Below are positions 1-63,604 of a DNA stretch of 63,604 nt, one piece after another (within the stretch, counting starts at the first letter, position 1; each line of letters begins with the position of its first letter). The stretch spans positions 1 through 63,604 of the forward strand of contig JANXMF010000081.1 of the NCBI GenBank assembly GCA_025354795.1, given 5' to 3'. Made by a program: the position numbers and the translations under genes. The notes under the pieces were generated by a model. The model did no database searches. It was not told where the DNA came from and worked only from the letters and a program-made list of their open reading frames with translations. The stretch comes from Pseudobdellovibrionaceae bacterium. Lineage in GTDB: Bacteria > Bdellovibrionota > Bdellovibrionia > Bdellovibrionales > UBA1609.

Positions 1-197
1 GTTTCGACTTTGGGCTGGTTGGCAGGGTTCACTTGAGCTTGTGGAGCAGTACCGGCAGCGGGCAGAGCTGAGTTGGCCGGTGCGGGTTTGATCACTGCAT
101 TCGGGTTGGGCGTCGGCGTACCGGAACTGAAATAGAAGTTCGCGAACAACGCCAGTGCCCCGATGACGAGGCCGAAAACCACTAGCTTATTCCCCAT
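1..197 (-). CDS. Hypothetical membrane-anchored Pro/Ala-rich protein (5' part; runs off window start)
   Basis: Own translation from ATG 197: MGNKLVVFGLVIGALALFANFYFSSGTPTPNPNAVIKPAPANSALPAAAG...; no stop before position 1. Confidence 0.7.
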   Translation of the reverse strand, partial: MGNKLVVFGLVIGALALFANFYFSSGTPTPNPNAVIKPAPANSALPAAGTAPQAQVNPANQPKVE

Positions 198-277
198 GAT
201 ATTTTCCAGACGTCAGACCCCTTTCACTCAATGGTAAACAAAGCCTGAATGGGGAGCAACCTTAATCACTAAGGGAC

Positions 278-757
278 CTAACCCAAAAATTTGAAGGTCT
301 TTTCATTGAAAAAATCGGGTGCTAGTTTTGCACTTTTGCATTTCGGGCAAGTGAGGTCTGCGGGAAGCGTGATGGAAGGGCGCTGACCAGGTTGCGCGTA
401 CTGGTAGTCTTTGCCTCGCGTCAATGTGAGCGTGCTTTCGTTGCCACAGCTCTCACAGGCGAAGGGTGCGCGAAAAGATTCAATGGTCATGCTTTTAGAC
501 AAAAACCCCATGACGATATTGGCTTGCGAGGCAATCATGGAGGGGCAGTTCACCAATAGCACCGCACAATTGTTGGGAATGCGCAAAGTCCACAAAATCC
601 AATTCTTAACACCGATAGAATTGATGGAGTGCACGTTGGTCAAGTCCACGGTGAGCGCAGTGATACCGGCCAGAGGCAGGATAAAAAGCGGCGTACTCTC
701 ACCAATGGAGCCATCCAAATTCGCTCGGATTCGGGTGTCCTCACGCTCAAGCTTCAC
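278..757 (-). CDS. STAS-like domain protein with C-terminal Zn ribbon
   Basis: VDLTNVHSINSIGV resembles the STAS DxSxGx loop; CESC and CPKC pairs; GTG 757 preceded by AAAGGTG. Confidence 0.6.
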   Translation of the reverse strand: MKLEREDTRIRANLDGSIGESTPLFILPLAGITALTVDLTNVHSINSIGVKNWILWTLRIPNNCAVLLVNCPSMIASQANIVMGFLSKSMTIESFRAPFACESCGNESTLTLTRGKDYQYAQPGQRPSITLPADLTCPKCKSAKLAPDFFNEKTFKFLG

Positions 758-921
758 GCTCTCACCTTTTTCGTATCCTTCTAGTATATAGTGCGGATCC
801 CTTGGTCTCAATACTAAACACCGAAGAGTCCCAAATTGCGGCGAACGGGTGGCGCCAGTCGTTTTTGCCTTAGGGACGCGGTAAACTGTTGGGGGCGACC
901 CGCACTAACCAGGGAGTTTCC

Positions 922-1284
922 ATGCTGCACAGTCGAGCTTTCTCAAAATGGTTTATTTTTATTGGCGTGGCGATGATTTGGACCTTAAATGGATGTGGTA
1001 CTTTTTCACGTTCGCGGGAGCAAAACTTGTATCAAGTGCATCTAGGCCAAAGTAGGGTGGAGCTGGTCGAGGCGCTGGGAGAACCGGCGCGCGAGAGCCA
1101 GGATGGTGGTCAGGAGAAATGGTTTTACCAAGTTTATTCCTATGACCGCAGGCAAACTTATCCTTACACCGCGATTTTTGAACACGGCAAATTGACCCAT
1201 TGGGATTTTGACACCAGCCGCACCACTGAAAACCTGCATGCGCACGAATCGCGCAATCCGTCTTCGCAGGATCCACGCTATTGA
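922..1284 (+). CDS. BamE/SmpA-like outer-membrane lipoprotein
   Basis: Lipobox LNGC; VHLGQSRVELVEALGEP...EKWFY...AIFEHGKL is the SmpA/OmlA pattern; AGGGAG before ATG 922. Confidence 0.65.
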   Translation: MLHSRAFSKWFIFIGVAMIWTLNGCGTFSRSREQNLYQVHLGQSRVELVEALGEPARESQDGGQEKWFYQVYSYDRRQTYPYTAIFEHGKLTHWDFDTSRTTENLHAHESRNPSSQDPRY

Positions 1285-1970
1285 TGAAGCGACTTTCTTT
1301 GCTCTTTCTCGTGATGTTTGTGATGGGAGCGGGCAACGGCTCTCACGAAGTTGAAACCAATTCCGTTCACATGGCGAGTGCACCGGGCTGGGTCACTCGG
1401 GTCAAAGTGGACAAAGTCATCGATCACATTCAAATGGTGCTCGAGTGGGACATTCGCCGGATAGAAGCCTACTGGCATTCCGATGCCACCGAATTCGCCA
1501 AAGGCCACGGTCGCGGTCCGTTGGTGATGGCCTACTCCCTAAAAGATAAAAATGCCATCCATCTCGGGCCCAAGGTGACCGACGCCAACTTCAACGCTTA
1601 CTTCGGTCATGAATTGGTGCATATCATCGCTTATCAAAAGTACAAGCAAGCGATTCCGAAGTGGCTAGAAGAGGGCTTGGCCAATTATTTAGCCAAGACC
1701 GCGAAGGTCGACTATCATTGGTTGTCCAGTCAGGCAGCGCCTAAAGATGTGCGTGAGCTCACTCATCCCTTTGACGGCAGCGAGGATCGTCTTCGCTATC
1801 ATTACATGGCTTCGCAGGCTTTGGTGGAAATGATCGCGGCCAAATGTGATTTGGCCAATTTGTTGCGTTTGAGTGTGGGTGAAAAGATGGATGGGTACTT
1901 GGACACATATTGCGAGATTAGAGATTTGAATGCCGCGTTTAAAGCTTGGGTCGCCAAACGCGGCAAGTGA
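1284..1970 (+). CDS. Secreted gluzincin metallopeptidase (peptidase MA-like)
   Basis: Signal peptide; HELVH plus downstream PKWLEEGLANY; TGATG overlap with upstream gene. Confidence 0.75.
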   Translation: MKRLSLLFLVMFVMGAGNGSHEVETNSVHMASAPGWVTRVKVDKVIDHIQMVLEWDIRRIEAYWHSDATEFAKGHGRGPLVMAYSLKDKNAIHLGPKVTDANFNAYFGHELVHIIAYQKYKQAIPKWLEEGLANYLAKTAKVDYHWLSSQAAPKDVRELTHPFDGSEDRLRYHYMASQALVEMIAAKCDLANLLRLSVGEKMDGYLDTYCEIRDLNAAFKAWVAKRGK

Positions 1971-1971
1971 G

Positions 1972-2454
1972 TTAGCGTGCGGCGACTTTGGCGCTGATCG
2001 GGGTGAAAGTCAGATCAATCTTACCCTTACCTTGCGCTTGGACCGTGTCACCCACCGGCACCAAATGGTCAGTCTCAAGCAGGCGGGTAAAAACCGCGTC
2101 ATGGATTAAGGAAAGATTCTGATTGCCGCAATGATCAATCAAGGCCGTCGATTTCCAGTAAATGGACTCTTCGTTGTCACTCGAGATATTGCCTTTCATC
2201 GTCCGGCACGGGGATTTCAACACAAAGTGTTTACCTTTGGCATCTTGTGAAAACACAATGGTGATGGTTTCCGGGATGGCTTGGGGTTTGGTGACACAAG
2301 CCGAGCTGGGATTGCGCATCTTTTCCAGATCGCAGCGGGTGCCGGAACTGTAATGCGAAACTTTAAAGGCTTTGCCCACGGGGAGGTTCGCAGCCAGAGC
2401 GGATTGGCACAAGATGTTTATCGCTATTAAATTAAATAAGTTTAATAATTTCAT
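1972..2454 (-). CDS. Secreted hypothetical protein
   Basis: Signal peptide ending ALA; four Cys in mature part; GAGG upstream. Confidence 0.65.
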   Translation of the reverse strand: MKLLNLFNLIAINILCQSALAANLPVGKAFKVSHYSSGTRCDLEKMRNPSSACVTKPQAIPETITIVFSQDAKGKHFVLKSPCRTMKGNISSDNEESIYWKSTALIDHCGNQNLSLIHDAVFTRLLETDHLVPVGDTVQAQGKGKIDLTFTPISAKVAAR

Positions 2455-2600
2455 CGCAACCTCGGTTTAATTCCGCTTAACGGGTGGGATACGCTCTCTA
2501 AAGCAAGATTCGTGCAAAGCCCTGGCCGCGGCAAAAGCCGCGTGATTTCGCGGGCGCCCCTGACCGTTTCCTAGACACATGTCGAGCTACTCCTAACACC

Positions 2601-2617
2601 TGTTTCAGAGTGAGACG
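2601..2617. promoter_or_regulatory. Imperfect palindrome TGTTTCA-N3-TGAGAC, candidate TF site
   Basis: tgtttcagagtgagacg; similar sites at 42024 and 61288. Confidence 0.4.
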
Positions 2618-2703
2618 AAGCCGCCGGAGCACGCGGACCGAGCTTCCTTATGACCAATGTCGCAATTTAAAAATTTGAGTCCGTTTGCACACTTTGGTCG
2701 CAT

Positions 2704-2730
2704 CGAAATACGTGAGTGAATCCCCGATAA
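2704..2730 (+). promoter_or_regulatory. sigma28/FliA-like promoter
   Basis: CGAA-N15-CCCGATAA, 33 nt upstream of the FecR-domain gene. Confidence 0.4.
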
Positions 2731-2763
2731 AACCAATGTGCATATATAGATAGGAAATAATAG

Positions 2764-5367
2764 TTGAAGCGTGAGAATCGCACCGACCGAATTTTAGTTC
2801 TCGTTGCTCTTGCCATTTTCATAATGGCCAGCGGGCTATTTTATTTCGACGGTTGGATCTGGGGGAACCGCCACAGCCGCAGTGATCATATCGGCGTGCT
2901 GGCTTCGCGCTCCGGTGACGTGCGCATGAAATTCAACGGCGAACTCAAGTGGCAAAAAGCTTCGAATGGCCAAGATTTAATTTACAATGATGCGGTTTAT
3001 GCCGGAGCCGGCGCGCGCGCCCAGCTACAACTGGGTGAGAGCGAAATGACAGTCTCTGAAAATACCCTGATTGTGCTTCGCCGCGACCAGAACGTAAACT
3101 TCATGAATTTAGCGTACGGCAATCTGTTCGGCAACATCGCCAAAAACGAGAAGGTGATTATCGACACCGGCGAAGGCAAGCCGATCGAATTGACCACCTC
3201 CAGCCGCACCTCGATTGTGCTTAAAAAAACTGGCCGCCACACCGAGCTCGAAGTTGTTTCGGGCGATGCCAAAGTTAAAATCGACGGCAAAGACACCCAC
3301 CTCACAAAATCAACACGGGTCATGGTGGACGAAAAGAACACCAGCAAAATGGAGCCGGTGGCACTGCAGCTCGTGCATCCGCTCAGCTCTCAGGTCGTTT
3401 ATTCCGGCGCCCCGACCACGATTCCCTTCGCGTGGAAGTGGAACACTGGCCGCACACCCACCCGCGACGAGCGCTACACCGTCGAATTTTCCGAGTCTCC
3501 AGCCTTTGCGGAATTGAAAGCCAAACGCGACGTGCGCGGAGCCTTAACTACCAACCTTCCCGTAGTTGAATCGACCAGCCTATTTTACCGCGTGCGCGCG
3601 CCCGGCGGCGTACTCTCCGGTATTGAAAAAATAAATTTTGTGCGCATGGGAAAACCAATAATTATCAAGCCCGTGGTTCAAGACCGCATTCTCACCAGTC
3701 GCGATAGCAAAGCGCCGGTGGAGATCGTGTTCGAGCGGCCGCCCAACTCCAGTGTTTTTTACCAGATCGCGCGCGATGCCGAATTTCAAGGCGTGGTGGT
3801 GGCGGAGAACACGCCGCAAGAGAAGCGTGTGCAAGAACTGCCCGCTGGACGTTACTTTGTGCGCGCCAAAGGCGGCTTTGGTGGCACGCACTGGACCGAT
3901 TGGACTGAGCCCGTGCCGTTCACAGTAGAAACCCGCCAAGACATTTTGCCTTTGGTGCAAATGCGCGACAAAACGCGAGTGATTATTCCCAATCGTGACT
4001 ATCCGCCGGCGCTTTACCAAAGCGCTGCACCTAAGGTGGAAAATTACCTTGCGGGCCGGGGGTTGCTGCGCAACTTCTTCGCGGTTCCGGCCGGCGGCAT
4101 GGATGAATTGCGCGTGCAGTTTGAAAACGCTGAGGCGCGCGCTCAACACGACAATTCGTGGCCGGTAAATCGCATCCATCCGGCACAATATAAATTCAAG
4201 TACCAATACAGCAAAGAAGGCTGGCAACTTTCGCCCTGGTCGACGCCCAAGAAATTGGAGATCTCGATGGAGCCGCCGCGACCGGTGGGCAATGTCCGTT
4301 ACGGCAACACCGACGTGAAGAGTGGAATGACCGAGGCTGAGTGGGATTTCACGCCGTTGCTGTTCGCACGCTCTTATGACGTCGAGATTTCCCACGATCC
4401 TTATATGCGCGCGCCCACCGAACTGAAGGTAGAGCGGCCGATGGTCAAAACCCAGTTGCGTGGCGACAACTATTGGCGCGTGCGGGCGCGCGATGCCCAG
4501 GGCCACATCATCAGTGAATTCTCGCAAACTCAAAAGCTCCTGGCCATGGTCCCGCAATTTTTAGCCAAAAACGATCTCACGCCGAAGCCTCCGCCTGAGC
4601 GCAAACCCGCGGCCGTGGAAAAAACGGTCACGCGCATTGAGCACAAGGGCGACGTCCCGTATGATAAAAATGGTTGGTGGATGTGGGTCGGCGGTGGTGA
4701 AAACTACGTCAATTACCAGCAGTCGATGCAGGCTATCGGTACTCTTAGCGATCAGCACCTCAGAGGCCCGAGTGAATATTTAGAAGCCGGATACAGCGGC
4801 CACAGCGGCACGGGCGGAGTCATGACGTTTAAGTCCACCCTCGGCGAACTCGATCCGGCCAACGCCGCGATCGACAGCACCGTCTATAAATGGAAGACGT
4901 TTTCACTCGAGGGGACCAGCACTCATCTCTCCAAATTCACCTTTGTCGGCATGCCCATCACCTACGGTTTTCGCGCCGGTCTCCAACAGCACCAACTGCC
5001 ATTCGTAGTGTTCAACACCTCCGATGGCTCGCTCAGCATGCGCTCAAACACCATGAACAACGCTTCACTCGGCACGACCGCCGAAATGGTGCGCCGACGC
5101 TGGACCTATTACTGGATGATTCGCTACCAATATCCGCTGTCGAGCTCCGCCAGCGGCAGTTCACAGTTTGCAATCAAGCCGGTCTTTGATTTCGACGGTT
5201 CAATCGGCACATCCTACAATCTGACCCGCCAGTTGAAGCTTGGCCTGTTTTGGTATGGGCAATGGCATCAGTTTAATTTTGATTACGGCGATGGCGAGCA
5301 GTCCTACACGGGGTTCCAGTCGTTGTTCTATTCTAACGTCGATTTGCGTTTGGGATTTGATTTTTAG
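2764..5367 (+). CDS. FecR-domain protein with FN3/Ig-like repeats and C-terminal outer-membrane beta-barrel
   Basis: N-terminal TM; FecR-like GDVRMK...AQLQLGESEMTVSENTLIVL; repeated Y(T/D)VE(F/I)S...Y(F/W)RVRA modules; amphipathic beta-strands ending LRLGFDF. Confidence 0.65.
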   Translation: MKRENRTDRILVLVALAIFIMASGLFYFDGWIWGNRHSRSDHIGVLASRSGDVRMKFNGELKWQKASNGQDLIYNDAVYAGAGARAQLQLGESEMTVSENTLIVLRRDQNVNFMNLAYGNLFGNIAKNEKVIIDTGEGKPIELTTSSRTSIVLKKTGRHTELEVVSGDAKVKIDGKDTHLTKSTRVMVDEKNTSKMEPVALQLVHPLSSQVVYSGAPTTIPFAWKWNTGRTPTRDERYTVEFSESPAFAELKAKRDVRGALTTNLPVVESTSLFYRVRAPGGVLSGIEKINFVRMGKPIIIKPVVQDRILTSRDSKAPVEIVFERPPNSSVFYQIARDAEFQGVVVAENTPQEKRVQELPAGRYFVRAKGGFGGTHWTDWTEPVPFTVETRQDILPLVQMRDKTRVIIPNRDYPPALYQSAAPKVENYLAGRGLLRNFFAVPAGGMDELRVQFENAEARAQHDNSWPVNRIHPAQYKFKYQYSKEGWQLSPWSTPKKLEISMEPPRPVGNVRYGNTDVKSGMTEAEWDFTPLLFARSYDVEISHDPYMRAPTELKVERPMVKTQLRGDNYWRVRARDAQGHIISEFSQTQKLLAMVPQFLAKNDLTPKPPPERKPAAVEKTVTRIEHKGDVPYDKNGWWMWVGGGENYVNYQQSMQAIGTLSDQHLRGPSEYLEAGYSGHSGTGGVMTFKSTLGELDPANAAIDSTVYKWKTFSLEGTSTHLSKFTFVGMPITYGFRAGLQQHQLPFVVFNTSDGSLSMRSNTMNNASLGTTAEMVRRRWTYYWMIRYQYPLSSSASGSSQFAIKPVFDFDGSIGTSYNLTRQLKLGLFWYGQWHQFNFDYGDGEQSYTGFQSLFYSNVDLRLGFDF

Positions 5368-5512
5368 AAACTGGGCTCATCAACAATGCCGTTTTACGTC
5401 CCCCACTTCACCAATTTACATTGTGCAGACTCGTACTCAATCGAAATCACTGCTGAATTTGCCAGGCACGAATCCTGAATTACAATAACCACCACCTGCC
5501 AAGGATGGCTGT

Positions 5513-6181
5513 GTGGATTTTTTCACGGAGGAAGAATTGCCCAAAATCGCCGATGGCTGGCTACGTAAAATCATGGCTTCGATTTTTCTCTCAGCCGCCA
5601 TTCTCGCCATCGCCAATCTCGAGACCATCTGGCGGGAATATTTGCATGCCGAAGTCGACTATAAGATCACCAGACCCGAGAAGAAAACCAAGGCCGCAAT
5701 CCATCTCAAGCTCGACAAAGTCGCGGGTGATTCCATCGATCAAGGCTTTGAAGCGAGCCTTGAACAAGATGCCCTGAACGACGAAAATCCCTTCGCCAAA
5801 TTGCGCGACCTTGAGCCCGTGCAACGTATCTTGCGCAAAGGCATTGCCCACTATCACCGCGACACTTATCGCAGCTCGGAGTACCAGCAAGAGAGTGGCT
5901 ACGATTTAGTAGTGTATGCGATCCAACAAAAGGACGGGAGCGCCTCGACTATTCTAGCGTATCTGGAGCGCAACAAAATCTTGACCGTACACGATGTCGG
6001 ATCCGCCGATGACCGTGTTTCCGTCGTGGTCTTTGTTGTCGGCGAGGGTGAGGGTTCCGACTACGCTTTGTACCGTAACGGCGACGCGAAAGAGCAATCC
6101 AAACTGTCTTTGGCGGAGGCCGAAACCCTCATCAACCGCCGGATTAGCGCCGGGGTGCCCTTTTTCTCTGTAGCGCGTTAA
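5513..6181 (+). CDS. Hypothetical single-pass membrane protein
   Basis: 222-aa ORF with one hydrophobic segment near the N-terminus; AAGGA before GTG. Confidence 0.65.
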   Translation: MDFFTEEELPKIADGWLRKIMASIFLSAAILAIANLETIWREYLHAEVDYKITRPEKKTKAAIHLKLDKVAGDSIDQGFEASLEQDALNDENPFAKLRDLEPVQRILRKGIAHYHRDTYRSSEYQQESGYDLVVYAIQQKDGSASTILAYLERNKILTVHDVGSADDRVSVVVFVVGEGEGSDYALYRNGDAKEQSKLSLAEAETLINRRISAGVPFFSVAR

Positions 6182-6359
6182 GTACAGTCCTGAATTCTTT
6201 ACACATTTTGGCTATTTTGCTGGTTTTGGCGGCACCAAAAGTGTCTGCATTTATACTCTTGACGGCTGTAAAAGACTCGATGCATAACTTGTTCTCGCGG
6301 TGGAGCACTCTCCGTCACGAATGAGTGGAAAACTAAAAATAACTAAAGGATTACTGCAA

Positions 6360-7343
6360 ATGTTGAAAGCAATGCTTGGAACACTTGTGTTCGCGCTGTC
6401 TCTCTCAAGTCATGTATATGCTGCTGATGAAAATTCGTCGGAAAGCAAGACGTCGGTAAAAATTGACGATGCTGCTGGCAGACGCAACTCCGTTGCAGGC
6501 GATATCGACGAAGAGATTACCAACGCTAAATTGCGTGCGGAGTCTGGCTCGAAGTCGAAGTTCTCGATGTCGGTGGAAGCGACCTACACCGGCGGTTCCG
6601 TGTCGCGTCCGTTTGGCGAGAATCGTCCTGACATTAAAGGTATCCCCGGCGCCCAAAAATCAACCAGCGCCAATATCGGTGTGAATGCCCGTTACCGCAT
6701 GAATAAGAACGATAGTATCACTGCAGGTACTAGCTTTGGCGTCATGACTCCCTTTCAAGGTCGAGTCAATTCGAAGCGCAAACAGTTCAACGTTTTTGAC
6801 CCGAACGTGGCTTACAATCGCGTTGGCAAAGTCGGTGATTTGCAAACCACCGGCCTATTGCAGTATTCGCCTGGTACCTCAAACGAGGCCCGCGATGCGG
6901 ATCGCACCCATGCGGTTTCGGCGCAATATGTAGCGATGAAGGCCTTCCAAAATGGTATCAGTATCGGTGCAGCCTTCGAAGCTGACTACTACGTATATAG
7001 CACGGGTGCCGGCAAGAGTAAGAACGCGGACAACTCGTTGCTAACCGGAATGTATGGAAACGATGGCCGCGCACAGTGGGAACTTGGTATTTTTCCTTTG
7101 GCTGAATATGCGATCAATGATCGTTACTCCTTGCGTACAGTGTTCGGTTATTTCAACTGGTATCACCTCGTTGGAGACGCCAATCGGGCACGTTTGTTAC
7201 AAGCATACGTCTACCAGTCCATTGGCATTGGCGTTGCGGTAACTCGCGATGTCTATCTGTATCCAAACGTTCAGTTCCTCCCGGGCGAAATGCGCGCGAA
7301 GGACACCAACGTTGCATTGAATGCAACTCTCAACGTATTCTAA
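6360..7343 (+). CDS. popA: Major outer-membrane beta-barrel, PopA-like (Bdellovibrio major OMP family)
   Basis: Signal peptide; DIDEEITNAKLRAESGSKSK, YSLRTVFGYF and VTRDVYLYPNVQF...TNVALNATLNVF match, from recall, the B. bacteriovorus major OMP; AAAGGA RBS; own terminator. Confidence 0.7.
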   Translation: MLKAMLGTLVFALSLSSHVYAADENSSESKTSVKIDDAAGRRNSVAGDIDEEITNAKLRAESGSKSKFSMSVEATYTGGSVSRPFGENRPDIKGIPGAQKSTSANIGVNARYRMNKNDSITAGTSFGVMTPFQGRVNSKRKQFNVFDPNVAYNRVGKVGDLQTTGLLQYSPGTSNEARDADRTHAVSAQYVAMKAFQNGISIGAAFEADYYVYSTGAGKSKNADNSLLTGMYGNDGRAQWELGIFPLAEYAINDRYSLRTVFGYFNWYHLVGDANRARLLQAYVYQSIGIGVAVTRDVYLYPNVQFLPGEMRAKDTNVALNATLNVF

Positions 7344-7364
7344 ATAAAAGCGTTGTTGAAGTAG

Positions 7365-7396
7365 AAAAAACGGCAGCTAAACGCTGCCGTTTTTTT
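7365..7396. terminator. Bidirectional intrinsic terminator
   Basis: AAAAAA-CGGCAGC-TAAAC-GCTGCCG-TTTTTTT between convergent genes. Confidence 0.85.
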
Positions 7397-7403
7397 ATGC
7401 CTT

Positions 7404-8213
7404 TTAGCCGGCCTCTTGGAAGCGGCCGTTGAGAATTTTAAAAACAAATTCTGATCCAAGCTGCCGAACGAGCCGCGCTTGCACGGTGCTTTGCAATTCC
7501 TCAAAGCGCAGCTCGCACAGCCATGATTCGAGCCCCGGAGGATAGGTGTTCGAAAGGCTACGCATGAGAATCTCGTCGCCGTTGATTTTGACAATCTTAG
7601 CCCACGGTCCGAGCCCTTGGAAGTTCACCAAGATCGGCAAACGGACGGTCACAAGCACCCCTAAATGGGGGGTTGGCTGGAAATCGGACTCCGCAAGGAC
7701 CTGCGCCGGGGCTGCCGGACGGGGCACCCAATCGGTCACTTTCGGCCATGCGGGTTTTGGTAAAACCCACCCGAACTTTGGCGTTTGCAGAGAAGGCATT
7801 TTGGGGCTCGGCACATAGGCCGTGACCTGTTGATGAAACTCCTGGACGTAGACCAAAATAAATATCGCGACATTGATAATCATGGCGATGACCGCCTGAG
7901 GTAGGGCGGTGCGTGCGTCGGCCGTAAATGAGAATGAGTTATAAATAATAAATAGCCCTAACAGAGCAAGCACCAGCGACCAGCTCGAGCGGCGGCCCTT
8001 CACCATCATGGCTCCAATCACGAGACTGCCTAAATTGAGAAGCCAGTAGCTCAGAGGTAAGTGCGTCGCGACCGCGCTAAGGCCTTTCCAATTCCAGATG
8101 TCCGTGCGTTTTTGCACAGCCGCAATCAACATCAAATTGCAAAATGGAGAAAGTAAGAACAGCACTCCACCGACTTGGATTGTGCGTTCCCGGCGGAGCA
8201 GCTTCGCGGTCAT
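7404..8213 (-). CDS. 4-TM membrane protein with Pro-rich linker and possible degenerate PilZ-like C-terminus
   Basis: Four hydrophobic helices, PSPKMPSLQTP linker, beta-rich tail (VQARLVR...FVFK); ATGA overlap with upstream gene. Confidence 0.55.
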   Translation of the reverse strand: MTAKLLRRERTIQVGGVLFLLSPFCNLMLIAAVQKRTDIWNWKGLSAVATHLPLSYWLLNLGSLVIGAMMVKGRRSSWSLVLALLGLFIIYNSFSFTADARTALPQAVIAMIINVAIFILVYVQEFHQQVTAYVPSPKMPSLQTPKFGWVLPKPAWPKVTDWVPRPAAPAQVLAESDFQPTPHLGVLVTVRLPILVNFQGLGPWAKIVKINGDEILMRSLSNTYPPGLESWLCELRFEELQSTVQARLVRQLGSEFVFKILNGRFQEAG

Positions 8214-9061
8214 GCGACGTCCGCGCCCGGCTTTTTCGAGTCGGGTATGAAGCGCATCTGCGCCACCACCTGGGGTTCGGATTCGTCAACGACCGGCGCT
8301 TGACTCACAACCGGCGCCTGGATCGGATCATGTTGCGGCTCAAACGCCTGCTGTGGATCCTTAGCGCGCATCTTGCGTCGGAACTCCAGGGCCTGGCTGG
8401 AGGCGATCACTAAGCAAATAGCCAGCGGATCAAACACGAAGATCAGAATTAGAATTAAATATTTGACCACTTGATCCACTTCAAGATTAAACGCTCGCGC
8501 AATGTATATGATCGGGCCCACTTTACGTTTGAGATCGACATTTTGCACTTCGGTCTTTGTAGTCGTCGCATTAATTTGTTCGATATTGCGGCTGAGCCGC
8601 GCAAGCTCGGGCTCGGCCTCTTTTCGCGCCGTGAGTTTTCGGGTGATGCGGCTGGCAGGGATTTCTTCAACGGCGCGATTGATGCGCTCGACCTCCGCTT
8701 GCGCCCGGATGAGCTCACCCTTTAACGAGGCGAGCTTAATATTTTCGGTATCGAGCGCGGTAGTGGCGCCTTGATAAGCGTTCGAAAAAAATCCAAAGAT
8801 GCCCATGCTTGTGATTAGACTCAAGATCACCACCGCCAACGAAAGGTAGCTCTTAAAAATCCTGTTCTGCAAACGCCAGGTTTGGTGCAAGTAGGCCGCA
8901 ATGACAAACTTGGCCAATTCGAGCGACGCCATGGCTGCAACAATGGCGGTGGACGCACCAGAAAAAAGCTGGCTTAAGCCGAAGACTGAAAAACTAGCTC
9001 CCAGCGTCGACACTGAAACCGCGGTTAAAATAACGCCAATCACGCACCATAGGGCTACCAT
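8210..9061 (-). CDS. Membrane protein with periplasmic coiled coil (DUF4407-like)
   Basis: 3 TM (LELAKF; SLITSMGIFGFFS), a coiled coil, then TM with IFVFDPLAI; ATG 9061. Confidence 0.65.
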   Translation of the reverse strand: MVALWCVIGVILTAVSVSTLGASFSVFGLSQLFSGASTAIVAAMASLELAKFVIAAYLHQTWRLQNRIFKSYLSLAVVILSLITSMGIFGFFSNAYQGATTALDTENIKLASLKGELIRAQAEVERINRAVEEIPASRITRKLTARKEAEPELARLSRNIEQINATTTKTEVQNVDLKRKVGPIIYIARAFNLEVDQVVKYLILILIFVFDPLAICLVIASSQALEFRRKMRAKDPQQAFEPQHDPIQAPVVSQAPVVDESEPQVVAQMRFIPDSKKPGADVA

Positions 9062-9069
9062 ATGAAGAG

Positions 9070-9096
9070 TTATCGGCAAAAACGAAGGTGAATTCG
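9070..9096 (-). promoter_or_regulatory. sigma28/FliA-like promoter, probably leaderless transcript
   Basis: Minus strand CGAA-N15-GCCGATAA (perfect -10), 8 nt before ATG 9061. Confidence 0.55.
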
Positions 9097-9206
9097 CCGT
9101 CCTTGTGTCCAGAACGGCAGCTCGATTAATGTATAGATTTGCCTCAAAAGAGAACCAGGTAGTACTTAGGTAACTTGTCCTTACCGCGACTGGTCGACCC
9201 CCGGGC

Positions 9207-9236
9207 TTGAAGGGCCTATCGACTTTAGGCTATTCT
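9207..9236 (+). promoter_or_regulatory. sigma70-like promoter of yceI
   Basis: TTGAAG-N18-TATTCT. Confidence 0.35.
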
Positions 9237-9277
9237 TTTTGTCCGAATCAAAACGCAAACGCAAAAGGGGAAGTCAT

Positions 9278-9886
9278 ATGAAATTTTTTAATCTGATTCT
9301 ATTGGTAGCTTCGATATCGGCCTGGGGTGATGCCACCTATAAGCCAGGGACCTTTCAAATTGACCCGGCCCATAGCAAAGTGGGTTTTGAAATTCCACAC
9401 TTGGTGATTTCCACAGTAGAAGGGCGTTTCACGGCTTTTGAAGGCAACGTGATCTTAGATCCCAAGTTTGAGAAATCATCGGTGAAGGCCACGGTTGAAA
9501 TCAGTTCCATCGACACCGGCGACCCCAAACGTGATGAGCACTTAAAAAGTCCGGACTTTTTTGATGTCGGTAAATTTAAGACAATGGCTTTCGTGAGTAA
9601 GTCGATCACAGGGACACCTGAGTCGTTTAAGCTCAACGGTTCGCTCACTATTAAGGGTAAAACCAATGCAGTGACCTTTGATGGTAAGTATTTGGGCATT
9701 GTGAATGACGGCAATGGTAAGGAAAAGGCAGTTTTTACCGCTACTGCTAAGATCAAGCGCGCTGAGTATGGATTAACTTGGAATAAGCTGGTCGAAGCCG
9801 GACCAGCCGTTGGCGATGAATTGACGATTCAGCTCAAGATCCAAGCGGGCCGCCCCGCGGCCGCCAAAGCACCGGCTAAAAAGTAG
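9278..9886 (+). CDS. yceI: YceI family lipid/polyisoprenoid-binding protein
   Basis: IDPAHSKVGF, SIDTGDPKRDEHLKSPDFFDV, GSLTIKG, YGLTWN motifs; signal peptide. Confidence 0.9.
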   Translation: MKFFNLILLVASISAWGDATYKPGTFQIDPAHSKVGFEIPHLVISTVEGRFTAFEGNVILDPKFEKSSVKATVEISSIDTGDPKRDEHLKSPDFFDVGKFKTMAFVSKSITGTPESFKLNGSLTIKGKTNAVTFDGKYLGIVNDGNGKEKAVFTATAKIKRAEYGLTWNKLVEAGPAVGDELTIQLKIQAGRPAAAKAPAKK

Positions 9887-9898
9887 CCGGTCCGCGCC

Positions 9899-10969
9899 CT
9901 ACCAGCTGCGCATGTAACCAATCTTTGCGCCAAGGAGTGAGGACTTAGTGTCCCACTTGTCGGTGATGTTACCGACCTGGCCGCTGATCTGAGCCGTGCG
10001 TAGGCGGTATTCCGCAAAAACCTGGATAATATTATGTTCGGTGACACTCCACTCGGCGCCGGCATCGCCATAATAACTGTAGTTGGATTTTGAAGTGAGG
10101 TAGCCGGAGTTGCCAAGGCCCGTTCCATAGTTGAAGCCGATGATGGCTTTGAATAAGAACTTGTCGGCAAAAGGTTCTTGGTAGTCGGCATTCACTCCAA
10201 TTATGATGTCTTGAACTTTGCTGAGATTCAAATTGGTGCTAGTGCCCTGCACGAAGTTGAGAATCGGGTAGCCCTCATTGCCGATCTGAAAACCAGGGCA
10301 GATTTTGCGGTAGTACGAAGTCTTGCCTATGTAACAATAATTTCCTTTCACCGAGTAGTCATCAAAGCTTGTAGTGGAGGCCAAAAACCTAAAAGGTAGC
10401 ACGACGCCGGCTTCCAGATTCATTGAGTAGTGCATGTAATCGAGTTCCATAGACCACAGCGGGTTGATTTGAATCCGGTAGCCCGTCCCTAGAGCCAGAG
10501 TGGGACTGCGGAAATTGTAAGTAGAGCCGCCGTAAGACCAACTTGAGGACAGGGTACTTGGCTTAACATAAAGCCCGGCTTGGTGTTTTGGATAGCCAGG
10601 GTAAGTCTTAAAAGCAACAGCGTCGGGGGTCGTCTCGGTATACTCGGGGCGGGGCGTGCCGGGGGCGGATTCGCCGGGGTCACTGAACTGCATCGCTGGG
10701 CGCGGGTCTGTCGGTGCAGGGGCAGAGTCAACGTTGAATTTCAAATATTCTGAGCTCGAGTTACTTTCCGGCGGCGTGCTGGTGGCTTTTTCCAGCGGCA
10801 TAGAGTCAGGAGCTTCGATCACTACAGGTGCGGGGGCCGCGGCTTTTTTCTTCTTCGCGGCTTTGGTTTTTTTCACCGGCGATGGTGCAGTAGGCGTCTG
10901 GCCCAATGCGAGCGGTGAAACCAAGAGTAGGCTGAACAGCAGCGCGAAGATGGATTTGCTTTGCAACAT
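9899..10969 (-). CDS. Outer-membrane beta-barrel protein with Lys/Pro-rich N-terminal linker
   Basis: Signal peptide, PVKKTKAAKKKKAAAPAP linker, Tyr/Gly-rich amphipathic strands ending GAKIGYMRSW. Confidence 0.6.
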   Translation of the reverse strand: MLQSKSIFALLFSLLLVSPLALGQTPTAPSPVKKTKAAKKKKAAAPAPVVIEAPDSMPLEKATSTPPESNSSSEYLKFNVDSAPAPTDPRPAMQFSDPGESAPGTPRPEYTETTPDAVAFKTYPGYPKHQAGLYVKPSTLSSSWSYGGSTYNFRSPTLALGTGYRIQINPLWSMELDYMHYSMNLEAGVVLPFRFLASTTSFDDYSVKGNYCYIGKTSYYRKICPGFQIGNEGYPILNFVQGTSTNLNLSKVQDIIIGVNADYQEPFADKFLFKAIIGFNYGTGLGNSGYLTSKSNYSYYGDAGAEWSVTEHNIIQVFAEYRLRTAQISGQVGNITDKWDTKSSLLGAKIGYMRSW

Positions 10970-11168
10970 TATGATTATGCCCCCGTGGATATTTGATAAA
11001 AGCGTAGCATCGGGGATCCATTCTTTCCAGCCTATACCACTGGTTGAACGGCCGGGCGAAAAATCTAGACCATTGTTTGAGTACGACAATTGCTCTTTGC
11101 AGATCCCCTTGTCTTTGTTACGATAAATGCAAAGTTCACCACTTGAACGGCGCCGGGAGGCTTCAACT

Positions 11169-11879
11169 ATGTTTATGCGACTTAGAATTCCACTGCTGCT
11201 AATACTGTCCGCACTGGCCGGCCCACTTGCGCAGGCCGAGCCGATGGAAATCTACTGCACCATTCGCAGCAGCGGCGCCAATCTCAATTGCCAGGTGACG
11301 GGCAAAGAGCGAAAAGTTATGAACGTCGAGCAAATCGGAAATTTCATTGATGCCGCCGAGGTCGCGTCCTACATCACCCTTAAGAGTCGCAAGGGAATGG
11401 AGCGCACTTACATGATCGACGCCCGCTCGCCGCAGTTTAAGCGCTTCAACGACGTGAAAAAATCGGCTTCGATCTCAGAAATTTCCAAGGCCAAGTCGGA
11501 TCTGTTCAATGAGATCGAAAGAAAAGTCATTAAAGTTTCTGACGACCTGGACGGGCAAGCCGGTGCGGCCGAGCTGATCCTGTACGATTCGTCCTTCACC
11601 TATGATAAGTTACGGCGTGAAAACCGCACCATGACGGCGGAGCTCGAAGGCTATCGCAACAACAAAGATAAAGTGTGCACCAACACTCCGGCGTTTGAAC
11701 AAATGTCTAAAGTGAAGTCGCATTTGCAACAGACGTTGTCTAATATTATATATGCTTTCCAAACGCCCGATACCTGCATGGCCGATTACAAGGTATTTAA
11801 GGATCGCGATGGTTCAGTGGATCTTCGCCAATTGGACACGATTACCGATCACTTTAAATCGAGCTGCAAAAAGCACTAA
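11169..11879 (+). CDS. Secreted hypothetical protein (helical, Cys-containing)
   Basis: Signal peptide ending AQA; GGGAGG RBS; 3 nt before the DUF2723 gene. Confidence 0.7.
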   Translation: MFMRLRIPLLLILSALAGPLAQAEPMEIYCTIRSSGANLNCQVTGKERKVMNVEQIGNFIDAAEVASYITLKSRKGMERTYMIDARSPQFKRFNDVKKSASISEISKAKSDLFNEIERKVIKVSDDLDGQAGAAELILYDSSFTYDKLRRENRTMTAELEGYRNNKDKVCTNTPAFEQMSKVKSHLQQTLSNIIYAFQTPDTCMADYKVFKDRDGSVDLRQLDTITDHFKSSCKKH

Positions 11880-11882
11880 AGT

Positions 11883-13856
11883 GTGCTGACGAAGAGACTT
11901 TCACCGCGGGCCCGCACGTGGCTCGCGTTACTAGCCACACTCACTCCCATTTTCATTGTTTATTTGGCGACCATATCCACCTTTGTGGGGGGGGGTGACA
12001 GCGGCGAATTGATCGTCGATGCCTTGCATCTGGCAGCACCCCATCCCCCCGGATATCCGACCTACACCTTTTTTGCGCATTGGTTTACGTATTTGCCAAT
12101 TTCCACCATGGCTTGGCGAGTGGGCTTTTTCTCGTTATGCGCTCAGATTCTCTGCGGTGCCGGTTTGTTTTTTCTGGGCAAATCTTGGCTAAAGAAAACT
12201 TGGCTGGCGGCGGCGGTCACTTTACTCTTTTGTCTTGCGCCTTTGACTTGGTATTTCGCGGTCGAGGCCGAAGTGTTCGCACTCAACAACCTATTTGCGG
12301 TGCTTCTGCTGTGCGCGTTTTACAAATACCACCTTGAGCGTACGCCCAAATGGGCCTACGTCACCTGTGGCGTGCTTGGGTTGGCCTGTACCCATCACCT
12401 CACCATCATTTTCTTTGCGGCTCCGTTTGTAGCGGTATTTTTTTGGCAGGATCGCAAAACCTTGCTGCGGCCGGGGGTTTTTCTAATTGGCGTTTTGTTT
12501 TTCGCGCTGGCTCTGACTCCTTATCTCTTTATGTTTTACCTGGGAAGACAGCGTTTATTGATCGCCTGGGGCGACTTGTCAAACTTCGAGGGCTTCTTAA
12601 CCCACGTGCTCCGGCGCGAATACGGCACCTTTCAGCTGGCCACCGGGGACAAGGAAAATTCGACTTTTCTACCCAAGCTTTATTATTTTGGCCGCGAAAT
12701 GCTGATTCAAACATTTTTTATCGGCAGCGTGCTTTGGGCGTGGGGCGTACTTTGCCTACGTAAGCGGGGAGAGCAAGCTGAGTTTGCGAGGCTGGTGGCC
12801 TTTGCTCTCGCATTTTATGTTTTGTTGTTTCAGTACCTGAGCAATTTAGACTTGAGTTTTTTATTGTTCTACCATGCCCAATCCCGCATGTGGATGTTGC
12901 CTTTGCTGTTGATCGTGCTCTTAATGGGCTGGGGACTGAGCAACCTCGAACAGCAGTGGCAGCACCTCACGCCGATGTTGGCCGCGGCCGTCGCTGTGGT
13001 TATTGCTACAAGTGTGGCCTGGAACTGGCGTCAACAGGACCGATCCGAGCGCGACTTTTTTTCGCGCCTTGGTCACGCGATGATCGACAACGTGGACCCC
13101 AACGCCGTCATCCTGATGCGTGAAGATGTTTACGTCAATACCCTCCGCTACCTCCAGTTCGCCGAGAACGTGCGGCCCGATGTCCACGTCATTCCGCTCG
13201 ATGCCATGTGGTGGCCCTGGATGAAGGAACTGGTGGAGGGGAACGTGCCAGGGTTCAAAGTGCCGGGTTTGGTTTTCCGACAGCGGGCCGATGGTCCCGG
13301 GCAGTATATTTTGAAGGATCTGTTGATGGCCAATATCGATCGATTTCCCCTTTACGTCGCTAAAGTTTATCCCTATGAAGAGCAACAGCTTCATGACGAG
13401 GTGAATGGTTTTTCTTTCGGTTTTCACTCACGGGTGAAGCGCTTTGGCCAGGATTTTTCATTGGAGGAGGTGAAGCGTGAGACTGAGGGGTTTTTGCAGC
13501 TCAAAATTCCAAGCCTCGCGGAACATCGTTTCGAGTCGTGGGAATCTTATGTTGAACTTAATTACTATGATACCAAGTTCCCGCTGGGAATACTGCTGAC
13601 GAGCCGCTCGAAGAACCGTGTGGACTGGCTGCTGCTGGCCGCCGAAGTCTTTGACGAGGTTGCCGAGAACAACGCGACCTACAGGTTGCAGTCGCTTAAT
13701 AATTTGGGCGCCATCTATGCATCGCTGATCCCCGTACTGCCGGCCTATAAAGCCCTGGCTGTGACGGCTTGGCAAAAATACTTGGCGTTGACTCCGCCCG
13801 GGAGCGAGGAAAACAAGACTGCAAGAGTGGCACTCGAACAGCTGGGGGCGAAATAA
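11883..13856 (+). CDS. DUF2723 / TMEM260-like GT-C membrane glycosyltransferase (putative protein O-mannosyltransferase)
   Basis: GGDSGEL...HPPGYPTY, AEVFALN, THHLT, LRREYGTFQL motifs; many TMs; TPR-like C-terminus (SLNNLGAIY). Confidence 0.85.
   Translation: MLTKRLSPRARTWLALLATLTPIFIVYLATISTFVGGGDSGELIVDALHLAAPHPPGYPTYTFFAHWFTYLPISTMAWRVGFFSLCAQILCGAGLFFLGKSWLKKTWLAAAVTLLFCLAPLTWYFAVEAEVFALNNLFAVLLLCAFYKYHLERTPKWAYVTCGVLGLACTHHLTIIFFAAPFVAVFFWQDRKTLLRPGVFLIGVLFFALALTPYLFMFYLGRQRLLIAWGDLSNFEGFLTHVLRREYGTFQLATGDKENSTFLPKLYYFGREMLIQTFFIGSVLWAWGVLCLRKRGEQAEFARLVAFALAFYVLLFQYLSNLDLSFLLFYHAQSRMWMLPLLLIVLLMGWGLSNLEQQWQHLTPMLAAAVAVVIATSVAWNWRQQDRSERDFFSRLGHAMIDNVDPNAVILMREDVYVNTLRYLQFAENVRPDVHVIPLDAMWWPWMKELVEGNVPGFKVPGLVFRQRADGPGQYILKDLLMANIDRFPLYVAKVYPYEEQQLHDEVNGFSFGFHSRVKRFGQDFSLEEVKRETEGFLQLKIPSLAEHRFESWESYVELNYYDTKFPLGILLTSRSKNRVDWLLLAAEVFDEVAENNATYRLQSLNNLGAIYASLIPVLPAYKALAVTAWQKYLALTPPGSEENKTARVALEQLGAK
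11987..11995 (+). repeat. G9 homopolymer in the DUF2723 gene
   Basis: GT-GGGGGGGGG-TGAC encoding V-G-G-G-D. Confidence 0.9.
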
Positions 13857-13883
13857 AAAACCCGGTTGGGACCGGGTTTTTTT
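13855..13883. terminator. Bidirectional intrinsic terminator shared by the DUF2723 and fibre genes
   Basis: AAAAAA-CCCGGT-TGGG-ACCGGG-TTTTTTT. Confidence 0.85.
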
Positions 13884-13909
13884 GAGCAACGATTTGACGC
13901 CGTGGCAGA

Positions 13910-16900
13910 TCAATCCGTATTCAAGCCGCGACTGACTTCGACCCAACCCAAAAATCCGTTAAGTGTGGTGCACATCAAGGTGAGTGTTGCCGGTTTTCCT
14001 AATGTAGTGACATAGTTGGTTGCCGTACCATTTAACAAGATTTTATCAGCGCCCATCCCTGCGGTAGTGGTGTCCACGAATGTAATCGTGAATGCTGCAG
14101 CGGCCGAGTTGAGTAGGAACGTGACGATTTGCCCCGGCTTGACCACGCCAGTGCTGCAACCTGTGATAGTCGCAATCGCGCCGGAGTTGGACCCGACGGA
14201 AAGTGACTGAACGTTTTGGCCAGTGGCTGCAAACGTTATGGCTGCTCCAACCGCAGTCGCGGCCGGAGTCGTGGTGTAGTAACCACCATTGGTGTTCACG
14301 CCGCTAAGTACGATGGCGCCACTGCTTTGAAATTGGATCAAGTCCGGGCTTGTCGCGCTCGAGGCGATACCGGCTTGCGAGAGGATATTGATGGAAGTGT
14401 TACCTGCACCGGACGAGCCAACGAATGTGGCTGTTGGTACCGTCGCAACCCCAGAACTTCCGGTCACCATAAACGTTTTGCCCGTTGTCTGGGTTGCTCC
14501 GCCGGATACACTTAATCCACCACCAGTTGTGATCGCACCGGCGCGAACCGCCAGAGCCATACCTGTGGTTGCCGCACTTGAGCCGACAATGGTCGCGGTG
14601 TTTGCGGTAGTTGCGGTACCACCACCAGAGACACTCATTGCGCCGGCAGTCGCCAGCGCGCCACCCGTAACGGCAAGAGCCACCCCGGAAGTTTGACCTG
14701 AGCCGCCGATAATATTCACGGTGTTGCCCGTAGTCTGCGAGGCGCTACTGGTGAAGCGTGCGACGTCGACGGTCGTATTGCTGCCACCGACGACACTCAA
14801 AGCGCCCGATGAAGCTCCTGCTCCGCCAGTGATGGCAAGAGCGACACCCGTTGTTTGAGCCGAACCACCGATAATGTTTACTGTGTTACCGGTGGTTTGC
14901 GCTGTTCCGGACCTAAACGATGCGGTGTCGACGGTGGTCTCCGAGTTTCCACCCATGACACTAAGGGCGCCAGCGGTTGTACCTGCACCGCCGGTCACTG
15001 CCAGCGCGACACCAGTGGTCTGAGCCGAGCCGCCGATAATGTTTATGGTGTTACCAGTGGTTTGCGCAGTCCCGGACCTAAACGACGCGGTGTCGACGGT
15101 GGTCTCCGAGTTTCCGCCCATGACACTAAGAGCACCGGCGGTTGTACCCGCACCAGCGGTGACCGCGAGTGCGACACCAGTGGTCTGAGCCGAGCCGCCG
15201 ATGATGTTCACGATGTTACCCGTAGTTTGTGACGCGCTTCCTGTAAAACGTGCGACGTCGACGGTCGTATTGCTACCACCGACAACGCTTAAGGCGCCTG
15301 ACGTGGCCCCTGCGCCGGCGGTGACCGCGAGTGCGACGCCAGTTGTTTGAGCTGAGCCGCCTATAATTCTAACTGTGTTACCGGTAGTTTGCGCAGTCCC
15401 GGACCTAAACGATGCGGTGTCGACGGTGGTCTCCGAGTTTCCGCCCATGACACTAAGAGCACCGGCGGTTGTACCAGCGCCCGCGGTCACTGCCAGAGCT
15501 ACACCAGTGGTCTGTGCGGCGCCGCCGAAGACGTTCAGAGTATTACCTGTAGTTTGCGCCGATCCCGACATAATTCTTGCGACATCCACGGTCGTTGCAC
15601 TGCTACCACCCATGATGCTCAAGGCACCAGCTGTGGTTCCTGCGCCGCCAGTAACAGCCAGAGCCACACCCGACGTGTGCGCCGAAGAACCTGTGATAGA
15701 GGCCGTGTTTCCGGTCGTAGCCGTGGTGCCACCCGAAACTAGAAGTCCAACCGCTGCGACATCAGTTCCTGGCGTGATCGATACGGCCGTGGCACTTGCG
15801 CCGTTACCGCCCAACACTTTGAGAGCATTGCCAGTTTGCGCCGCTCCACCGATTATGTTTACGGTATTTCCAGACGTCTGTGAAGCTCCAGAAACAAACT
15901 TGGCCACATCCGCCGTGGTTGCGGTACCGCCGCCGTTGACACTAAGAGCTCCGGCATTAGCTGCACCCGCCGCGACCGCAAGAGCCACTCCGGTTGTAGC
16001 AGCGCTTGAGCCAGTGATTCCGACTGTATTTCCGGTCGTTGCCGCCGTGCCACCGCCAATACTTAAAACACTGGTTGTCGTGCCGGTGCCTGCGTTGAGG
16101 TCAGCGGAGTCGTTGGCGCCCCCGGGAGTGATTGTCAAAGGAACTCCAGTTGCGCTTGTCATTGCGACGTTACTGGTGATTGAGGTCACGGCGGTGAGTG
16201 AAGTGATGTCTCCATTCGCGCCCGAGGTAGCGGCAGCCGTCCAGCTCAAAGTGCCGGAACCGTTGTTCTTTAAGAAGCCAGTGCCTTGGGCGGACGGAAA
16301 GGTGATCCCGTAAGTCGTAATAGCCGAACCACCGCTGATCGTCAGCGCGCCACTCGTACTTCCGTTCAATATGAGAGGATTGTTAAAAGCAGTGGAGGCG
16401 CCAGCAAGAGTCAGCGCGCCCGAGGGGTTTAGTGTCAGCGTTCCGGTTGGGTTAATTACCGCGGAGGCGCCCGTAATAGTCAGAGCGCCTGTGGGATTCA
16501 GAGTCAAAGAGCCAGTTGGAGTAACAGACATATTGCCCGGAAAACCCAAACTACTGATATCCGTGTTCGAGCCTTTAGCAGCGGCACCCAGAGCACCCAG
16601 AGAGGGTGTGCCCCAAGTCGGAGCGCCGCCGGCACCGGAGGTCAACAACTGGCCCGCAGTTCCCGCGCCAGAATTGCGCAACATGGTTCCATCTGAGTAG
16701 ACAATTCCACCCGCAGCTGCGGAAGCTAGAGTCAAGCTTCCGGTACCACCCTGATTGGCGGCAAGAGCCGTAGTGAGTCCAGTGATGACTAAGATGTCGG
16801 TGTTAGTGCCACGACCGGCGCCACCAAGAGCGGCGAGAGCGGCAGGGGCTGCGATTTGGCCGGTACCACCTTGAGCGATTGAAAGTGCAGTGGTCAAGCC

Positions 16901-19333
16901 AGAGAGTGAAGTGATATCGGTATTCGCACCGCGAGCGGCGGATCCAAGGGCTTGCAAACTGGGTTGTCCCCAAACCGGAGTGCCTGCACCAGCGGAGACT
17001 AGAACCTGCCCTGATGTCCCGACGCCGACATTTACCAATTTAGTACCATCGCTTGATACCATACCACCTGCCGTCACGGCGAGGGCGTTGTTGTTCGTAC
17101 CGCCTTCAGAAATCGGCAGTGCGGTGGTTAAACCTGTGAGCGACAATATGTCGGTGTTGGTTCCACGACCGGCGCCACCAAGAGCGGCGAGAGCGGCAGG
17201 GGCCGCGATTTGACCGGTACCACCTTGAGCAATGGAAAGTGCAGTCGTCAAGCCCGCAAGTGAAGTGATATCGGTATTCGCACCGCGAGCCGCGGATCCA
17301 AGAGCTTGCAAAGTAGGTTGCCCCCAGACCGGAGTCCCAGCACCAGCGGAGAGTAGAACCTGTCCTGACGTCCCGACGCCGACATTTACTAATTTAGTAC
17401 CATCGGTTGAGACTACTCCGCCTGCCGTGACGGCGAGTGCGTTGTTGTTCGTACCACCATTGGCGATGGGCAAGGTGCCGCTGACAGAGGAGGATAACGA
17501 AGCCGTAGTCCAAGATGTCACGCCGAAACCATTCGTCATTAAGATTTGGTTGGCCGAACCCGCACTCGAGGGAAGTTGCATGGTCCAAGACGTCGGATTG
17601 TTCGGCGACGTGATCGCCACATTGCCCGAGCCGTTGACTAGACTTAAACCGTTAGCATTTGTGAGTTGCACGAAGCCAGCACCGGTCGGTGCAAGGATTA
17701 CGTTTCCGGTACCGGATTGAATTGTGGTCGAGGACGCGCCACCGGTGTTACCAAATATCGATGCACCCGTGCCTGTGCCTCCCATAGTCATTAGACCCGA
17801 ACCAGTGGTGAGAACTGAGACCGCGCCATTAGCGCCCGTAGGATTAATATTCACTGTGGTTGTAGCTGCGCCACCGACAGAGAGAGTGCCGGTTGGATTT
17901 AAGCCGGTAATATCAGAGTTCGCGCCGCTGGCCGCAAGACCGGCACCAGACAAGGAAACCCAGGTCGGGGCACCTGCGCCGTTAGCTTGCAGAACGCGTC
18001 CGGCGAGGCCGGCACCGGTATTTTGAAGGCTGGTGCCATCGGTCCAAATGACTCCGCCGTTGGTAACGGGGAGTGCGGCGTTGTTGGTACCACCATGAGC
18101 GATTCCGAGAGTACTGGTAATGTTAGTGGGGTCTGATAAATCCACCAACTGCCAAGTGGTAGTTCCACTGCCGTTAGTTTGCATGAATTTTCCGGCTGTG
18201 CCGCCATTGGGAGGCAAAAGGAAATTGTAGGGGGCGGGGCCTGAGGGCGCATTCAGCGTGATGCTCGATCCACCATTGATTAAATTCAGACCGTTGGACA
18301 TAATCCGCACGAGGCCGACTCCGGCGGGAGATAGCAAAATGCCTCCGGTGCCGGACTGAATAGTATTCGAGCTCGCACCTCCGGCGTTACCAAAAAGGGT
18401 GTTTCCGCTCGAGCTCATGCTGCCGATGGAAACCACGCCGGTGCCGGTGCCTGGGGTCATTACGACGCCGCCGCTCGTGGTGCCAGCAGTAAAAGTCACA
18501 TCGCCACTTGCACCGGTAACGGTGCCAGTGATTCCCCCAGTTCCAGAGCGCAAGATGGCGCTAGCCGCACCGGAGTTATCACCGATCGTGGTCGAGTTTC
18601 CAGCTGAAGATTGATAAATTATAGACGTTGAGCCGGTGATCGAGCCAGTGGCTGAACCTGTACCACCATTGCCAACGCCGACTTGACCCGACAAGGAGGT
18701 GCTAGCAGGAAGCGGTGGAATCATGTTGAGCGCCACCAAACCACCCGCATCGGCCTGAACCAATTTGTTGGCGGCGCTGGCTTGAGTGTTGGCGTAAACA
18801 GTAGTTGCGTCGAGACCAGTGAAAGTTACGGAGCCGGCCTTAACACCTTTTGCGATCTCCGCGATCATAGCCGTGGGAACTGCGCCAATGACGATATCGT
18901 AACTGGGATTTGACCCATCAATGGCATCGCGAGCCACCACACGAACCATGATTTCGCCATTTCCACCGGCTAACAAAAGTGCCGCCCCGAGAGTAAAGCT
19001 TCCCGCGTTGGTATAGTTGCTGGCAAAGCCCGTACAGGCTCCGCAAGCTGTTAGATTCGCGCCCGCGCCGCTAAGGGCGGTGCTAAACACACCTAGTTTA
19101 ACGGGGGTGGCGACTTGAGTTCCCCACACCGCCACGTTGTTGACAAACACCCCATAAGCCATGTTGTAGCCAGAGGGGAATCCCGCCGCCGCACTATCCG
19201 TGACCGGCGTGTTATTGGCTTTGCGCAACAAACCCTGCACATTGAGTGTGTCTATCACCGGCGTGGCGTGTGCTATCCCACACAGACCCGAGAGGATCAC
19301 TGAAATGATGGTTAGGTGGTTGAGTGTTTTCAT
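13910..19333 (-). CDS. Large secreted beta-repeat fibre/adhesin (MAT-like, phage tail-fibre-type repeats)
   Basis: Signal peptide; N-domain LNVQGLLR...GVFSTALSG...AVPTAMIA; LPIANGGT, GANTDITSLxGLTTALSIAQGGTG and GQVLxSxGxGxPxW repeats; C-terminal tip GQIVTF...TLTL...WVEVSR. Confidence 0.75.
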   Translation of the reverse strand: MKTLNHLTIISVILSGLCGIAHATPVIDTLNVQGLLRKANNTPVTDSAAAGFPSGYNMAYGVFVNNVAVWGTQVATPVKLGVFSTALSGAGANLTACGACTGFASNYTNAGSFTLGAALLLAGGNGEIMVRVVARDAIDGSNPSYDIVIGAVPTAMIAEIAKGVKAGSVTFTGLDATTVYANTQASAANKLVQADAGGLVALNMIPPLPASTSLSGQVGVGNGGTGSATGSITGSTSIIYQSSAGNSTTIGDNSGAASAILRSGTGGITGTVTGASGDVTFTAGTTSGGVVMTPGTGTGVVSIGSMSSSGNTLFGNAGGASSNTIQSGTGGILLSPAGVGLVRIMSNGLNLINGGSSITLNAPSGPAPYNFLLPPNGGTAGKFMQTNGSGTTTWQLVDLSDPTNITSTLGIAHGGTNNAALPVTNGGVIWTDGTSLQNTGAGLAGRVLQANGAGAPTWVSLSGAGLAASGANSDITGLNPTGTLSVGGAATTTVNINPTGANGAVSVLTTGSGLMTMGGTGTGASIFGNTGGASSTTIQSGTGNVILAPTGAGFVQLTNANGLSLVNGSGNVAITSPNNPTSWTMQLPSSAGSANQILMTNGFGVTSWTTASLSSSVSGTLPIANGGTNNNALAVTAGGVVSTDGTKLVNVGVGTSGQVLLSAGAGTPVWGQPTLQALGSAARGANTDITSLAGLTTALSIAQGGTGQIAAPAALAALGGAGRGTNTDILSLTGLTTALPISEGGTNNNALAVTAGGMVSSDGTKLVNVGVGTSGQVLVSAGAGTPVWGQPSLQALGSAARGANTDITSLSGLTTALSIAQGGTGQIAAPAALAALGGAGRGTNTDILVITGLTTALAANQGGTGSLTLASAAAGGIVYSDGTMLRNSGAGTAGQLLTSGAGGAPTWGTPSLGALGAAAKGSNTDISSLGFPGNMSVTPTGSLTLNPTGALTITGASAVINPTGTLTLNPSGALTLAGASTAFNNPLILNGSTSGALTISGGSAITTYGITFPSAQGTGFLKNNGSGTLSWTAAATSGANGDITSLTAVTSITSNVAMTSATGVPLTITPGGANDSADLNAGTGTTTSVLSIGGGTAATTGNTVGITGSSAATTGVALAVAAGAANAGALSVNGGGTATTADVAKFVSGASQTSGNTVNIIGGAAQTGNALKVLGGNGASATAVSITPGTDVAAVGLLVSGGTTATTGNTASITGSSAHTSGVALAVTGGAGTTAGALSIMGGSSATTVDVARIMSGSAQTTGNTLNVFGGAAQTTGVALAVTAGAGTTAGALSVMGGNSETTVDTASFRSGTAQTTGNTVRIIGGSAQTTGVALAVTAGAGATSGALSVVGGSNTTVDVARFTGSASQTTGNIVNIIGGSAQTTGVALAVTAGAGTTAGALSVMGGNSETTVDTASFRSGTAQTTGNTINIIGGSAQTTGVALAVTGGAGTTAGALSVMGGNSETTVDTASFRSGTAQTTGNTVNIIGGSAQTTGVALAITGGAGASSGALSVVGGSNTTVDVARFTSSASQTTGNTVNIIGGSGQTSGVALAVTGGALATAGAMSVSGGGTATTANTATIVGSSAATTGMALAVRAGAITTGGGLSVSGGATQTTGKTFMVTGSSGVATVPTATFVGSSGAGNTSINILSQAGIASSATSPDLIQFQSSGAIVLSGVNTNGGYYTTTPAATAVGAAITFAATGQNVQSLSVGSNSGAIATITGCSTGVVKPGQIVTFLLNSAAAAFTITFVDTTTAGMGADKILLNGTATNYVTTLGKPATLTLMCTTLNGFLGWVEVSRGLNTD
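14540..16080 (-). repeat. Tandem 162/165-bp (54/55-aa) coding repeats, about 9-10 units, each of four ~14-aa sub-repeats
   Basis: acctaaacga recurs at 14911, 15076 and 15403 (spacings 165 and 327); protein unit TTGVALAVTAGAGTTAGALSVMGGNSETTVDTASFRSGTAQTTGNTVNIIGGSAQ; boundaries approximate. Confidence 0.85.
16747..17454 (-). repeat. 354-bp (118-aa) tandem duplication within the fibre gene
   Basis: gtgatatcggtattcgcaccgcgagc at 16911 and 17265; gttgttgttcgtac ends at 17100 and 17454. Confidence 0.85.
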
Positions 19334-20281
19334 CTAGTGAGACCTCACTTCATTCGTTATGGAATTAAATCCGGTCAATAGGTCAAAGCTGGGGTTTGGT
19401 GACGTAGCCGTATTGCTGATGGTGGCCGCTGGATAGATATCCACCGCCGACTCTAGGGTTAGAGGACTCCCGCCACCGCTAGAGTCTGTAAAGTGTCCGC
19501 CCGAAATAACACCCGGGCCGATGAGATCCATAGCAGGAGTAAACTGAATAATTTTAGTGATGCCAGAGGAGATGTTGCCGGCCAAATCCACCGCGCGGAA
19601 AGTGTTGGACACTTGACCGCCTGGAATCAAGGTTACAGTGTAAGTCCAGGCGCCAGCCGAGCAGGCAATGGGCACGAGGGCATTGGGTCCATTGATATGG
19701 TCCACGTCAACCGCGCAAGTGCCGGTGATATCCAGGGTCGCATTCGAACCGGTGTAGGTATAGGTCGCTGCGCCCGCCGACGGCGTCGAAATCACCGGAG
19801 TCAGAGGGGCCACGTTGTCAATGTGCACGTTGAAAGTCTTGTCTGAGCCGGTGATGATCGCGCCGGTCACATCGTAAGCGGTGGCGGTCAAAGTTTTGTC
19901 GGCATCTAAAGGGCCGGTGAAAGATTTACTCCAAGTGAAGTTGCCGTCCTCGGGGCAAGTCGCAATCTCGGCAAAGAGTGTACCGCCTTCACTGAATTGA
20001 ACGGTGTCCACGCCGCGGGTGCAGACACCTGAGACTGTGACGTCGAGACCTAAAATATAGGTACGGTTGCTTGCGATAATAGGGGTCCAGCTGGGGCCAG
20101 CCGCGGTGGGATAGACTAAACTAATCGTTACGGTTCCGCCCGCAACGCTGGTACCGCCGCCGGCCGAAATTCCACCGCCGCCAGTACAAGACAAAGTCAC
20201 AAGACTCGCAAATAGCGACATCAGTGTGGCTCGCACCTGGTGATTCCGCACAAAAGTTTTATAGCCTTTCAATCTCATCAT
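19334..20281 (-). CDS. Lipoprotein with two bacterial Ig-like domains
   Basis: Lipobox TLSC-TGGGG; ATAYDVTG, IDNVAPLTPVISTP and FRAVDLAGNIS Big-domain motifs; its TAG abuts the fibre ATG. Confidence 0.7.
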   Translation of the reverse strand: MMRLKGYKTFVRNHQVRATLMSLFASLVTLSCTGGGGISAGGGTSVAGGTVTISLVYPTAAGPSWTPIIASNRTYILGLDVTVSGVCTRGVDTVQFSEGGTLFAEIATCPEDGNFTWSKSFTGPLDADKTLTATAYDVTGAIITGSDKTFNVHIDNVAPLTPVISTPSAGAATYTYTGSNATLDITGTCAVDVDHINGPNALVPIACSAGAWTYTVTLIPGGQVSNTFRAVDLAGNISSGITKIIQFTPAMDLIGPGVISGGHFTDSSGGGSPLTLESAVDIYPAATISNTATSPNPSFDLLTGFNSITNEVRSH

Positions 20282-20291
20282 ATTTTCCTAA

Positions 20292-21602
20292 TCAATCGCC
20301 GTAGTGGCCGCAGTCGCGTTTAATGAAAACTGAGGAGCCAGTGCCATTTAAAACTTCGACCCAACGACTACCGTGGTCTTTGGCCAAAAGCCGTTTGCCA
20401 GAGCCAAAAAAGCCCGCGGCTTCTTTCGCACCGGGTTTGCCAAAAGCATTGCAATTTTTGTCGGTGATCCAAATACGTCCGCCGTCCACCAAATGCGATG
20501 CTTCTTCGGCAGCCGCGAGACCGCGCGCTTGATGGCGCACTTTTTCAGCCCTAAACGATTTTTGGTCGGAGCCCTCGACCGTGCTGGTGAGAGCGCTGCG
20601 TGCGGTCTCCAGTGCCAACGAAGACTTCAACACCAGTCCGTCGGTATTGGTGCTTTGTTCGATGCTTTGATCGCGGCTTTCTTTTAAGCGCGAAGCATAG
20701 TCTTTAATTTTCAAGACTTCCGATTCGAGACGGATATTTTCAGCCTCATTGCCGATGCGTTTTTTATTGGCGGCCAAAATATCGGATTCATAACGGGCAA
20801 CGTCACCTTGTACTTTGCGGCTGGTGTCGTTGCGGCCTTGCTCGGCTTTGGCTAGATCCTGTTTCGATTGCGTCAGTTCCTTTTGCGCTTGCTCAAAACG
20901 TTTCTTGGTTTCCGCGAGTTGCGCCAAGGCATCGTCACGTTGGCGCATGTGCTCGGCCGCGGCCATTTTGGTTTGCACCCACTCGGCGCGCACCTTCATT
21001 TCATCCGCGTCAAGAGCCGCGCGTTTGGCTTCGGCTTCTTGCACCCGCGTTTCACCGCGGGCAATTTCGTTGCGGAAGCGCTCGATGTCCATGGCCATGG
21101 TGTAAACTTCTCGCTCGGCCTTTTGGCGAGTGGCCGCTAGGGCGGCGAGTTCTTCGGTCAATGCTTTTTGTTTAGCCGCGAGTTCGGTGCGTTGGGTCTC
21201 CAAATAATAAAGAGTGGCTTTGCTGGATTCCTGGAGCTGTTGATGTTCGGCCTGATACGAGGAAAGGTCGCCATTGACATGTTGTAAGTCCACAGCCAAG
21301 AGATCGAGTTCGCTTTGCGCTTTCTCCTGGCGCATTTTCAAGCCTTCGATTTGAAAACGGTGATTGGCCACTTGGGTTTCGACATCGCGGCGTTGTTTTT
21401 CGTAGAGATCGCGATCTTGAACCGCCTTTTGCTCCATGTCTTCGGCTTTCTTCTGCTCAATTTGCTGCTGATTGTAGATTTGGACCAATGAAGCTTCAGG
21501 GTAGTATTTGGCTTTGATGGCGTCGTTCTGAGCAAACGCTGCTGAGCCACTGCCCAACACCATTGCGCCAATCAAGGCTTTCAGATTTCGCAGGTGGTTC
21601 AT
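20292..21602 (-). CDS. Secreted long coiled-coil protein with SH3b-like C-terminal domain
   Basis: Signal peptide ending AFA; about 340 aa E/K/Q/A/R-rich heptads; C-terminus NCNAFGKPG...SRWVEV...VFIKRDC. Confidence 0.65.
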   Translation of the reverse strand: MNHLRNLKALIGAMVLGSGSAAFAQNDAIKAKYYPEASLVQIYNQQQIEQKKAEDMEQKAVQDRDLYEKQRRDVETQVANHRFQIEGLKMRQEKAQSELDLLAVDLQHVNGDLSSYQAEHQQLQESSKATLYYLETQRTELAAKQKALTEELAALAATRQKAEREVYTMAMDIERFRNEIARGETRVQEAEAKRAALDADEMKVRAEWVQTKMAAAEHMRQRDDALAQLAETKKRFEQAQKELTQSKQDLAKAEQGRNDTSRKVQGDVARYESDILAANKKRIGNEAENIRLESEVLKIKDYASRLKESRDQSIEQSTNTDGLVLKSSLALETARSALTSTVEGSDQKSFRAEKVRHQARGLAAAEEASHLVDGGRIWITDKNCNAFGKPGAKEAAGFFGSGKRLLAKDHGSRWVEVLNGTGSSVFIKRDCGHYGD

Positions 21603-21641
21603 GTCTTGTTTCCCTTTCGCCCACAGAGTTCTCATGTCTCC

Positions 21642-21669
21642 CTTTCGGCCATACATATTGGCGGCTTGA
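21642..21669 (-). promoter_or_regulatory. sigma28/FliA-like promoter of the fibre operon
   Basis: Minus strand TCAAG-N15-GCCGAAAG upstream of ATG 21602. Confidence 0.45.
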
Positions 21670-21868
21670 GTCTAGGGTGTAGGAATGAGTCAAGGTTTCG
21701 AACAGTTGACGCTGGTCGTGTAAAACTGGAGCGTGCGGCGAACGCATTTATTTGAACTGACGACTGGCGACCGCCTAATTCACCGATACATATTAAGAAC
21801 TCTTAATTGAATGGATTCCGGGATAGAGCTATGGTCTACCACTAGGACTTTCGCCGTGGAGACCACTT

Positions 21869-22834
21869 ATGAAACATAATGCTTTATCCAAGCCTCTGGT
21901 ATTTTTGCCGAATCTCATTTTGATCATGGGTCTCGGCGCGTGTCGTTCGAATCCAAATAAAGCCGAAGCGATACAGACCCAACTCGACCAACCGGCAGCA
22001 GTGAGTAGCGGTCAAAATGTTGGTTTGAAATCCGGCGAAATGGTGGTCCTGAGCAAAGTGCAAATTTCCGAGCGCTTGCGCGATCTGCAGAATGCGGTTT
22101 ATTCGCTCGAAGATCGCGTTTATGGCACGCGCAAACTCGGGAGCCTGGGTTTGTACGGTGATCTTAAAAGTTGCATGCGGCGCAATGCCTCCCATCAATA
22201 CGGTGGGAGCGGAACTTTGGTTTGGACCGAACCGCTCGACCGGGTCACTGATAAGGAAGACGATCTGAAATTGGGTCTCGACGAGAAAAAGGACCTGGTC
22301 GGGGTTTCTGAAGAGTACCTAAAGGATCGGCTACAGCGTTTTCAGGGCTACAAAATGATATTGCAAAAGCGCAGCGATGAGTTTGAGGAAAAGATCGAGC
22401 AATGCAAAGCGGACCTCGCAACCAAGACCCAGGATACCTCGCAGTCCAGTAAAGTGATGGTCAGTGAGGCACCCAAGGTTACCCAAGACAAAGCCGCCAT
22501 TAATACTTATATGTGTAGCTACGTGCGGCCCGGGGCGAGTCTGAGGACACTGATGATGAACGCCTTCGCTCACGGTTGGCTGTCGCTCTCCGATTTTAGT
22601 TTAGATCAGAATCTTTTGGGCGGCTCGGCTAAAGATGTGAAAGGCGAAACCAAAACTAATGCATTTTTATTTAGTGGTTGGAAATTGGCCTTCGATTCCG
22701 CGCCGATCACCGTGGGCCAGCTACTCGACGAAGGCAAGGATGCAAAATTGGTCGCCTGGGTTTATGATCACAAGGCCGAGGTGTCTCGGGCCGCAGCGTG
22801 CCTGCCTCAGCCCGAAGGCGTTTGGAATCATTGA
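21869..22834 (+). CDS. Hypothetical lipoprotein
   Basis: Lipobox LGAC; helical N-terminal half; GGAG RBS. Confidence 0.7.
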   Translation: MKHNALSKPLVFLPNLILIMGLGACRSNPNKAEAIQTQLDQPAAVSSGQNVGLKSGEMVVLSKVQISERLRDLQNAVYSLEDRVYGTRKLGSLGLYGDLKSCMRRNASHQYGGSGTLVWTEPLDRVTDKEDDLKLGLDEKKDLVGVSEEYLKDRLQRFQGYKMILQKRSDEFEEKIEQCKADLATKTQDTSQSSKVMVSEAPKVTQDKAAINTYMCSYVRPGASLRTLMMNAFAHGWLSLSDFSLDQNLLGGSAKDVKGETKTNAFLFSGWKLAFDSAPITVGQLLDEGKDAKLVAWVYDHKAEVSRAAACLPQPEGVWNH

Positions 22835-24078
22835 GGCGGGTCGGACCGCAAATCCGTTAGCGTTTTCTCCAGACCTTCCACTCGCAATATTTTTGCCTCG
22901 CCGGAATCCAGGAGCTTGCATTGGACCTCGCCCCGCGCCCATTCATCGGGTCCTACCACCACTGCCGCCCAACTGTTTTGCCCGGCCGCGCGTTTCATAC
23001 GTTTCGACAGATTGCCAGAAAACCCAATTTCACAGGTTAAACCCGCGGCCCGCAAACGATAACAGAGTGCAAACGCTTCGGCTTCCATTGAACCATGCAC
23101 GGGAATGACTGCCACCGGCCTGGTTTTCACCCCCTCCAACGGCGAAAGTAGAGCCAGGCGTTCCACTCCCGCTGCCCACCCAATGCCTGGAGTCGCAGGT
23201 CCACCCATGGTCTCGATCAACTGGTCGTAGCGCCCGCCCGAAAGCAAAGCATCTTGCGCGCCCAGAGCGCTCGATTTGAATTCAAACACGCAGTGCGTGT
23301 AATAATCGAGGCCGCGCACCAAAAATGGATTGAGATGAAATTTCAAACCCAGTGCTTGCAAAGAATTGGTCACGGTCGATAAGAATTCGCGACTGGTGTC
23401 GTTGTAATAGTCGGAAATTAGCGGCGCATTTTTAAGCAGCGCGCGATCGCCCTCGTCCTTGCTATCGAGAATACGCAGCGGGTTCAGGCCGAGGCGCCTT
23501 TGACTGTCGGCAGAGAGCTGAGTGTGGTGCCGGGTCAGATACTTGACCAGACTTTCGCAGTAGCGCGCGCGACTCTCAGGATCGCCAATGGAATTGATTT
23601 CCAGTTGTGCTTCAATTTTCAAGCCGCGCAAAATTTCAAACGCGAGAGTCAGGCACTCGACGTCGGCATAGGGCGACGCTACGCCAATGAGTTCCGCGCC
23701 AAGCTGATGAAACTGCCGCTGACGGCCCTTCTGTGGTCGCTCGTAGCGAAACATCGGGCCCGCGTAATAAAGTTTCAGTGGAGTTTTCTGGCTTAAACCC
23801 TCGGAAATAAACGCGCGCGCGATGCCTGCGGTGCCTTCGGGACGCAAGGTCAGCTCTTCACCATTGCGGTCTTTGAAGGTGTACATTTCCTTGTTGACGA
23901 TGTCGGAGGCTTCGCCCAGCGTACGCTTGAACACTTCGGAAAATTCGAATATGGGTGTCGACATTTCATGAAAGCCGAAGCGTGCAGAAATCGATCTCGC
24001 GCACTCGACGATCATGTTATGCTTGGCTTGGGCTTCGGGCAAAAGGTCTTGGGTGCCTCGGACACTTTGTAATGACAT
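22828..24078 (-). CDS. hisS: Histidine--tRNA ligase
   Basis: RGTQD, KEMYTF, LRPEGTA, FRYERPQKGRQRQFHQ, LVRGLDYY, GGRYD. Confidence 0.98.
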   Translation of the reverse strand: MSLQSVRGTQDLLPEAQAKHNMIVECARSISARFGFHEMSTPIFEFSEVFKRTLGEASDIVNKEMYTFKDRNGEELTLRPEGTAGIARAFISEGLSQKTPLKLYYAGPMFRYERPQKGRQRQFHQLGAELIGVASPYADVECLTLAFEILRGLKIEAQLEINSIGDPESRARYCESLVKYLTRHHTQLSADSQRRLGLNPLRILDSKDEGDRALLKNAPLISDYYNDTSREFLSTVTNSLQALGLKFHLNPFLVRGLDYYTHCVFEFKSSALGAQDALLSGGRYDQLIETMGGPATPGIGWAAGVERLALLSPLEGVKTRPVAVIPVHGSMEAEAFALCYRLRAAGLTCEIGFSGNLSKRMKRAAGQNSWAAVVVGPDEWARGEVQCKLLDSGEAKILRVEGLEKTLTDLRSDPPQ

Positions 24079-24107
24079 CCGAGTACTTTAAAAGAGCGGG
24101 TTAAAAA

Positions 24108-24761
24108 ATGAAACCAAAGATTTACGATCTGACCCCTAAAATCTCGCCATCACTAGGGGTTTTTCCCGGTGATCAGGGTTTTGAGCGGCAGGTGGCGCTT
24201 AGTTTCAAGAGTGGAAATCATCTCGAGCTCTCGAGCATAAAAACCACGCTTCATCTCGGGGCCCACGCCGACGCCCCAAGTCACTATGCGGCGGGAGGCG
24301 TGAGCATCGCCGAGCGCGAGGTTTTGCGCTACTTCGGCCTGTGCCAAGTGATGCGGGTTTCGGGACTTGGACCTAAGCAGCGAGTGACCCCGCAGCACCT
24401 GCAAACGTCGGTGCAGGCGCCACGGGTTTTGATCGATACCCAATCCTTCGCCAATCCGGAGCAATGGGACGCCGACTTTTGCGCGTTTTCGCCCGAGCTT
24501 TTAAACTGGCTTGCGGACAGAGGTGTTCGCCTCGTCGGCATTGATACGCCGTCCGTCGATCCCGAGGATTCTAAGTTGCTCGAGGCCCATCAGGTTCTCT
24601 GGGCAAGGGATTTTGCGGTGCTTGAGGGGCTATTGTTAAAAGATGTTCCAGAGGGACTTTACACTTTATCGGCGCTGCCTCTGCCGATCGTGGACGGCGA
24701 GGCTTCACCGGTGCGTGCGGTATTGTTTCCGCGCCTTCAAGAGGTGGTGGACTGGGAGTAA
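24108..24761 (+). CDS. kynB: Cyclase-family kynurenine formamidase
   Basis: HLGAHADAPSH, VGIDTPSVD, LPLPIVDGEASPVRAVL; adjacent to TDO. Confidence 0.85.
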   Translation: MKPKIYDLTPKISPSLGVFPGDQGFERQVALSFKSGNHLELSSIKTTLHLGAHADAPSHYAAGGVSIAEREVLRYFGLCQVMRVSGLGPKQRVTPQHLQTSVQAPRVLIDTQSFANPEQWDADFCAFSPELLNWLADRGVRLVGIDTPSVDPEDSKLLEAHQVLWARDFAVLEGLLLKDVPEGLYTLSALPLPIVDGEASPVRAVLFPRLQEVVDWE

Positions 24762-25834
24762 ATAAATCCCAATTCGCGCTCGACCTCTTTTGGCAACTGC
24801 GGAATCTTTGAGCGCGGCACGAAGAACGTAGTGAGTTGAAAGAAATCCTGAAAGATCTTGTGCTGATCGGTGGCGTCCTTCAAGTATTGATAGCCGCTGG
24901 AGCCGCCCGTTCCCACCTTCGAACCCAGCATGCGCTTGGCCATTAGAGCATGGCGGTGACGCCAAGTGGTGAACCACTCGTCGACATCCATCAGCGCTGT
25001 GAGCAGACGAAAGGGCAGCTGCAGTGCGGGCTGGTCGCGGTAAAGCTGAATCAGAAGAGCCGCGTGTAAAGCCGTGTAAGAAAGGCGCCACTGGGAATGC
25101 TTATGGGCCTCGGCAAAACTGCTCTCATCAAATAGTGCCCGAAAATTTCCGAGCGAGCCCTCGAGGATCAGGCGATTGCGTTCCTTGTCGGCGTCGCCAA
25201 GCGCTGGATTCTGCTCAATGATCGTCATATCTTGCAGCAGCGCGGATTCGACCGTCGCTTTGTAAGTCTGCCAAAAATCAAACCCGCGCATTTTCAAAAA
25301 CGGCGTGCGCTCGAGCCACTTTTCCACGCGGTCGAAGAGGCTAGCCTCGCCTTCAATTTTATTGATTGTGCTGCGCTGAGCGGGCTGAAGCGATTGATCA
25401 AAATCGGTCTGATTGTATTTCAAGCGATTTTCACGGCGCAGGCCCAGTCGCGTTTCAATGGTGCGAAATTGCAAGCTCTGAAAACCAGAGGCAGGAATCA
25501 ACATATCGCGGAATTCCAAAAAATCCAGCGGCGTCATGGTTTCCATAATGCGCACTTGATCGACCATGTGTTTTTCAATCTCAACCACGCGTTGCAATCG
25601 CGACACGATCAGGTCCATCCATTTTTCATCAAGATGTTCCTGGGAGAAAATGGCGAGGACCGAATCAATCTCAGTGAGAATTTGTTTGAACCAAAGTTCA
25701 TAAACCTGGTGAACCACTATGAATAACATTTCATCATGGGCGGCGCGGCCCTGGCTGTGGCTCTCGGCCTTCTGGCAGCTCAACAGTTTTTCCAGCTGGA
25801 GGTAGTCGTGGTAGTTCATTTTTCGCGAAAACAT
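24737..25834 (-). CDS. kynA: Tryptophan 2,3-dioxygenase (long form)
   Basis: YHDYLQL, HDEMLFIVVHQVYELWFKQ, PASGFQSLQFR, GTGGSSGYQYL. Confidence 0.95.
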   Translation of the reverse strand: MFSRKMNYHDYLQLEKLLSCQKAESHSQGRAAHDEMLFIVVHQVYELWFKQILTEIDSVLAIFSQEHLDEKWMDLIVSRLQRVVEIEKHMVDQVRIMETMTPLDFLEFRDMLIPASGFQSLQFRTIETRLGLRRENRLKYNQTDFDQSLQPAQRSTINKIEGEASLFDRVEKWLERTPFLKMRGFDFWQTYKATVESALLQDMTIIEQNPALGDADKERNRLILEGSLGNFRALFDESSFAEAHKHSQWRLSYTALHAALLIQLYRDQPALQLPFRLLTALMDVDEWFTTWRHRHALMAKRMLGSKVGTGGSSGYQYLKDATDQHKIFQDFFQLTTFFVPRSKIPQLPKEVERELGFIYSQSTTS

Positions 25835-26874
25835 TCTCTCACCTCACGAATTGCATCGACCAAACGAGTATTGGTCTCGGGCTGCCAGTCAAAACTAATC
25901 ATCCAGCGACAAAGATTTTGCTCCACATCCCACACATAAAAAAAGAATCGCTCACGCAACGGCCCGATCCACGCTTTCGGCAGGCGCACAAACAGGGCGT
26001 TGCTCTCGACCGCATGCTGCACTTGGATTTCAGGAATCTCGGCGAGCCGCGCGGCCAGGTCCTGGGCGGTTTTGGTCACGTGGCGGGCGATCTCAAGCCA
26101 TAGGTCCTGGTGGAGGTAAGCATAAAATTGCGCTGCTAAAAAACGCGTCTTACTCGAGAGTTGCATGGCTTGTTTGCGATAAAACTTAAAGTGCGCCTTG
26201 GCCAGCGGCGAGAACAGCAGCACAGCCTCAGCGCCCAGCAAGCCGTTTTTGGTGCCGCCAAATGACACGACATCGACGCCGATATCCGCGGTCAGGGCAC
26301 GCAAACTGCAATTCAAAAAAGCCGCGGCGTTCACCAGCCGAGCGCCGTCAATATGTAACATAAGATTTTTACGCGTCGTCCATTCTCGCCAAGCGCGGAG
26401 TTCGGGCAAGGTGTAGCAGACGCCCAGTTCAGTGGGCTGAGTGAGGCTCACCATTCGCGGTTGGGAAAAATGTTGGTCACCTTGGCGCTGCAAGCGAGTA
26501 TGGAGTTGCTCGGGACGGATGCGGCCGTCTCTTGACGGCACCGTCATCACTTTGCAGCCGACAAATTTTTCTGGCGCGCCACATTCGTCCTGTTGCAAAT
26601 GCGCGGCTTCAGAAGCGATCACCGCTTCAAAACTTTTGACTAGACCGCTCAGGCTTAAAACATTGGCGGCGGTGCCCGTGAAAACATACTGGGCTTCAAC
26701 TGTATCCCCAAAGAGGCGTTTGAATTCGAGCGCCGCCAGCTTTGAAACTTCATCCAGGCCATAGGCATGGGCATGCCCGCGATTGGCGGCCACCACGGCT
26801 TGCAAAATTTTGGGATGAACGCCGGAATGATTGTCGCTGCCCAAGCTGGTGGCGAATTCCAAGTCCTCAAACAT
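25816..26874 (-). CDS. ltaE: Low-specificity L-threonine aldolase (PLP)
   Basis: SDNHSG, TGTAAN, TQPTELG, HIDGARL, SFGGTKNG; start reassigned to ATG 26874. Confidence 0.88.
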   Translation of the reverse strand: MFEDLEFATSLGSDNHSGVHPKILQAVVAANRGHAHAYGLDEVSKLAALEFKRLFGDTVEAQYVFTGTAANVLSLSGLVKSFEAVIASEAAHLQQDECGAPEKFVGCKVMTVPSRDGRIRPEQLHTRLQRQGDQHFSQPRMVSLTQPTELGVCYTLPELRAWREWTTRKNLMLHIDGARLVNAAAFLNCSLRALTADIGVDVVSFGGTKNGLLGAEAVLLFSPLAKAHFKFYRKQAMQLSSKTRFLAAQFYAYLHQDLWLEIARHVTKTAQDLAARLAEIPEIQVQHAVESNALFVRLPKAWIGPLRERFFFYVWDVEQNLCRWMISFDWQPETNTRLVDAIREVRECFREK

Positions 26875-27793
26875 GATGTAAAAATCCGTGCGCCAACTGC
26901 GCCGCCAATTTGGCGGTGCCCCCGCCAGTGTCGAGGGGAGGGGACACTTCATAGACTCCCATGACGCGCAAATCGAGATGTTGAAACAGATATTGTAAAA
27001 ACGGCCAAAAACTTTGCGGCGATAAGCCGACGGGCCACGCGGCGCTGGAGCCGGCGGCATAAGGCCAGGCAAAGGCATCGATATCCACCGCTAAAAATGT
27101 GGGGCGACCCTCGGAAACAATAGTATCCAAAGCCTTCACACTATAGCTAAGCGGGGAAAGATCTGAACTTAAAATTTCATCCAACGTAACGATGGTTCCG
27201 CCTTTATGCTCGACATATTCGCGATGTTTTTTGGCATTGCACTGAGCCTGGATGCCATATTCGACAAATGCAAAACGATGGGGGCCTTCGAGCAGGCGGA
27301 AAAACGGCGTGCCGCTGCTGGGGCCGTGATTTAGGTTGCGCACATCGAGATGGGCGTCGATATTTATGATCAACGGATCTTGTTTAGCAAAATGGGCCAA
27401 AAAAGCCGCGCCATCGGGATAGGCGTAGTCATTGCCTCCGCCCAAAGTGAGCACCCGTTGACCACGCTCTAGTAAGCTAGCCACTTGGACTTGCGCCGCG
27501 AGGTGGCGTCCGTCGAGTGTGTCCTTGCGCTGCAGGTTGCCGAGATCTGAAAAAGTCCGCAGACGACCCCGTGCATTCGGCGTCGTTCGATAAAGCCAAT
27601 GGCGAATCTCATTGGGGCCAGCTGCGGCGCCTAGGCGACCTCCGTTCAGCGCAATACCCTCATCGTCCGGATAACCTAAAATGCACAACTCAGCGTTTTC
27701 ACTTTGCACTTGAACCAGATCGCCAAGACGGGGATCGTCAGGGTCATTTTTGCTAAAGAAAAGTTTGGAGGGGCACGGATCGAAGTCGCTCAT
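26867..27793 (-). CDS. hutG: Formimidoylglutamase (arginase family)
   Basis: GYPDDEGIALNGGRLGAAAGP, LGGGND, NIDAHLDVR, SSGTPF, VDIDAF, EVSPPLD. Confidence 0.88.
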   Translation of the reverse strand: MSDFDPCPSKLFFSKNDPDDPRLGDLVQVQSENAELCILGYPDDEGIALNGGRLGAAAGPNEIRHWLYRTTPNARGRLRTFSDLGNLQRKDTLDGRHLAAQVQVASLLERGQRVLTLGGGNDYAYPDGAAFLAHFAKQDPLIINIDAHLDVRNLNHGPSSGTPFFRLLEGPHRFAFVEYGIQAQCNAKKHREYVEHKGGTIVTLDEILSSDLSPLSYSVKALDTIVSEGRPTFLAVDIDAFAWPYAAGSSAAWPVGLSPQSFWPFLQYLFQHLDLRVMGVYEVSPPLDTGGGTAKLAAQLAHGFLHHV

Positions 27794-27896
27794 CGGTCTT
27801 CTAGAAATGACGAATCCCTTCATCCAAGTCCACCAAAAGCGCGCAACGCGATGCATTTGGATGACAAAAAAGCCGAATTCAGTCACTTCATTGGCA

Positions 27897-28352
27897 ATGG
27901 CTCATCTCCAGTTGTCGCAAGTCATCCCCGCGCCTCGCTTTGACGTTTACGATTTCATGGTGTCGCCGGCGCACTTGGCAGAAATGCTCAACCCAATCAT
28001 TGACGTCCAGTTGTTGAGCCCGGAAGTGCCGCTACAGCGGGGTAGCGAATTTAATTTTCAGATGACCCGGCTTGGCCTCGCCCAAAACGTGCGGCTCAGG
28101 ATAGAGGACGTGCTGCGCGGCTCACGCCTGACCTATCGTCAAGTGGAAGGCCTGTTTGCGGGTTGGACCCACACCACCAAATTCAGCGAGCACTTGGAGG
28201 GCGAAACTCTGGTCACCGATATTGCCGACTACACACTGCCCTTCGGATTGCTTGGCAATATTGTCGATGATTTATTTACTAAACGCGATATGCGAAAGCT
28301 CCTCGAACACCGCTTGCGTCAGGCGCTAAACCATTTTGTAAGTCTTAAGTAA
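27897..28352 (+). CDS. SRPBCC family protein
   Basis: YRQVEGLFAGWTHTTKF...TLVTDIADYTLPFGLLG...LLEHR. Confidence 0.8.
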   Translation: MAHLQLSQVIPAPRFDVYDFMVSPAHLAEMLNPIIDVQLLSPEVPLQRGSEFNFQMTRLGLAQNVRLRIEDVLRGSRLTYRQVEGLFAGWTHTTKFSEHLEGETLVTDIADYTLPFGLLGNIVDDLFTKRDMRKLLEHRLRQALNHFVSLK

Positions 28353-29306
28353 ATTCTGCAAGGCCTGCAGGTGGCCCAGTGGATAAAGCCCGACCTTATC
28401 GAAAAACAAAGTCTTAAAGGCTTCCTTAGGGCTCATCTGTTCAAACGCCAAGAGCCGGTCAAACGCGTTCACGGTGGCCACCACGATCACCAGCGGATCC
28501 ATTTCGCGCTCTTGCAGGCCCTTGGGGAAACCGGTGCCCTTAATATTTTCTTCGTGCTGTGTGATAATATTAATCACCATCTGGTCGACAAACTTGGAGC
28601 CTTGCAGTCGGTGCGCTCCTTGAGTCGGGTGATTGCGGTAGATCGCGCGCGCCTCATCACTCATGGTGTCGCTGGCGGCGATACTTTCGTAAAAATGCGA
28701 GAGATCTAAATCGATGTCATGAATTAAGCTTCCCAAAGCCATCAGATGGAGCGGATTGCCGTCACGCATGTCCGTGGTCTGCGCCACCGCCACACTGAGA
28801 ACCGCGACGTTGACCCCATGATGTGAAATACTTTGATCGACATTGGTCAGCTGTAAGATCGCCGCCGCACCTTCGGGCTCGCCCTGCAAAAATTCGGTGA
28901 AGCGCTGAATGGAGCTGCGCGTGTGAGTGTAAATAAACTCATCGAGTGGGTCTTCCATGTACTTTTCCGCGAGCGCCTGTTGGAATCCCTGAATCACTTC
29001 GGCGCGCAGACCAATGGCCTTTTTGGAGTTGCGGTCATAGGCGGCGTCAATACTCTCTTCCAGATATTGCGTGTAAGGCACTACATCGTCGCGGCGAATG
29101 TACATTTTCTTCAGTTTCTTGGTCTTTAGCCGGGTCAGGCGTTTACCTTCAAACGAATCGCCTTGGCGACAATACAAAATATGTTTGCCGGCGACTCGTA
29201 CAAATGCATCAAAGGGAATTTTTAAATCGCCGCGTAGGCTGGCCACGCGAATGGCGGTGTATTCCGCAGCGACATCCGAGGTTTTTTCGTTATTTGCCAT
29301 GTGCAT
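28326..29306 (-). CDS. HD-GYP domain protein, degenerate
   Basis: HHGVNV, LIHDID, HPTQG, QHEENIKGTGFP, VNAFD; start may be ATG 29300. Confidence 0.85.
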   Translation of the reverse strand: MHMANNEKTSDVAAEYTAIRVASLRGDLKIPFDAFVRVAGKHILYCRQGDSFEGKRLTRLKTKKLKKMYIRRDDVVPYTQYLEESIDAAYDRNSKKAIGLRAEVIQGFQQALAEKYMEDPLDEFIYTHTRSSIQRFTEFLQGEPEGAAAILQLTNVDQSISHHGVNVAVLSVAVAQTTDMRDGNPLHLMALGSLIHDIDLDLSHFYESIAASDTMSDEARAIYRNHPTQGAHRLQGSKFVDQMVINIITQHEENIKGTGFPKGLQEREMDPLVIVVATVNAFDRLLAFEQMSPKEAFKTLFFDKVGLYPLGHLQALQNLLKTYKMV

Positions 29307-29333
29307 TTATTTTGGTCTACAGTCCCACGCATA

Positions 29334-30380
29334 TCAACCGTTGAGTTGTTTTAATGTCCATTCTGCGAGCTCTTGGTGCACCGGCGATTGGCGTAAAGCC
29401 TCCACTTCGGGCCGCAATTGTCTGAGACGCAGATTGCCAATGACGTAGAGGGCGTTGCGCTTGAGGCCATTGGCCCGCGCGCGTGAGTAGGGCAGCGCCG
29501 CGAAGGTTCTGGCTAAAGTCTTGTTCGACTGAGTCAGTAGCCAGCGTAACTCAGGCACCAATGCAGCGGGGTCGAGTTCTTGCGTGCGCATAGCCTCCTT
29601 GCGCATAGCCTCGCGGCCAAAAACTTTTTCATTCCATGGACAAACGGTTTGGCAAATGTCGCAGCCAAAAAACCAATCCCCAAGTCCCGCGCGCAAGGCC
29701 TCTGGAGCCGCCGCTTTCGCTTCGATAGTCCAATAGGAAATGCAGCGGTTCGAATCGAGCACCCGCGGCGCTTGAAAGGCACCGGTCGGACAGGCCGTGA
29801 GGCAGCGATTGCAAGTGCCGCAAAAATCCGTCATGGCTTTTTCCACACCCGGAGCGCGCATCGAGGTGAAAATTTCACCGATAAAAAACAGACTGCCTTT
29901 TTGCCGGTCGATCAAACACGAATTTTTTCCCACCCATCCCAGCCCCGCTCGCGCGGCCAGATCCCGCTCCAAAATCGGCGACGAATCCGTGAAACATAAG
30001 AATTCTTCTGCCGGAAAATCTACTTGCAGTGCACGCCGTAAGTCCTCGAGTTCAGAGCGGAATTTAGTGTGATAATCACCACCACGAGCATAGAGAGCCG
30101 TGCGCAGATTAAGCAGTCCGTTGGCCGGGTAGGGGTGAGGAAGATAACCTTTGGTCACCACAATCGCGGCATGGGCTTTGGGCGCGAGCAATTGTGGATC
30201 CGCCTTTTCGGGCAGGTGGCGTTGCAAGTAATCCATGTCGGCCTGATGTCCAGCTTTTAACCAGTCCATGTAAAGACCCAGCGAAAGTGGCGCTTTTAAT
30301 TCCACCAAACCAAAATCCTGAAAGGAAAACCGGCTAACAGTCTGCGCAAGCTTAGCGACAAAATCCATTCGCACAGGCAT
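29334..30380 (-). CDS. queG: Epoxyqueuosine reductase
   Basis: YARGGDYH, DSSPILER, GLGWVGKN, CGTCNRCLTACPT, CISYWTIE, GCDICQTVCPWN. Confidence 0.95.
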   Translation of the reverse strand: MPVRMDFVAKLAQTVSRFSFQDFGLVELKAPLSLGLYMDWLKAGHQADMDYLQRHLPEKADPQLLAPKAHAAIVVTKGYLPHPYPANGLLNLRTALYARGGDYHTKFRSELEDLRRALQVDFPAEEFLCFTDSSPILERDLAARAGLGWVGKNSCLIDRQKGSLFFIGEIFTSMRAPGVEKAMTDFCGTCNRCLTACPTGAFQAPRVLDSNRCISYWTIEAKAAAPEALRAGLGDWFFGCDICQTVCPWNEKVFGREAMRKEAMRTQELDPAALVPELRWLLTQSNKTLARTFAALPYSRARANGLKRNALYVIGNLRLRQLRPEVEALRQSPVHQELAEWTLKQLNG

Positions 30381-30389
30381 AATCTGACT

Positions 30390-31631
30390 ATGTCACCACG
30401 TCAAAGCCTCAGCTATGCGATGCCCTTGCCTCCGCTTGAGAAACACCCGGCCTATGCGCCCGCCGCCCTCGTGCTCGCCAAACTCACCAAGCTTGGCCAC
30501 CTGAGCGCTTTTGCCGGCGGTTGTGTACGGGACGCTTTGCTAGCACACACTCCAAAAGATCTGGATATTGCGACGGCGGCACCGCCCGAGGTGGTGGAGC
30601 AGATTTTCCCACGCACGCTTGCCGTGGGCAAAGCCTTTGGCACCATAGTCGTTATAGAAGACGGACATAATTTCGAAGTCACCACGTTTCGCAAAGATGG
30701 CCCCTATGCGGATGGGCGCCATCCCATTCACGTGGAGTTTAGCGATATGAAAGAAGATGCTTGGCGCCGAGATTTCACCGTCAACGCGCTTTTTTACGAC
30801 CCCGAAGCGGGCGAAGTTGTGGATCACGTGGGTGGCGTGGCCGACTTAGCGCAAGGACTGCTCCGCACCGTAGGCCATGCCTCGGAACGATTCAGTGAAG
30901 ATCGCTTACGCATGTTGCGAGCCGCGCGTTTTGTGGCTCAGCTTGGCTTTCGCATGGAAGATGAAACCGCCGATGCCATTCGCGCCCAGTATCAAGAATT
31001 GGAAGGTGTCGCGAAAGAACGCATATTTAATGAATTGAAGCGCCTGCTAGAGTCGGAATATATCACTGAGGGCTTGCGCACTTTGCGCGCCACCCATCTT
31101 TCGCGCGTAATCTGGCCCGAACTCGATGCCCTAAACTTGGAGCGTTTTGTCGATTTTGTGCCGCCAGTGAATTGGCAAAACGCCTTTGCCGCGGTCGCCC
31201 TTTTAGTGGGCGCGAAAAACGTAGAAGAGCGCCTACAGAGTTGGAAGGTGCCACGCCAGGGGCTAAAGAGTGTCCTTACGCAAATACACGATTGCAAAGT
31301 TTTGATGAACCCCGCTTCTTCGCGCGCCGACCGCGCCCGAGTTTTGGGCGGGGATCAGTTCCTTGAAATCTTGCGCCTCGCCGATGGTTTCTTGCCGGGA
31401 AATCCAGATATTCTCACCGGGTGGATCACAGAGTTTTTGTCGATCACGGGCAAAACGGCAACACTGCCTCATCCACTTTTTAACGGTCATGATCTATTGA
31501 AGTTGGGGGTTGAGCCTGGTGAAAAAATGGGCGAAATGCTGAAGGTCCTTTATGCTGGGCAATTGGAAGGGCAATTCGCTTCGAAGGCGGAGGCGCTTAA
31601 GAAGATTCAGGCGATGATCAAGGGAATTTGA
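30390..31631 (+). CDS. cca: tRNA nucleotidyltransferase (CCA-adding, class II)
   Basis: GGCVRD, DLDIAT, EVTTFR, RRDFTVNA, EDRLRMLRAARF; lacks the poly(A) polymerase GRRF signature. Confidence 0.85.
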   Translation: MSPRQSLSYAMPLPPLEKHPAYAPAALVLAKLTKLGHLSAFAGGCVRDALLAHTPKDLDIATAAPPEVVEQIFPRTLAVGKAFGTIVVIEDGHNFEVTTFRKDGPYADGRHPIHVEFSDMKEDAWRRDFTVNALFYDPEAGEVVDHVGGVADLAQGLLRTVGHASERFSEDRLRMLRAARFVAQLGFRMEDETADAIRAQYQELEGVAKERIFNELKRLLESEYITEGLRTLRATHLSRVIWPELDALNLERFVDFVPPVNWQNAFAAVALLVGAKNVEERLQSWKVPRQGLKSVLTQIHDCKVLMNPASSRADRARVLGGDQFLEILRLADGFLPGNPDILTGWITEFLSITGKTATLPHPLFNGHDLLKLGVEPGEKMGEMLKVLYAGQLEGQFASKAEALKKIQAMIKGI

Positions 31632-31675
31632 GGGGATCGGGGAAGCCTGCTTGCTTTCGGTCGGGCGCAGCCGGT

Positions 31676-31861
31676 TTATTTTTTAACCGAGCCTTGAATC
31701 TTCCGTTCAGTCCCTTTGTGCTGGCGCCAATCGTAGTCCCGGCTCTTTGCGAACCGATCGTTCCAGGTCTGCCATTTTTGCGGTGGAAATTTGTGTACGA
31801 TATTGCCATCGGCATCGAAGATATCCGGACTTTTGCCAAACAAAAAATCTAAGATTCCCAC
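31676..31861 (-). CDS. Small hypothetical protein (61 aa)
   Basis: GAGGT RBS + GTG; natural-looking sequence GILDFLFGKSPDIFDADGNIVHK...WQTWNDRF...YDWRQHKG. Confidence 0.55.
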   Translation of the reverse strand: MGILDFLFGKSPDIFDADGNIVHKFPPQKWQTWNDRFAKSRDYDWRQHKGTERKIQGSVKK

Positions 31862-31919
31862 GTTCACCTCGTTCTCTCTATTGGTAACGGATATCTACCA
31901 ATCAGACAATGAGATTACA

Positions 31920-32204
31920 CTACTGGCATTCAAGATTTACACAAGCCAGCGCCAAATCATCCTCAACATCGGCAGCCACTGAGCGGCGCTGGGCGAAATA
32001 TTGATCGATCAATTGGGTTCCGCAATTCAAGCGGGCTTGCTCTTTAGCTTCCCTCATGGTGGCACCGTGGCCAATAGCGGTGCCGTAACCAGTGACAATG
32101 CGACAGGTCGCATTTCGCTTTGGAGCCACGTTGGTCGCGGCAGTTGCACGGCTTGCAATCAGAATCAGAAGGACCGCCGCTACTAAAATTGAAAAGGTAC
32201 GCAT
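31920..32204 (-). CDS. Small secreted Cys-containing protein
   Basis: GAGGAG RBS; signal peptide ending ATA; four Cys, ends ACVNLECQ. Confidence 0.7.
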   Translation of the reverse strand: MRTFSILVAAVLLILIASRATAATNVAPKRNATCRIVTGYGTAIGHGATMREAKEQARLNCGTQLIDQYFAQRRSVAADVEDDLALACVNLECQ

Positions 32205-32466
32205 ATGCAATTCTCCTCAATTCTATAAGAGAGCAAATTACGCTCCAACTTGGGGTTTTGAAGGCAGGCTTAAACCCATAGATTAATTAGGTAAATTAGA
32301 TGTCCCGGAGGGGCGGGGGCGGGCGTATAGGCCAGTTCGCGGGGCAAGGCCCCAAAAGCGGCTGGTAATTGTCAAGATTCTAGGCAGTTGCCCCTTGCGC
32401 TCTTTGCCTCGCCCGCCGCCCATATTAGTCTTGTGGTCAAATCAGATTCGCAGTACAAGGCAGAGC

Positions 32467-34398
32467 ATGGTACACAGTCGGCGTCATATTAACCCGCGGC
32501 TCCGTTTAGCCATGATTAAGATGCGCTACCCGATCGCTGTATTCAATGTCGCGGTTGTGTTGTTGATGCGATTCTTCGCTGCTGACTATGTTGGGAGCGA
32601 TCTCCCGCTGTTTTTTATTTTTGCCATCACTTTAACCTCAATTGTGGGTGGCTTGCTGCCGGGAATATTGGCGACTCTACTAAGTGGAGCCATCGGGACT
32701 TATGTTTTTACCCCGGCGATTTTTTCGGTCGTTGCGACCTCACCCAGTCTGCACCAAGTGCACTTGGTGGCATTTCTCATTGAGGGTCTTTTGGTCAGTG
32801 TGGTTTGTGGGCAACTCCTTAGCGCCAAAAATCGGATGGACGCAAGCGTTGAGATTTTTCACACGCTGTTTGAGTTTGCCAGTGTGGGTGTCAGCCAGGT
32901 GGATTTGCGCACGGGGCGTATCGAAAATGCCAATCAAAAACTGTGCGAGATCACCGGCTATACCTTGGCTGAATTGTGTGAATTGACTCCCGTGCAGTTG
33001 GCCCATCCCGAGGACGGCCAAACCAATCTACAGCCGTTTCAGGATTTGCTTGCGGGTCGCACCCGTCAATACGTAAGCGAGACTCGCATCTTACGCAAGG
33101 ACGGGCAAGGCGCCTGGCTGCGGGTGAATGCACAACGACTGACGTCGACAGCCGATCAAAGCGAACGTATTTTCAATATTGTTCAGGATATTACGGCCCA
33201 AAAAAATTCCCAAGAAGAGTTGGTGCGCGCTAAAGAGGCGGCTGAGGCTTCCAATTTAGCCAAGAGTACTTTTTTGGCTAATATGAGCCACGAAATTCGC
33301 ACGCCGCTTGGCGCGATTATGGGTTTTTCAGAATTGATCGCCGATCCGTTGGTTACGGGTTCAGAAAAGCAGTGTTACCATGGCGCCATTCAGCGCAACG
33401 GCGAGTTGTTGGCCAACATCATCAGCGACATCCTCGATCTCTCCAAGGTTGATGCCGGCAAAATGGAAGTGCATGTGGTGCCGGTGGCTTTAAGCGAGAT
33501 ACTCAATGACACCAAAACCCTGCTTGGTCTTCAGGCCAGCGAAAAGGGCGTGGCGTTGAAAATTCAAGTGGACGACAACGTGCCCGAAATCATTCGCACC
33601 GACCCTTTACGCCTGCGCCAAATCCTCAGCAACGTGGTCGGCAATGCCATTAAGTTTACCTCGAAAGGTTCAATCTCGGTCGCGGTCAAACGCGGGCGTT
33701 TGGATGATCATGACCGGCTGCTGTTTGTGGTGGAAGACACCGGCATGGGTATTGAGAAAGACCAAGTGGGAAAACTCTTTACACCATTTTCGCAAGCGTT
33801 TCCTGGTCCCGTGCGCAGCGCGGGCGGAACGGGCCTCGGGCTGGTGCTGGCTCGGCGCCTTGCGAATTTACTGGGCGGCGATGTCGATTTGACCCAAACC
33901 GAAGTCAATTGTGGCAGCACGTTCGCGGTGTCGGTAGATCCGGGGCCGATCCTCGGCATTACCTATGTTGAAGCTCGGCGGGGTGAACAACAAAACTTAC
34001 GCTTGCAGGCGACTCCTCGCCTGGATGGGACCAAGGTCTTGCTGGCCGACGATGCAGTGGACAATCAAATCCTGGTCGCGCATATATTAAAATTGGCGGG
34101 AGCGACAGTGGACGTCGCTAGCAATGGTCGTGAGGCCATCGAGCGGGCGCGACTCGAACGCTACGATGTGGTGTTGATGGATATTCAAATGCCAGTGATG
34201 GATGGTTTCGAAGCCACCGCCGAACTCAGGCGCGAAGGCTATGGTGGAAAAATCATCGCGTTAACGGCATTTGCCTTGAGCGGTGAGAAGCAACGATGCT
34301 TGGACAATGGCTTTGACGATCACGTCAGCAAACCCATTAACCGCGGGGTCCTCATCGAGGGCATTCGGCGGTTGCGCCCGGTCTCGCCGGGAGTTTAG
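32467..34398 (+). CDS. Hybrid sensor histidine kinase (DUF4118-like TM, PAS, HisKA, HATPase, REC)
   Basis: FLANMSHEIRTPL, NAIKFT, DTGMGI, GGTGLGL, LMDIQMPVMDG; start uncertain (32467/32512/32521). Confidence 0.93.
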   Translation: MVHSRRHINPRLRLAMIKMRYPIAVFNVAVVLLMRFFAADYVGSDLPLFFIFAITLTSIVGGLLPGILATLLSGAIGTYVFTPAIFSVVATSPSLHQVHLVAFLIEGLLVSVVCGQLLSAKNRMDASVEIFHTLFEFASVGVSQVDLRTGRIENANQKLCEITGYTLAELCELTPVQLAHPEDGQTNLQPFQDLLAGRTRQYVSETRILRKDGQGAWLRVNAQRLTSTADQSERIFNIVQDITAQKNSQEELVRAKEAAEASNLAKSTFLANMSHEIRTPLGAIMGFSELIADPLVTGSEKQCYHGAIQRNGELLANIISDILDLSKVDAGKMEVHVVPVALSEILNDTKTLLGLQASEKGVALKIQVDDNVPEIIRTDPLRLRQILSNVVGNAIKFTSKGSISVAVKRGRLDDHDRLLFVVEDTGMGIEKDQVGKLFTPFSQAFPGPVRSAGGTGLGLVLARRLANLLGGDVDLTQTEVNCGSTFAVSVDPGPILGITYVEARRGEQQNLRLQATPRLDGTKVLLADDAVDNQILVAHILKLAGATVDVASNGREAIERARLERYDVVLMDIQMPVMDGFEATAELRREGYGGKIIALTAFALSGEKQRCLDNGFDDHVSKPINRGVLIEGIRRLRPVSPGV

Positions 34399-34419
34399 TT
34401 TCATTCGCGAGAGGTAATT

Positions 34420-34896
34420 ATGTACATCACGGTGGTGCAAAAACGCAAAAGTGCGGTCGGCGCCGGTTCGTTTTTGTTTTTTATGCTCTTATTCATGTCG
34501 CTAGCCTATAGTATCTCAGTTTATAAAACAAAAATGGTTTGGTTCGGGCTCAGCGCTTGCCTTATTTCTCTCTCTGGGATCTTGCATGCGGTGTGGAAAA
34601 AGGAACTGCTAATGCAGATTGATGATGTCGGAATTTACGATCGCCGCTTGGGCATCGGCAAAATAAAATGGGAGGATGTGGCCGAGGTGCAACTGCAGGT
34701 GACCGAAGAAAATCGCTTCCTGTGTTTTCGCATGCGCAATCCCGAGCCCTACCTGGCGCGGCTGAAGGGCAAGGAGCGTGAGCGGGTGCTCTATCATCGG
34801 GGCCTGGGGTTTCAGGGCTTCAATATCGATGTAAGTCCTGTGGACGTCAATTTGCTCGAATTGAAAAAACTGATTGATGTGCGGGTAGGCCGTTAA
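34420..34896 (+). CDS. 2-TM protein with PH-like domain (STM3941-like)
   Basis: Two TMs then LMQIDDVGIYDRRLGIGKIKWEDV. Confidence 0.65.
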   Translation: MYITVVQKRKSAVGAGSFLFFMLLFMSLAYSISVYKTKMVWFGLSACLISLSGILHAVWKKELLMQIDDVGIYDRRLGIGKIKWEDVAEVQLQVTEENRFLCFRMRNPEPYLARLKGKERERVLYHRGLGFQGFNIDVSPVDVNLLELKKLIDVRVGR

Positions 34897-34975
34897 GGCT
34901 CAAGTCTGGTGCCGCATTGGGGGAAACTGGACCTTCTTGGCGACCACGGCGTGAACGGCCTGCCATTGCACGCTG

Positions 34976-35452
34976 CTATTTGTAAACAATTTCCACGATC
35001 TCCGCGTTCAGCAGTCCCGCCGGTCGGTGGATCTCAATCTCATCGCCCTGAGCCTTGCCAAGCAGCGCCTTAGCCATGGGCGACTTCCAACTGATTTTGT
35101 TGGCTCCGGGCTCGATTTCATCCTCGCCTACAATTTGATAAACTTTGCGTACGCGATCCTCGTCCTCAATGGTCACGGTGGCGCCAAAAACCACTTTGTC
35201 GCTTTTCACTTCACTGGGGTTGACGACTCTGGCGCTTTCAATGCGGTCGCGCAAAAACTTAAGGCGCTTGTCGATTTCGCGCAGCCGGCGTTTGCCGTAA
35301 ATGTAGTCGCCGTTTTCACTGCGATCGCCATTGCCTGCGGCCCACGCCACGGTTTCCACCAGCTTCGGGCGCTCACCATGAAATAATTCGGTGAATTCCG
35401 CTTGCAACTTTTTGAATCCTTGCGGAGTTATGTAGTTGGGAATTTCACTCAT
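34976..35452 (-). CDS. greB: Transcription elongation factor GreB
   Basis: NYITPQG, WAAGNGDRSENGDYIYGKRRLREID, ISWKSPMAKAL. Confidence 0.95.
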   Translation of the reverse strand: MSEIPNYITPQGFKKLQAEFTELFHGERPKLVETVAWAAGNGDRSENGDYIYGKRRLREIDKRLKFLRDRIESARVVNPSEVKSDKVVFGATVTIEDEDRVRKVYQIVGEDEIEPGANKISWKSPMAKALLGKAQGDEIEIHRPAGLLNAEIVEIVYK

Positions 35453-35476
35453 GACTCAAAGTTACCTGGAGTGGAG

Positions 35477-36136
35477 ATGATGAGCAACCTATTCAATCCG
35501 ATACTCGCACAGTGGTTCAAGGGCCTGAACGTACCGGTGCCGCCGGTGGACTGTGAGCGCTGCACCCTCGCCGGTCTCGAGCCGGCGCAGGCGCAACGTT
35601 GGGCGCGCTACAAGTGCTGCACCTTTCAACCTTATGTCGCGAATTTTTATTGTGGTGCAATGCTGGAAGCTGGACTGTCGCCATTTAGAGACCGGGCCAT
35701 TTTCCAGGCGATCGGGGTTGTGGCCACCCGCGCGTTTCGCGGTTTCAATTCAGCCACTCCTGAGGCGGACAAAGGTGACGCCAATCTTTGCACCTTTTTT
35801 AATCGCGAAGAGCGCAACTGTGGCATTAGGGATTTTCGTCCGGGTGAGTGCGGGCTCTATTTCTGCGGGCCCGGTTCGGCAGCGCGCGAACAATTGGCTC
35901 AGCAAGCATTGCACCTTGAATCGGGCATCGCACAGATGGCGCTGGCGCACTTTGGCTATTCTCCGCGCGCGATCTGTGTTCAGCTCGAGCATCTCAATGC
36001 GCCGTCTGAAGGTTTGGTCTCACTCTCACGCCCAGAGGCGGAAGAGATTTACCGCTTCTCATGGGCTTGGCTCCAACGCCTAGACCGCTCCGAAGTCTTG
36101 TCGTGGACCAGTTTTACGGGTAAGACTGGCCTGTGA
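35477..36136 (+). CDS. Cysteine-cluster (YkgJ/CxxCxxCC-like) putative Fe-S or Zn protein
   Basis: CERC...KCC...LCTFF...CGI...RPGEC..YFC; GTGA overlap with sufE. Confidence 0.65.
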   Translation: MMSNLFNPILAQWFKGLNVPVPPVDCERCTLAGLEPAQAQRWARYKCCTFQPYVANFYCGAMLEAGLSPFRDRAIFQAIGVVATRAFRGFNSATPEADKGDANLCTFFNREERNCGIRDFRPGECGLYFCGPGSAAREQLAQQALHLESGIAQMALAHFGYSPRAICVQLEHLNAPSEGLVSLSRPEAEEIYRFSWAWLQRLDRSEVLSWTSFTGKTGL

Positions 36137-36555
36137 CTATAGCTGAGCGCCAACATCAGATCGTGCAGGAATTCCACAGTCTCACGGATTGGGAAGACCG
36201 CTATAAAAAGCTAATCGAGCTCGGCAAAGCTATGTCGGCGATGCCGCTCACGCTGCAACTGGATGACTACATGGTCAGAGGTTGCCAATCCAAAGTTTGG
36301 ATTCACGCCCGTTTGGAGAACGGAAAAATCATCTTTACTGCCGACAGTGATGCACTTTTGGTGCGCGGGCTGGTGGCGCTGCTGATGCGCATCTATTCCG
36401 ACGCGACGCCTGATGAGATTCTCGCCACCGCTCCCGATTTTGTTAAAGCCATTGGTTTGGAGTCCAAGCTATCTCCCAGCCGCGCGAATGGTTTGTTCGC
36501 GATGATCAAACAGATTAAGTTTTACGCGTTGGCGTTTCAAAGCCTAGCCAAATAG
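36133..36555 (+). CDS. sufE: SufE family sulfur acceptor
   Basis: WEDRYKKLIELG, VRGCQSKVW, ADSDALLVRGL, LSPSRANG. Confidence 0.93.
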   Translation: MTIAERQHQIVQEFHSLTDWEDRYKKLIELGKAMSAMPLTLQLDDYMVRGCQSKVWIHARLENGKIIFTADSDALLVRGLVALLMRIYSDATPDEILATAPDFVKAIGLESKLSPSRANGLFAMIKQIKFYALAFQSLAK

Positions 36556-36593
36556 CGGGCGTTGAGGTAAGTTTTTATACGAAGAGGTGGGCA

Positions 36594-37028
36594 ATGAATA
36601 ATCAAACCGAAGTGATTGCTTGTTTAAACGAGATTCTCGAATGTGAACTCGCGGGAGTGGTTCGCTACACCCACTATTCGTTGATGGTCTTTGGTCACAA
36701 TCGCATTCCCATAGTGAAGTGGTTGCGCGAGCAGGCTATGGAATCTCTCGCGCACGCCGGTATCGCTGGTGAACATATCACTACCCTTGGCGGACATCCG
36801 AGCTTAAAAATCGGCAAGCTGACCGAGACCCATAAACACTCGCTTTCCGATATTTTGTCGGAGAGTCTTGAGCACGAAAATGTGCAGGTGAAAAATCTGC
36901 GGCACTTACTCAAGCTGGTGGAGCGCGAATCGATCTATTTGGAAGAGTACGCCCGCGCCATGATTTGTGAGGAAGAGCTGCACATCTCGGAAGTCGAAAA
37001 GATGTTGCGCTCGCAACCAAAAGGTTAA
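36594..37028 (+). CDS. bfr: Bacterioferritin-like protein
   Basis: LNEILECELAGVVRY, ESLAHA, LGGHP, ESLEHE, EEELH. Confidence 0.8.
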   Translation: MNNQTEVIACLNEILECELAGVVRYTHYSLMVFGHNRIPIVKWLREQAMESLAHAGIAGEHITTLGGHPSLKIGKLTETHKHSLSDILSESLEHENVQVKNLRHLLKLVERESIYLEEYARAMICEEELHISEVEKMLRSQPKG

Positions 37029-37729
37029 AGCGAGGCGTGCACTCGGTGCGAATCGTCGTTGTCCTCAAGCGCCTCAAGTAGTTCCAAAACTTCTTTTTTC
37101 TGCGCCTCATCGATCTTGGTTGGGTCTTTCGCTTTGAACGAAAGTTCACTCACCGTCACTTCCCAACCGCGGCCTTGCAGTGCCGCACGCACCGCATCCA
37201 GATCCTCAATTCCCGCGTAAAACACATAAATTCCGTCTTCTTCTTCTTTATAAACTTCATTGGCGCCCACTTCGATGGCTTCTTCCTCAGGGTCGCCGAC
37301 CTGGGCTTTTTTGCCATGAATCATTCCCACGCGCTCAAACATCCACGCTACGGCTCCGCTCTCCCCTAAATTCCCACCATTGGACTTAAACAGGTTGCGC
37401 AGTTCTGAAACCGTGCGATTGCGATTGTCGGTCTGGCACTCGACAATAATGCCCACGCCATGGGGGCCATAACCTTCGTAAACGATCTCTTCAACCACAC
37501 TGCCGTCATCGAGTTGGCCGGTGCCTTTTTTAATGGCGCGTTCAATGGTTTCTTTGGGGCAAGAGGCTTCGCGGGCTTCGGCTATTGCTAACTTCAGCCG
37601 AGAGTTGGCTGCGGGGTCGCCGCCACCTAATTTAGCGGCCACCGCGATTTCGCGTGCGAGTTTGGTGAACACCGCGCCTTTTTTTTGTGCGGCATCGAGT
37701 TTGCCGGCTTTTTTCCATGATTTACCCAT
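37025..37729 (-). CDS. yebC: YebC/PmpR family protein
   Basis: GGGDPAANSRL, IERAIKKG, YEGYGPHG, TDNRNRT; ATG 37729. Confidence 0.95.
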   Translation of the reverse strand: MGKSWKKAGKLDAAQKKGAVFTKLAREIAVAAKLGGGDPAANSRLKLAIAEAREASCPKETIERAIKKGTGQLDDGSVVEEIVYEGYGPHGVGIIVECQTDNRNRTVSELRNLFKSNGGNLGESGAVAWMFERVGMIHGKKAQVGDPEEEAIEVGANEVYKEEEDGIYVFYAGIEDLDAVRAALQGRGWEVTVSELSFKAKDPTKIDEAQKKEVLELLEALEDNDDSHRVHASL

Positions 37730-37784
37730 AAACTCTCCCAAATAAAATCGATGATGGCTCAGGAAGCTGGGGTTGGGCAAGCGC

Positions 37785-38516
37785 TTAAAAGGTTTCGCCG
37801 CTCCGTAAGAAGCGCCACTGGCCCTCCGGGAGTTTGCCAAGCGCGATCTGCCCAATGCGCACTCGTTTTAGCCCGAGCACGCGCAAGCCAACGGCTTCGC
37901 ACATCTTGCGAATTTGGCGTTTCATACCTTCTTTTAAAACAAAGCGCAGCTGCTCGTCGTTGATCCATTCCACCTGCGCCGGCTTGAGCGCGCGACCCTC
38001 GATGACCAGACTGCCGTTGCGCAAGCGTTGCAGATCGTGGTTCGCAAGCTGGCCCGCGACGCGCACGATGTATTCCTTTTCGACCGCTGAATTCTCACCA
38101 ATGAGTTTCTTGGCCACCACTCCATCTTGGGTGAACACCAGCAGGCCTTGCGAATCAATGTCGAGGCGGCCGGCCGTGGCAATACCTCGCAGGTGGCTTG
38201 CATGAAGTGGCTTTTTATCGCCGGGATCTTGATTGGTGGCGGTAAGTAGCTTGATGGCGGCGTCATAGCCGTCTTCGGGTTGGGATGAAACATAACCTTT
38301 GGGTTTATTGAGGAGGATCGTGACCTTCTCACTTAAAATCTGGCGCGCGCGCGGCAAAATTTCGAGCGTCACCGAAGGCAGCACTTTGCTGCCAAGCTGG
38401 TTGACGATCTGACCATCGACTTTGACGAGACCAGCGGCGATAAGTTCGTCGGCTTCGCGGCGCGAACAGAGTCCACGCGAACTCATTAATTTGCTGAGGC
38501 GAATCGGTTCATTCAC
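37785..38516 (-). CDS. rRNA pseudouridine synthase with S4 domain (RsuA/RluB/E/F family)
   Basis: [41 protein letters not shown]. Confidence 0.92.
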
Positions 38517-38853
38517 TGAGCGCACTTCGCCCACTGACAAAACGGTTTTTGCGCGTCTCTTGCAGCGCCAGCGCGAGAATTTTCCCCTGCAGGGGCGTGG
38601 TTTGCAGACGGTCGTAAATCCACTCCACCAACCATTCGCCAGTGGAATGGGTAACGAGCTTAGTGAGATCGTGTCGGTCTAGCTCCGGCAAGATCTTAAC
38701 TTCCACTTCGTTTTGGGCCAAGGCTTGATCTCGCGGCGCCGTCGTGACTTCCAGATAATACTGATGCCCATGACGCTTTTCTTTGCGCGCTCCAGTGATG
38801 AGACTGTGCGTGCCACGAAAACTAAAGCGGGTGGTGGTGGCGATCAAGGCCAT
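38509..38853 (-). CDS. PTPS/QueD-superfamily protein, PTPS-III type (E-X2-HGH)
   Basis: TH...[27 protein letters not shown]. Confidence 0.7.
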
Positions 38854-39257
38854 ACGTCCACCCATAAATCTTCGTTCTCATAGAGGCGAATCTTCACCAC
38901 TCGCACCTGTGGTGCTTTGAGTGTGCGCGTGAGCCGTGCAAGTAAGTAGCTCGCCAGATTTTCAGTGGTCGGCACGGTGGATTTAAATTCCGCTTGGGTA
39001 AAATTCACGTGTTGACCGGCAATTGGCGCCAGCACCTCATCCAAAAGTTGATCAACGTCGGTGAGATTCAAAACCATTCCGGTGTGTGGGTCTACTGGAC
39101 CTTCGAAATAAGCTTCGAGTTCATAATTGTGGCCGTGCCCGGTGGCGGTGAAGCAGGCGCCGAAAGTTTCTCGATTGCGCTCAGCCGACCATTCTTCCAC
39201 CGCATAACGATGCATGCATTGAAAGCCCTTGCGCCGGGCTAAGCGCGTGACCGTCAT
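38844..39257 (-). CDS. 6-pyruvoyl-tetrahydropterin synthase, PTPS-II type (C-X5-HGH)
   Basis: HRY...NRETFGACFTATGHGHNY...GPVDPHTGMVLNL, PTTENLA, LYENE; resembles animal PTS. Confidence 0.85.
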   Translation of the reverse strand: MTVTRLARRKGFQCMHRYAVEEWSAERNRETFGACFTATGHGHNYELEAYFEGPVDPHTGMVLNLTDVDQLLDEVLAPIAGQHVNFTQAEFKSTVPTTENLASYLLARLTRTLKAPQVRVVKIRLYENEDLWVDVWP

Positions 39258-40006
39258 AGCGATATGCCGCCGTCAACAGTCAAGATGGTTCCGGTTGTCC
39301 ACTCCGAACGCAGCAAGAATTCACAGGCTGCGGCGATCTCCTCAGGGCGTCCCATGCGGCCAAGCGGTTGTGCTTGGTGCGCACTGACGCGCGCCGGATC
39401 GTTTGCGGGCAAGCGGTGAAAATCATGAATCGGGGTATCCACCAGCCCGGGGCATAAACAGTTCACTCGAATCTGGTCAGGGGCCCACTCAAGCGCGAGA
39501 GTTTTGGTCCAGTTAATCATCGCCGCTTTCAGCGCCGAGTAGGCGGCGGTACCGGCAATCGGTCGTTCACCTAAGGTTGAGCTAATATTCACGACGGCCG
39601 AGGAGTGGGCGGCCTTGAGGTGCGGATAGAGTTCCCGGGTTAAGCGCACCGCCGACAAAAGGTTGCCGTTGAACTGCCGTTCCCAAATGGCGTCGGAGGT
39701 CTGTTGGAAACTCAACCGATCAAAGATCCCGGCATTATTCACCACACCAAGTAGGGGGCGGCCGCAAGATTTTAACCATAAACTAATTTCATTTATTGTA
39801 GCATGGGTCTCATCCGCTCGCGCCAAATCGACAGTCGAAAAAGAAAATGCATTGGCGGGAAAAGTGCTCGCCACTCCTTGGAGTTTGGCGCGGTCACGGC
39901 CCAGCCCGTAAACCAAATGACCCAGTGCGGCGAGATGGCTCGCAATCGCAAGTCCTATTCCACCTCCGGCCCCAGACACTATGAAAGCCCCAAGCCTATT
40001 TGACAT
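39254..40006 (-). CDS. Classical SDR oxidoreductase
   Basis: GAGGGIG, NNAG, NISS, YSALK, PGLVDT, VDGG; ATGA overlap with the PTPS gene. Confidence 0.92.
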   Translation of the reverse strand: MSNRLGAFIVSGAGGGIGLAIASHLAALGHLVYGLGRDRAKLQGVASTFPANAFSFSTVDLARADETHATINEISLWLKSCGRPLLGVVNNAGIFDRLSFQQTSDAIWERQFNGNLLSAVRLTRELYPHLKAAHSSAVVNISSTLGERPIAGTAAYSALKAAMINWTKTLALEWAPDQIRVNCLCPGLVDTPIHDFHRLPANDPARVSAHQAQPLGRMGRPEEIAAACEFLLRSEWTTGTILTVDGGISL

Positions 40007-40168
40007 GGCGCCGAATCTAACAAACACCTCCCTAAAACTCAAGGACGGTCACTGAACGCGAACAAAATGAATGTGGTTTTCGACGGTGCCGACGTATTGA
40101 AAGCCTTCCAATGTCGAACTGCCGTCCGCGGTCGTCTTTAGCGTCACGGTGAGCGCGCCAAAACTGAG

Positions 40169-40390
40169 TTAAGCCGCTTTCTTCTTCATCATAAAAGCCT
40201 GATACTTGCGATCAAAATCCGCCGGCTTCTCACCCTTCTTATTCACTAGACCCTCCTTAAACCACACAAAGTGGTCCGCGCAGAAACCCAATTTATGAGT
40301 CTTGCCGGTGCATTTTTCCACGCAGCACGAAGTAGGGGTCATCTGAATCACGTTGGAGGGGGCGGGGGCGACAGTTTTTTCTTTGGCCAT
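40169..40390 (-). CDS. Small putative Zn-binding protein (73 aa)
   Basis: AGGAG RBS; C-X3/4-C...GFCADH ligand set; basic C-terminus. Confidence 0.7.
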   Translation of the reverse strand: MAKEKTVAPAPSNVIQMTPTSCCVEKCTGKTHKLGFCADHFVWFKEGLVNKKGEKPADFDRKYQAFMMKKKAA

Positions 40391-40419
40391 TTTCAACTCC
40401 TGATTTGAAGGTCTTCTTC

Positions 40420-40446
40420 TCATCGGAAGGATCCACCCCGACCTCA
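40420..40446 (-). promoter_or_regulatory. sigma28/FliA-like promoter
   Basis: Minus strand TGAG-N15-TCCGATGA upstream of ATG 40390. Confidence 0.35.
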
Positions 40447-41946
40447 AGGCTCGGGCTTGACCTCGGTCAGGTCGGTTAAATCCAGTTGGTTTAACTCATT
40501 GAGATCCCAGCCTTTAAATTTAGGCTGGACCAAGATCGTGAAAAACATTTCGCCTAGCGGAATCAAGCGGTGGCTGTTTAGTAAAATCTCAATCGCCTTG
40601 CGGCATTCCACTTTGCGCGCCGAGGGTGTCGCGGCGGCGCGCAAAGAAGTCACTGCCTTCTCGTACTCGGGGCTGTCAAAGCGGATGTAGTTTTCAGGAC
40701 TGCCCTTTAAAAAAAGCTCGACGGCCGCCAGACACGTCGGACGATCGAGGCTCACGCCTTTGCGGAAAATGGCAGGCGGGGAGGCGCGCAGGCGTTGCAG
40801 ATACACACCTTGTTCTTCGCTGTGGAGCTCCACGCTCAAGCCCAAATGCTTTTTCCACTGACCTTGAAACCATTCTGAAATCCGGGCGATGTCGTCACCG
40901 CCGAGCAAACTGAAGTGTAAAACCAACTTATCAAGCGGATCTTGTTTAGCGAGTAGTTTGCTCTCGGTCGGGTTAAATTTGAGGCAGGTGGAGCGATCTA
41001 AAAAACGCGCCGGGAGACTCGGGCAGCCCGGTGGTCCCACGGTCACGAACAGCTTCATAAAGCTCATAAAATCGACGCCATGGCTCAAGGCTTGGCGCAA
41101 TTTATCATGACCCTCGAGCTGCGGACCAAATCCAACATAGTCAAAACGCGCCTGCGGCACTTGCATGAAGTCAGGAGTGTCGCGATAACGAGCGGTGTCC
41201 TCAGACGTCAGACGTCGCAAAAAATTTAATTTCCCGCTTTCATAAAGACGCAAGGCGGTGCCGTCGTCTTCGACAAATAGCACTTCCAGTTTCGGGCGCT
41301 TGCGATTGGCGGGGAGAGCATAAGCTAGGTTTGGGTCCAGGTGCACATAGTGGCCAGGTTTCCATGCGCTGATCTTATACGGCCCACTAAATAACATTTG
41401 TGGACTACGCTTGCGCTCGAGAATCCCCGTGGGTGGGGTGGGTGCCAGGGCAGAGTTGATCAGTTTGTATTCGAATTCGGGGTCTTCTTCGGCAAATTCA
41501 AAACGCAAAGTATAGTGGTCGAGGGCTTTCACGCCCAGTTTTTCCGGCGGCACGTCGCCGCGGCCAATCGCCTGCGCGTTTTTAAGCAGCAATAGCAGTT
41601 CACTCTGGTGGCTTTTGACGGAGGGGTCCATCACCCGCACAAAAGATTTCACATAGTCTTCCGCCTGGACTCGGCGTCCATCGCTCCAGCGGTGTTGGGG
41701 ACTCAAACGGCACGTCAGCTTGAGCGCCGCGCGAACGCAGTCTTTGGCGCCTTCTTTTATCAAGCCCTTTTGGCTGTGATAGCGGTAAAGCCCGCGAAAA
41801 ATATTCTGGTAGACGTAGTTGCCGCCGCTAAAACCCACCATTTGGCTATCAAGGGAGTGAGGCTCGGTCAGAAGATGGAAACGAAAACTCTCAGCCGCCA
41901 CCGGCCGTCCCACCAACAACAAGAAAAGGAGTTGAATCGCGAGCAT
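40444..41946 (-). CDS. oppA: Oligopeptide ABC transporter substrate-binding protein (family 5)
   Basis: EPHSLD, IFRGLYR, RWSDGRRVQAED, GVKALD, FSGPYKI; start uncertain. Confidence 0.85.
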   Translation of the reverse strand: MLAIQLLFLLLVGRPVAAESFRFHLLTEPHSLDSQMVGFSGGNYVYQNIFRGLYRYHSQKGLIKEGAKDCVRAALKLTCRLSPQHRWSDGRRVQAEDYVKSFVRVMDPSVKSHQSELLLLLKNAQAIGRGDVPPEKLGVKALDHYTLRFEFAEEDPEFEYKLINSALAPTPPTGILERKRSPQMLFSGPYKISAWKPGHYVHLDPNLAYALPANRKRPKLEVLFVEDDGTALRLYESGKLNFLRRLTSEDTARYRDTPDFMQVPQARFDYVGFGPQLEGHDKLRQALSHGVDFMSFMKLFVTVGPPGCPSLPARFLDRSTCLKFNPTESKLLAKQDPLDKLVLHFSLLGGDDIARISEWFQGQWKKHLGLSVELHSEEQGVYLQRLRASPPAIFRKGVSLDRPTCLAAVELFLKGSPENYIRFDSPEYEKAVTSLRAAATPSARKVECRKAIEILLNSHRLIPLGEMFFTILVQPKFKGWDLNELNQLDLTDLTEVKPEP

Positions 41947-42022
41947 CGTGGCCAAACTTTGATTGAACTTGGAAACCCCGTCAAATGAAACATAACGATT
42001 GGGCACAATAATATCCCCAATC

Positions 42023-42074
42023 GTGTTTCACAATGAGACACCAAACTTAAGTTTCTCTAGCCTCAGGTCGATAC
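42023..42074 (+). promoter_or_regulatory. Palindromic TF site plus sigma28-like promoter
   Basis: GTGTTTCA-caa-TGAGACAC (42023-42041), then TAAG-N15-GTCGATAC (42048-42074). Confidence 0.55.
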
Positions 42075-42099
42075 GATTTGAGTAAGGTGGTGCCTCGTA

Positions 42100-42651
42100 A
42101 TGAGTAAACACATTCGCTATTTCGCCGTCGCTGCACTTTTGGGCCTTTTGGTGTTCGAGTTTAATGGCTGCGGTTTTGGCGCCCCCCCACATGCAGAAGG
42201 TGAGCCCAGTGTGAATTGTATAAATGCCAACTGCATCACTTCCAATGCGGTGGACATGTCGGTAACGCCGCATGTTTTCAATGGCTCCTACTCAGTGCAA
42301 GCCGCGGTGCCTGATTTCAACGTCGCCGGAGATTGCAACGAAGCCGGCTTCATCTATAATTTTATGCGCTGGCAGCTGGTCTTAAACGGTGCGCTGGTGC
42401 GTGATTCTGGAATGGTGCCGGTAGGCGCCTACACCGCGGATTCACAGTGCGTGAACGGGCGTTTTTTGCTTTATGTTTATCTACGCCCTGTTGCGCAGGA
42501 TAATATGGATCGCTCCGGACTGCTGACTGAAGGCGGAACAAGGGCTTCTTACCAGCTCAACATTTTGTTTTTTGGTTCAGATACGAATTCGACCCAGCTG
42601 TCGCAATGGTCTATGGCTCAAACCAATCTTATATTGCAAATCGTTCAGTAA
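42100..42651 (+). CDS. Hypothetical lipoprotein
   Basis: FNGC lipobox-like; FNVAGDCNEAG and QCVNGRF Cys motifs. Confidence 0.7.
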   Translation: MSKHIRYFAVAALLGLLVFEFNGCGFGAPPHAEGEPSVNCINANCITSNAVDMSVTPHVFNGSYSVQAAVPDFNVAGDCNEAGFIYNFMRWQLVLNGALVRDSGMVPVGAYTADSQCVNGRFLLYVYLRPVAQDNMDRSGLLTEGGTRASYQLNILFFGSDTNSTQLSQWSMAQTNLILQIVQ

Positions 42652-42653
42652 CC

Positions 42654-43727
42654 CTAACGCCGCGCTAGGGTCTCATCATATATTTTTTGAAAATGTGGCA
42701 GCACTTCCACGCTGAGGTCGGGAAATTGCAGTCGATTGAGCGGAAACTGGCGCAGCGCCTGCGGCTTCTCAAACGGTAAAATCGTGTTCAAATTGCTGAG
42801 CGAGGCATGGACCACGCCTCCACCGACATGCTGATGGGTTTCCAGCGCGGCTTCGGTGGTGAGCAGCTCATTGATCAGGCTCATAGCCAGCTCAGGCTGA
42901 GTCGCGTTTTCGCCTACACCCAAAACGCCAACATCTAAAGTTGCCCCATCGTCCGGCAACCAAAAGTGATAGAGCGAACCTGAGCCCAGCCACTGCGCCA
43001 CCCGGGCCACAGGCAACTCGACCCAATCCGCGCCCGCCACTAAGACTTCTGCAGTCGCGGCTGCAGACCCCGGCTTTAACACATGAGCGAGGCTCTGAGT
43101 GAAATGCTTTAGCTCTTCTTGAAAGGCCTTTTGCGCTTTGCCTTCTTCTTCCTCTAAGTGTTCTTCCATCTTGACGCCAAATCGTCCTAGGATTTGCAGC
43201 ACGTTGAGTTCATCTCCCCACAGGGACACTTTGTGGTCATGGAGAGTCTGTTTCCAAGTGGATGACGACGGCGCCTCGTGTTTGCCAAAAAATCCGTAAA
43301 GGTTCCAGAACAGCGGCACCGAATAATCAAACTCGGGGTCATAAGGGAGTCGGGCGAAATCCACCGCCAATAGTTTCAGGTTCGAGAGGCTCTGAAAATT
43401 CATTTTTTTTAACCAATGACTGCGCTCCAGACTTTTGACTAGCAGGGAGCTGGTGCAGATAACGTCCACTTTGCCTTCTGAATTGGCCATCTGCCGCACA
43501 AATTCACTGGGCGTGGCGTAGGTCCACTGTTGAATTCGCACATGATGATCCAGTGAGAATTTTTGCAGCACATTGTCGGACAGCCACTTTTCGGCGCAAA
43601 GAATGCGTAGCGGTGCCGCGCGGGCCAATTGCCGTGCATTCTTACGATCAGTCCAGATTCCCCATGCGATTCCTAAACAAAAAAACACTGTGCCCAAAAA
43701 GAGTAAATACTTCGAATATATTTTCAC
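42654..43727 (-). CDS. PotD/PotF-like polyamine substrate-binding protein (divergent, orphan)
   Basis: VDVICTSS, LSNLK, YDPEFDYSVPLFW, FWLPDDGA, AMSLINELL. Confidence 0.7.
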   Translation of the reverse strand: MKIYSKYLLFLGTVFFCLGIAWGIWTDRKNARQLARAAPLRILCAEKWLSDNVLQKFSLDHHVRIQQWTYATPSEFVRQMANSEGKVDVICTSSLLVKSLERSHWLKKMNFQSLSNLKLLAVDFARLPYDPEFDYSVPLFWNLYGFFGKHEAPSSSTWKQTLHDHKVSLWGDELNVLQILGRFGVKMEEHLEEEEGKAQKAFQEELKHFTQSLAHVLKPGSAAATAEVLVAGADWVELPVARVAQWLGSGSLYHFWLPDDGATLDVGVLGVGENATQPELAMSLINELLTTEAALETHQHVGGGVVHASLSNLNTILPFEKPQALRQFPLNRLQFPDLSVEVLPHFQKIYDETLARR

Positions 43728-43953
43728 GTCCCCATGGTAAGAGGGGAACGCCCTACGGTCAAAGACCTATAAGCGCGGCTTAAATTTCCCATCGAATCTT
43801 ACTTCTGGTCTAGCTCGGACATTTTGCTTCTGGCCTTTTTTATTTGGGTTGTTGCTTGCGGACGTTACGGGCCCTTGGTCCTGATCGCCGGCCATAGTTT
43901 TGTGCATGAATTTTTTTCTTGTTTTTTAACGCAAGAGTCTTCACGATCTAAGT

Positions 43954-44016
43954 GTGGGGGGGCGATGGAAGGCAGGAGCGCTAGTCGAAGCACGGAAGCT
44001 TCACATCGCCTTTTTT
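43954..44016 (+). ncRNA. Candidate small RNA (long hairpin + U6, three GGA motifs)
   Basis: GGCGATG-GAAG...CTTC-A-CATCGCC-TTTTTT with no + strand gene upstream; TTGTTT-N17-CACGAT at 43919-43947. Confidence 0.35.
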
Positions 44017-44035
44017 AAAGGCCCGCGAAAACCCT

Positions 44036-45412
44036 CTACAACTCAACCATTTCTGTACTGAAAGCTTCATCAGCCTGGCGAATTTTGACTTCGGGGCGAA
44101 GTCGCACGAGCTGTGAATCCACTTCAATTATTTTCCCCAAGCCCGTAATTTTGTTAATCAATGCATTGAGCCGATGCACACCCATGCGCAACCGATGATA
44201 GTGTTCTGGACTAAAAGACGTTTGCCATAAGAGATGAATGGCTTCGTCGACACTCAATTCCGCTTTGCCGGCAAGACCCTCCACCAATTGCATGCCCATC
44301 TTTTTCTTGGTCAAGTCGATCAACCGGCCCTGGACCAGCACCGAGCGTCGCTGTGACGAGAATTCCAGGCGAATTTCGGGAGGTTGCAAGGCTTGTTTCA
44401 AGCGCAAGTTCCACAGGCCTTGCGAGCGCGGATCGAGCGAGCGGATGATCAACTGAATCTTGCGGTTGATCTCGAGACGGCTGGCGTGGCTCGACTCCAT
44501 ATTGGCGGCCAGACAAAGCAGTCGCAGATAAGAAGCCCACGGCAGCTGGGAGGCGAGCAGAGAGAGCTGGTGGATTTTAGCCGCAGCTTCAAGTGATCCT
44601 TGCACAAGTTTGCGTATGAATTCTTCAAATGGATCAAACTTTTTGAAACTATTCATCTTTTCCAAAACCGCAGGGCTTAAGGTCAGGTCTTGGGTTATGC
44701 AGCCCTCAATGAAATCAAAATACATCAGGCGCTGATCGATCTCAGCCACCACAGCGGGGATTTGCAACAGCCGCTGATGTGCATGATCGGCGCCAATAAG
44801 GCGCAATTCGATCAACATCAGCGAATGCTCAAGCTCAATCACCGAATCTTGCGTGAGGCCTTTGCGGGACACACTGATGAGCTCACGGTAGAATTCGCTA
44901 AGATGACGGTTTGGTTCATAAAGTGCGTGCCACCGGGCCTTTTGCAGGAGTCCACGAATTCGTTGCGTAGAAGTTTCAGTATGCAACAGAGCGCGTTCAT
45001 AAAACTCGAGAGCCGGCAAGAGGCGAGCCTCTTCTTCGAGCGCCTTACCAATCATAAGTTCACATTCGAAACGTGAAGTTGGTGAAAGTTTATCCTTATG
45101 TTCCACAATTAGACTCTCAAGATGACTAAGGTTGGCGCGAAAGCCGCTCATATCTTGAAGGTGGTACTGGCAAATCATCAGATCTCTTAGTAACATAACA
45201 TTTGATCCCAAGTATTGCCTCGTGAATTCCAAATGTTGAAGTGCTGCAAGCACCTCACCACGATGAAAAAGCACCAGGCCTTGATAGTGGCTATGACGGC
45301 GTTTCTCGGCCGTTGCTTCGGGCTTTAATTGCTGAAGCTGCTGCTCGGCGGATTCAAGCTCGCCGTTTAAGATACTTACAAAAACGTCAGTTAAGCTCTT
45401 ATCTGGAATCAT
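44036..45412 (-). CDS. TPR-like helical protein with C-terminal winged-HTH (putative regulator)
   Basis: TPR-like YQGLVLFHRGEVLAAL and IGKALEEEARLLPALEFYERAL; C-terminal LSVDEAIHLLWQ...RLRMGVHRLNALI (OmpR-type wHTH pattern). Confidence 0.65.
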   Translation of the reverse strand: MIPDKSLTDVFVSILNGELESAEQQLQQLKPEATAEKRRHSHYQGLVLFHRGEVLAALQHLEFTRQYLGSNVMLLRDLMICQYHLQDMSGFRANLSHLESLIVEHKDKLSPTSRFECELMIGKALEEEARLLPALEFYERALLHTETSTQRIRGLLQKARWHALYEPNRHLSEFYRELISVSRKGLTQDSVIELEHSLMLIELRLIGADHAHQRLLQIPAVVAEIDQRLMYFDFIEGCITQDLTLSPAVLEKMNSFKKFDPFEEFIRKLVQGSLEAAAKIHQLSLLASQLPWASYLRLLCLAANMESSHASRLEINRKIQLIIRSLDPRSQGLWNLRLKQALQPPEIRLEFSSQRRSVLVQGRLIDLTKKKMGMQLVEGLAGKAELSVDEAIHLLWQTSFSPEHYHRLRMGVHRLNALINKITGLGKIIEVDSQLVRLRPEVKIRQADEAFSTEMVEL

Positions 45413-45597
45413 CTGCAAACAACCCGGGTTTCGGTTTTTAATTTCGTAATCTGGGGATCTTCTAACATAAGTTTCGCAAGTGCAGAAATGTTCACATTTA
45501 TTTGTTTCAAGTTTTCTGGAATTGACTAAATCTCTCCATTCTTTGGTTTTCCTTTCTTGACACGAGGCGGCCTTCTTCCCAGAAGACGCTTATTTAG

Positions 45598-45650
45598 GGA
45601 GCCTGAGTCCATCTGGGGGAAATATCAGGCGGGGCTCAGGCTTTCTTTTT
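45598..45650 (+). terminator. Orphan long hairpin with U-tract
   Basis: AGCCTGAGTCC...GGGGCTCAGGCT-TTCTTTTT between divergent genes. Confidence 0.5.
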
Positions 45651-45838
45651 ATCACGGCGGGTCATTGCGCGATTAAATTCCAGCTCACCTCTAATCCACT
45701 TTGCTTAAGTTCACCCTCCCAACCCGTGATCGGTGCCCAAATTCGTCGCCCTGTAAAAAAGTTCGCCACCACAACCGCCCCCTAACCTAATATACGCTAT
45801 CCCCAAAATTGCATTTCTCCTTACTCGGAGAATAACCC

Positions 45839-47512
45839 ATGACTTTGACCAAACTCCTATTTGCGGTGATATGCGCGCTCAGCCTTGCGAGTTGCATGGG
45901 CTCGCGTAAGGTCCATGAGGGGTCGACGGAGTTCAATGATAACGGCAATGAGCCCGACAAAGACACCGGTAAGGGCGATGCAAGGCCCGAGCTGCTCAAG
46001 AGCGGCGTATTGCATGGAACCATTCCTGAGTTCAAAATTCCTGAGTCTGTGCGCCAGCAAATTGCAAAATTTCAACCCAATCTGATTCCGGTCCAGACCA
46101 CGACCTTTGAGGTTGCGGAGGCCACGCTTAAAGTCGACGCCAATCAGAATCGGGTGCTTTTCACAGGCTTGCTGAAGATTCCAAATCATGCGGATGAGGC
46201 GATTGAGCTCGGCTGTACGATTGATAAGTCTTCAGATCCCTGGACCTGTTCGGACTCCGACATGTTTCCGGTGGATGAGAAAATCGCGGCGCAGAGGCGT
46301 TTGCAGGCCACCTTCAAGTGCGTGGACACCTATCGCTGTGAAAAAGTGGGTATCGACCTTTATGTCGTGGTGGATGGCAAAATGCAGGGGCCTAAGACTT
46401 TTCAGGCGGAGAAGTTTCAAATTCGGCGCGCCAGTTCGGGGGATGAACAAGGCGAAGACGACGATGAAGTAAAACCCAAAACACCGCCGACTCCGCCAAC
46501 CCCTCCCGCTCAGCGCCCAGCACCACTCAAGCCTGGAGTTCCGCCGCCAACAACGCCCCCTAAGCCCGCACCGTATACACCCCCCCCGGGGGGATTTATT
46601 CCGCCACCGCGAACTCCGCAGCCGGGCGGTAAGCCTAAGGTGCCGCTGGCACCTCTGCCCACCAGTGTGGCGCCCGAAGAGGATTTGAGCGAAAGTGAAG
46701 TCGGGGCATTGATTGATGATCCCAATGCCGCCGTCGAACTCACGCAGCCGATGCGCATGCCCACCCCCAAACCTGGCAAGTACTCCATTCCGGAAGTGGC
46801 GCAGCTCAAGCCCGATACGCGCGAAGGCATTCCCAATCAGGCGATTGGTTCTCATACGTCCGGCCACTTGCGCCAGTCCAAACAGTTGCCTAATTCCGGA
46901 TCTGGCTTCGCCTCACGCTTTCATGCCGGTCATGATTTTGGTGCGAATATAACCGTTGATTTACTCACTCAGGCGTTCGCACATATTGCGCAGATTTTTC
47001 CGGAACAGCCCCCCATTATGGTGGGGAATATTGCCAAGCGAACGGGTGGTCCAATATCACCTTCCACTGGAAAGGGTTCGGTCAGTCATCAGACGGGTCT
47101 GGACGTAGACATTGCCTATCCCTCAAAGGTGGGTGCGCCCAGTTTTTGGCCGGCGTGTACGGACGGCGCCCTTCACTTCAAAGCGCAAAACCATTGTCCC
47201 GCGGGGGCCCAAATATCCAGCGATTTTGATTTGCCACGATTTTGGCTGATGATTAAGCAGTTGACCTGCGCCAGCAACAAACCGGTGATAGCGATGTTTT
47301 TGGATGCAGAGCTTAAGAAGCACGTTTGCCGCTATGTTCAGGATTTGCAGAACGAAGATATCAGTAGTCCGCAATCCTGCGGCTTTCGCGCGCTCCAGGC
47401 GCTAAAGCACGAAGGCGGCCACAACAACCACGTGCATGTGCGTTTTGCTTGTCCCGGCAATCGCGACTGTCAGAATTCCTGGGTCACGCTGGCAAATCGT
47501 TCGGGTTGCTGA
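45839..47512 (+). CDS. mepA: Lipoprotein with Pro-rich linker and MepA-type (penicillin-insensitive) murein endopeptidase domain
   Basis: Lipobox LASC; QAIGSHTSGHL, VGNIAKRTGG, SHQTGLDVDI, HNNHVHVRFAC. Confidence 0.85.
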   Translation: MTLTKLLFAVICALSLASCMGSRKVHEGSTEFNDNGNEPDKDTGKGDARPELLKSGVLHGTIPEFKIPESVRQQIAKFQPNLIPVQTTTFEVAEATLKVDANQNRVLFTGLLKIPNHADEAIELGCTIDKSSDPWTCSDSDMFPVDEKIAAQRRLQATFKCVDTYRCEKVGIDLYVVVDGKMQGPKTFQAEKFQIRRASSGDEQGEDDDEVKPKTPPTPPTPPAQRPAPLKPGVPPPTTPPKPAPYTPPPGGFIPPPRTPQPGGKPKVPLAPLPTSVAPEEDLSESEVGALIDDPNAAVELTQPMRMPTPKPGKYSIPEVAQLKPDTREGIPNQAIGSHTSGHLRQSKQLPNSGSGFASRFHAGHDFGANITVDLLTQAFAHIAQIFPEQPPIMVGNIAKRTGGPISPSTGKGSVSHQTGLDVDIAYPSKVGAPSFWPACTDGALHFKAQNHCPAGAQISSDFDLPRFWLMIKQLTCASNKPVIAMFLDAELKKHVCRYVQDLQNEDISSPQSCGFRALQALKHEGGHNNHVHVRFACPGNRDCQNSWVTLANRSGC

Positions 47513-47539
47513 TATTCTTAAAGCCCACGAGGTACCGGC

Positions 47540-47992
47540 ATGCGACTTAGCTTATTTTCCATTTTAATACTTTCTTGCTCACTGACTTTTGGCCGCGCCG
47601 TTGTGCGCAAAGCGACCAAGACTTCCGGCGGGCCGCTTTATTCGGTGGAGCTTGTGGCTCAGGTGAGTCAGACGCCCCGGTCTGAGTTGGAGTCCAAGAT
47701 CAGCATGGATAAAGATGTGCAGGCCTGCCTGCGGACGACACTTTTGAATGTGGGCGACGATTTCAAGGTTGAAATTAGCGGTCAGGTCGAGCCAACAGGG
47801 GCTTTGACCGGTATTGCGGTGGATTGCATCTATCCGAACCTCAAGTCTTGCCTGCCAATGGCTGTGGGCCAGCTGAAACTCGATTCGGGTGCTGAGGGCC
47901 CCTTTAAAATGGAGATTTCCAAGCTTCGCATCACCGGAACTCACGTCAAAACGTTCTTACTGGATTTGAACGAACCTAAAAAAATGCAGTAA
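47540..47992 (+). CDS. Secreted hypothetical protein (possible AgmX/TonB-C-like fold)
   Basis: Signal peptide; VQACL...ISGQVEPTGAL...LKSCL pattern; GAGG RBS. Confidence 0.55.
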   Translation: MRLSLFSILILSCSLTFGRAVVRKATKTSGGPLYSVELVAQVSQTPRSELESKISMDKDVQACLRTTLLNVGDDFKVEISGQVEPTGALTGIAVDCIYPNLKSCLPMAVGQLKLDSGAEGPFKMEISKLRITGTHVKTFLLDLNEPKKMQ

Positions 47993-48072
47993 CTCTTGAC
48001 GAGTCCAACGGAAACCTTTAACTCTTTGAATTCGCCTGGAAAAGGTCAGTTTAAATTTCTTAAAGGAAGCGC

Positions 48073-48378
48073 ATGGCAAAATTGAGTTCGATCAATAAAA
48101 ATGAACGCCGAAAAGTGATGTCAGAAAAATTCGGACGCTACCGGACAGAGTTGCGCAACAAAGCCAACAATCCGCATGTGACCGAAGACGACCGTGCTGA
48201 AGCGCGCTTGAAACTGCAAAAGTTGCCACGCGATACTTCACCTTGTCGAGTGATCACTCGCTGTTCATTGACTGGCCGCTCGCGTGGCAATTACCGCAAA
48301 TTCGGTTTGTCGCGGATGGCCTTTCGCTCTTTGGCCCATCGAGGTTTGTTGCCCGGTGTGACCAAGGCGAGCTGGTAG
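48073..48378 (+). CDS. rpsN: 30S ribosomal protein S14 (long, Zn-independent form)
   Basis: LQKLPRDTSP, RCSLTGRSRG, KFGLSR, LPGVTKASW; 101 aa. Confidence 0.97.
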   Translation: MAKLSSINKNERRKVMSEKFGRYRTELRNKANNPHVTEDDRAEARLKLQKLPRDTSPCRVITRCSLTGRSRGNYRKFGLSRMAFRSLAHRGLLPGVTKASW

Positions 48379-48396
48379 TCCTGCGCCCCTCACAAA

Positions 48397-48972
48397 ATGA
48401 TTGAAATTATCTCGGGCACGGATCGCCCCAATTCCAATTCTCTTAAGGTTGCCCAGTGGTTACTGGGTAACTATAAAGCCCTAAAACAACCCGCGCAATT
48501 GCTCGACCTATGTCAACTCAACCTAAATGACGTGGCGGGAGGTCCTTACTTTAAGGGCGCCGGTGGAACCTTTCGCGACGCCGTTGCGCGGGTGAACGTC
48601 GCCGAAGGTTTGGTCATGGTGGTGCCGGAGTACAATGGTTCCTTCCCAGGTATATTAAAACTGTTTATTGATTACTGGCGCTATCCCGACAGTTTTGAAC
48701 ATCGCCCGGTGGCCTTTGTGGGCCTTGGCCTACGCTGGGGCGGATTGCGACCGGTGGAACATTTGCAGCAGGTTTTTGGCTATCGCAATGCCTACGTTTT
48801 TCCCAGTCGGGTGTTTATTCACAATATCAAAGAGGCCTTTAAAGAGGGCGAGATCGCCGATCCCATGATCGCGGATCTGTTGAAAGTGCAAGCCCGCACC
48901 TTTATAAAATTTATTCGCTCGCTCAAAGCCGAGGGCCTTGACGCCAATTCCTTGATCAAAGCTAAACAGTGA
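48397..48972 (+). CDS. NADPH-dependent FMN reductase
   Basis: ISGTDRPNSNS, PEYNGSFPGILKLFID, GGLRPVEHL. Confidence 0.92.
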   Translation: MIEIISGTDRPNSNSLKVAQWLLGNYKALKQPAQLLDLCQLNLNDVAGGPYFKGAGGTFRDAVARVNVAEGLVMVVPEYNGSFPGILKLFIDYWRYPDSFEHRPVAFVGLGLRWGGLRPVEHLQQVFGYRNAYVFPSRVFIHNIKEAFKEGEIADPMIADLLKVQARTFIKFIRSLKAEGLDANSLIKAKQ

Positions 48973-49370
48973 AGCGCCTTCAGGTCGCGGCTGGAATTAT
49001 TGAAAATCAAAACGGCCAAATTCTCCTAGCCCAACGGCCGACCGGCAAACATCTGGCCGGGATGTGGGAATTTCCGGGCGGCAAAATCGAAGCCGGTGAA
49101 AGCGTTTCTGAGGCGCTGAAGCGGGAACTTAAAGAGGAATTACACCTCGACGTTGAGGTGCTCGAGGCGCTGGGCCAGTTTCCTTACGCCTATGAATGGG
49201 GTAGCCTCGACCTGCACGTGCTAAGGGTGCGGGCGTTGAGTGCGCCACTGGCCACGGAGCACGTACGCCAGTTTCGCTGGGTACGTCCGCGCGAGATTGC
49301 GGTGGTGGAGCTGGCCGGCGCCGATCGTGAACCGTTGAAAGTCTATCTTTCCTCGCCGTCTGTCCGATAA
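48969..49370 (+). CDS. mutT: MutT/NudG-like NUDIX hydrolase
   Basis: WEFPGGKIEAGESVSEALKRELKEEL Nudix box. Confidence 0.88.
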   Translation: MKRLQVAAGIIENQNGQILLAQRPTGKHLAGMWEFPGGKIEAGESVSEALKRELKEELHLDVEVLEALGQFPYAYEWGSLDLHVLRVRALSAPLATEHVRQFRWVRPREIAVVELAGADREPLKVYLSSPSVR

Positions 49371-49395
49371 ACTTTGTCCAGGAATTCTCCGATAG
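49368..49395 (+). promoter_or_regulatory. sigma28/FliA-like promoter
   Basis: TAAA-N16-TCCGATAG upstream of ATG 49416. Confidence 0.45.
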
Positions 49396-49415
49396 CCAAT
49401 GGAACGGGGAGTGCC

Positions 49416-49946
49416 ATGTCCGTACGCAATTTGATCGCGGAAAAATTAATGTGGGAAAGCCTACGCCGATGGAAGAACACCTCGCCTGAACTCGACCGCA
49501 TTCAATTTTTGAAAACCGTGCCCTTTTTCAATGAACTCTCCAATTGGCAGTTAAAAAAGGTCGCCGAGATCGTCTTTTTACGCACCTATGATCCGGCCGA
49601 ATATGTGTTTGAACAAGGGCAGCCGGGCGCCGCGATTTTTCTGATCATGGATGGGCAGGTCGCCGTTGAAATTTCCAAAGAGGGTCTGACGACCAGTCTC
49701 GCCACTCTTGAACGTGGCGCCTTTTTCGGTGAGATGGCCTTGCTCGATGAATCTCCACGCTCGGCCTCGGCGCGAAGTGTGGATGGATGTAAGACTTTAG
49801 CTCTCTATAGAAATGATTTAAACCGTTTGATTCACTCTGATCCGGCGACGGCGTGCCATATCTACCGGGCTCTAGCCCGCATTGTCGGTGATCGTTTGCG
49901 CTCGACCAACGAATTGGTGCAAGCCGCGGAAAAGTTAGCGGCATGA
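49416..49946 (+). CDS. Stand-alone cyclic-nucleotide-binding domain protein
   Basis: FEQGQPG, FFGEMALLDESPRSASA; no HTH. Confidence 0.9.
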   Translation: MSVRNLIAEKLMWESLRRWKNTSPELDRIQFLKTVPFFNELSNWQLKKVAEIVFLRTYDPAEYVFEQGQPGAAIFLIMDGQVAVEISKEGLTTSLATLERGAFFGEMALLDESPRSASARSVDGCKTLALYRNDLNRLIHSDPATACHIYRALARIVGDRLRSTNELVQAAEKLAA

Positions 49947-51238
49947 AGCGCACGGTAAAAATGACGCTAAAAGAGCGCGAGCGGCAAGTTCGCCGCCAAA
50001 TTTTTCAAAGCTGCTTTTTAGTCGCATGTGTGGCGGTATTTGTTTTCCTGATCTGGAAGTTAAAGGCGCTTTTGTTGCCGATTGTGGTGGGAGCGTTGCT
50101 AGCGTATTTGTTTCGCCCGATCAAAGATCGCTTTCAGCTGTCGTGGTTGCCGCATGAACTGCGGGTATTAAGCCTTTTTGCCTGCGTGGGATTTTGCCTT
50201 TTCATGGTTTTTAATAAAGCTCGCCAAATGATCCCAGATGAAAAGCAGAAACTTGAGATGAAGGTCCGGCTCAAGTACAAGATGAACGAAAAATTCCAAG
50301 AGCTCTTTGGCGCCGGCAACGCCGAAAAACGTCCGGGCCCGATCGCGCAACTTATCGCCAAAGAGGTGGGCCCGGCCTTTGGCCAGGTCAATCAAATGCT
50401 CGACCTTGATGCCGATGAGAGTGACCGTTTTCAGAAATTCAGCAAGGGCTTTAAAGGCCAGCCGCCCACAGAGAAAAGATTTATAGAATATTTTGAGGCC
50501 AATCAAACCGCCAGCACCTATAAAGTCGTGATCCGCGAACCGGCGGCGGTACCGGAGGCGGCCGTACCGGCTCCGGCCGCGACGCTTGAAGCTGAGCCCA
50601 AAGCAAGTCTGATCGAGAGTCTTTCGATTTGGATTTTGGCGCCATTGATCTTTCTGTTTCTGGGCTTCGACAACGGACAGATGCGACGTTACTTCGTCAG
50701 CCTGGTGCCCAATCGCTATTTCGAACTCTCGCTCACGGTGCTCGACATGCTCGACGATGCCATCGGTAAATACTTGCGCGGCACTTTGCTTGAATGTTCC
50801 TTGGTTGGTGCCACCTTGGCAGTGGGCCTATTTTTATTAGGCATGCCGTTTTCATTGGCATTGGCGGTGGGGATTGTTTCCGGATTGGCCAATGCGATTC
50901 CATTTCTGGGACCGCTCATCGGCCTTGTCATTGCTCTGGCTTATTCGCTGATCGGTGAAAACATCGTGTCTTTGATTCCTGGACTCAACCCTCAAGATTT
51001 GGCGATCTACGTGGTGGTTTTAATCGGGGTGACGCATGTCCTGGACAACGTGGTTTATTCACCCATAGTTTTAGGTAACGCCGTAAACCTCCATCCACTG
51101 GTGGTTATTATCGCAATCATTGGCGGATCTGAACTCATGGGCGTATGGGGAATGCTCTTGGCCATCCCGACCGTGGTCGTGGCAAAGACCGCGGTTGAGA
51201 CGCTCTTTAAAGAATTAAAAGACTACCGAATTATTTAA
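49943..51238 (+). CDS. AI-2E family transporter
   Basis: LLAYLFRP, YLRGTLL, NAIPFLGP, DNVVYSPIVLG...LHPL...GG...G.WGMLLAIP; ATGA overlap with the cNMP gene. Confidence 0.88.
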   Translation: MKRTVKMTLKERERQVRRQIFQSCFLVACVAVFVFLIWKLKALLLPIVVGALLAYLFRPIKDRFQLSWLPHELRVLSLFACVGFCLFMVFNKARQMIPDEKQKLEMKVRLKYKMNEKFQELFGAGNAEKRPGPIAQLIAKEVGPAFGQVNQMLDLDADESDRFQKFSKGFKGQPPTEKRFIEYFEANQTASTYKVVIREPAAVPEAAVPAPAATLEAEPKASLIESLSIWILAPLIFLFLGFDNGQMRRYFVSLVPNRYFELSLTVLDMLDDAIGKYLRGTLLECSLVGATLAVGLFLLGMPFSLALAVGIVSGLANAIPFLGPLIGLVIALAYSLIGENIVSLIPGLNPQDLAIYVVVLIGVTHVLDNVVYSPIVLGNAVNLHPLVVIIAIIGGSELMGVWGMLLAIPTVVVAKTAVETLFKELKDYRII

Positions 51239-51266
51239 CCTTTTCGCACTGATATAAATAAAGAAC

Positions 51267-51284
51267 CTTTTTGCCGGCAAAAAG
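51267..51284. repeat. 18-bp perfect palindrome
   Basis: CTTTTTGCCGGCAAAAAG between convergent genes. Confidence 0.8.
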
Positions 51285-51376
51285 CGGTTTGGCTTTTGGC
51301 GTAAGATAAGTGACGAAAACCTCCTCTGAATTCTTTCCTAGACTTTTATACACTAAGTCGCAGTAAAAAATGACGA

Positions 51377-51404
51377 GCGAAACATAATATAACTTATAGG
51401 AACT
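51377..51404 (-). other. dif-like XerC/XerD site (probable chromosome dimer resolution site)
   Basis: Minus strand AGTTCCTATAA-GTTATA-TTATGTTTCGC: 11-6-11 layout, compare B. subtilis dif ACTTCCTAGAA-TATATA-TTATGTAAACT; AT-rich intergenic context. Confidence 0.65.
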
Positions 51405-51417
51405 TCCGAGGTCTGGC

Positions 51418-51993
51418 CTAGAGCTTCTTTAAACCAATAAAATAGGTCTCATAGCTACCCTTACGAACCGCCTCGGGTTTAAGTCGCTTACTTTGCGCAA
51501 ATTTGCGCGCCAGCTCCTTGCTTAACTTTTCCGCGTCTGGGCCTTCGAATAGCTTCATCACCAGATGGCCGCCTCGTCGTAAATAGGGTTCGGTCATACA
51601 CAAAACTTGTTGGCAAAGCTCGGCGCTGCGGGCCTGATCGACGCTACGAATTCCAGTGGTATTTGGAGCCATGTCACTCAGTAAACAATCCACTAAACGC
51701 GCATGAAGGATTTTTTCATCGAATTTAAACACGTCCATTTCATAAAACTCGGCATTAGGCGCCTTGAATTCGATCGGCTTTAAATCAAGGCCCACCACGC
51801 GGCCGTTAGCGCCCACGACTTTACATGCCACCTGGCTCCAGGCCCCTGGCGCGGCACCTAGGTCGAGGACAAAATCGCCGGGGCTTAGCAACCGAAACTT
51901 TTTTTGCACTTCATCCAGTTTGTAAGCAGACCTAGCCAAATAGCCTTCGGCTTTGGCTTTGTGAAAAAATCGGTCCTTCGGGTTGAATGCCAT
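51418..51993 (-). CDS. rlmE: 23S rRNA Um2552 methyltransferase
   Basis: YLARSAYKL, LDLGAAPGAWSQ, SDMAPNTTG, KLFEG, SYETY. Confidence 0.95.
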   Translation of the reverse strand: MAFNPKDRFFHKAKAEGYLARSAYKLDEVQKKFRLLSPGDFVLDLGAAPGAWSQVACKVVGANGRVVGLDLKPIEFKAPNAEFYEMDVFKFDEKILHARLVDCLLSDMAPNTTGIRSVDQARSAELCQQVLCMTEPYLRRGGHLVMKLFEGPDAEKLSKELARKFAQSKRLKPEAVRKGSYETYFIGLKKL

Positions 51994-52050
51994 GCTCCCC
52001 TTCTAGCCCACATCGACGTCCAGACTCAAGTCTATTAAGGTCTTTAAGCA

Positions 52051-52078
52051 TCAATAAGTCCTGATGATTTTCCGATAA
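52051..52078 (+). promoter_or_regulatory. sigma28/FliA-like promoter, probably leaderless
   Basis: TCAA-N16-TCCGATAA, 6 nt before ATG 52085. Confidence 0.45.
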
Positions 52079-52084
52079 AGCTCT

Positions 52085-52792
52085 ATGGTTTGGCAAAAAA
52101 CAAAAAAACCAGAGGACGAAGATTGCTCGCCCGTGCACACGTTGGCCAGTCAGCTCGGAGTCGAACGGCGCGCGAGCGTGCGCGTGCAGTACCCCCAGCA
52201 CGCGCACGTTTGTCATTTGCCGCTGATTAGTTTCAAAGAAAATAAACTAAAAGTGCATGACATCAGCGTGGGCGGCTGTTGCATCGTTGATGCGGAAGAG
52301 GCACTCGGATCGTCAATTGGCCATGAGGTCGCACTCGATCTGGATTGGACGTCGGCGCGCGAAACCATTCAGTGCCGTATTGTCGCGCGCGTGCATGATC
52401 GGCGCCACATCCATTTTGTCGACCTTTCACCGCGGCGGAAAACATTTTTAAACACGGTTTTGGCACCCGGTAGCCGCGGTCAATCGCTGCGCAAACACGC
52501 GGCCCCGAGTCCGCGCGGGCCAGGAATGGAAGCCCAGGAGTTGTGGAGTTCTATGTTAGGCGACGCCGTGGTACTGGAGAATGCGGTGCACCGGTTGGCG
52601 CAAGTTCAATTGAGCCACCAATTGTATTTCATCTTTCGAGAGTCACGCCCGGTTAAGGAAAACAATGATCCCGTGGGCGAAAATGAGTTTGGCCAACTGA
52701 TCTTATTTTTAGCTAATATCCAATCGCCCAGCACAGGGATCAAGAATCTTTCGGCACTGTTTGAAAATCTATTTACCGGTGCGACGCGATGA
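52085..52792 (+). CDS. PilZ domain protein
   Basis: ERRASVR (RxxxR) and HDISVGG (DxSxxG). Confidence 0.85.
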   Translation: MVWQKTKKPEDEDCSPVHTLASQLGVERRASVRVQYPQHAHVCHLPLISFKENKLKVHDISVGGCCIVDAEEALGSSIGHEVALDLDWTSARETIQCRIVARVHDRRHIHFVDLSPRRKTFLNTVLAPGSRGQSLRKHAAPSPRGPGMEAQELWSSMLGDAVVLENAVHRLAQVQLSHQLYFIFRESRPVKENNDPVGENEFGQLILFLANIQSPSTGIKNLSALFENLFTGATR

Positions 52793-54840
52793 GTACCACC
52801 AACTTGGAAAATTTCCGTCCCAAGCTGCGACCTGGACGAGTGATCCCCCACGGCTCTCGCCTTATCTTTGAGACTGACGATCCCTATAATCAGATCATTT
52901 TGCCGATGGCACTAGCGGACTTGGTATTACTCTGCAGCGGTCAATTCACCGTGCGCGAGATCATTCAGAAGATATATAAAAGACAAGGGGCCGTACCGTT
53001 TAAGGCGATCCTTAAAGCCATTCACGTTTTGCAGCAGGGCGATTTTTTTGTAAACGGCAACGAGCTCGCGCTCAATTCCCATCTGCGCTCGTGGATGGAG
53101 CCCGGCCGCCAACCCTTCGCGCTGTCGTGGCGCTTTGGCCAAAGTATCGTGGCCGCGCAACGCAAGCCTGGCGTTTACTATGCCGTCACGTTGACCTTAT
53201 TGGTGTGCTCGCTGCTCGGTTTGCAATCCTTTCCGAGCGATCCGCTCCGCTATATCATGGATTGGATAAACGTCGCCGACTTTCCCGCGACTTTAATTAT
53301 GCTTTTAATTTGCAGTTCGGTAATTCAAAGTGTGCGCCATCTGTGTCGAGGAATTCAACTCCTTCTTCACACCGGCAAGGCCTACAATGTGGCGGTGCAA
53401 ATCAGCCCATGGGGTGTACATTTGCATGTGGGCGACGAAGCCAATGATTTTTTGAATAACCGTCTTTATTCCGGCATGTTTTATGTCAGTCAGATCGTGC
53501 TGGGCTGGGGAGTCGCGTTTTTCGCACTCCCCTATTTGGGGCCCGAGTGGCGCGAGCCGCTGATTGTCTTAAACATTGGGTTGACGTTTTGGGAATTAAA
53601 CCCCTTCGTAAACAGTGAAGGTTTACGCTTGATCCAGTCGCTGTTTTTGAATGCGAAACGGGAGACGTTGCCCTGGCACTTTGAGGTGAGTTCGCTCATT
53701 CGCACACTGCACTCAAGGACCCTGCGCAATGATCGGGACTTCGCACGCGTGTGTTTTGCCTTGGGTTCAGTGTGGCTAGGGATCATGTTTTACTTACTCT
53801 ACGACGCGGCCAAATACTTCGGCCCCCATGTGCTCGACCATATCATTCATCTGCGTCGCGATGCCCTCGCTCCGGCGATTAGCTTGGCGATTTGGATGGC
53901 AGCGCTCTATTTTACGGTCCAGGCCCTGATCGAAACGGTGGTAGCCTCGGCGGTGCGGCCCCGTTGGCCCAGTTTGCGCGGTAAACTGCGTAAATTGAGT
54001 CCGCTCTCGATGCGGCACCCAAGTCAGATCGAAATCGCAGAAAAAATCCAGGACCTACCGGTGTTCTCGCATTTGCAAGGGGCCAGCCTCGCGCGCGTCA
54101 TCGATCTTTCTCAGGTCCTCGAATTTCCCGACGGCGCCGCAATTATTAATCAAGGTGAGCCCTCCCTCACACTTTATGTATTGCTTGAAGGAGAAGTCGA
54201 CATCTCGCGGACTTTCGGCAACCAAAGTGAACGGCTGATTGAAATGGCTGGTATTTCCATTTTTGGCGAAGCCGCACTTTTGGACGACTCCCCGCGTGCG
54301 GCCCAGGTGCGAGCCAAAGGTCCAACGCTGGTATTGCAAGTGCCGATCTCAGTGATCCGGCGGATCGCTGAAGAGTCTCACGTCATTCGCCATCTCGAGG
54401 ATTTTCGCAATGCCATCTTGGTCAATCAGTTCTTCGCGTCCTCGCCCATCTTCCGCAGTCTTTCCATCGAAACCATCGAGTTTCTGTGCAGCCGCGGCCA
54501 ACTCGAGTATTTTGATCGCAGCAAGACGATCTTTAACCAGGGCGATGTGAGTGATTCGATTTATCTAATCCTGCGCGGCTCAGTGTATGTGATGGTTCAT
54601 GGAGTGCATGTTAAACATCTAACTCAGGGCAACTTTTTTGGTGAGATTGCCTTGCTTGCAAATGTCCCGCGCACCGGTAAAGTCAGTACGGTCGAGTCGT
54701 GCGTGTTTTTTAAGATTCCCGCCGATTCGTTTTGGGAAGTGCTGGTCCAGCACATAGATCTGGGCGTAATTATCGAGACAATTTCCGAGGGGCGCTTGCG
54801 TGAGGATCTGGAAGTACTGCCGGCGCGAGTGAATGAGTGA
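52789..54840 (+). CDS. Membrane protein with degenerate S2P/M50-like domain and two cNMP-binding domains
   Basis: Multiple TMs; ELNPFVNSEG; IFGEAALLDDSPRAA and FFGEIALLANVPRTG; ATGA overlap with the PilZ gene. Confidence 0.8.
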   Translation: MSTTNLENFRPKLRPGRVIPHGSRLIFETDDPYNQIILPMALADLVLLCSGQFTVREIIQKIYKRQGAVPFKAILKAIHVLQQGDFFVNGNELALNSHLRSWMEPGRQPFALSWRFGQSIVAAQRKPGVYYAVTLTLLVCSLLGLQSFPSDPLRYIMDWINVADFPATLIMLLICSSVIQSVRHLCRGIQLLLHTGKAYNVAVQISPWGVHLHVGDEANDFLNNRLYSGMFYVSQIVLGWGVAFFALPYLGPEWREPLIVLNIGLTFWELNPFVNSEGLRLIQSLFLNAKRETLPWHFEVSSLIRTLHSRTLRNDRDFARVCFALGSVWLGIMFYLLYDAAKYFGPHVLDHIIHLRRDALAPAISLAIWMAALYFTVQALIETVVASAVRPRWPSLRGKLRKLSPLSMRHPSQIEIAEKIQDLPVFSHLQGASLARVIDLSQVLEFPDGAAIINQGEPSLTLYVLLEGEVDISRTFGNQSERLIEMAGISIFGEAALLDDSPRAAQVRAKGPTLVLQVPISVIRRIAEESHVIRHLEDFRNAILVNQFFASSPIFRSLSIETIEFLCSRGQLEYFDRSKTIFNQGDVSDSIYLILRGSVYVMVHGVHVKHLTQGNFFGEIALLANVPRTGKVSTVESCVFFKIPADSFWEVLVQHIDLGVIIETISEGRLREDLEVLPARVNE

Positions 54841-54851
54841 GTGGCGCCCTC

Positions 54852-55259
54852 TTACTGCGTGCACATCACTTCGGCGCGAATTGAGCGACGGAGGGTCTCG
54901 CCATTGCGGCTGACTTTTATCGGCACGGAAGTTGGCTTTTCATAAATCTCAACCAAATCCTCGTTGTTCCAAGTTTCGACAGGGACCGAGTCAATCGCCT
55001 CGATGATATCGCCCACTCGCAGTCCCGATTTTTGCGCTGGAGAGTGCGGAAGAACCTTGGTAATCTTATATAGCGCTTGACAGTCATCCATCACGCGGGC
55101 CTCATCGAAACCAAAGCGCGGCAGACAACCCGGTTCGCCTGCCATTTTGAGCGGCTCCGCGGGCGGTGAGACTTGTAGGCTCTGCAAACTTTCGTTAATT
55201 TGCTGAAGCACTGCAGGCCAGTGACGAGTAAGCATACGATTTAACATGATTAACCTCAT
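54852..55259 (-). CDS. Small PDZ domain protein
   Basis: ITKVLPHSPAQKSGLRVGDIIEAIDS...VSRNG; start uncertain. Confidence 0.8.
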   Translation of the reverse strand: MRLIMLNRMLTRHWPAVLQQINESLQSLQVSPPAEPLKMAGEPGCLPRFGFDEARVMDDCQALYKITKVLPHSPAQKSGLRVGDIIEAIDSVPVETWNNEDLVEIYEKPTSVPIKVSRNGETLRRSIRAEVMCTQ

Positions 55260-55420
55260 TGGCAACGAAGCATACCGCGCGGCTAGTGCAAACTTCAATC
55301 GGGTGTGAAAAGTACACTTGGTCTTTTGCATCAAATGAAATTAATTTATGAGAAGCCTTGCCACCCAAAGTATTTGAGCGGGTCGTTCCCCCCGAGTCCC
55401 CAAGAACCTGGCAGACAGGC

Positions 55421-56734
55421 CTAGGCTACTTTTTTACCGGCGCCGACGCGCTCACGAATCGGCGTGTAATTGGTCTTCGTCGGACCAGTATACACCTGGC
55501 GAGGACGACCAATCTTCGTTGTACCCGACTCGTTCATTTCCTTCCAATGCGCAATCCATCCCGGGAGCCTTCCAATCGCAAACATGCCCGTAAACATATT
55601 CACTGGAATATTCAAGGCGCTATAGATAATGCCGCTATAGAAATCGACATTGGGATAGAGTTTTTTATCGATAAAATACTGGTCTTTTAGGGCCGCGGCC
55701 TCAAGCTGTTTTGCGATATCGAGCAATGGATTGTTTAGTCCCATTTTAGCCAGTACTTTGTCGCAGGCCTTTTTGATGACGGTGGCGCGCGGGTCGAAAT
55801 TCTTGTATACGCGATGTCCGAAACCCATTAGTCGGAAATCCGAATTCTTATCTTTGGCGAGGGCCACGTATTTACCTACATTGCCTCCATCCTTGTGAAT
55901 GGCCTGCAACATCTCCATCACCGCCTGATTCGCGCCGCCATGAAGTGGGCCCCACAGAGCGCAGATTCCGCCACTTACCGAGGCGAACAAATTGGCGGCC
56001 GAACTGCCGATCATGCGAACCGTGGACGTGCTGCAGTTCTGCTCGTGATCAGCGTGCAGAATCAAAAGCAGATTGAGCGCTTCAACCACCTCCGGTGAAC
56101 ATTTGTAGGGCTCGGCTGGAACCGAGAACATCATGTTGAGAAAATTGGCACAGTAGTCGAGGTCATTGCGCGGATAAACACGCGGCTGAGCGATCGAAGT
56201 CTTGTATGCGTAAGCCGCAATCGTCGGAAGTTTCGCCATCAGACGCGTGATGCTGATATTGACCTGCTCAGGGCTGGCCGGATCGAGGGAATCTTGATAA
56301 AAAGTCGACATCGCGCACACGGCGGCCCCAAGGACAGCCATGGGATGAGCGTCGCGCGGAAAGCCGTCAAAGAGCTTAACCATGTCTTCGCGCAGCATGG
56401 TGTGGTAGCGAATGTCATCGGTGAATTTGTCGAGCTCCGGTTGGGTTGGGAGATGACCATAAATTAAAAGATAAGACACTTCAAGAAAGGTTGATTTCTC
56501 GGCCAGCTGTTCAATCGGAATTCCGCGATATTGCAGAATGCCTTTCTCACCGTCCAAAAAAGTGATGGCACTTTTGCAGGTTGAGGTATTGGCGAAGCCG
56601 TTGTCCATGGTGATGTAGCCCGTTTGATCGCGCAACTTGCCGATGTCGAACGCCTTTTCCTTTTCACTGCCTTCAATCACTGGGAATTCCCAAGCCTTGC
56701 CTTCAATTTCCACTTTCACATTTTTGTTGCTCAT
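55421..56734 (-). CDS. gltA: Citrate synthase (type II)
   Basis: DGEKGILQYRG, HADHEQNCST, GPLHGGAN, MGFGHRVYKNFDPR, YPNVDFYSG. Confidence 0.97.
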   Translation of the reverse strand: MSNKNVKVEIEGKAWEFPVIEGSEKEKAFDIGKLRDQTGYITMDNGFANTSTCKSAITFLDGEKGILQYRGIPIEQLAEKSTFLEVSYLLIYGHLPTQPELDKFTDDIRYHTMLREDMVKLFDGFPRDAHPMAVLGAAVCAMSTFYQDSLDPASPEQVNISITRLMAKLPTIAAYAYKTSIAQPRVYPRNDLDYCANFLNMMFSVPAEPYKCSPEVVEALNLLLILHADHEQNCSTSTVRMIGSSAANLFASVSGGICALWGPLHGGANQAVMEMLQAIHKDGGNVGKYVALAKDKNSDFRLMGFGHRVYKNFDPRATVIKKACDKVLAKMGLNNPLLDIAKQLEAAALKDQYFIDKKLYPNVDFYSGIIYSALNIPVNMFTGMFAIGRLPGWIAHWKEMNESGTTKIGRPRQVYTGPTKTNYTPIRERVGAGKKVA

Positions 56735-56918
56735 TGATTCTCCGCTGGATGGTGGGCCAGTGTGGTTCATCGGACGATCGAGGCTTGAATTTGAGCAGAT
56801 TTTGGGGCTGTTTTTAGATACCTTTATTTTACCAGTACTTAATGCAGAGCATAATTTTCCAATGCGAATGCTTAGCATCTATAGAAAGTCTAATTGAGCA
56901 GTATATATGCCAAAAAAA

Positions 56919-57245
56919 TCACTCGGGCGCAGTGACGTGAACTACGAGCCCATCCCCTCGCACCAGTCGCACTTCGCGCAGCTCAGGGGCCTTTGCCGCC
57001 ACTTCCTGCGCAAGCCACGCCGCGAGCCTAACTGAAGTCGGTTCAAAACCAAGGTCCACGTCCACCCCTAAAGCTCGGTGATCGACACGCCCAAGAACTT
57101 CCTTTAAGCAAAGCTCAACCTTCGCCGGCGCAAAGCCTGGTGCAAATCCAAACTCCACTCTGTAGTTGAAACCTTGACCGTAATCACCGGCGGAGCTTGA
57201 GGATTTTTGGCCGACTGCCATGGAGCGGACCAGGAAATGCAGCAT
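56919..57245 (-). CDS. Degenerate PTPS/QueD-like T-fold protein
   Basis: GQGFNYRVEFG (for GHGHNY), VDHRAL, PTSVRLA, EVRLVR; TGATG overlap with apt. Confidence 0.55.
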   Translation of the reverse strand: MLHFLVRSMAVGQKSSSSAGDYGQGFNYRVEFGFAPGFAPAKVELCLKEVLGRVDHRALGVDVDLGFEPTSVRLAAWLAQEVAAKAPELREVRLVRGDGLVVHVTAPE

Positions 57246-57772
57246 CAAAGGTGCATAAGACTTTGAGCCTGAGCTTTTAATTTCTTGCGCCCACTCAGGA
57301 AGCCAAGCTCCATTAAAAACGCAAAGCCCGTGACGGTAGCGCCAGTCTCTAAACACAAAACCTCTGCCGCACTCGCAGTTCCACCAGTGGCGAGCACATC
57401 ATCAACGATGCACACATGGTCTTGACTCGACAAAGCATCCACATGGATTTGCAGCGTGTCTCTGCCGTACTCCAAATCGTAAGAATGAGAAAAGGTCGAA
57501 AAAGGAAGTTTGCCGGGTTTACGCACCAATACCAAACCAAGACCAAGATGATTGGCTATAGCGGCGCCCAAAATAAAACCGCGACTTTCAATCGATGCCA
57601 AACAGGTGCTATGGGGCGGAACCAATTTTGCCAAGTGAGTGGTGAGCGAACGAAACGCTTGAGGATCGGCGAGCAACGGCGTGATGTCCTTAAACAATAT
57701 TCCGGGTTTGGGAAAATCCGGTACGTCGCGGATCAATTCCCCAAGCTGAGAGACGCTATGACTGGTATTCAC
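57245..57772 (-). CDS. apt: Adenine phosphoribosyltransferase
   Basis: IRDVPDFPKPGILFKDITPLL, ESRGF, VRKPGKLP, YDLEYG, VDDVLATGGT. Confidence 0.97.
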   Translation of the reverse strand: MNTSHSVSQLGELIRDVPDFPKPGILFKDITPLLADPQAFRSLTTHLAKLVPPHSTCLASIESRGFILGAAIANHLGLGLVLVRKPGKLPFSTFSHSYDLEYGRDTLQIHVDALSSQDHVCIVDDVLATGGTASAAEVLCLETGATVTGFAFLMELGFLSGRKKLKAQAQSLMHL

Positions 57773-58149
57773 TCAAAACTCCATTTTTTAAAGCCCTTGG
57801 CCTCAGCCTTTTTGAGCGTCTTTGCCGGGATTTCATAGACATTTGCCATGCCGGTGGTTGAGCCACACACCTGGATGTGCATTAGGCCGTCGTTTTTCTT
57901 CACCGACGACGACACCATGATGCCTTTAAGATCCTTGGCCATAGTGTCGAGATCAATGGGCTTGCCCATGCCGCATTGAAGGCTTCCATCATACTTATAA
58001 ACCAGCACATGATCGGCATCGGTCAATACCGGTGAGGCGGCCGCCGCTGGCGGCGCGAGTGGTTGGGCTGCAGCGGGCGCATCAACCTGACGGCGGCAAT
58101 GTCCTTGCGCGCAGCCTGCCAAGAGTAGGCTTATGAACAGAACCTGCAT
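57769..58149 (-). CDS. Small hypothetical lipoprotein
   Basis: Lipobox LAGC; VYKYDGSLQCG...DGLMHIQVCG...NVYEI; TAATG overlap with bamB. Confidence 0.7.
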   Translation of the reverse strand: MQVLFISLLLAGCAQGHCRRQVDAPAAAQPLAPPAAAASPVLTDADHVLVYKYDGSLQCGMGKPIDLDTMAKDLKGIMVSSSVKKNDGLMHIQVCGSTTGMANVYEIPAKTLKKAEAKGFKKWSFE

Positions 58150-59276
58150 TATTCCCATGGCCAATCCTTAGCAAAACGTCGCCACTGCACGCGTAAAGCA
58201 AAAAGGTTTGCATCGTGGGACATAAAGTAAATCTCATTTTTCTTCGGATCCACAGTGGTGCGCGAGGTGACTCCGCGTCCTGGCTCGAACTCATTGAGCA
58301 ACTCGCCATTGCGGGAATCGTAAAAGCGCAAACCGCCCGCCAACTCACCAACGACTATGGTGCCATGGTAAAGTGTCGGGCCAGTGGCAACGCCACCAGG
58401 ATTTTCCTTTTGCCACAATACTTTGCCCGAGCCCTTATCCAAGGCATAAGTCTTGCCACTGGTGCTGGAATAATAAATCGTGTTGTTTTGTAAAATCACT
58501 TCTTCATAGCCACCATCTTCAAGCGTCCAGTAGATCTTGCCATCGGCGCGGCCCACGGCGTACAGACCGCCGTCGTAGCTTGAGACATAGACCATATCTC
58601 CATCGAGCACCGGCGTGGCATCCACGTCGCGAAAACGTTTGTTGTGGTTTAAATTTGCCTCCCACACCACGGTACCGGAAGACTTATTGAGCGCCACCAG
58701 GGAACCGTCGGAAAACCCCATCAACACCAAATCGCCACTCACCGCGGGTTGCGAAGCCCCGCGCACAGAAATATTGCCGGCCTCGCGGCGATTGTAAATC
58801 CACATGAGCTTGCCGGTCTTGGCATTGAGCGCGTGGGCCACATTGTTGCCGCCTAATATATAGAGCACCCCGGATTTAACCACAGGCTTTCCAAGCCCTT
58901 CAGCCTTTAGCGGATAAGTCCACATCACCTTGCCGGTCTCGGGCACCACCGCATAAAGCAATCCATCGCTAGCGCCGAAAAAGAGAAGGCCTTCGGCCAA
59001 GTAACCGCCGCCTTCGGAACCATCTTTGATCGGAATCCGCCACTTCACATGAGCCGTGTTGCGGTCGTAGGCAATCACGGCATCAATTGAGTTCCCCACG
59101 ATCACTAATTTGTCGAGCAAGATCGGCGCAAAGCGGTGGATGCGGCGTCCGCCTAAAAAATCCTGATCCGGAGTGTCGCGCACCCAGCGCTTTTCCACCA
59201 CCAGCTTATTCGGTGCGACCTTGACGCTTGAGCATCCACAGAGCACGAGAAGAGCGCTAATTAAGAGAATACGCAT
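58149..59276 (-). CDS. bamB: BamB-like PQQ-repeat beta-propeller lipoprotein
   Basis: Lipobox LCGC; repeated LYA/VAL..TGKVxW blades; RFRDVDATP; follows a yfgM-like gene. Confidence 0.8.
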   Translation of the reverse strand: MRILLISALLVLCGCSSVKVAPNKLVVEKRWVRDTPDQDFLGGRRIHRFAPILLDKLVIVGNSIDAVIAYDRNTAHVKWRIPIKDGSEGGGYLAEGLLFFGASDGLLYAVVPETGKVMWTYPLKAEGLGKPVVKSGVLYILGGNNVAHALNAKTGKLMWIYNRREAGNISVRGASQPAVSGDLVLMGFSDGSLVALNKSSGTVVWEANLNHNKRFRDVDATPVLDGDMVYVSSYDGGLYAVGRADGKIYWTLEDGGYEEVILQNNTIYYSSTSGKTYALDKGSGKVLWQKENPGGVATGPTLYHGTIVVGELAGGLRFYDSRNGELLNEFEPGRGVTSRTTVDPKKNEIYFMSHDANLFALRVQWRRFAKDWPWE

Positions 59277-59289
59277 GAAACCCCTAGTC

Positions 59290-60015
59290 TTATTTTTTGA
59301 GTTCGAGCAAACGCAAGTACTGCTGCGCGGTTGCGGAAGCCTCGCTCTCCGGAAATTCGCGGCCAAGCCTTTCATAGGTCTCGCGGGCCTTAGCACTTTC
59401 GCCTTTTAAGCCGAGGCTGACGCCCATTTTAAGTAGCGACTCCGGATGAAAGGGTTTGAGCTCCGGTGAGCTCAACACCGCTTGATAAGCCTCAGTCGCA
59501 GCCTCATACTTTTGATTCTCGAGCAGCATCAGCCCGCGGTGCATATACCAAAAACCTTCCAATATGTCGCCCTTGGTCGGGCGATATTTGGGTAAATCAA
59601 GGACCGTCAAAGCATCCGCGAATTGCGCTTGTTCGGCTAGAAGATAGGCTAGATTCAAGGACGAAACCAAAGCCGCTTTGGTGTCGGCATGGGCGCTAAT
59701 TTCGGCTTTAATTTTGGCCACCAACGGGGCGTAATCCTTGGCATAGTCGGGTGGAGTTTTGGCGGCAGTGGGAGCTTTGCTTTCAACCTGCAGCTTTCTT
59801 AAGCTCGCCTCAGGCGCGTAAAGGGCCTCTGCTGCTTTTTGCTCCTGGCTTGACTTAATATAAGTGTAAGACACCATCGATACGGAGACGATCAGCACCA
59901 AACCGACAAGCGAAACCACAACCTTGAAATGGTGTTCAATAAAGTTAAATAGTTTATCTGAAGTGGAAACAAAAAAATCAGGACTCTTAAGATTCTGCAC
60001 TTCTGCTTTTTTCAC
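59290..60015 (-). CDS. yfgM: YfgM-like membrane-anchored TPR protein
   Basis: N-terminal TM, AAEALY, TPR helices; directly upstream of bamB. Confidence 0.7.
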   Translation of the reverse strand: MKKAEVQNLKSPDFFVSTSDKLFNFIEHHFKVVVSLVGLVLIVSVSMVSYTYIKSSQEQKAAEALYAPEASLRKLQVESKAPTAAKTPPDYAKDYAPLVAKIKAEISAHADTKAALVSSLNLAYLLAEQAQFADALTVLDLPKYRPTKGDILEGFWYMHRGLMLLENQKYEAATEAYQAVLSSPELKPFHPESLLKMGVSLGLKGESAKARETYERLGREFPESEASATAQQYLRLLELKK

Positions 60016-60026
60016 TGGCGTAGCTC

Positions 60027-61148
60027 CTATTTTTGTCGAGTGGTCATTTCTTTTAAGGTCGAAAACGGACGTGCCATGCGGCCATGATGATGCTGGCGAA
60101 GATTGGCGATGGATTTGATGCGCTTTTCCGCCAGCGTATCGGCCGCGCGGTGAGTGGCGACGCCCTCACTCCGGCTGATGCTAAAGACTTGCAGAAGATT
60201 ATCGTACACTTGCATGGTCTTTTCAAACGCGCGCTCGCGGGAATAGCCCTCAAGCTCCACGAACACGTTCATCAGCCCGCCGGAGTTGATCACGTAATCA
60301 GGCGCATACAAGATGCCAAGCTCCATCAGCGCATCGCCGTGACGGTGCTCGGCCAATTGGTTGTTGGCACCGCCGGCAACGATTTTGCATTTCAATTTGG
60401 AGATCGTTTGATCATTGATCACTGCACCCATCGCGCACGGAGCGAACACATCACAATCACTGGTCACAACTTTGTCGGCATCCACTGACGTAACATTAAA
60501 CTTGTCACAAATGTGCGTCACTTTTTCCTTATCGATGTCGGCAACCGTTACGGTCGAACCCTCTTTAACCAAATATTCAACCAGGTGAGAGCCCACGCTC
60601 CCAAGCCCCTGTACGGCCACGCGCAAGCCTTTGAGCGAGTCGGTTTGTAGCTTATCTTTGACCGATGCTTTGATCCCCATCAAAACACCATGAGCCGTAA
60701 AAGGTGAAGGATCGCCGGAGCCTCCAAATGACACCGGAATACCGGTAACATAGGGCGTTTCCATAAAGATATAGGCCATGTCGTGAACGGTGGTGCCGAC
60801 GTCCTCCGCGGTGATATATTTGCCGTTTAGAGAATTCACGTAGGCGCCAAAAGTGCGAAACAAGGCTTCGGATTTATGCTTTTTTGGATCGCCAATGATG
60901 ACGGCTTTGCCCCCGCCCAAATTTAGTCCTGCTGCCGAAGCTTTGTAAGTCATCCCCTTTGAAAGCCGCAGTACATCTACCAAGGCGTCTTCTTCAGACT
61001 GATAGGGCCACATGCGCGTACCGCCGAGAGCCGGTCCAAGTGTCGTGTTGTGGACTGCGATAATCGCTTTGAGTCCGCAATCGCGGTCGTGGCAATACAC
61101 AATCTCTTCGTGATCCCCATGCTTTTCAATCAATTCAAATGTCAACAA
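60027..61148 (-). CDS. ldh: Leucine dehydrogenase (Glu/Leu/Phe/Val dehydrogenase family)
   Basis: LGPALGGTRM, GMTYK, GGGKAVI, TAEDVG, VQGLGSVG, GGANNQL, PDYVINSGG. Confidence 0.92.
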   Translation of the reverse strand: MLTFELIEKHGDHEEIVYCHDRDCGLKAIIAVHNTTLGPALGGTRMWPYQSEEDALVDVLRLSKGMTYKASAAGLNLGGGKAVIIGDPKKHKSEALFRTFGAYVNSLNGKYITAEDVGTTVHDMAYIFMETPYVTGIPVSFGGSGDPSPFTAHGVLMGIKASVKDKLQTDSLKGLRVAVQGLGSVGSHLVEYLVKEGSTVTVADIDKEKVTHICDKFNVTSVDADKVVTSDCDVFAPCAMGAVINDQTISKLKCKIVAGGANNQLAEHRHGDALMELGILYAPDYVINSGGLMNVFVELEGYSRERAFEKTMQVYDNLLQVFSISRSEGVATHRAADTLAEKRIKSIANLRQHHHGRMARPFSTLKEMTTRQK

Positions 61149-61287
61149 AGGAGCCTCCCTCGCAAGCTACCGCACAGTACACCGTGAAATTTTAGCCTGG
61201 CAAGAATAGAGGGTAATGTGGGTCGAGCCAAGCAAAAATTCGGCGGCCTCACTAGCCCCACGTATCCAGATGACGCACACGCCTATT

Positions 61288-61335
61288 TGTTTCATTCTGG
61301 CACGGATTTAAGTTTCGCCGGCCTTTGGTCGATAT
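61288..61335 (+). promoter_or_regulatory. TGTTTCA-N3-TGGCAC site plus sigma28-like promoter
   Basis: TAAG-N15-GTCGATAT (61309-61335), very similar to the promoter at 42048. Confidence 0.5.
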
Positions 61336-61373
61336 GTCCAATACGGACAGCATTTGAAAATTATCTTTTGGAG

Positions 61374-63604
61374 ATGAACGTGGCACGTATAAAAGTCAGG
61401 CTTTGGTTTGTACCCCTATTGGCATCGCTGGCGATCGTCGGTTGCACGCGCGACAAAGCGTCTACCGCGAGGATCAGTATCCAACTTCCCGCCGGCAGTT
61501 CAGTCGGCGCCCCTGCCGCGAAGTCCGCGTACCGGGGTCTAGCAAGTCGTGATACGCCCATCCCCGCCGGCACGAAAAGGATCGAAGTCATTGTCCTTAA
61601 TGTTAGCCCTACCTCAGGTGCGAGTTTTTCCGCCATTTTCCAAAGCTGGAGTCATGATCATGGCACCCCCATGCCTGTTGGACAGACTCTCAGTTTCGAT
61701 CTACCCACCGGCTCTGGCTGCATCGTACAAGTCTTGTTAGTTGAGAAAGACAGCGACGGTAATATGATTTTTAACTACGACGACAAAACCGTCACTCTCA
61801 CGGGTGAGAGTGTTCCTGTAGATTTGGCCCCGGTTCCCATAGGTGGTGCGGGCGCAGGCGATGGCAGCATTATGGGTCGCTACCTAACGGGCACCAACAC
61901 CGGCCCAACGGGCATCATTGATGTCGCGTTCACGCCCGGTAGTGGTAAACCTCCGATGATCGTGGAAAAGTCTGAGATATTTGGTGGCTACTTCAGCACC
62001 TTTGGCTTGCAAAGTCGTGGTTTCACTTACACCGTTGAGGGTGGCCCAACCCTATTTACCAATTTCGCAATCTCGGCATTGAATTCTAAGAACGCCGCTT
62101 TCCCCAACGCATCAACTATGGTTTATGTGCCAAAAACCTATCGCTGCAATGCCGATTTTGGTCAGACGGTGGACCAAGCTTGTCCTCTTCCGACGGATTT
62201 TGAGTCCAATCAAGCGCGTCTATTGCTGATGGGCTATTTCGGTCCGGGCGTTACAAGTGCTAACAAGATGTGTTTTGATGCCGTCACGGGAACTGCAGTG
62301 GATGTTTCGACTTATGCTTATAGCGATGTGTCGGCAACGCCCCTCAATCTCAAGTGGAAAACATCACCAGTGCTTTCTAGTCCAAGCGGCACCGTGGCTG
62401 GAATTGTAGGTACCGCCGGGGTCGGTGGTGGATTGAATTACAGTGGATCCAACTGCCCAGGTTTAGCTTTTCAAGACTTTATGCATTTGACCACCAACAA
62501 CGTCGCTAGCGGTGATTCAGCCTTGCAGTTTAGAGGCCCCTTTCAATCGACTGCCGGTACCAATGGCGGCGGGAGCTTTCTTCAATTTGCAACTGTAACG
62601 AGTAAGCTTGGCGTCACTTGGACTTATCTTCCTGGCGCGGCTTCCGATATTACCGGCAGCGAAGTTTTCTATCTCCCGCAGACAGATACCAGCACCATGA
62701 ATGGAAGTTATAACCAGCCCTATCATATTTCAAACGGCAACGGCTTTCTGTGCGATCAGCTCAGGTCAAACTTTGGATTTACAACAGCAGGCCAAGTGCC
62801 CGCAAGCGCCAATAGCATACTCATTCCAGGCTTAACAGCTGCAAGCAATGTCGAAATCGTGGTTTGCCCTTTTAAAACTGTTGCTGGAAAAACCACTTAC
62901 TTTACGAGTGGTGTAGATGGAAACCCGAGCGGAATGATGGGCGCACCGGGAAAAGGCCCGGCTTACCTACTCAAACTCGTGAGCGGCGGTTCGGAAACTC
63001 CGGCGTCACCAGTTTTAGCGTCGAATCAATCGCAGGGTCTCAACACCTGCAAAAAATATGATGTTCGTTTAGAGGACGCCGCTGGCCCGACTCTCGCACC
63101 CGCGGCCTTTAATATTACGCTTTTTTCAGACCCTAATGGCAGCGGCCGGTCAATGGGTCTTTACTCCAATTCGGGCTGCTCCACGGTACTTCCAAGTCTA
63201 CTTATGGCAAAAGACGCCAACACGGTGAGCTTTTATGCTAAGAGCCCGACGGCTGGCGGAGTTTTGTCCATTCGCGCAAACACCAATGCCGCCTTTGGCG
63301 TTGGTCAAGGCTACTGGAATATCTACGCCGTCGACACCGGCGCGACACCCGATGCACTTGCAATTAGCGTTATGTCATTTAATCCCACTCCCAACTTAGC
63401 GGTGGGCGAGTGTTATCCGGTGCAGTTCAGTGTTGTGGACAATTCAAGTCCTCCACTACCTGCCGTTTCCGCAACCGCTTTGGACGGCTTTACCCCTCAA
63501 AGCGGCGGCGGCGATTTTTTTGTTGAGCCCGATTGCTCAGGCGCGGCGATTGCCACCCCTATCGTGATTCCTCAAAACGAGTCTGAAGTGACCTATTATT
63601 TTAA
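61374..63604 (+). CDS. Large surface lipoprotein (at least 743 aa, runs off window end; absent from the ORF track)
   Basis: GGAG + ATG 61374; MNVARIKVRLWFVPLLASLAIVGC lipobox; I translated the first ~310 codons without a stop, and the frame is still coding-like at the window end; Gly/Thr/Ser-rich with YSNSGC...SFYAK and FVEPDC...TYYF modules. Confidence 0.8.
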   Translation, partial: MNVARIKVRLWFVPLLASLAIVGCTRDKASTARISIQLPAGSSVGAPAAKSAYRGLASRDTPIPAGTKRIEVIVLNVSPTSGASFSAIFQSWSHDHGTPMPVGQTLSFDLPTGSGCIVQVLLVEKDSDGNMIFNYDDKTVTLTGESVPVDLAPVPIGGAGAGDGSIMGRYLTGTNTGPTGIIDVAFTPGSGKPPMIVEKSEIFGGYFSTFGLQSRGFTYTVEGGPTLFTNFAISALNSKNAAFPNASTMVYVPKTYRCNADFGQTVDQACPLPTDFESNQARLLLMGYFGPGVTSANKMCFDAVTGTAVDVSTYAYSDVSATPLNLKWKTSPVLSSPSGTVAGIVGTAGVGGGLNYSGSNCPGLAFQDFMHLTTNNVASGDSALQFRGPFQSTAGTNGGGSFLQFATVTSKLGVTWTYLPGAASDITGSEVFYLPQTDTSTMNGSYNQPYHISNGNGFLCDQLRSNFGFTTAGQVPASANSILIPGLTAASNVEIVVCPFKTVAGKTTYFTSGVDGNPSGMMGAPGKGPAYLLKLVSGGSETPASPVLASNQSQGLNTCKKYDVRLEDAAGPTLAPAAFNITLFSDPNGSGRSMGLYSNSGCSTVLPSLLMAKDANTVSFYAKSPTAGGVLSIRANTNAAFGVGQGYWNIYAVDTGATPDALAISVMSFNPTPNLAVGECYPVQFSVVDNSSPPLPAVSATALDGFTPQSGGGDFFVEPDCSGAAIATPIVIPQNESEVTYYF

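Follow-up and report, generated by a model that had tools for sequence, protein, structure and literature searches.

A patchy five-gene island of Bdellovibrio-like bacteria as a candidate mount for a variable MAT-type fibre

We propose a model in which five genes of an accessory island in Bdellovibrio-like bacteria build a mount, anchored in the envelope, for a single variable MAT-type fibre of the non-S74 kind, with a glycosyltransferase as an optional passenger, and we put the probability of this reading at about one half. The model draws on the linkage of the genes, the homology of the fibre N-terminal domain, the variability of fibre bodies and tips, natural gene fusions and the patchy presence of the island, together with a barrel predicted by computational folding, and from these we infer the mechanism. 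The seven genes originally predicted to form a dedicated system do not make one system; they contain a five-gene core with two sub-modules.

Results

The window, a stretch of 63,604 nucleotides from an uncultured Bdellovibrio-like bacterium (contig JANXMF010000081.1), holds at positions 9899..22834 the seven open reading frames examined here, each of which was found where the original prediction had placed it. On the minus strand the genes for a coiled-coil protein (CC), an Ig-like lipoprotein (IG) and the fibre (FIB) are as tightly spaced as had been claimed, with 10 nt between the CC stop and the IG start and with the TAG of IG directly adjoining the ATG of the fibre. The fibre gene converges on a plus-strand glycosyltransferase gene (GT), and the common terminator proposed for the two was borne out by a hairpin at 13855..13883, between their stops, which is flanked by an A-run and a T-run and is probably an intrinsic terminator that acts in both directions. 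The hairpin has a folding energy of -15.9 kcal/mol (z -3.4), with none of 200 shuffles as good, and is absent from the list of a simple terminator scan. Signal peptides and lipoboxes were assigned by eye and hydropathy, and the likely starts of three genes lie downstream of the longest-ORF starts: at 10969 for the outer-membrane beta-barrel (OMB; 356 aa, agreeing with the database call), at 11169 for the secreted protein SEC (236 aa) and, by eye, probably at 21602 for CC. Contigs from four runs of one study, which may include the source sample, cover 30 of 30 bins of 7000-23500 with no indel listed, and no single one of them spans the block.

Five of the genes (CC, IG, FIB, OMB and SEC) recur together across Bdellovibrionales. 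A single contig carries all of them in 15 loci, drawn from families f1, f10 and f12 and from a metagenome, with at least four gene orders, one of which is the same-strand run CC-IG-FIB-OMB-SEC. For these five the predicted linkage in relatives stands, and for GT and the 321-aa lipoprotein LP321 (21869..22834, plus strand) it does not; LP321, once counted as a member of the system, is a resident gene outside the module that is matched in 61 of 81 relatives and flanks the empty insertion site. The block is missing at the window's site in nine genomes of the same genus, CC and SEC match the same set of six among the 81 relatives, and the marker gene is present in 27 of 384 genomes. SEC loci were located with an alignment-based contig scan, a scan with one SEC sequence having given zero matches. 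The block is an accessory island, patchy in presence and not found in most of the Bdellovibrio-like genomes searched. In the MAT-rich genus g58 it occurs in 4 of 44 genomes, and its marker was found in none of the 22 single-contig genomes of that genus; since most MAT-rich genomes are without it, the module cannot be a general MAT anchor. Joint location in a mobile island can arise without common function, and related genomes are not independent.

Within the core, one sub-module consists of IG and the fibre, IG lying directly upstream of the fibre gene in 21 of 22 readable loci at a spacing of -1 to 19 nt, counted from the last sense codon (18 loci checked). The other is the triad of CC, OMB and SEC, in which OMB adjoins or is fused with SEC in 27 loci. 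In G002, G064 and G073 the IG-fibre pair is present and SEC is unmatched, which we count against a single mount. Ten triad genomes have no adjacent fibre; six of them carry the same fibre subfamily elsewhere, and it was not found in the remaining four, G520, G575, G479 and G474 (93%, 81%, 67% and 54% complete, respectively), among which are both carriers of a SEC-barrel fusion.

The fibre (13910..19333, minus strand) is a protein of 1807 aa composed of 17.6% G, 15.8% T, 14.7% A and 10.3% S, with K+R+D+E at 4.4%, and its internal repeats are units of ~55 aa and 118 aa, one of which resembles phage tail fibres. As had been proposed, it is a relative of the MAT fibres: its N-terminal domain (residues 24-168; 18830-19264, minus strand) is homologous to the MAT anchor domain by HHalign (probability 91.7%, E 7.6e-7, 117 columns) against a reference built from 17 fibres of G344 and G364 that end in S74, of which the N-terminal domains were used, and all 30 reversed or shuffled controls stayed below 1%. 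Like the non-S74 MAT fibres of Bdellovibrio bacteriovorus (PMC10769870), it has a beta-rich domain of ~130 aa, homologous to theirs, right after the signal peptide, a long Gly/Ser/Thr-rich mosaic body, variable tips and phage-fibre-like repeats. Mainly residues 1-210 are common to the 14 orthologous fibres, which range from 334 to 1807 aa and vary in body and tip. The S74 domain (PF13884) was matched neither in the window fibre nor in seven orthologues, and we therefore place it with the non-S74 MAT subgroup; a capping-loop motif of the beta-helix regions, as caught by a pattern that approximates the published one, occurs in 17 of 17 S74 fibres and in one of the 14 module fibres, the window fibre being without it. 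The N-terminal domain of the window fibre belongs, unlike that of MAT fibres, to a divergent subfamily that gave a single strong match in most of the genomes searched, and the fibre is paired with a dedicated upstream lipoprotein and usually with a three-gene envelope triad; the main text of the MAT paper nowhere uses the word 'operon' (PMC10769870). The kinship with MAT fibres suggests a role in prey recognition, and the likeness to phage tail fibres lends indirect support to a putative trimer. As a lead, the family of the N-terminal domain appears to reach clusters in Myxococcota, Bacteroidota and Verrucomicrobiota (scores 0.90; no Pfam family).

IG (19334..20281, minus strand), a candidate anchor or chaperone of the fibre, has a conserved lipobox Cys, two Ig-like domains after a Gly/Ser linker, with a weak match to Big_13 (E 0.008), and a separate C-terminal segment of ~65 aa. 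Conservation of this segment is weak: none of its columns is invariant among 15 members, which we counted against the mount. A search with it across 301 genomes gave two true matches and six weak ones, and an Atlas search gave no usable match; three segment matches that were followed up are methionyl-tRNA formyltransferase-like genes by both sequence and context. A suspected likeness between the segment and a small motif that accompanies fibre genes in other phyla was left unconfirmed, and a representative-library match to P0154 (immunoglobulin C1-set repeats) was dismissed as false. PDB sequence searches with the IG, fibre N-terminal and omp6300 queries returned nothing significant.

OMB (9899..10969, minus strand), of ~356 aa, matches PF13505 below the cut-off, and its model (pLDDT 83.8) has 10 long strands, the best fold matches being the 10-stranded barrels of OpcA (Z 20.4, rmsd 3.0, 208 aligned) and OmpT-like proteins (Z 18.7). 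It differs from OpcA and the omptins in an identity of 8-13%, in a conserved Cys pair, which is invariant and sits in a loop predicted to be periplasmic, and in an N-terminal extension or fused SEC domain. Unlike the omptin proteases, which have catalytic Asp-Asp and Asp-His pairs, it gives no sign of protease function, and no His is invariant among 18 orthologues. Secretion pores of the autotransporter or TpsB kind were taken to have at least 12 strands, against 10 in the model; a single copy of such a barrel is probably too small for the fibre to pass, and the dedicated fibre export of the original prediction found no support. SEC (11169..11879, plus strand), the most conserved marker of the block, combines a small alpha/beta head with long helices, has four invariant Cys and matches no family. 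Foldseek returned no match to its fold at E <= 0.001 (best VIA Z 4.4), an absence of known fold match that does not establish a new fold. Natural fusions join SEC(1-165) to an OMB-homologous barrel (E 8e-19 and 5e-17, library scale), and both fusion genes found in genomes adjoin CC; SEC is likely the periplasmic partner of the barrel. CC (20292..21656, minus strand) is secreted and is a candidate peptidoglycan tether. A long coiled coil, 240-520 aa among its orthologues, leads into a terminal Cys-paired SH3b-like domain, and we call CC SH3-like because SH3_3 is matched, at a permissive threshold, by 5 of 16 orthologues (best E 4.7e-6), the window copy being unmatched. In its secreted long coiled coil and C-terminal SH3b-like domain, we take CC to resemble EnvC/PcsB-type envelope proteins with coiled coils, as well as SH3b proteins that bind the cell wall; as a difference from them, no M23, CHAP or NlpC/P60 catalytic domain was detected in it.

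GT (11883..13856, plus strand) is the DUF2723/TMEM260-like GT-C glycosyltransferase that it had been predicted to be. It matches PF11028 above the cut-off (E 5e-18; 66 bits against 24.2) and PMT_2 weakly, has 10 hydrophobic segments that fit a multi-pass GT-C topology, and aligns with TMEM260 (PDB 9rql) at E 6.5e-47 over residues 18-463, where the alignment stops; for the C-terminal TPR module of TMEM260, Pfam gave no TPR match in it. Asp39 aligns with the catalytic Asp52 in the first luminal loop of TMEM260 and is kept in G003, G008 and G017. Human TMEM260 (GT117) is a protein O-mannosyltransferase (PMC10214176; PDB 9rql), with which GT shares the PF11028 domain, the Asp52 equivalent and the multi-pass topology. 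It differs in being bacterial, in that the neighbouring Ig domains match Big_13 weakly and not IPT/TIG, the domains on whose Ser/Thr TMEM260 places mannose from a lipid-phosphate donor, and in that PF11028 is widely found apart from the module (59 of 401 genomes), SEC being absent from 56 of the 59.

GT does not belong to the core, as it was found in only two of the 15 single-contig five-gene loci (four genomes, one genus). PF11028 was not matched in four of seven marker-bearing genomes of the phylum sample or in four of five further ones, and locus L062, with an 80% identical SEC and a homologous fibre tip, is without GT. The Ser+Thr fraction of the fibre is alike with GT (0.23-0.26) and without it (0.24-0.31). 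In genus g1, GT was matched in four of five module carriers and in none of 13 non-carriers; in G008 it accompanies the module at a different site; and in two other lineages its slot is taken by a TMTC-like GT-C gene (L051) or by a cluster for sugar synthesis that encodes two GT-C-like proteins (G506). Glycosylation may be said to have modest support, because GT is confined to module carriers in g1 and two further lineages have GT-C-like genes at its position. A Gly/Thr/Ser/Ala-rich neighbour was found at 7 of 26 other PF11028 loci, three of the seven being one orthologous arrangement, against 68 of 1610 genes (4.2%) in G000. All five module-bearing g1 genomes have GT2 and PF01050 genes, and since these include the GT-less G016, donor supply does not discriminate. 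With 9 of its 17 forks open, the SEC tree does not decide between gain and loss of GT and is compatible with one GT origin. The idea that GT is a resident of a hisS-kynB site (compare G047 and G030) was rejected for g1, where nine empty-site regions are without it.

Discussion

In the mount that we favour, all parts would cross the inner membrane by Sec, and the fibre would cross the outer membrane by a route encoded elsewhere and not via OMB. IG would bind the fibre N-terminal domain, probably through its own C-terminal segment, and hold the trimer at the outer membrane, and OMB, periplasmic SEC and CC would together form a strut from the outer membrane to the peptidoglycan that steadies the fibre or sets its position. 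In genomes that have it, the GT-C enzyme would transfer a sugar, taken in the periplasm from a lipid-linked donor, onto Ser/Thr residues in the fibre or the Ig domains, and the fibre tip would bind prey or other surfaces. A bolder form of the model, in which the island is the first dedicated anchoring apparatus for MAT fibres, made of a lipoprotein clamp, a barrel-adaptor-coiled-coil strut and interchangeable GT-C enzymes that glycosylate the fibre or its Ig anchor, is tentative and falls well short of even odds.

The island might instead hold two unrelated modules, a self-contained IG-fibre pair and a CC-OMB-SEC strut with another job. Each sub-module is found without the other, their relative orientation varies, and both genomes with a SEC-barrel fusion have CC and no detected fibre; yet the two share one contig in 15 loci of three families and at different chromosomal sites, once interleaved on the same strand, and three of the four triad-only genomes are less than 82% complete. 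We find this reading rather doubtful. It is unlikely that IG acts not as a surface anchor but as a periplasmic folding or export chaperone that replaces S74, with the outer loops of OMB holding the fibre. Such a role would fit the default facing of lipoproteins, which is towards the periplasm, the lack of an S74 match in any of eight module fibres scanned, a spacing of IG and fibre as tight as in a co-translated pair, and the long strands of the OMB model, which could project outward. However, a Gly/Ser linker followed by two Ig-like domains is what a spacer might look like, three genomes have the pair without a SEC match, and the tips of the non-S74 MATs of B. bacteriovorus are described as folding independently (PMC10769870).

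Very improbable is the original reading, in which all seven genes form a dedicated system for the export, anchoring and obligatory O-glycosylation of a fibre that recognises prey. The confinement of GT to module carriers in g1, its company with the module elsewhere in G008, the intact catalytic Asp of all four GT copies, the GT-C-like genes of L051 and G506 and the excess of Gly/Thr/Ser/Ala-rich neighbours at other PF11028 loci speak for it, but GT is missing from 13 of the 15 single-contig five-gene loci and from L062, nearly all PF11028 genomes lack SEC, and the Ser+Thr content of the fibre is the same with or without GT. An obligatory seven-gene unit is refuted by this distribution of GT, by the residence of LP321 and by the predicted 10 strands of the barrel.

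The means by which MAT fibres stay attached to the predator surface are left open in their defining paper, whose authors presume that the MAT N-terminal domain attaches to some surface element not yet identified (Caulton 2024, PMC10769870). The island supplies candidates for such a partner in the IG lipoprotein and in the barrel together with SEC, a partner that is either fused to it or separate and whose fold has no match. Since the N-terminal domain family is apparently present in other phyla, the anchor mechanism could matter beyond predators. Furthermore, through GT the island offers a concrete candidate substrate for a bacterial homologue of TMEM260.

The fibre and its proposed envelope partners

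The 1807-aa fibre (FIB, 13910..19333, minus strand) drew no Pfam match, and one of its repeats is similar to phage tail fibres (phrog_11393, E 1e-11; PDB 7z47, E 8e-4). A profile of FIB residues 24-168, made from the window copy and 13 orthologues, aligned over 117 columns, at 91.7% probability, with the N-terminal domains of 17 fibres that end in S74 and come from two genomes in the genus g58, each of 30 controls scoring below 1%. This bears out the original prediction of a fibre like the mosaic adhesive trimers (MAT) of Bdellovibrio; from this match, and from the failure to find an S74 domain in any of the eight module fibres scanned, we infer that FIB is a divergent, non-S74 MAT relative, a new variant within a known family. 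Orthologous fibres are between 334 and 1807 aa long, and what they have in common is mainly the first 210 residues. A protein of about 630 aa, another optional passenger, lies 3′ of the fibre gene in G003, G017 and G376 (L024:503-2395, L030:418-2319, L073:6739-8655), with RCC1 repeat matches in the first two copies and similar ends in the third. Elsewhere the window's genome holds two canonical MAT-type genes (C88:10718-13894 and C212:3-2636), a tandem array of three genes, each for an S74-domain protein of about 500 aa, with GT2 genes alongside (C180:14975-18180), and further long Gly/Thr/Ser/Ala-rich secreted proteins (C43:1-8757, C60, C63, C92, C100, C173, C236), some with repeat-rich ends, which are possibly further surface adhesins.

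IG (19334..20281, minus) has two Ig-like domains, a separate stretch of about 65 aa at its C-terminus and a conserved Cys box, by which it is assigned as a lipoprotein. CC (20292..21656, minus), which we liken to EnvC/PcsB-type coiled-coil envelope proteins, consists of an extended coiled coil with an SH3b-like domain at its C-terminal end; SH3_3 matched 5 of 16 orthologous ends, the window's own end giving no match. The structural model of OMB (9899..10969, minus) has 10 strands (pLDDT 83.8) and is nearest to OpcA and the omptins, barrels that are not protein-export pores, so that the export function originally proposed for the system finds no support here.

SEC (11169..11879, plus; 236 aa) is predicted with a confident fold (pLDDT 86.8) that found no clear match in a PDB fold comparison, and those of its 118 relatives that carry names are labelled hypothetical. 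Among 39 matches to its profile in 1.84 billion representatives, eight join SEC(1-165) to a barrel-like tail; against a barrel profile two tails match strongly (E 8e-19 and 5e-17), three faintly and three not above the reporting score. CC adjoins both fused genes that were located in genomes. Because SEC is fused N-terminal to the barrel, and the N-termini of outer-membrane barrels face the periplasm, SEC is likely periplasmic. In some relatives a Cys-rich stretch of about 120 aa extends the C-terminus (P0136, P0137, P0140, P0144, P0146 and L075:9537-10679 of G336, a genome from a different order of the phylum, where the gene adjoins a barrel and a fibre fragment).

Locus layout and insertion site

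The seven open reading frames and the fibre's composition are as originally described, and so are the 10-nt gap and the TAG-ATG abutment. Between the converging glycosyltransferase (GT, 11883..13856, plus) and FIB genes lies a hairpin flanked by A and T runs (folding z -3.4), likely the shared terminator, which is absent from the list of a simple terminator scanner. In one study of rock and sediment metagenomes, four runs gave contigs that together cover the block without listed indels; these are not independent of the window's source.

In eight of nine same-genus regions the gene of the 321-aa lipoprotein (LP321; 21869..22834, plus, in the window) directly follows the counterpart of the outer-membrane gene at 6300-7343, and in the ninth a different gene occupies that place. 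As these sites are empty and 61 of 81 relatives have a match to the LP321 family, the insert here is 7404-21656, with LP321 as its resident flank, a core gene rather than the system member first supposed. In G008 this site is empty and the module, with its GT, lies at another location. The outer-membrane-type protein at the left edge (6300-7343, plus), of which same-genus genomes have one copy or two in tandem, matched nothing in Pfam, NCBIfam or PDB sequence searches; it may be related to the Bdellovibrio major OMP/PopA family. Within the insert, 7404-9886 encodes a YceI protein and a pair of membrane proteins of 269 and 289 aa; none of the three had a match in any other mapped module locus, and they are further passengers. 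The N-terminal 190 aa of LP321 are highly conserved (about 50% identity across the order) with no Pfam match, and a second family copy lies on C152 of the window's genome. A FecR-domain protein whose C-terminal part is barrel-like, together with its 222-aa neighbour (2764-6181), is syntenic across the window's genus, g1.

A proposed model for fibre anchoring

We propose, at a probability of roughly 50%, that the locus is an anchoring island in which glycosylation is optional, each binding step being drawn from linkage, fusion and domain type. IG would keep the N-terminal domain of FIB at the outer membrane, OMB, SEC and the SH3b-ending CC would brace the fibre to peptidoglycan, and glycosylation may be added in some loci. 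CC and SEC matched the identical 6 of 81 relatives, and SEC occurs in 7 of the 401 genomes searched for the phylum, in 27 of the 384 for the order and in 4 of 44 g58 genomes (0 of 22 single-contig ones). The five genes CC, IG, FIB, OMB and SEC share a contig in 15 loci, duplicate ids of one genome being counted once: 13 from profile mapping, partly circular in that several profiles were made from the mapped loci themselves, plus G506 and G572. BLAST with the window's proteins gave mostly identical gene assignments. Gene order is variable, with a single same-strand run in g58.

The five genes fall into two sub-modules; that these are unrelated is unlikely, in view of those 15 loci. The IG-FIB pair also occurs without a SEC match in G002, G064 and G073. 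In the other sub-module, SEC adjoins the barrel in 25 loci and is fused to it in two genomes (the second SEC copy of G017 stands by itself, and the contigs of four other SEC loci end too early). Ten genomes have CC, OMB and SEC with no adjacent fibre; a FIB-subfamily gene lies elsewhere in six, and the search found none in four (completeness 93, 81, 67 and 54%). An additional search for IG, run on five of the ten, matched only G507 and was insensitive, since it missed the IG of G506 seen later. IG lies directly upstream of a FIB-subfamily gene in 21 of 22 readable loci, the exception being G508 and the count omitting G003, L050, L062 and G336 (contig ends), G009 (ambiguous frames) and G512. 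Such pairing would also suit IG as a chaperone, a role that we consider quite improbable.

The original prediction, taken as an obligatory system of all seven genes, we now regard as very unlikely. GT is indeed a DUF2723 (PF11028) enzyme homologous to TMEM260 (E 6.5e-47), with Asp39 at the position of Asp52, reported as essential (PMC10214176). The expected linkage to the fibre held in genus g1, with GT in 4 of 5 module carriers and 0 of 13 non-carriers, a pattern that physical linkage alone could explain; it failed across the five-gene loci, 13 of 15 lacking GT. With fragmented G003 and G017, where GT adjoins SEC, four genomes carry GT at the module, all in g1; neither the 99%-complete G016 nor the closely related locus L062 has it. 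SEC is missing from 56 of 59 PF11028 genomes. In the seven SEC genomes of the phylum sample PF11028 lies on other contigs in two, with no match in four, nor in four of five further module genomes; 26 other PF11028 loci had no module gene nearby save one weak coiled-coil match, though one of the 26 precedes a MAT gene. Fibre Ser+Thr content is equal with or without GT. These findings speak against GT as a core part. Beside the g1 pattern, three observations favour a real link. In L051 a TMTC-like GT-C lies after the fibre. In G506 the stretch from fibre to SEC has nucleotide-sugar enzymes, a pair of GT2 genes and two multi-pass proteins that resemble GT-C in pattern only. Gly/Thr/Ser/Ala-rich neighbours occur at 7 of 26 other PF11028 loci, three of them one arrangement, against a background of 4.2% from one genome. 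That GT modifies the fibre or IG has a little less than an even chance; that display requires it is highly improbable.

At L107:712-6712 (G317:C297) a PF11028 GT is preceded by a further multi-pass membrane protein and immediately followed by a canonical MAT gene. In three genomes (L103:2107-5808, L109:5416-9097, L037:4525-8214) one converges on a lipoprotein and a Gly/Ser-rich secreted protein, a candidate parallel substrate pair for bacterial TMEM260 homologues, and in the window's genome a second, weaker PF11028 gene (C105:11586-12014, L038) ends an ExbBD-like operon with large secreted proteins.

In the literature searched, mostly papers open without subscription, neither this gene set nor a bacterial DUF2723 substrate was described; the supplements of PMC10769870, where MATs from further strains are listed, may mention neighbouring genes. 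Related loci come from MAGs of Pseudobdellovibrionaceae, Bdellovibrio sp. or Bdellovibrionales, and a predatory lifestyle is assumed for the window's organism from kinship. The module is real and apparently undescribed as such, and what it chiefly offers are the candidate anchors and the barrel's fused partner, the claim of glycosylation being secondary.
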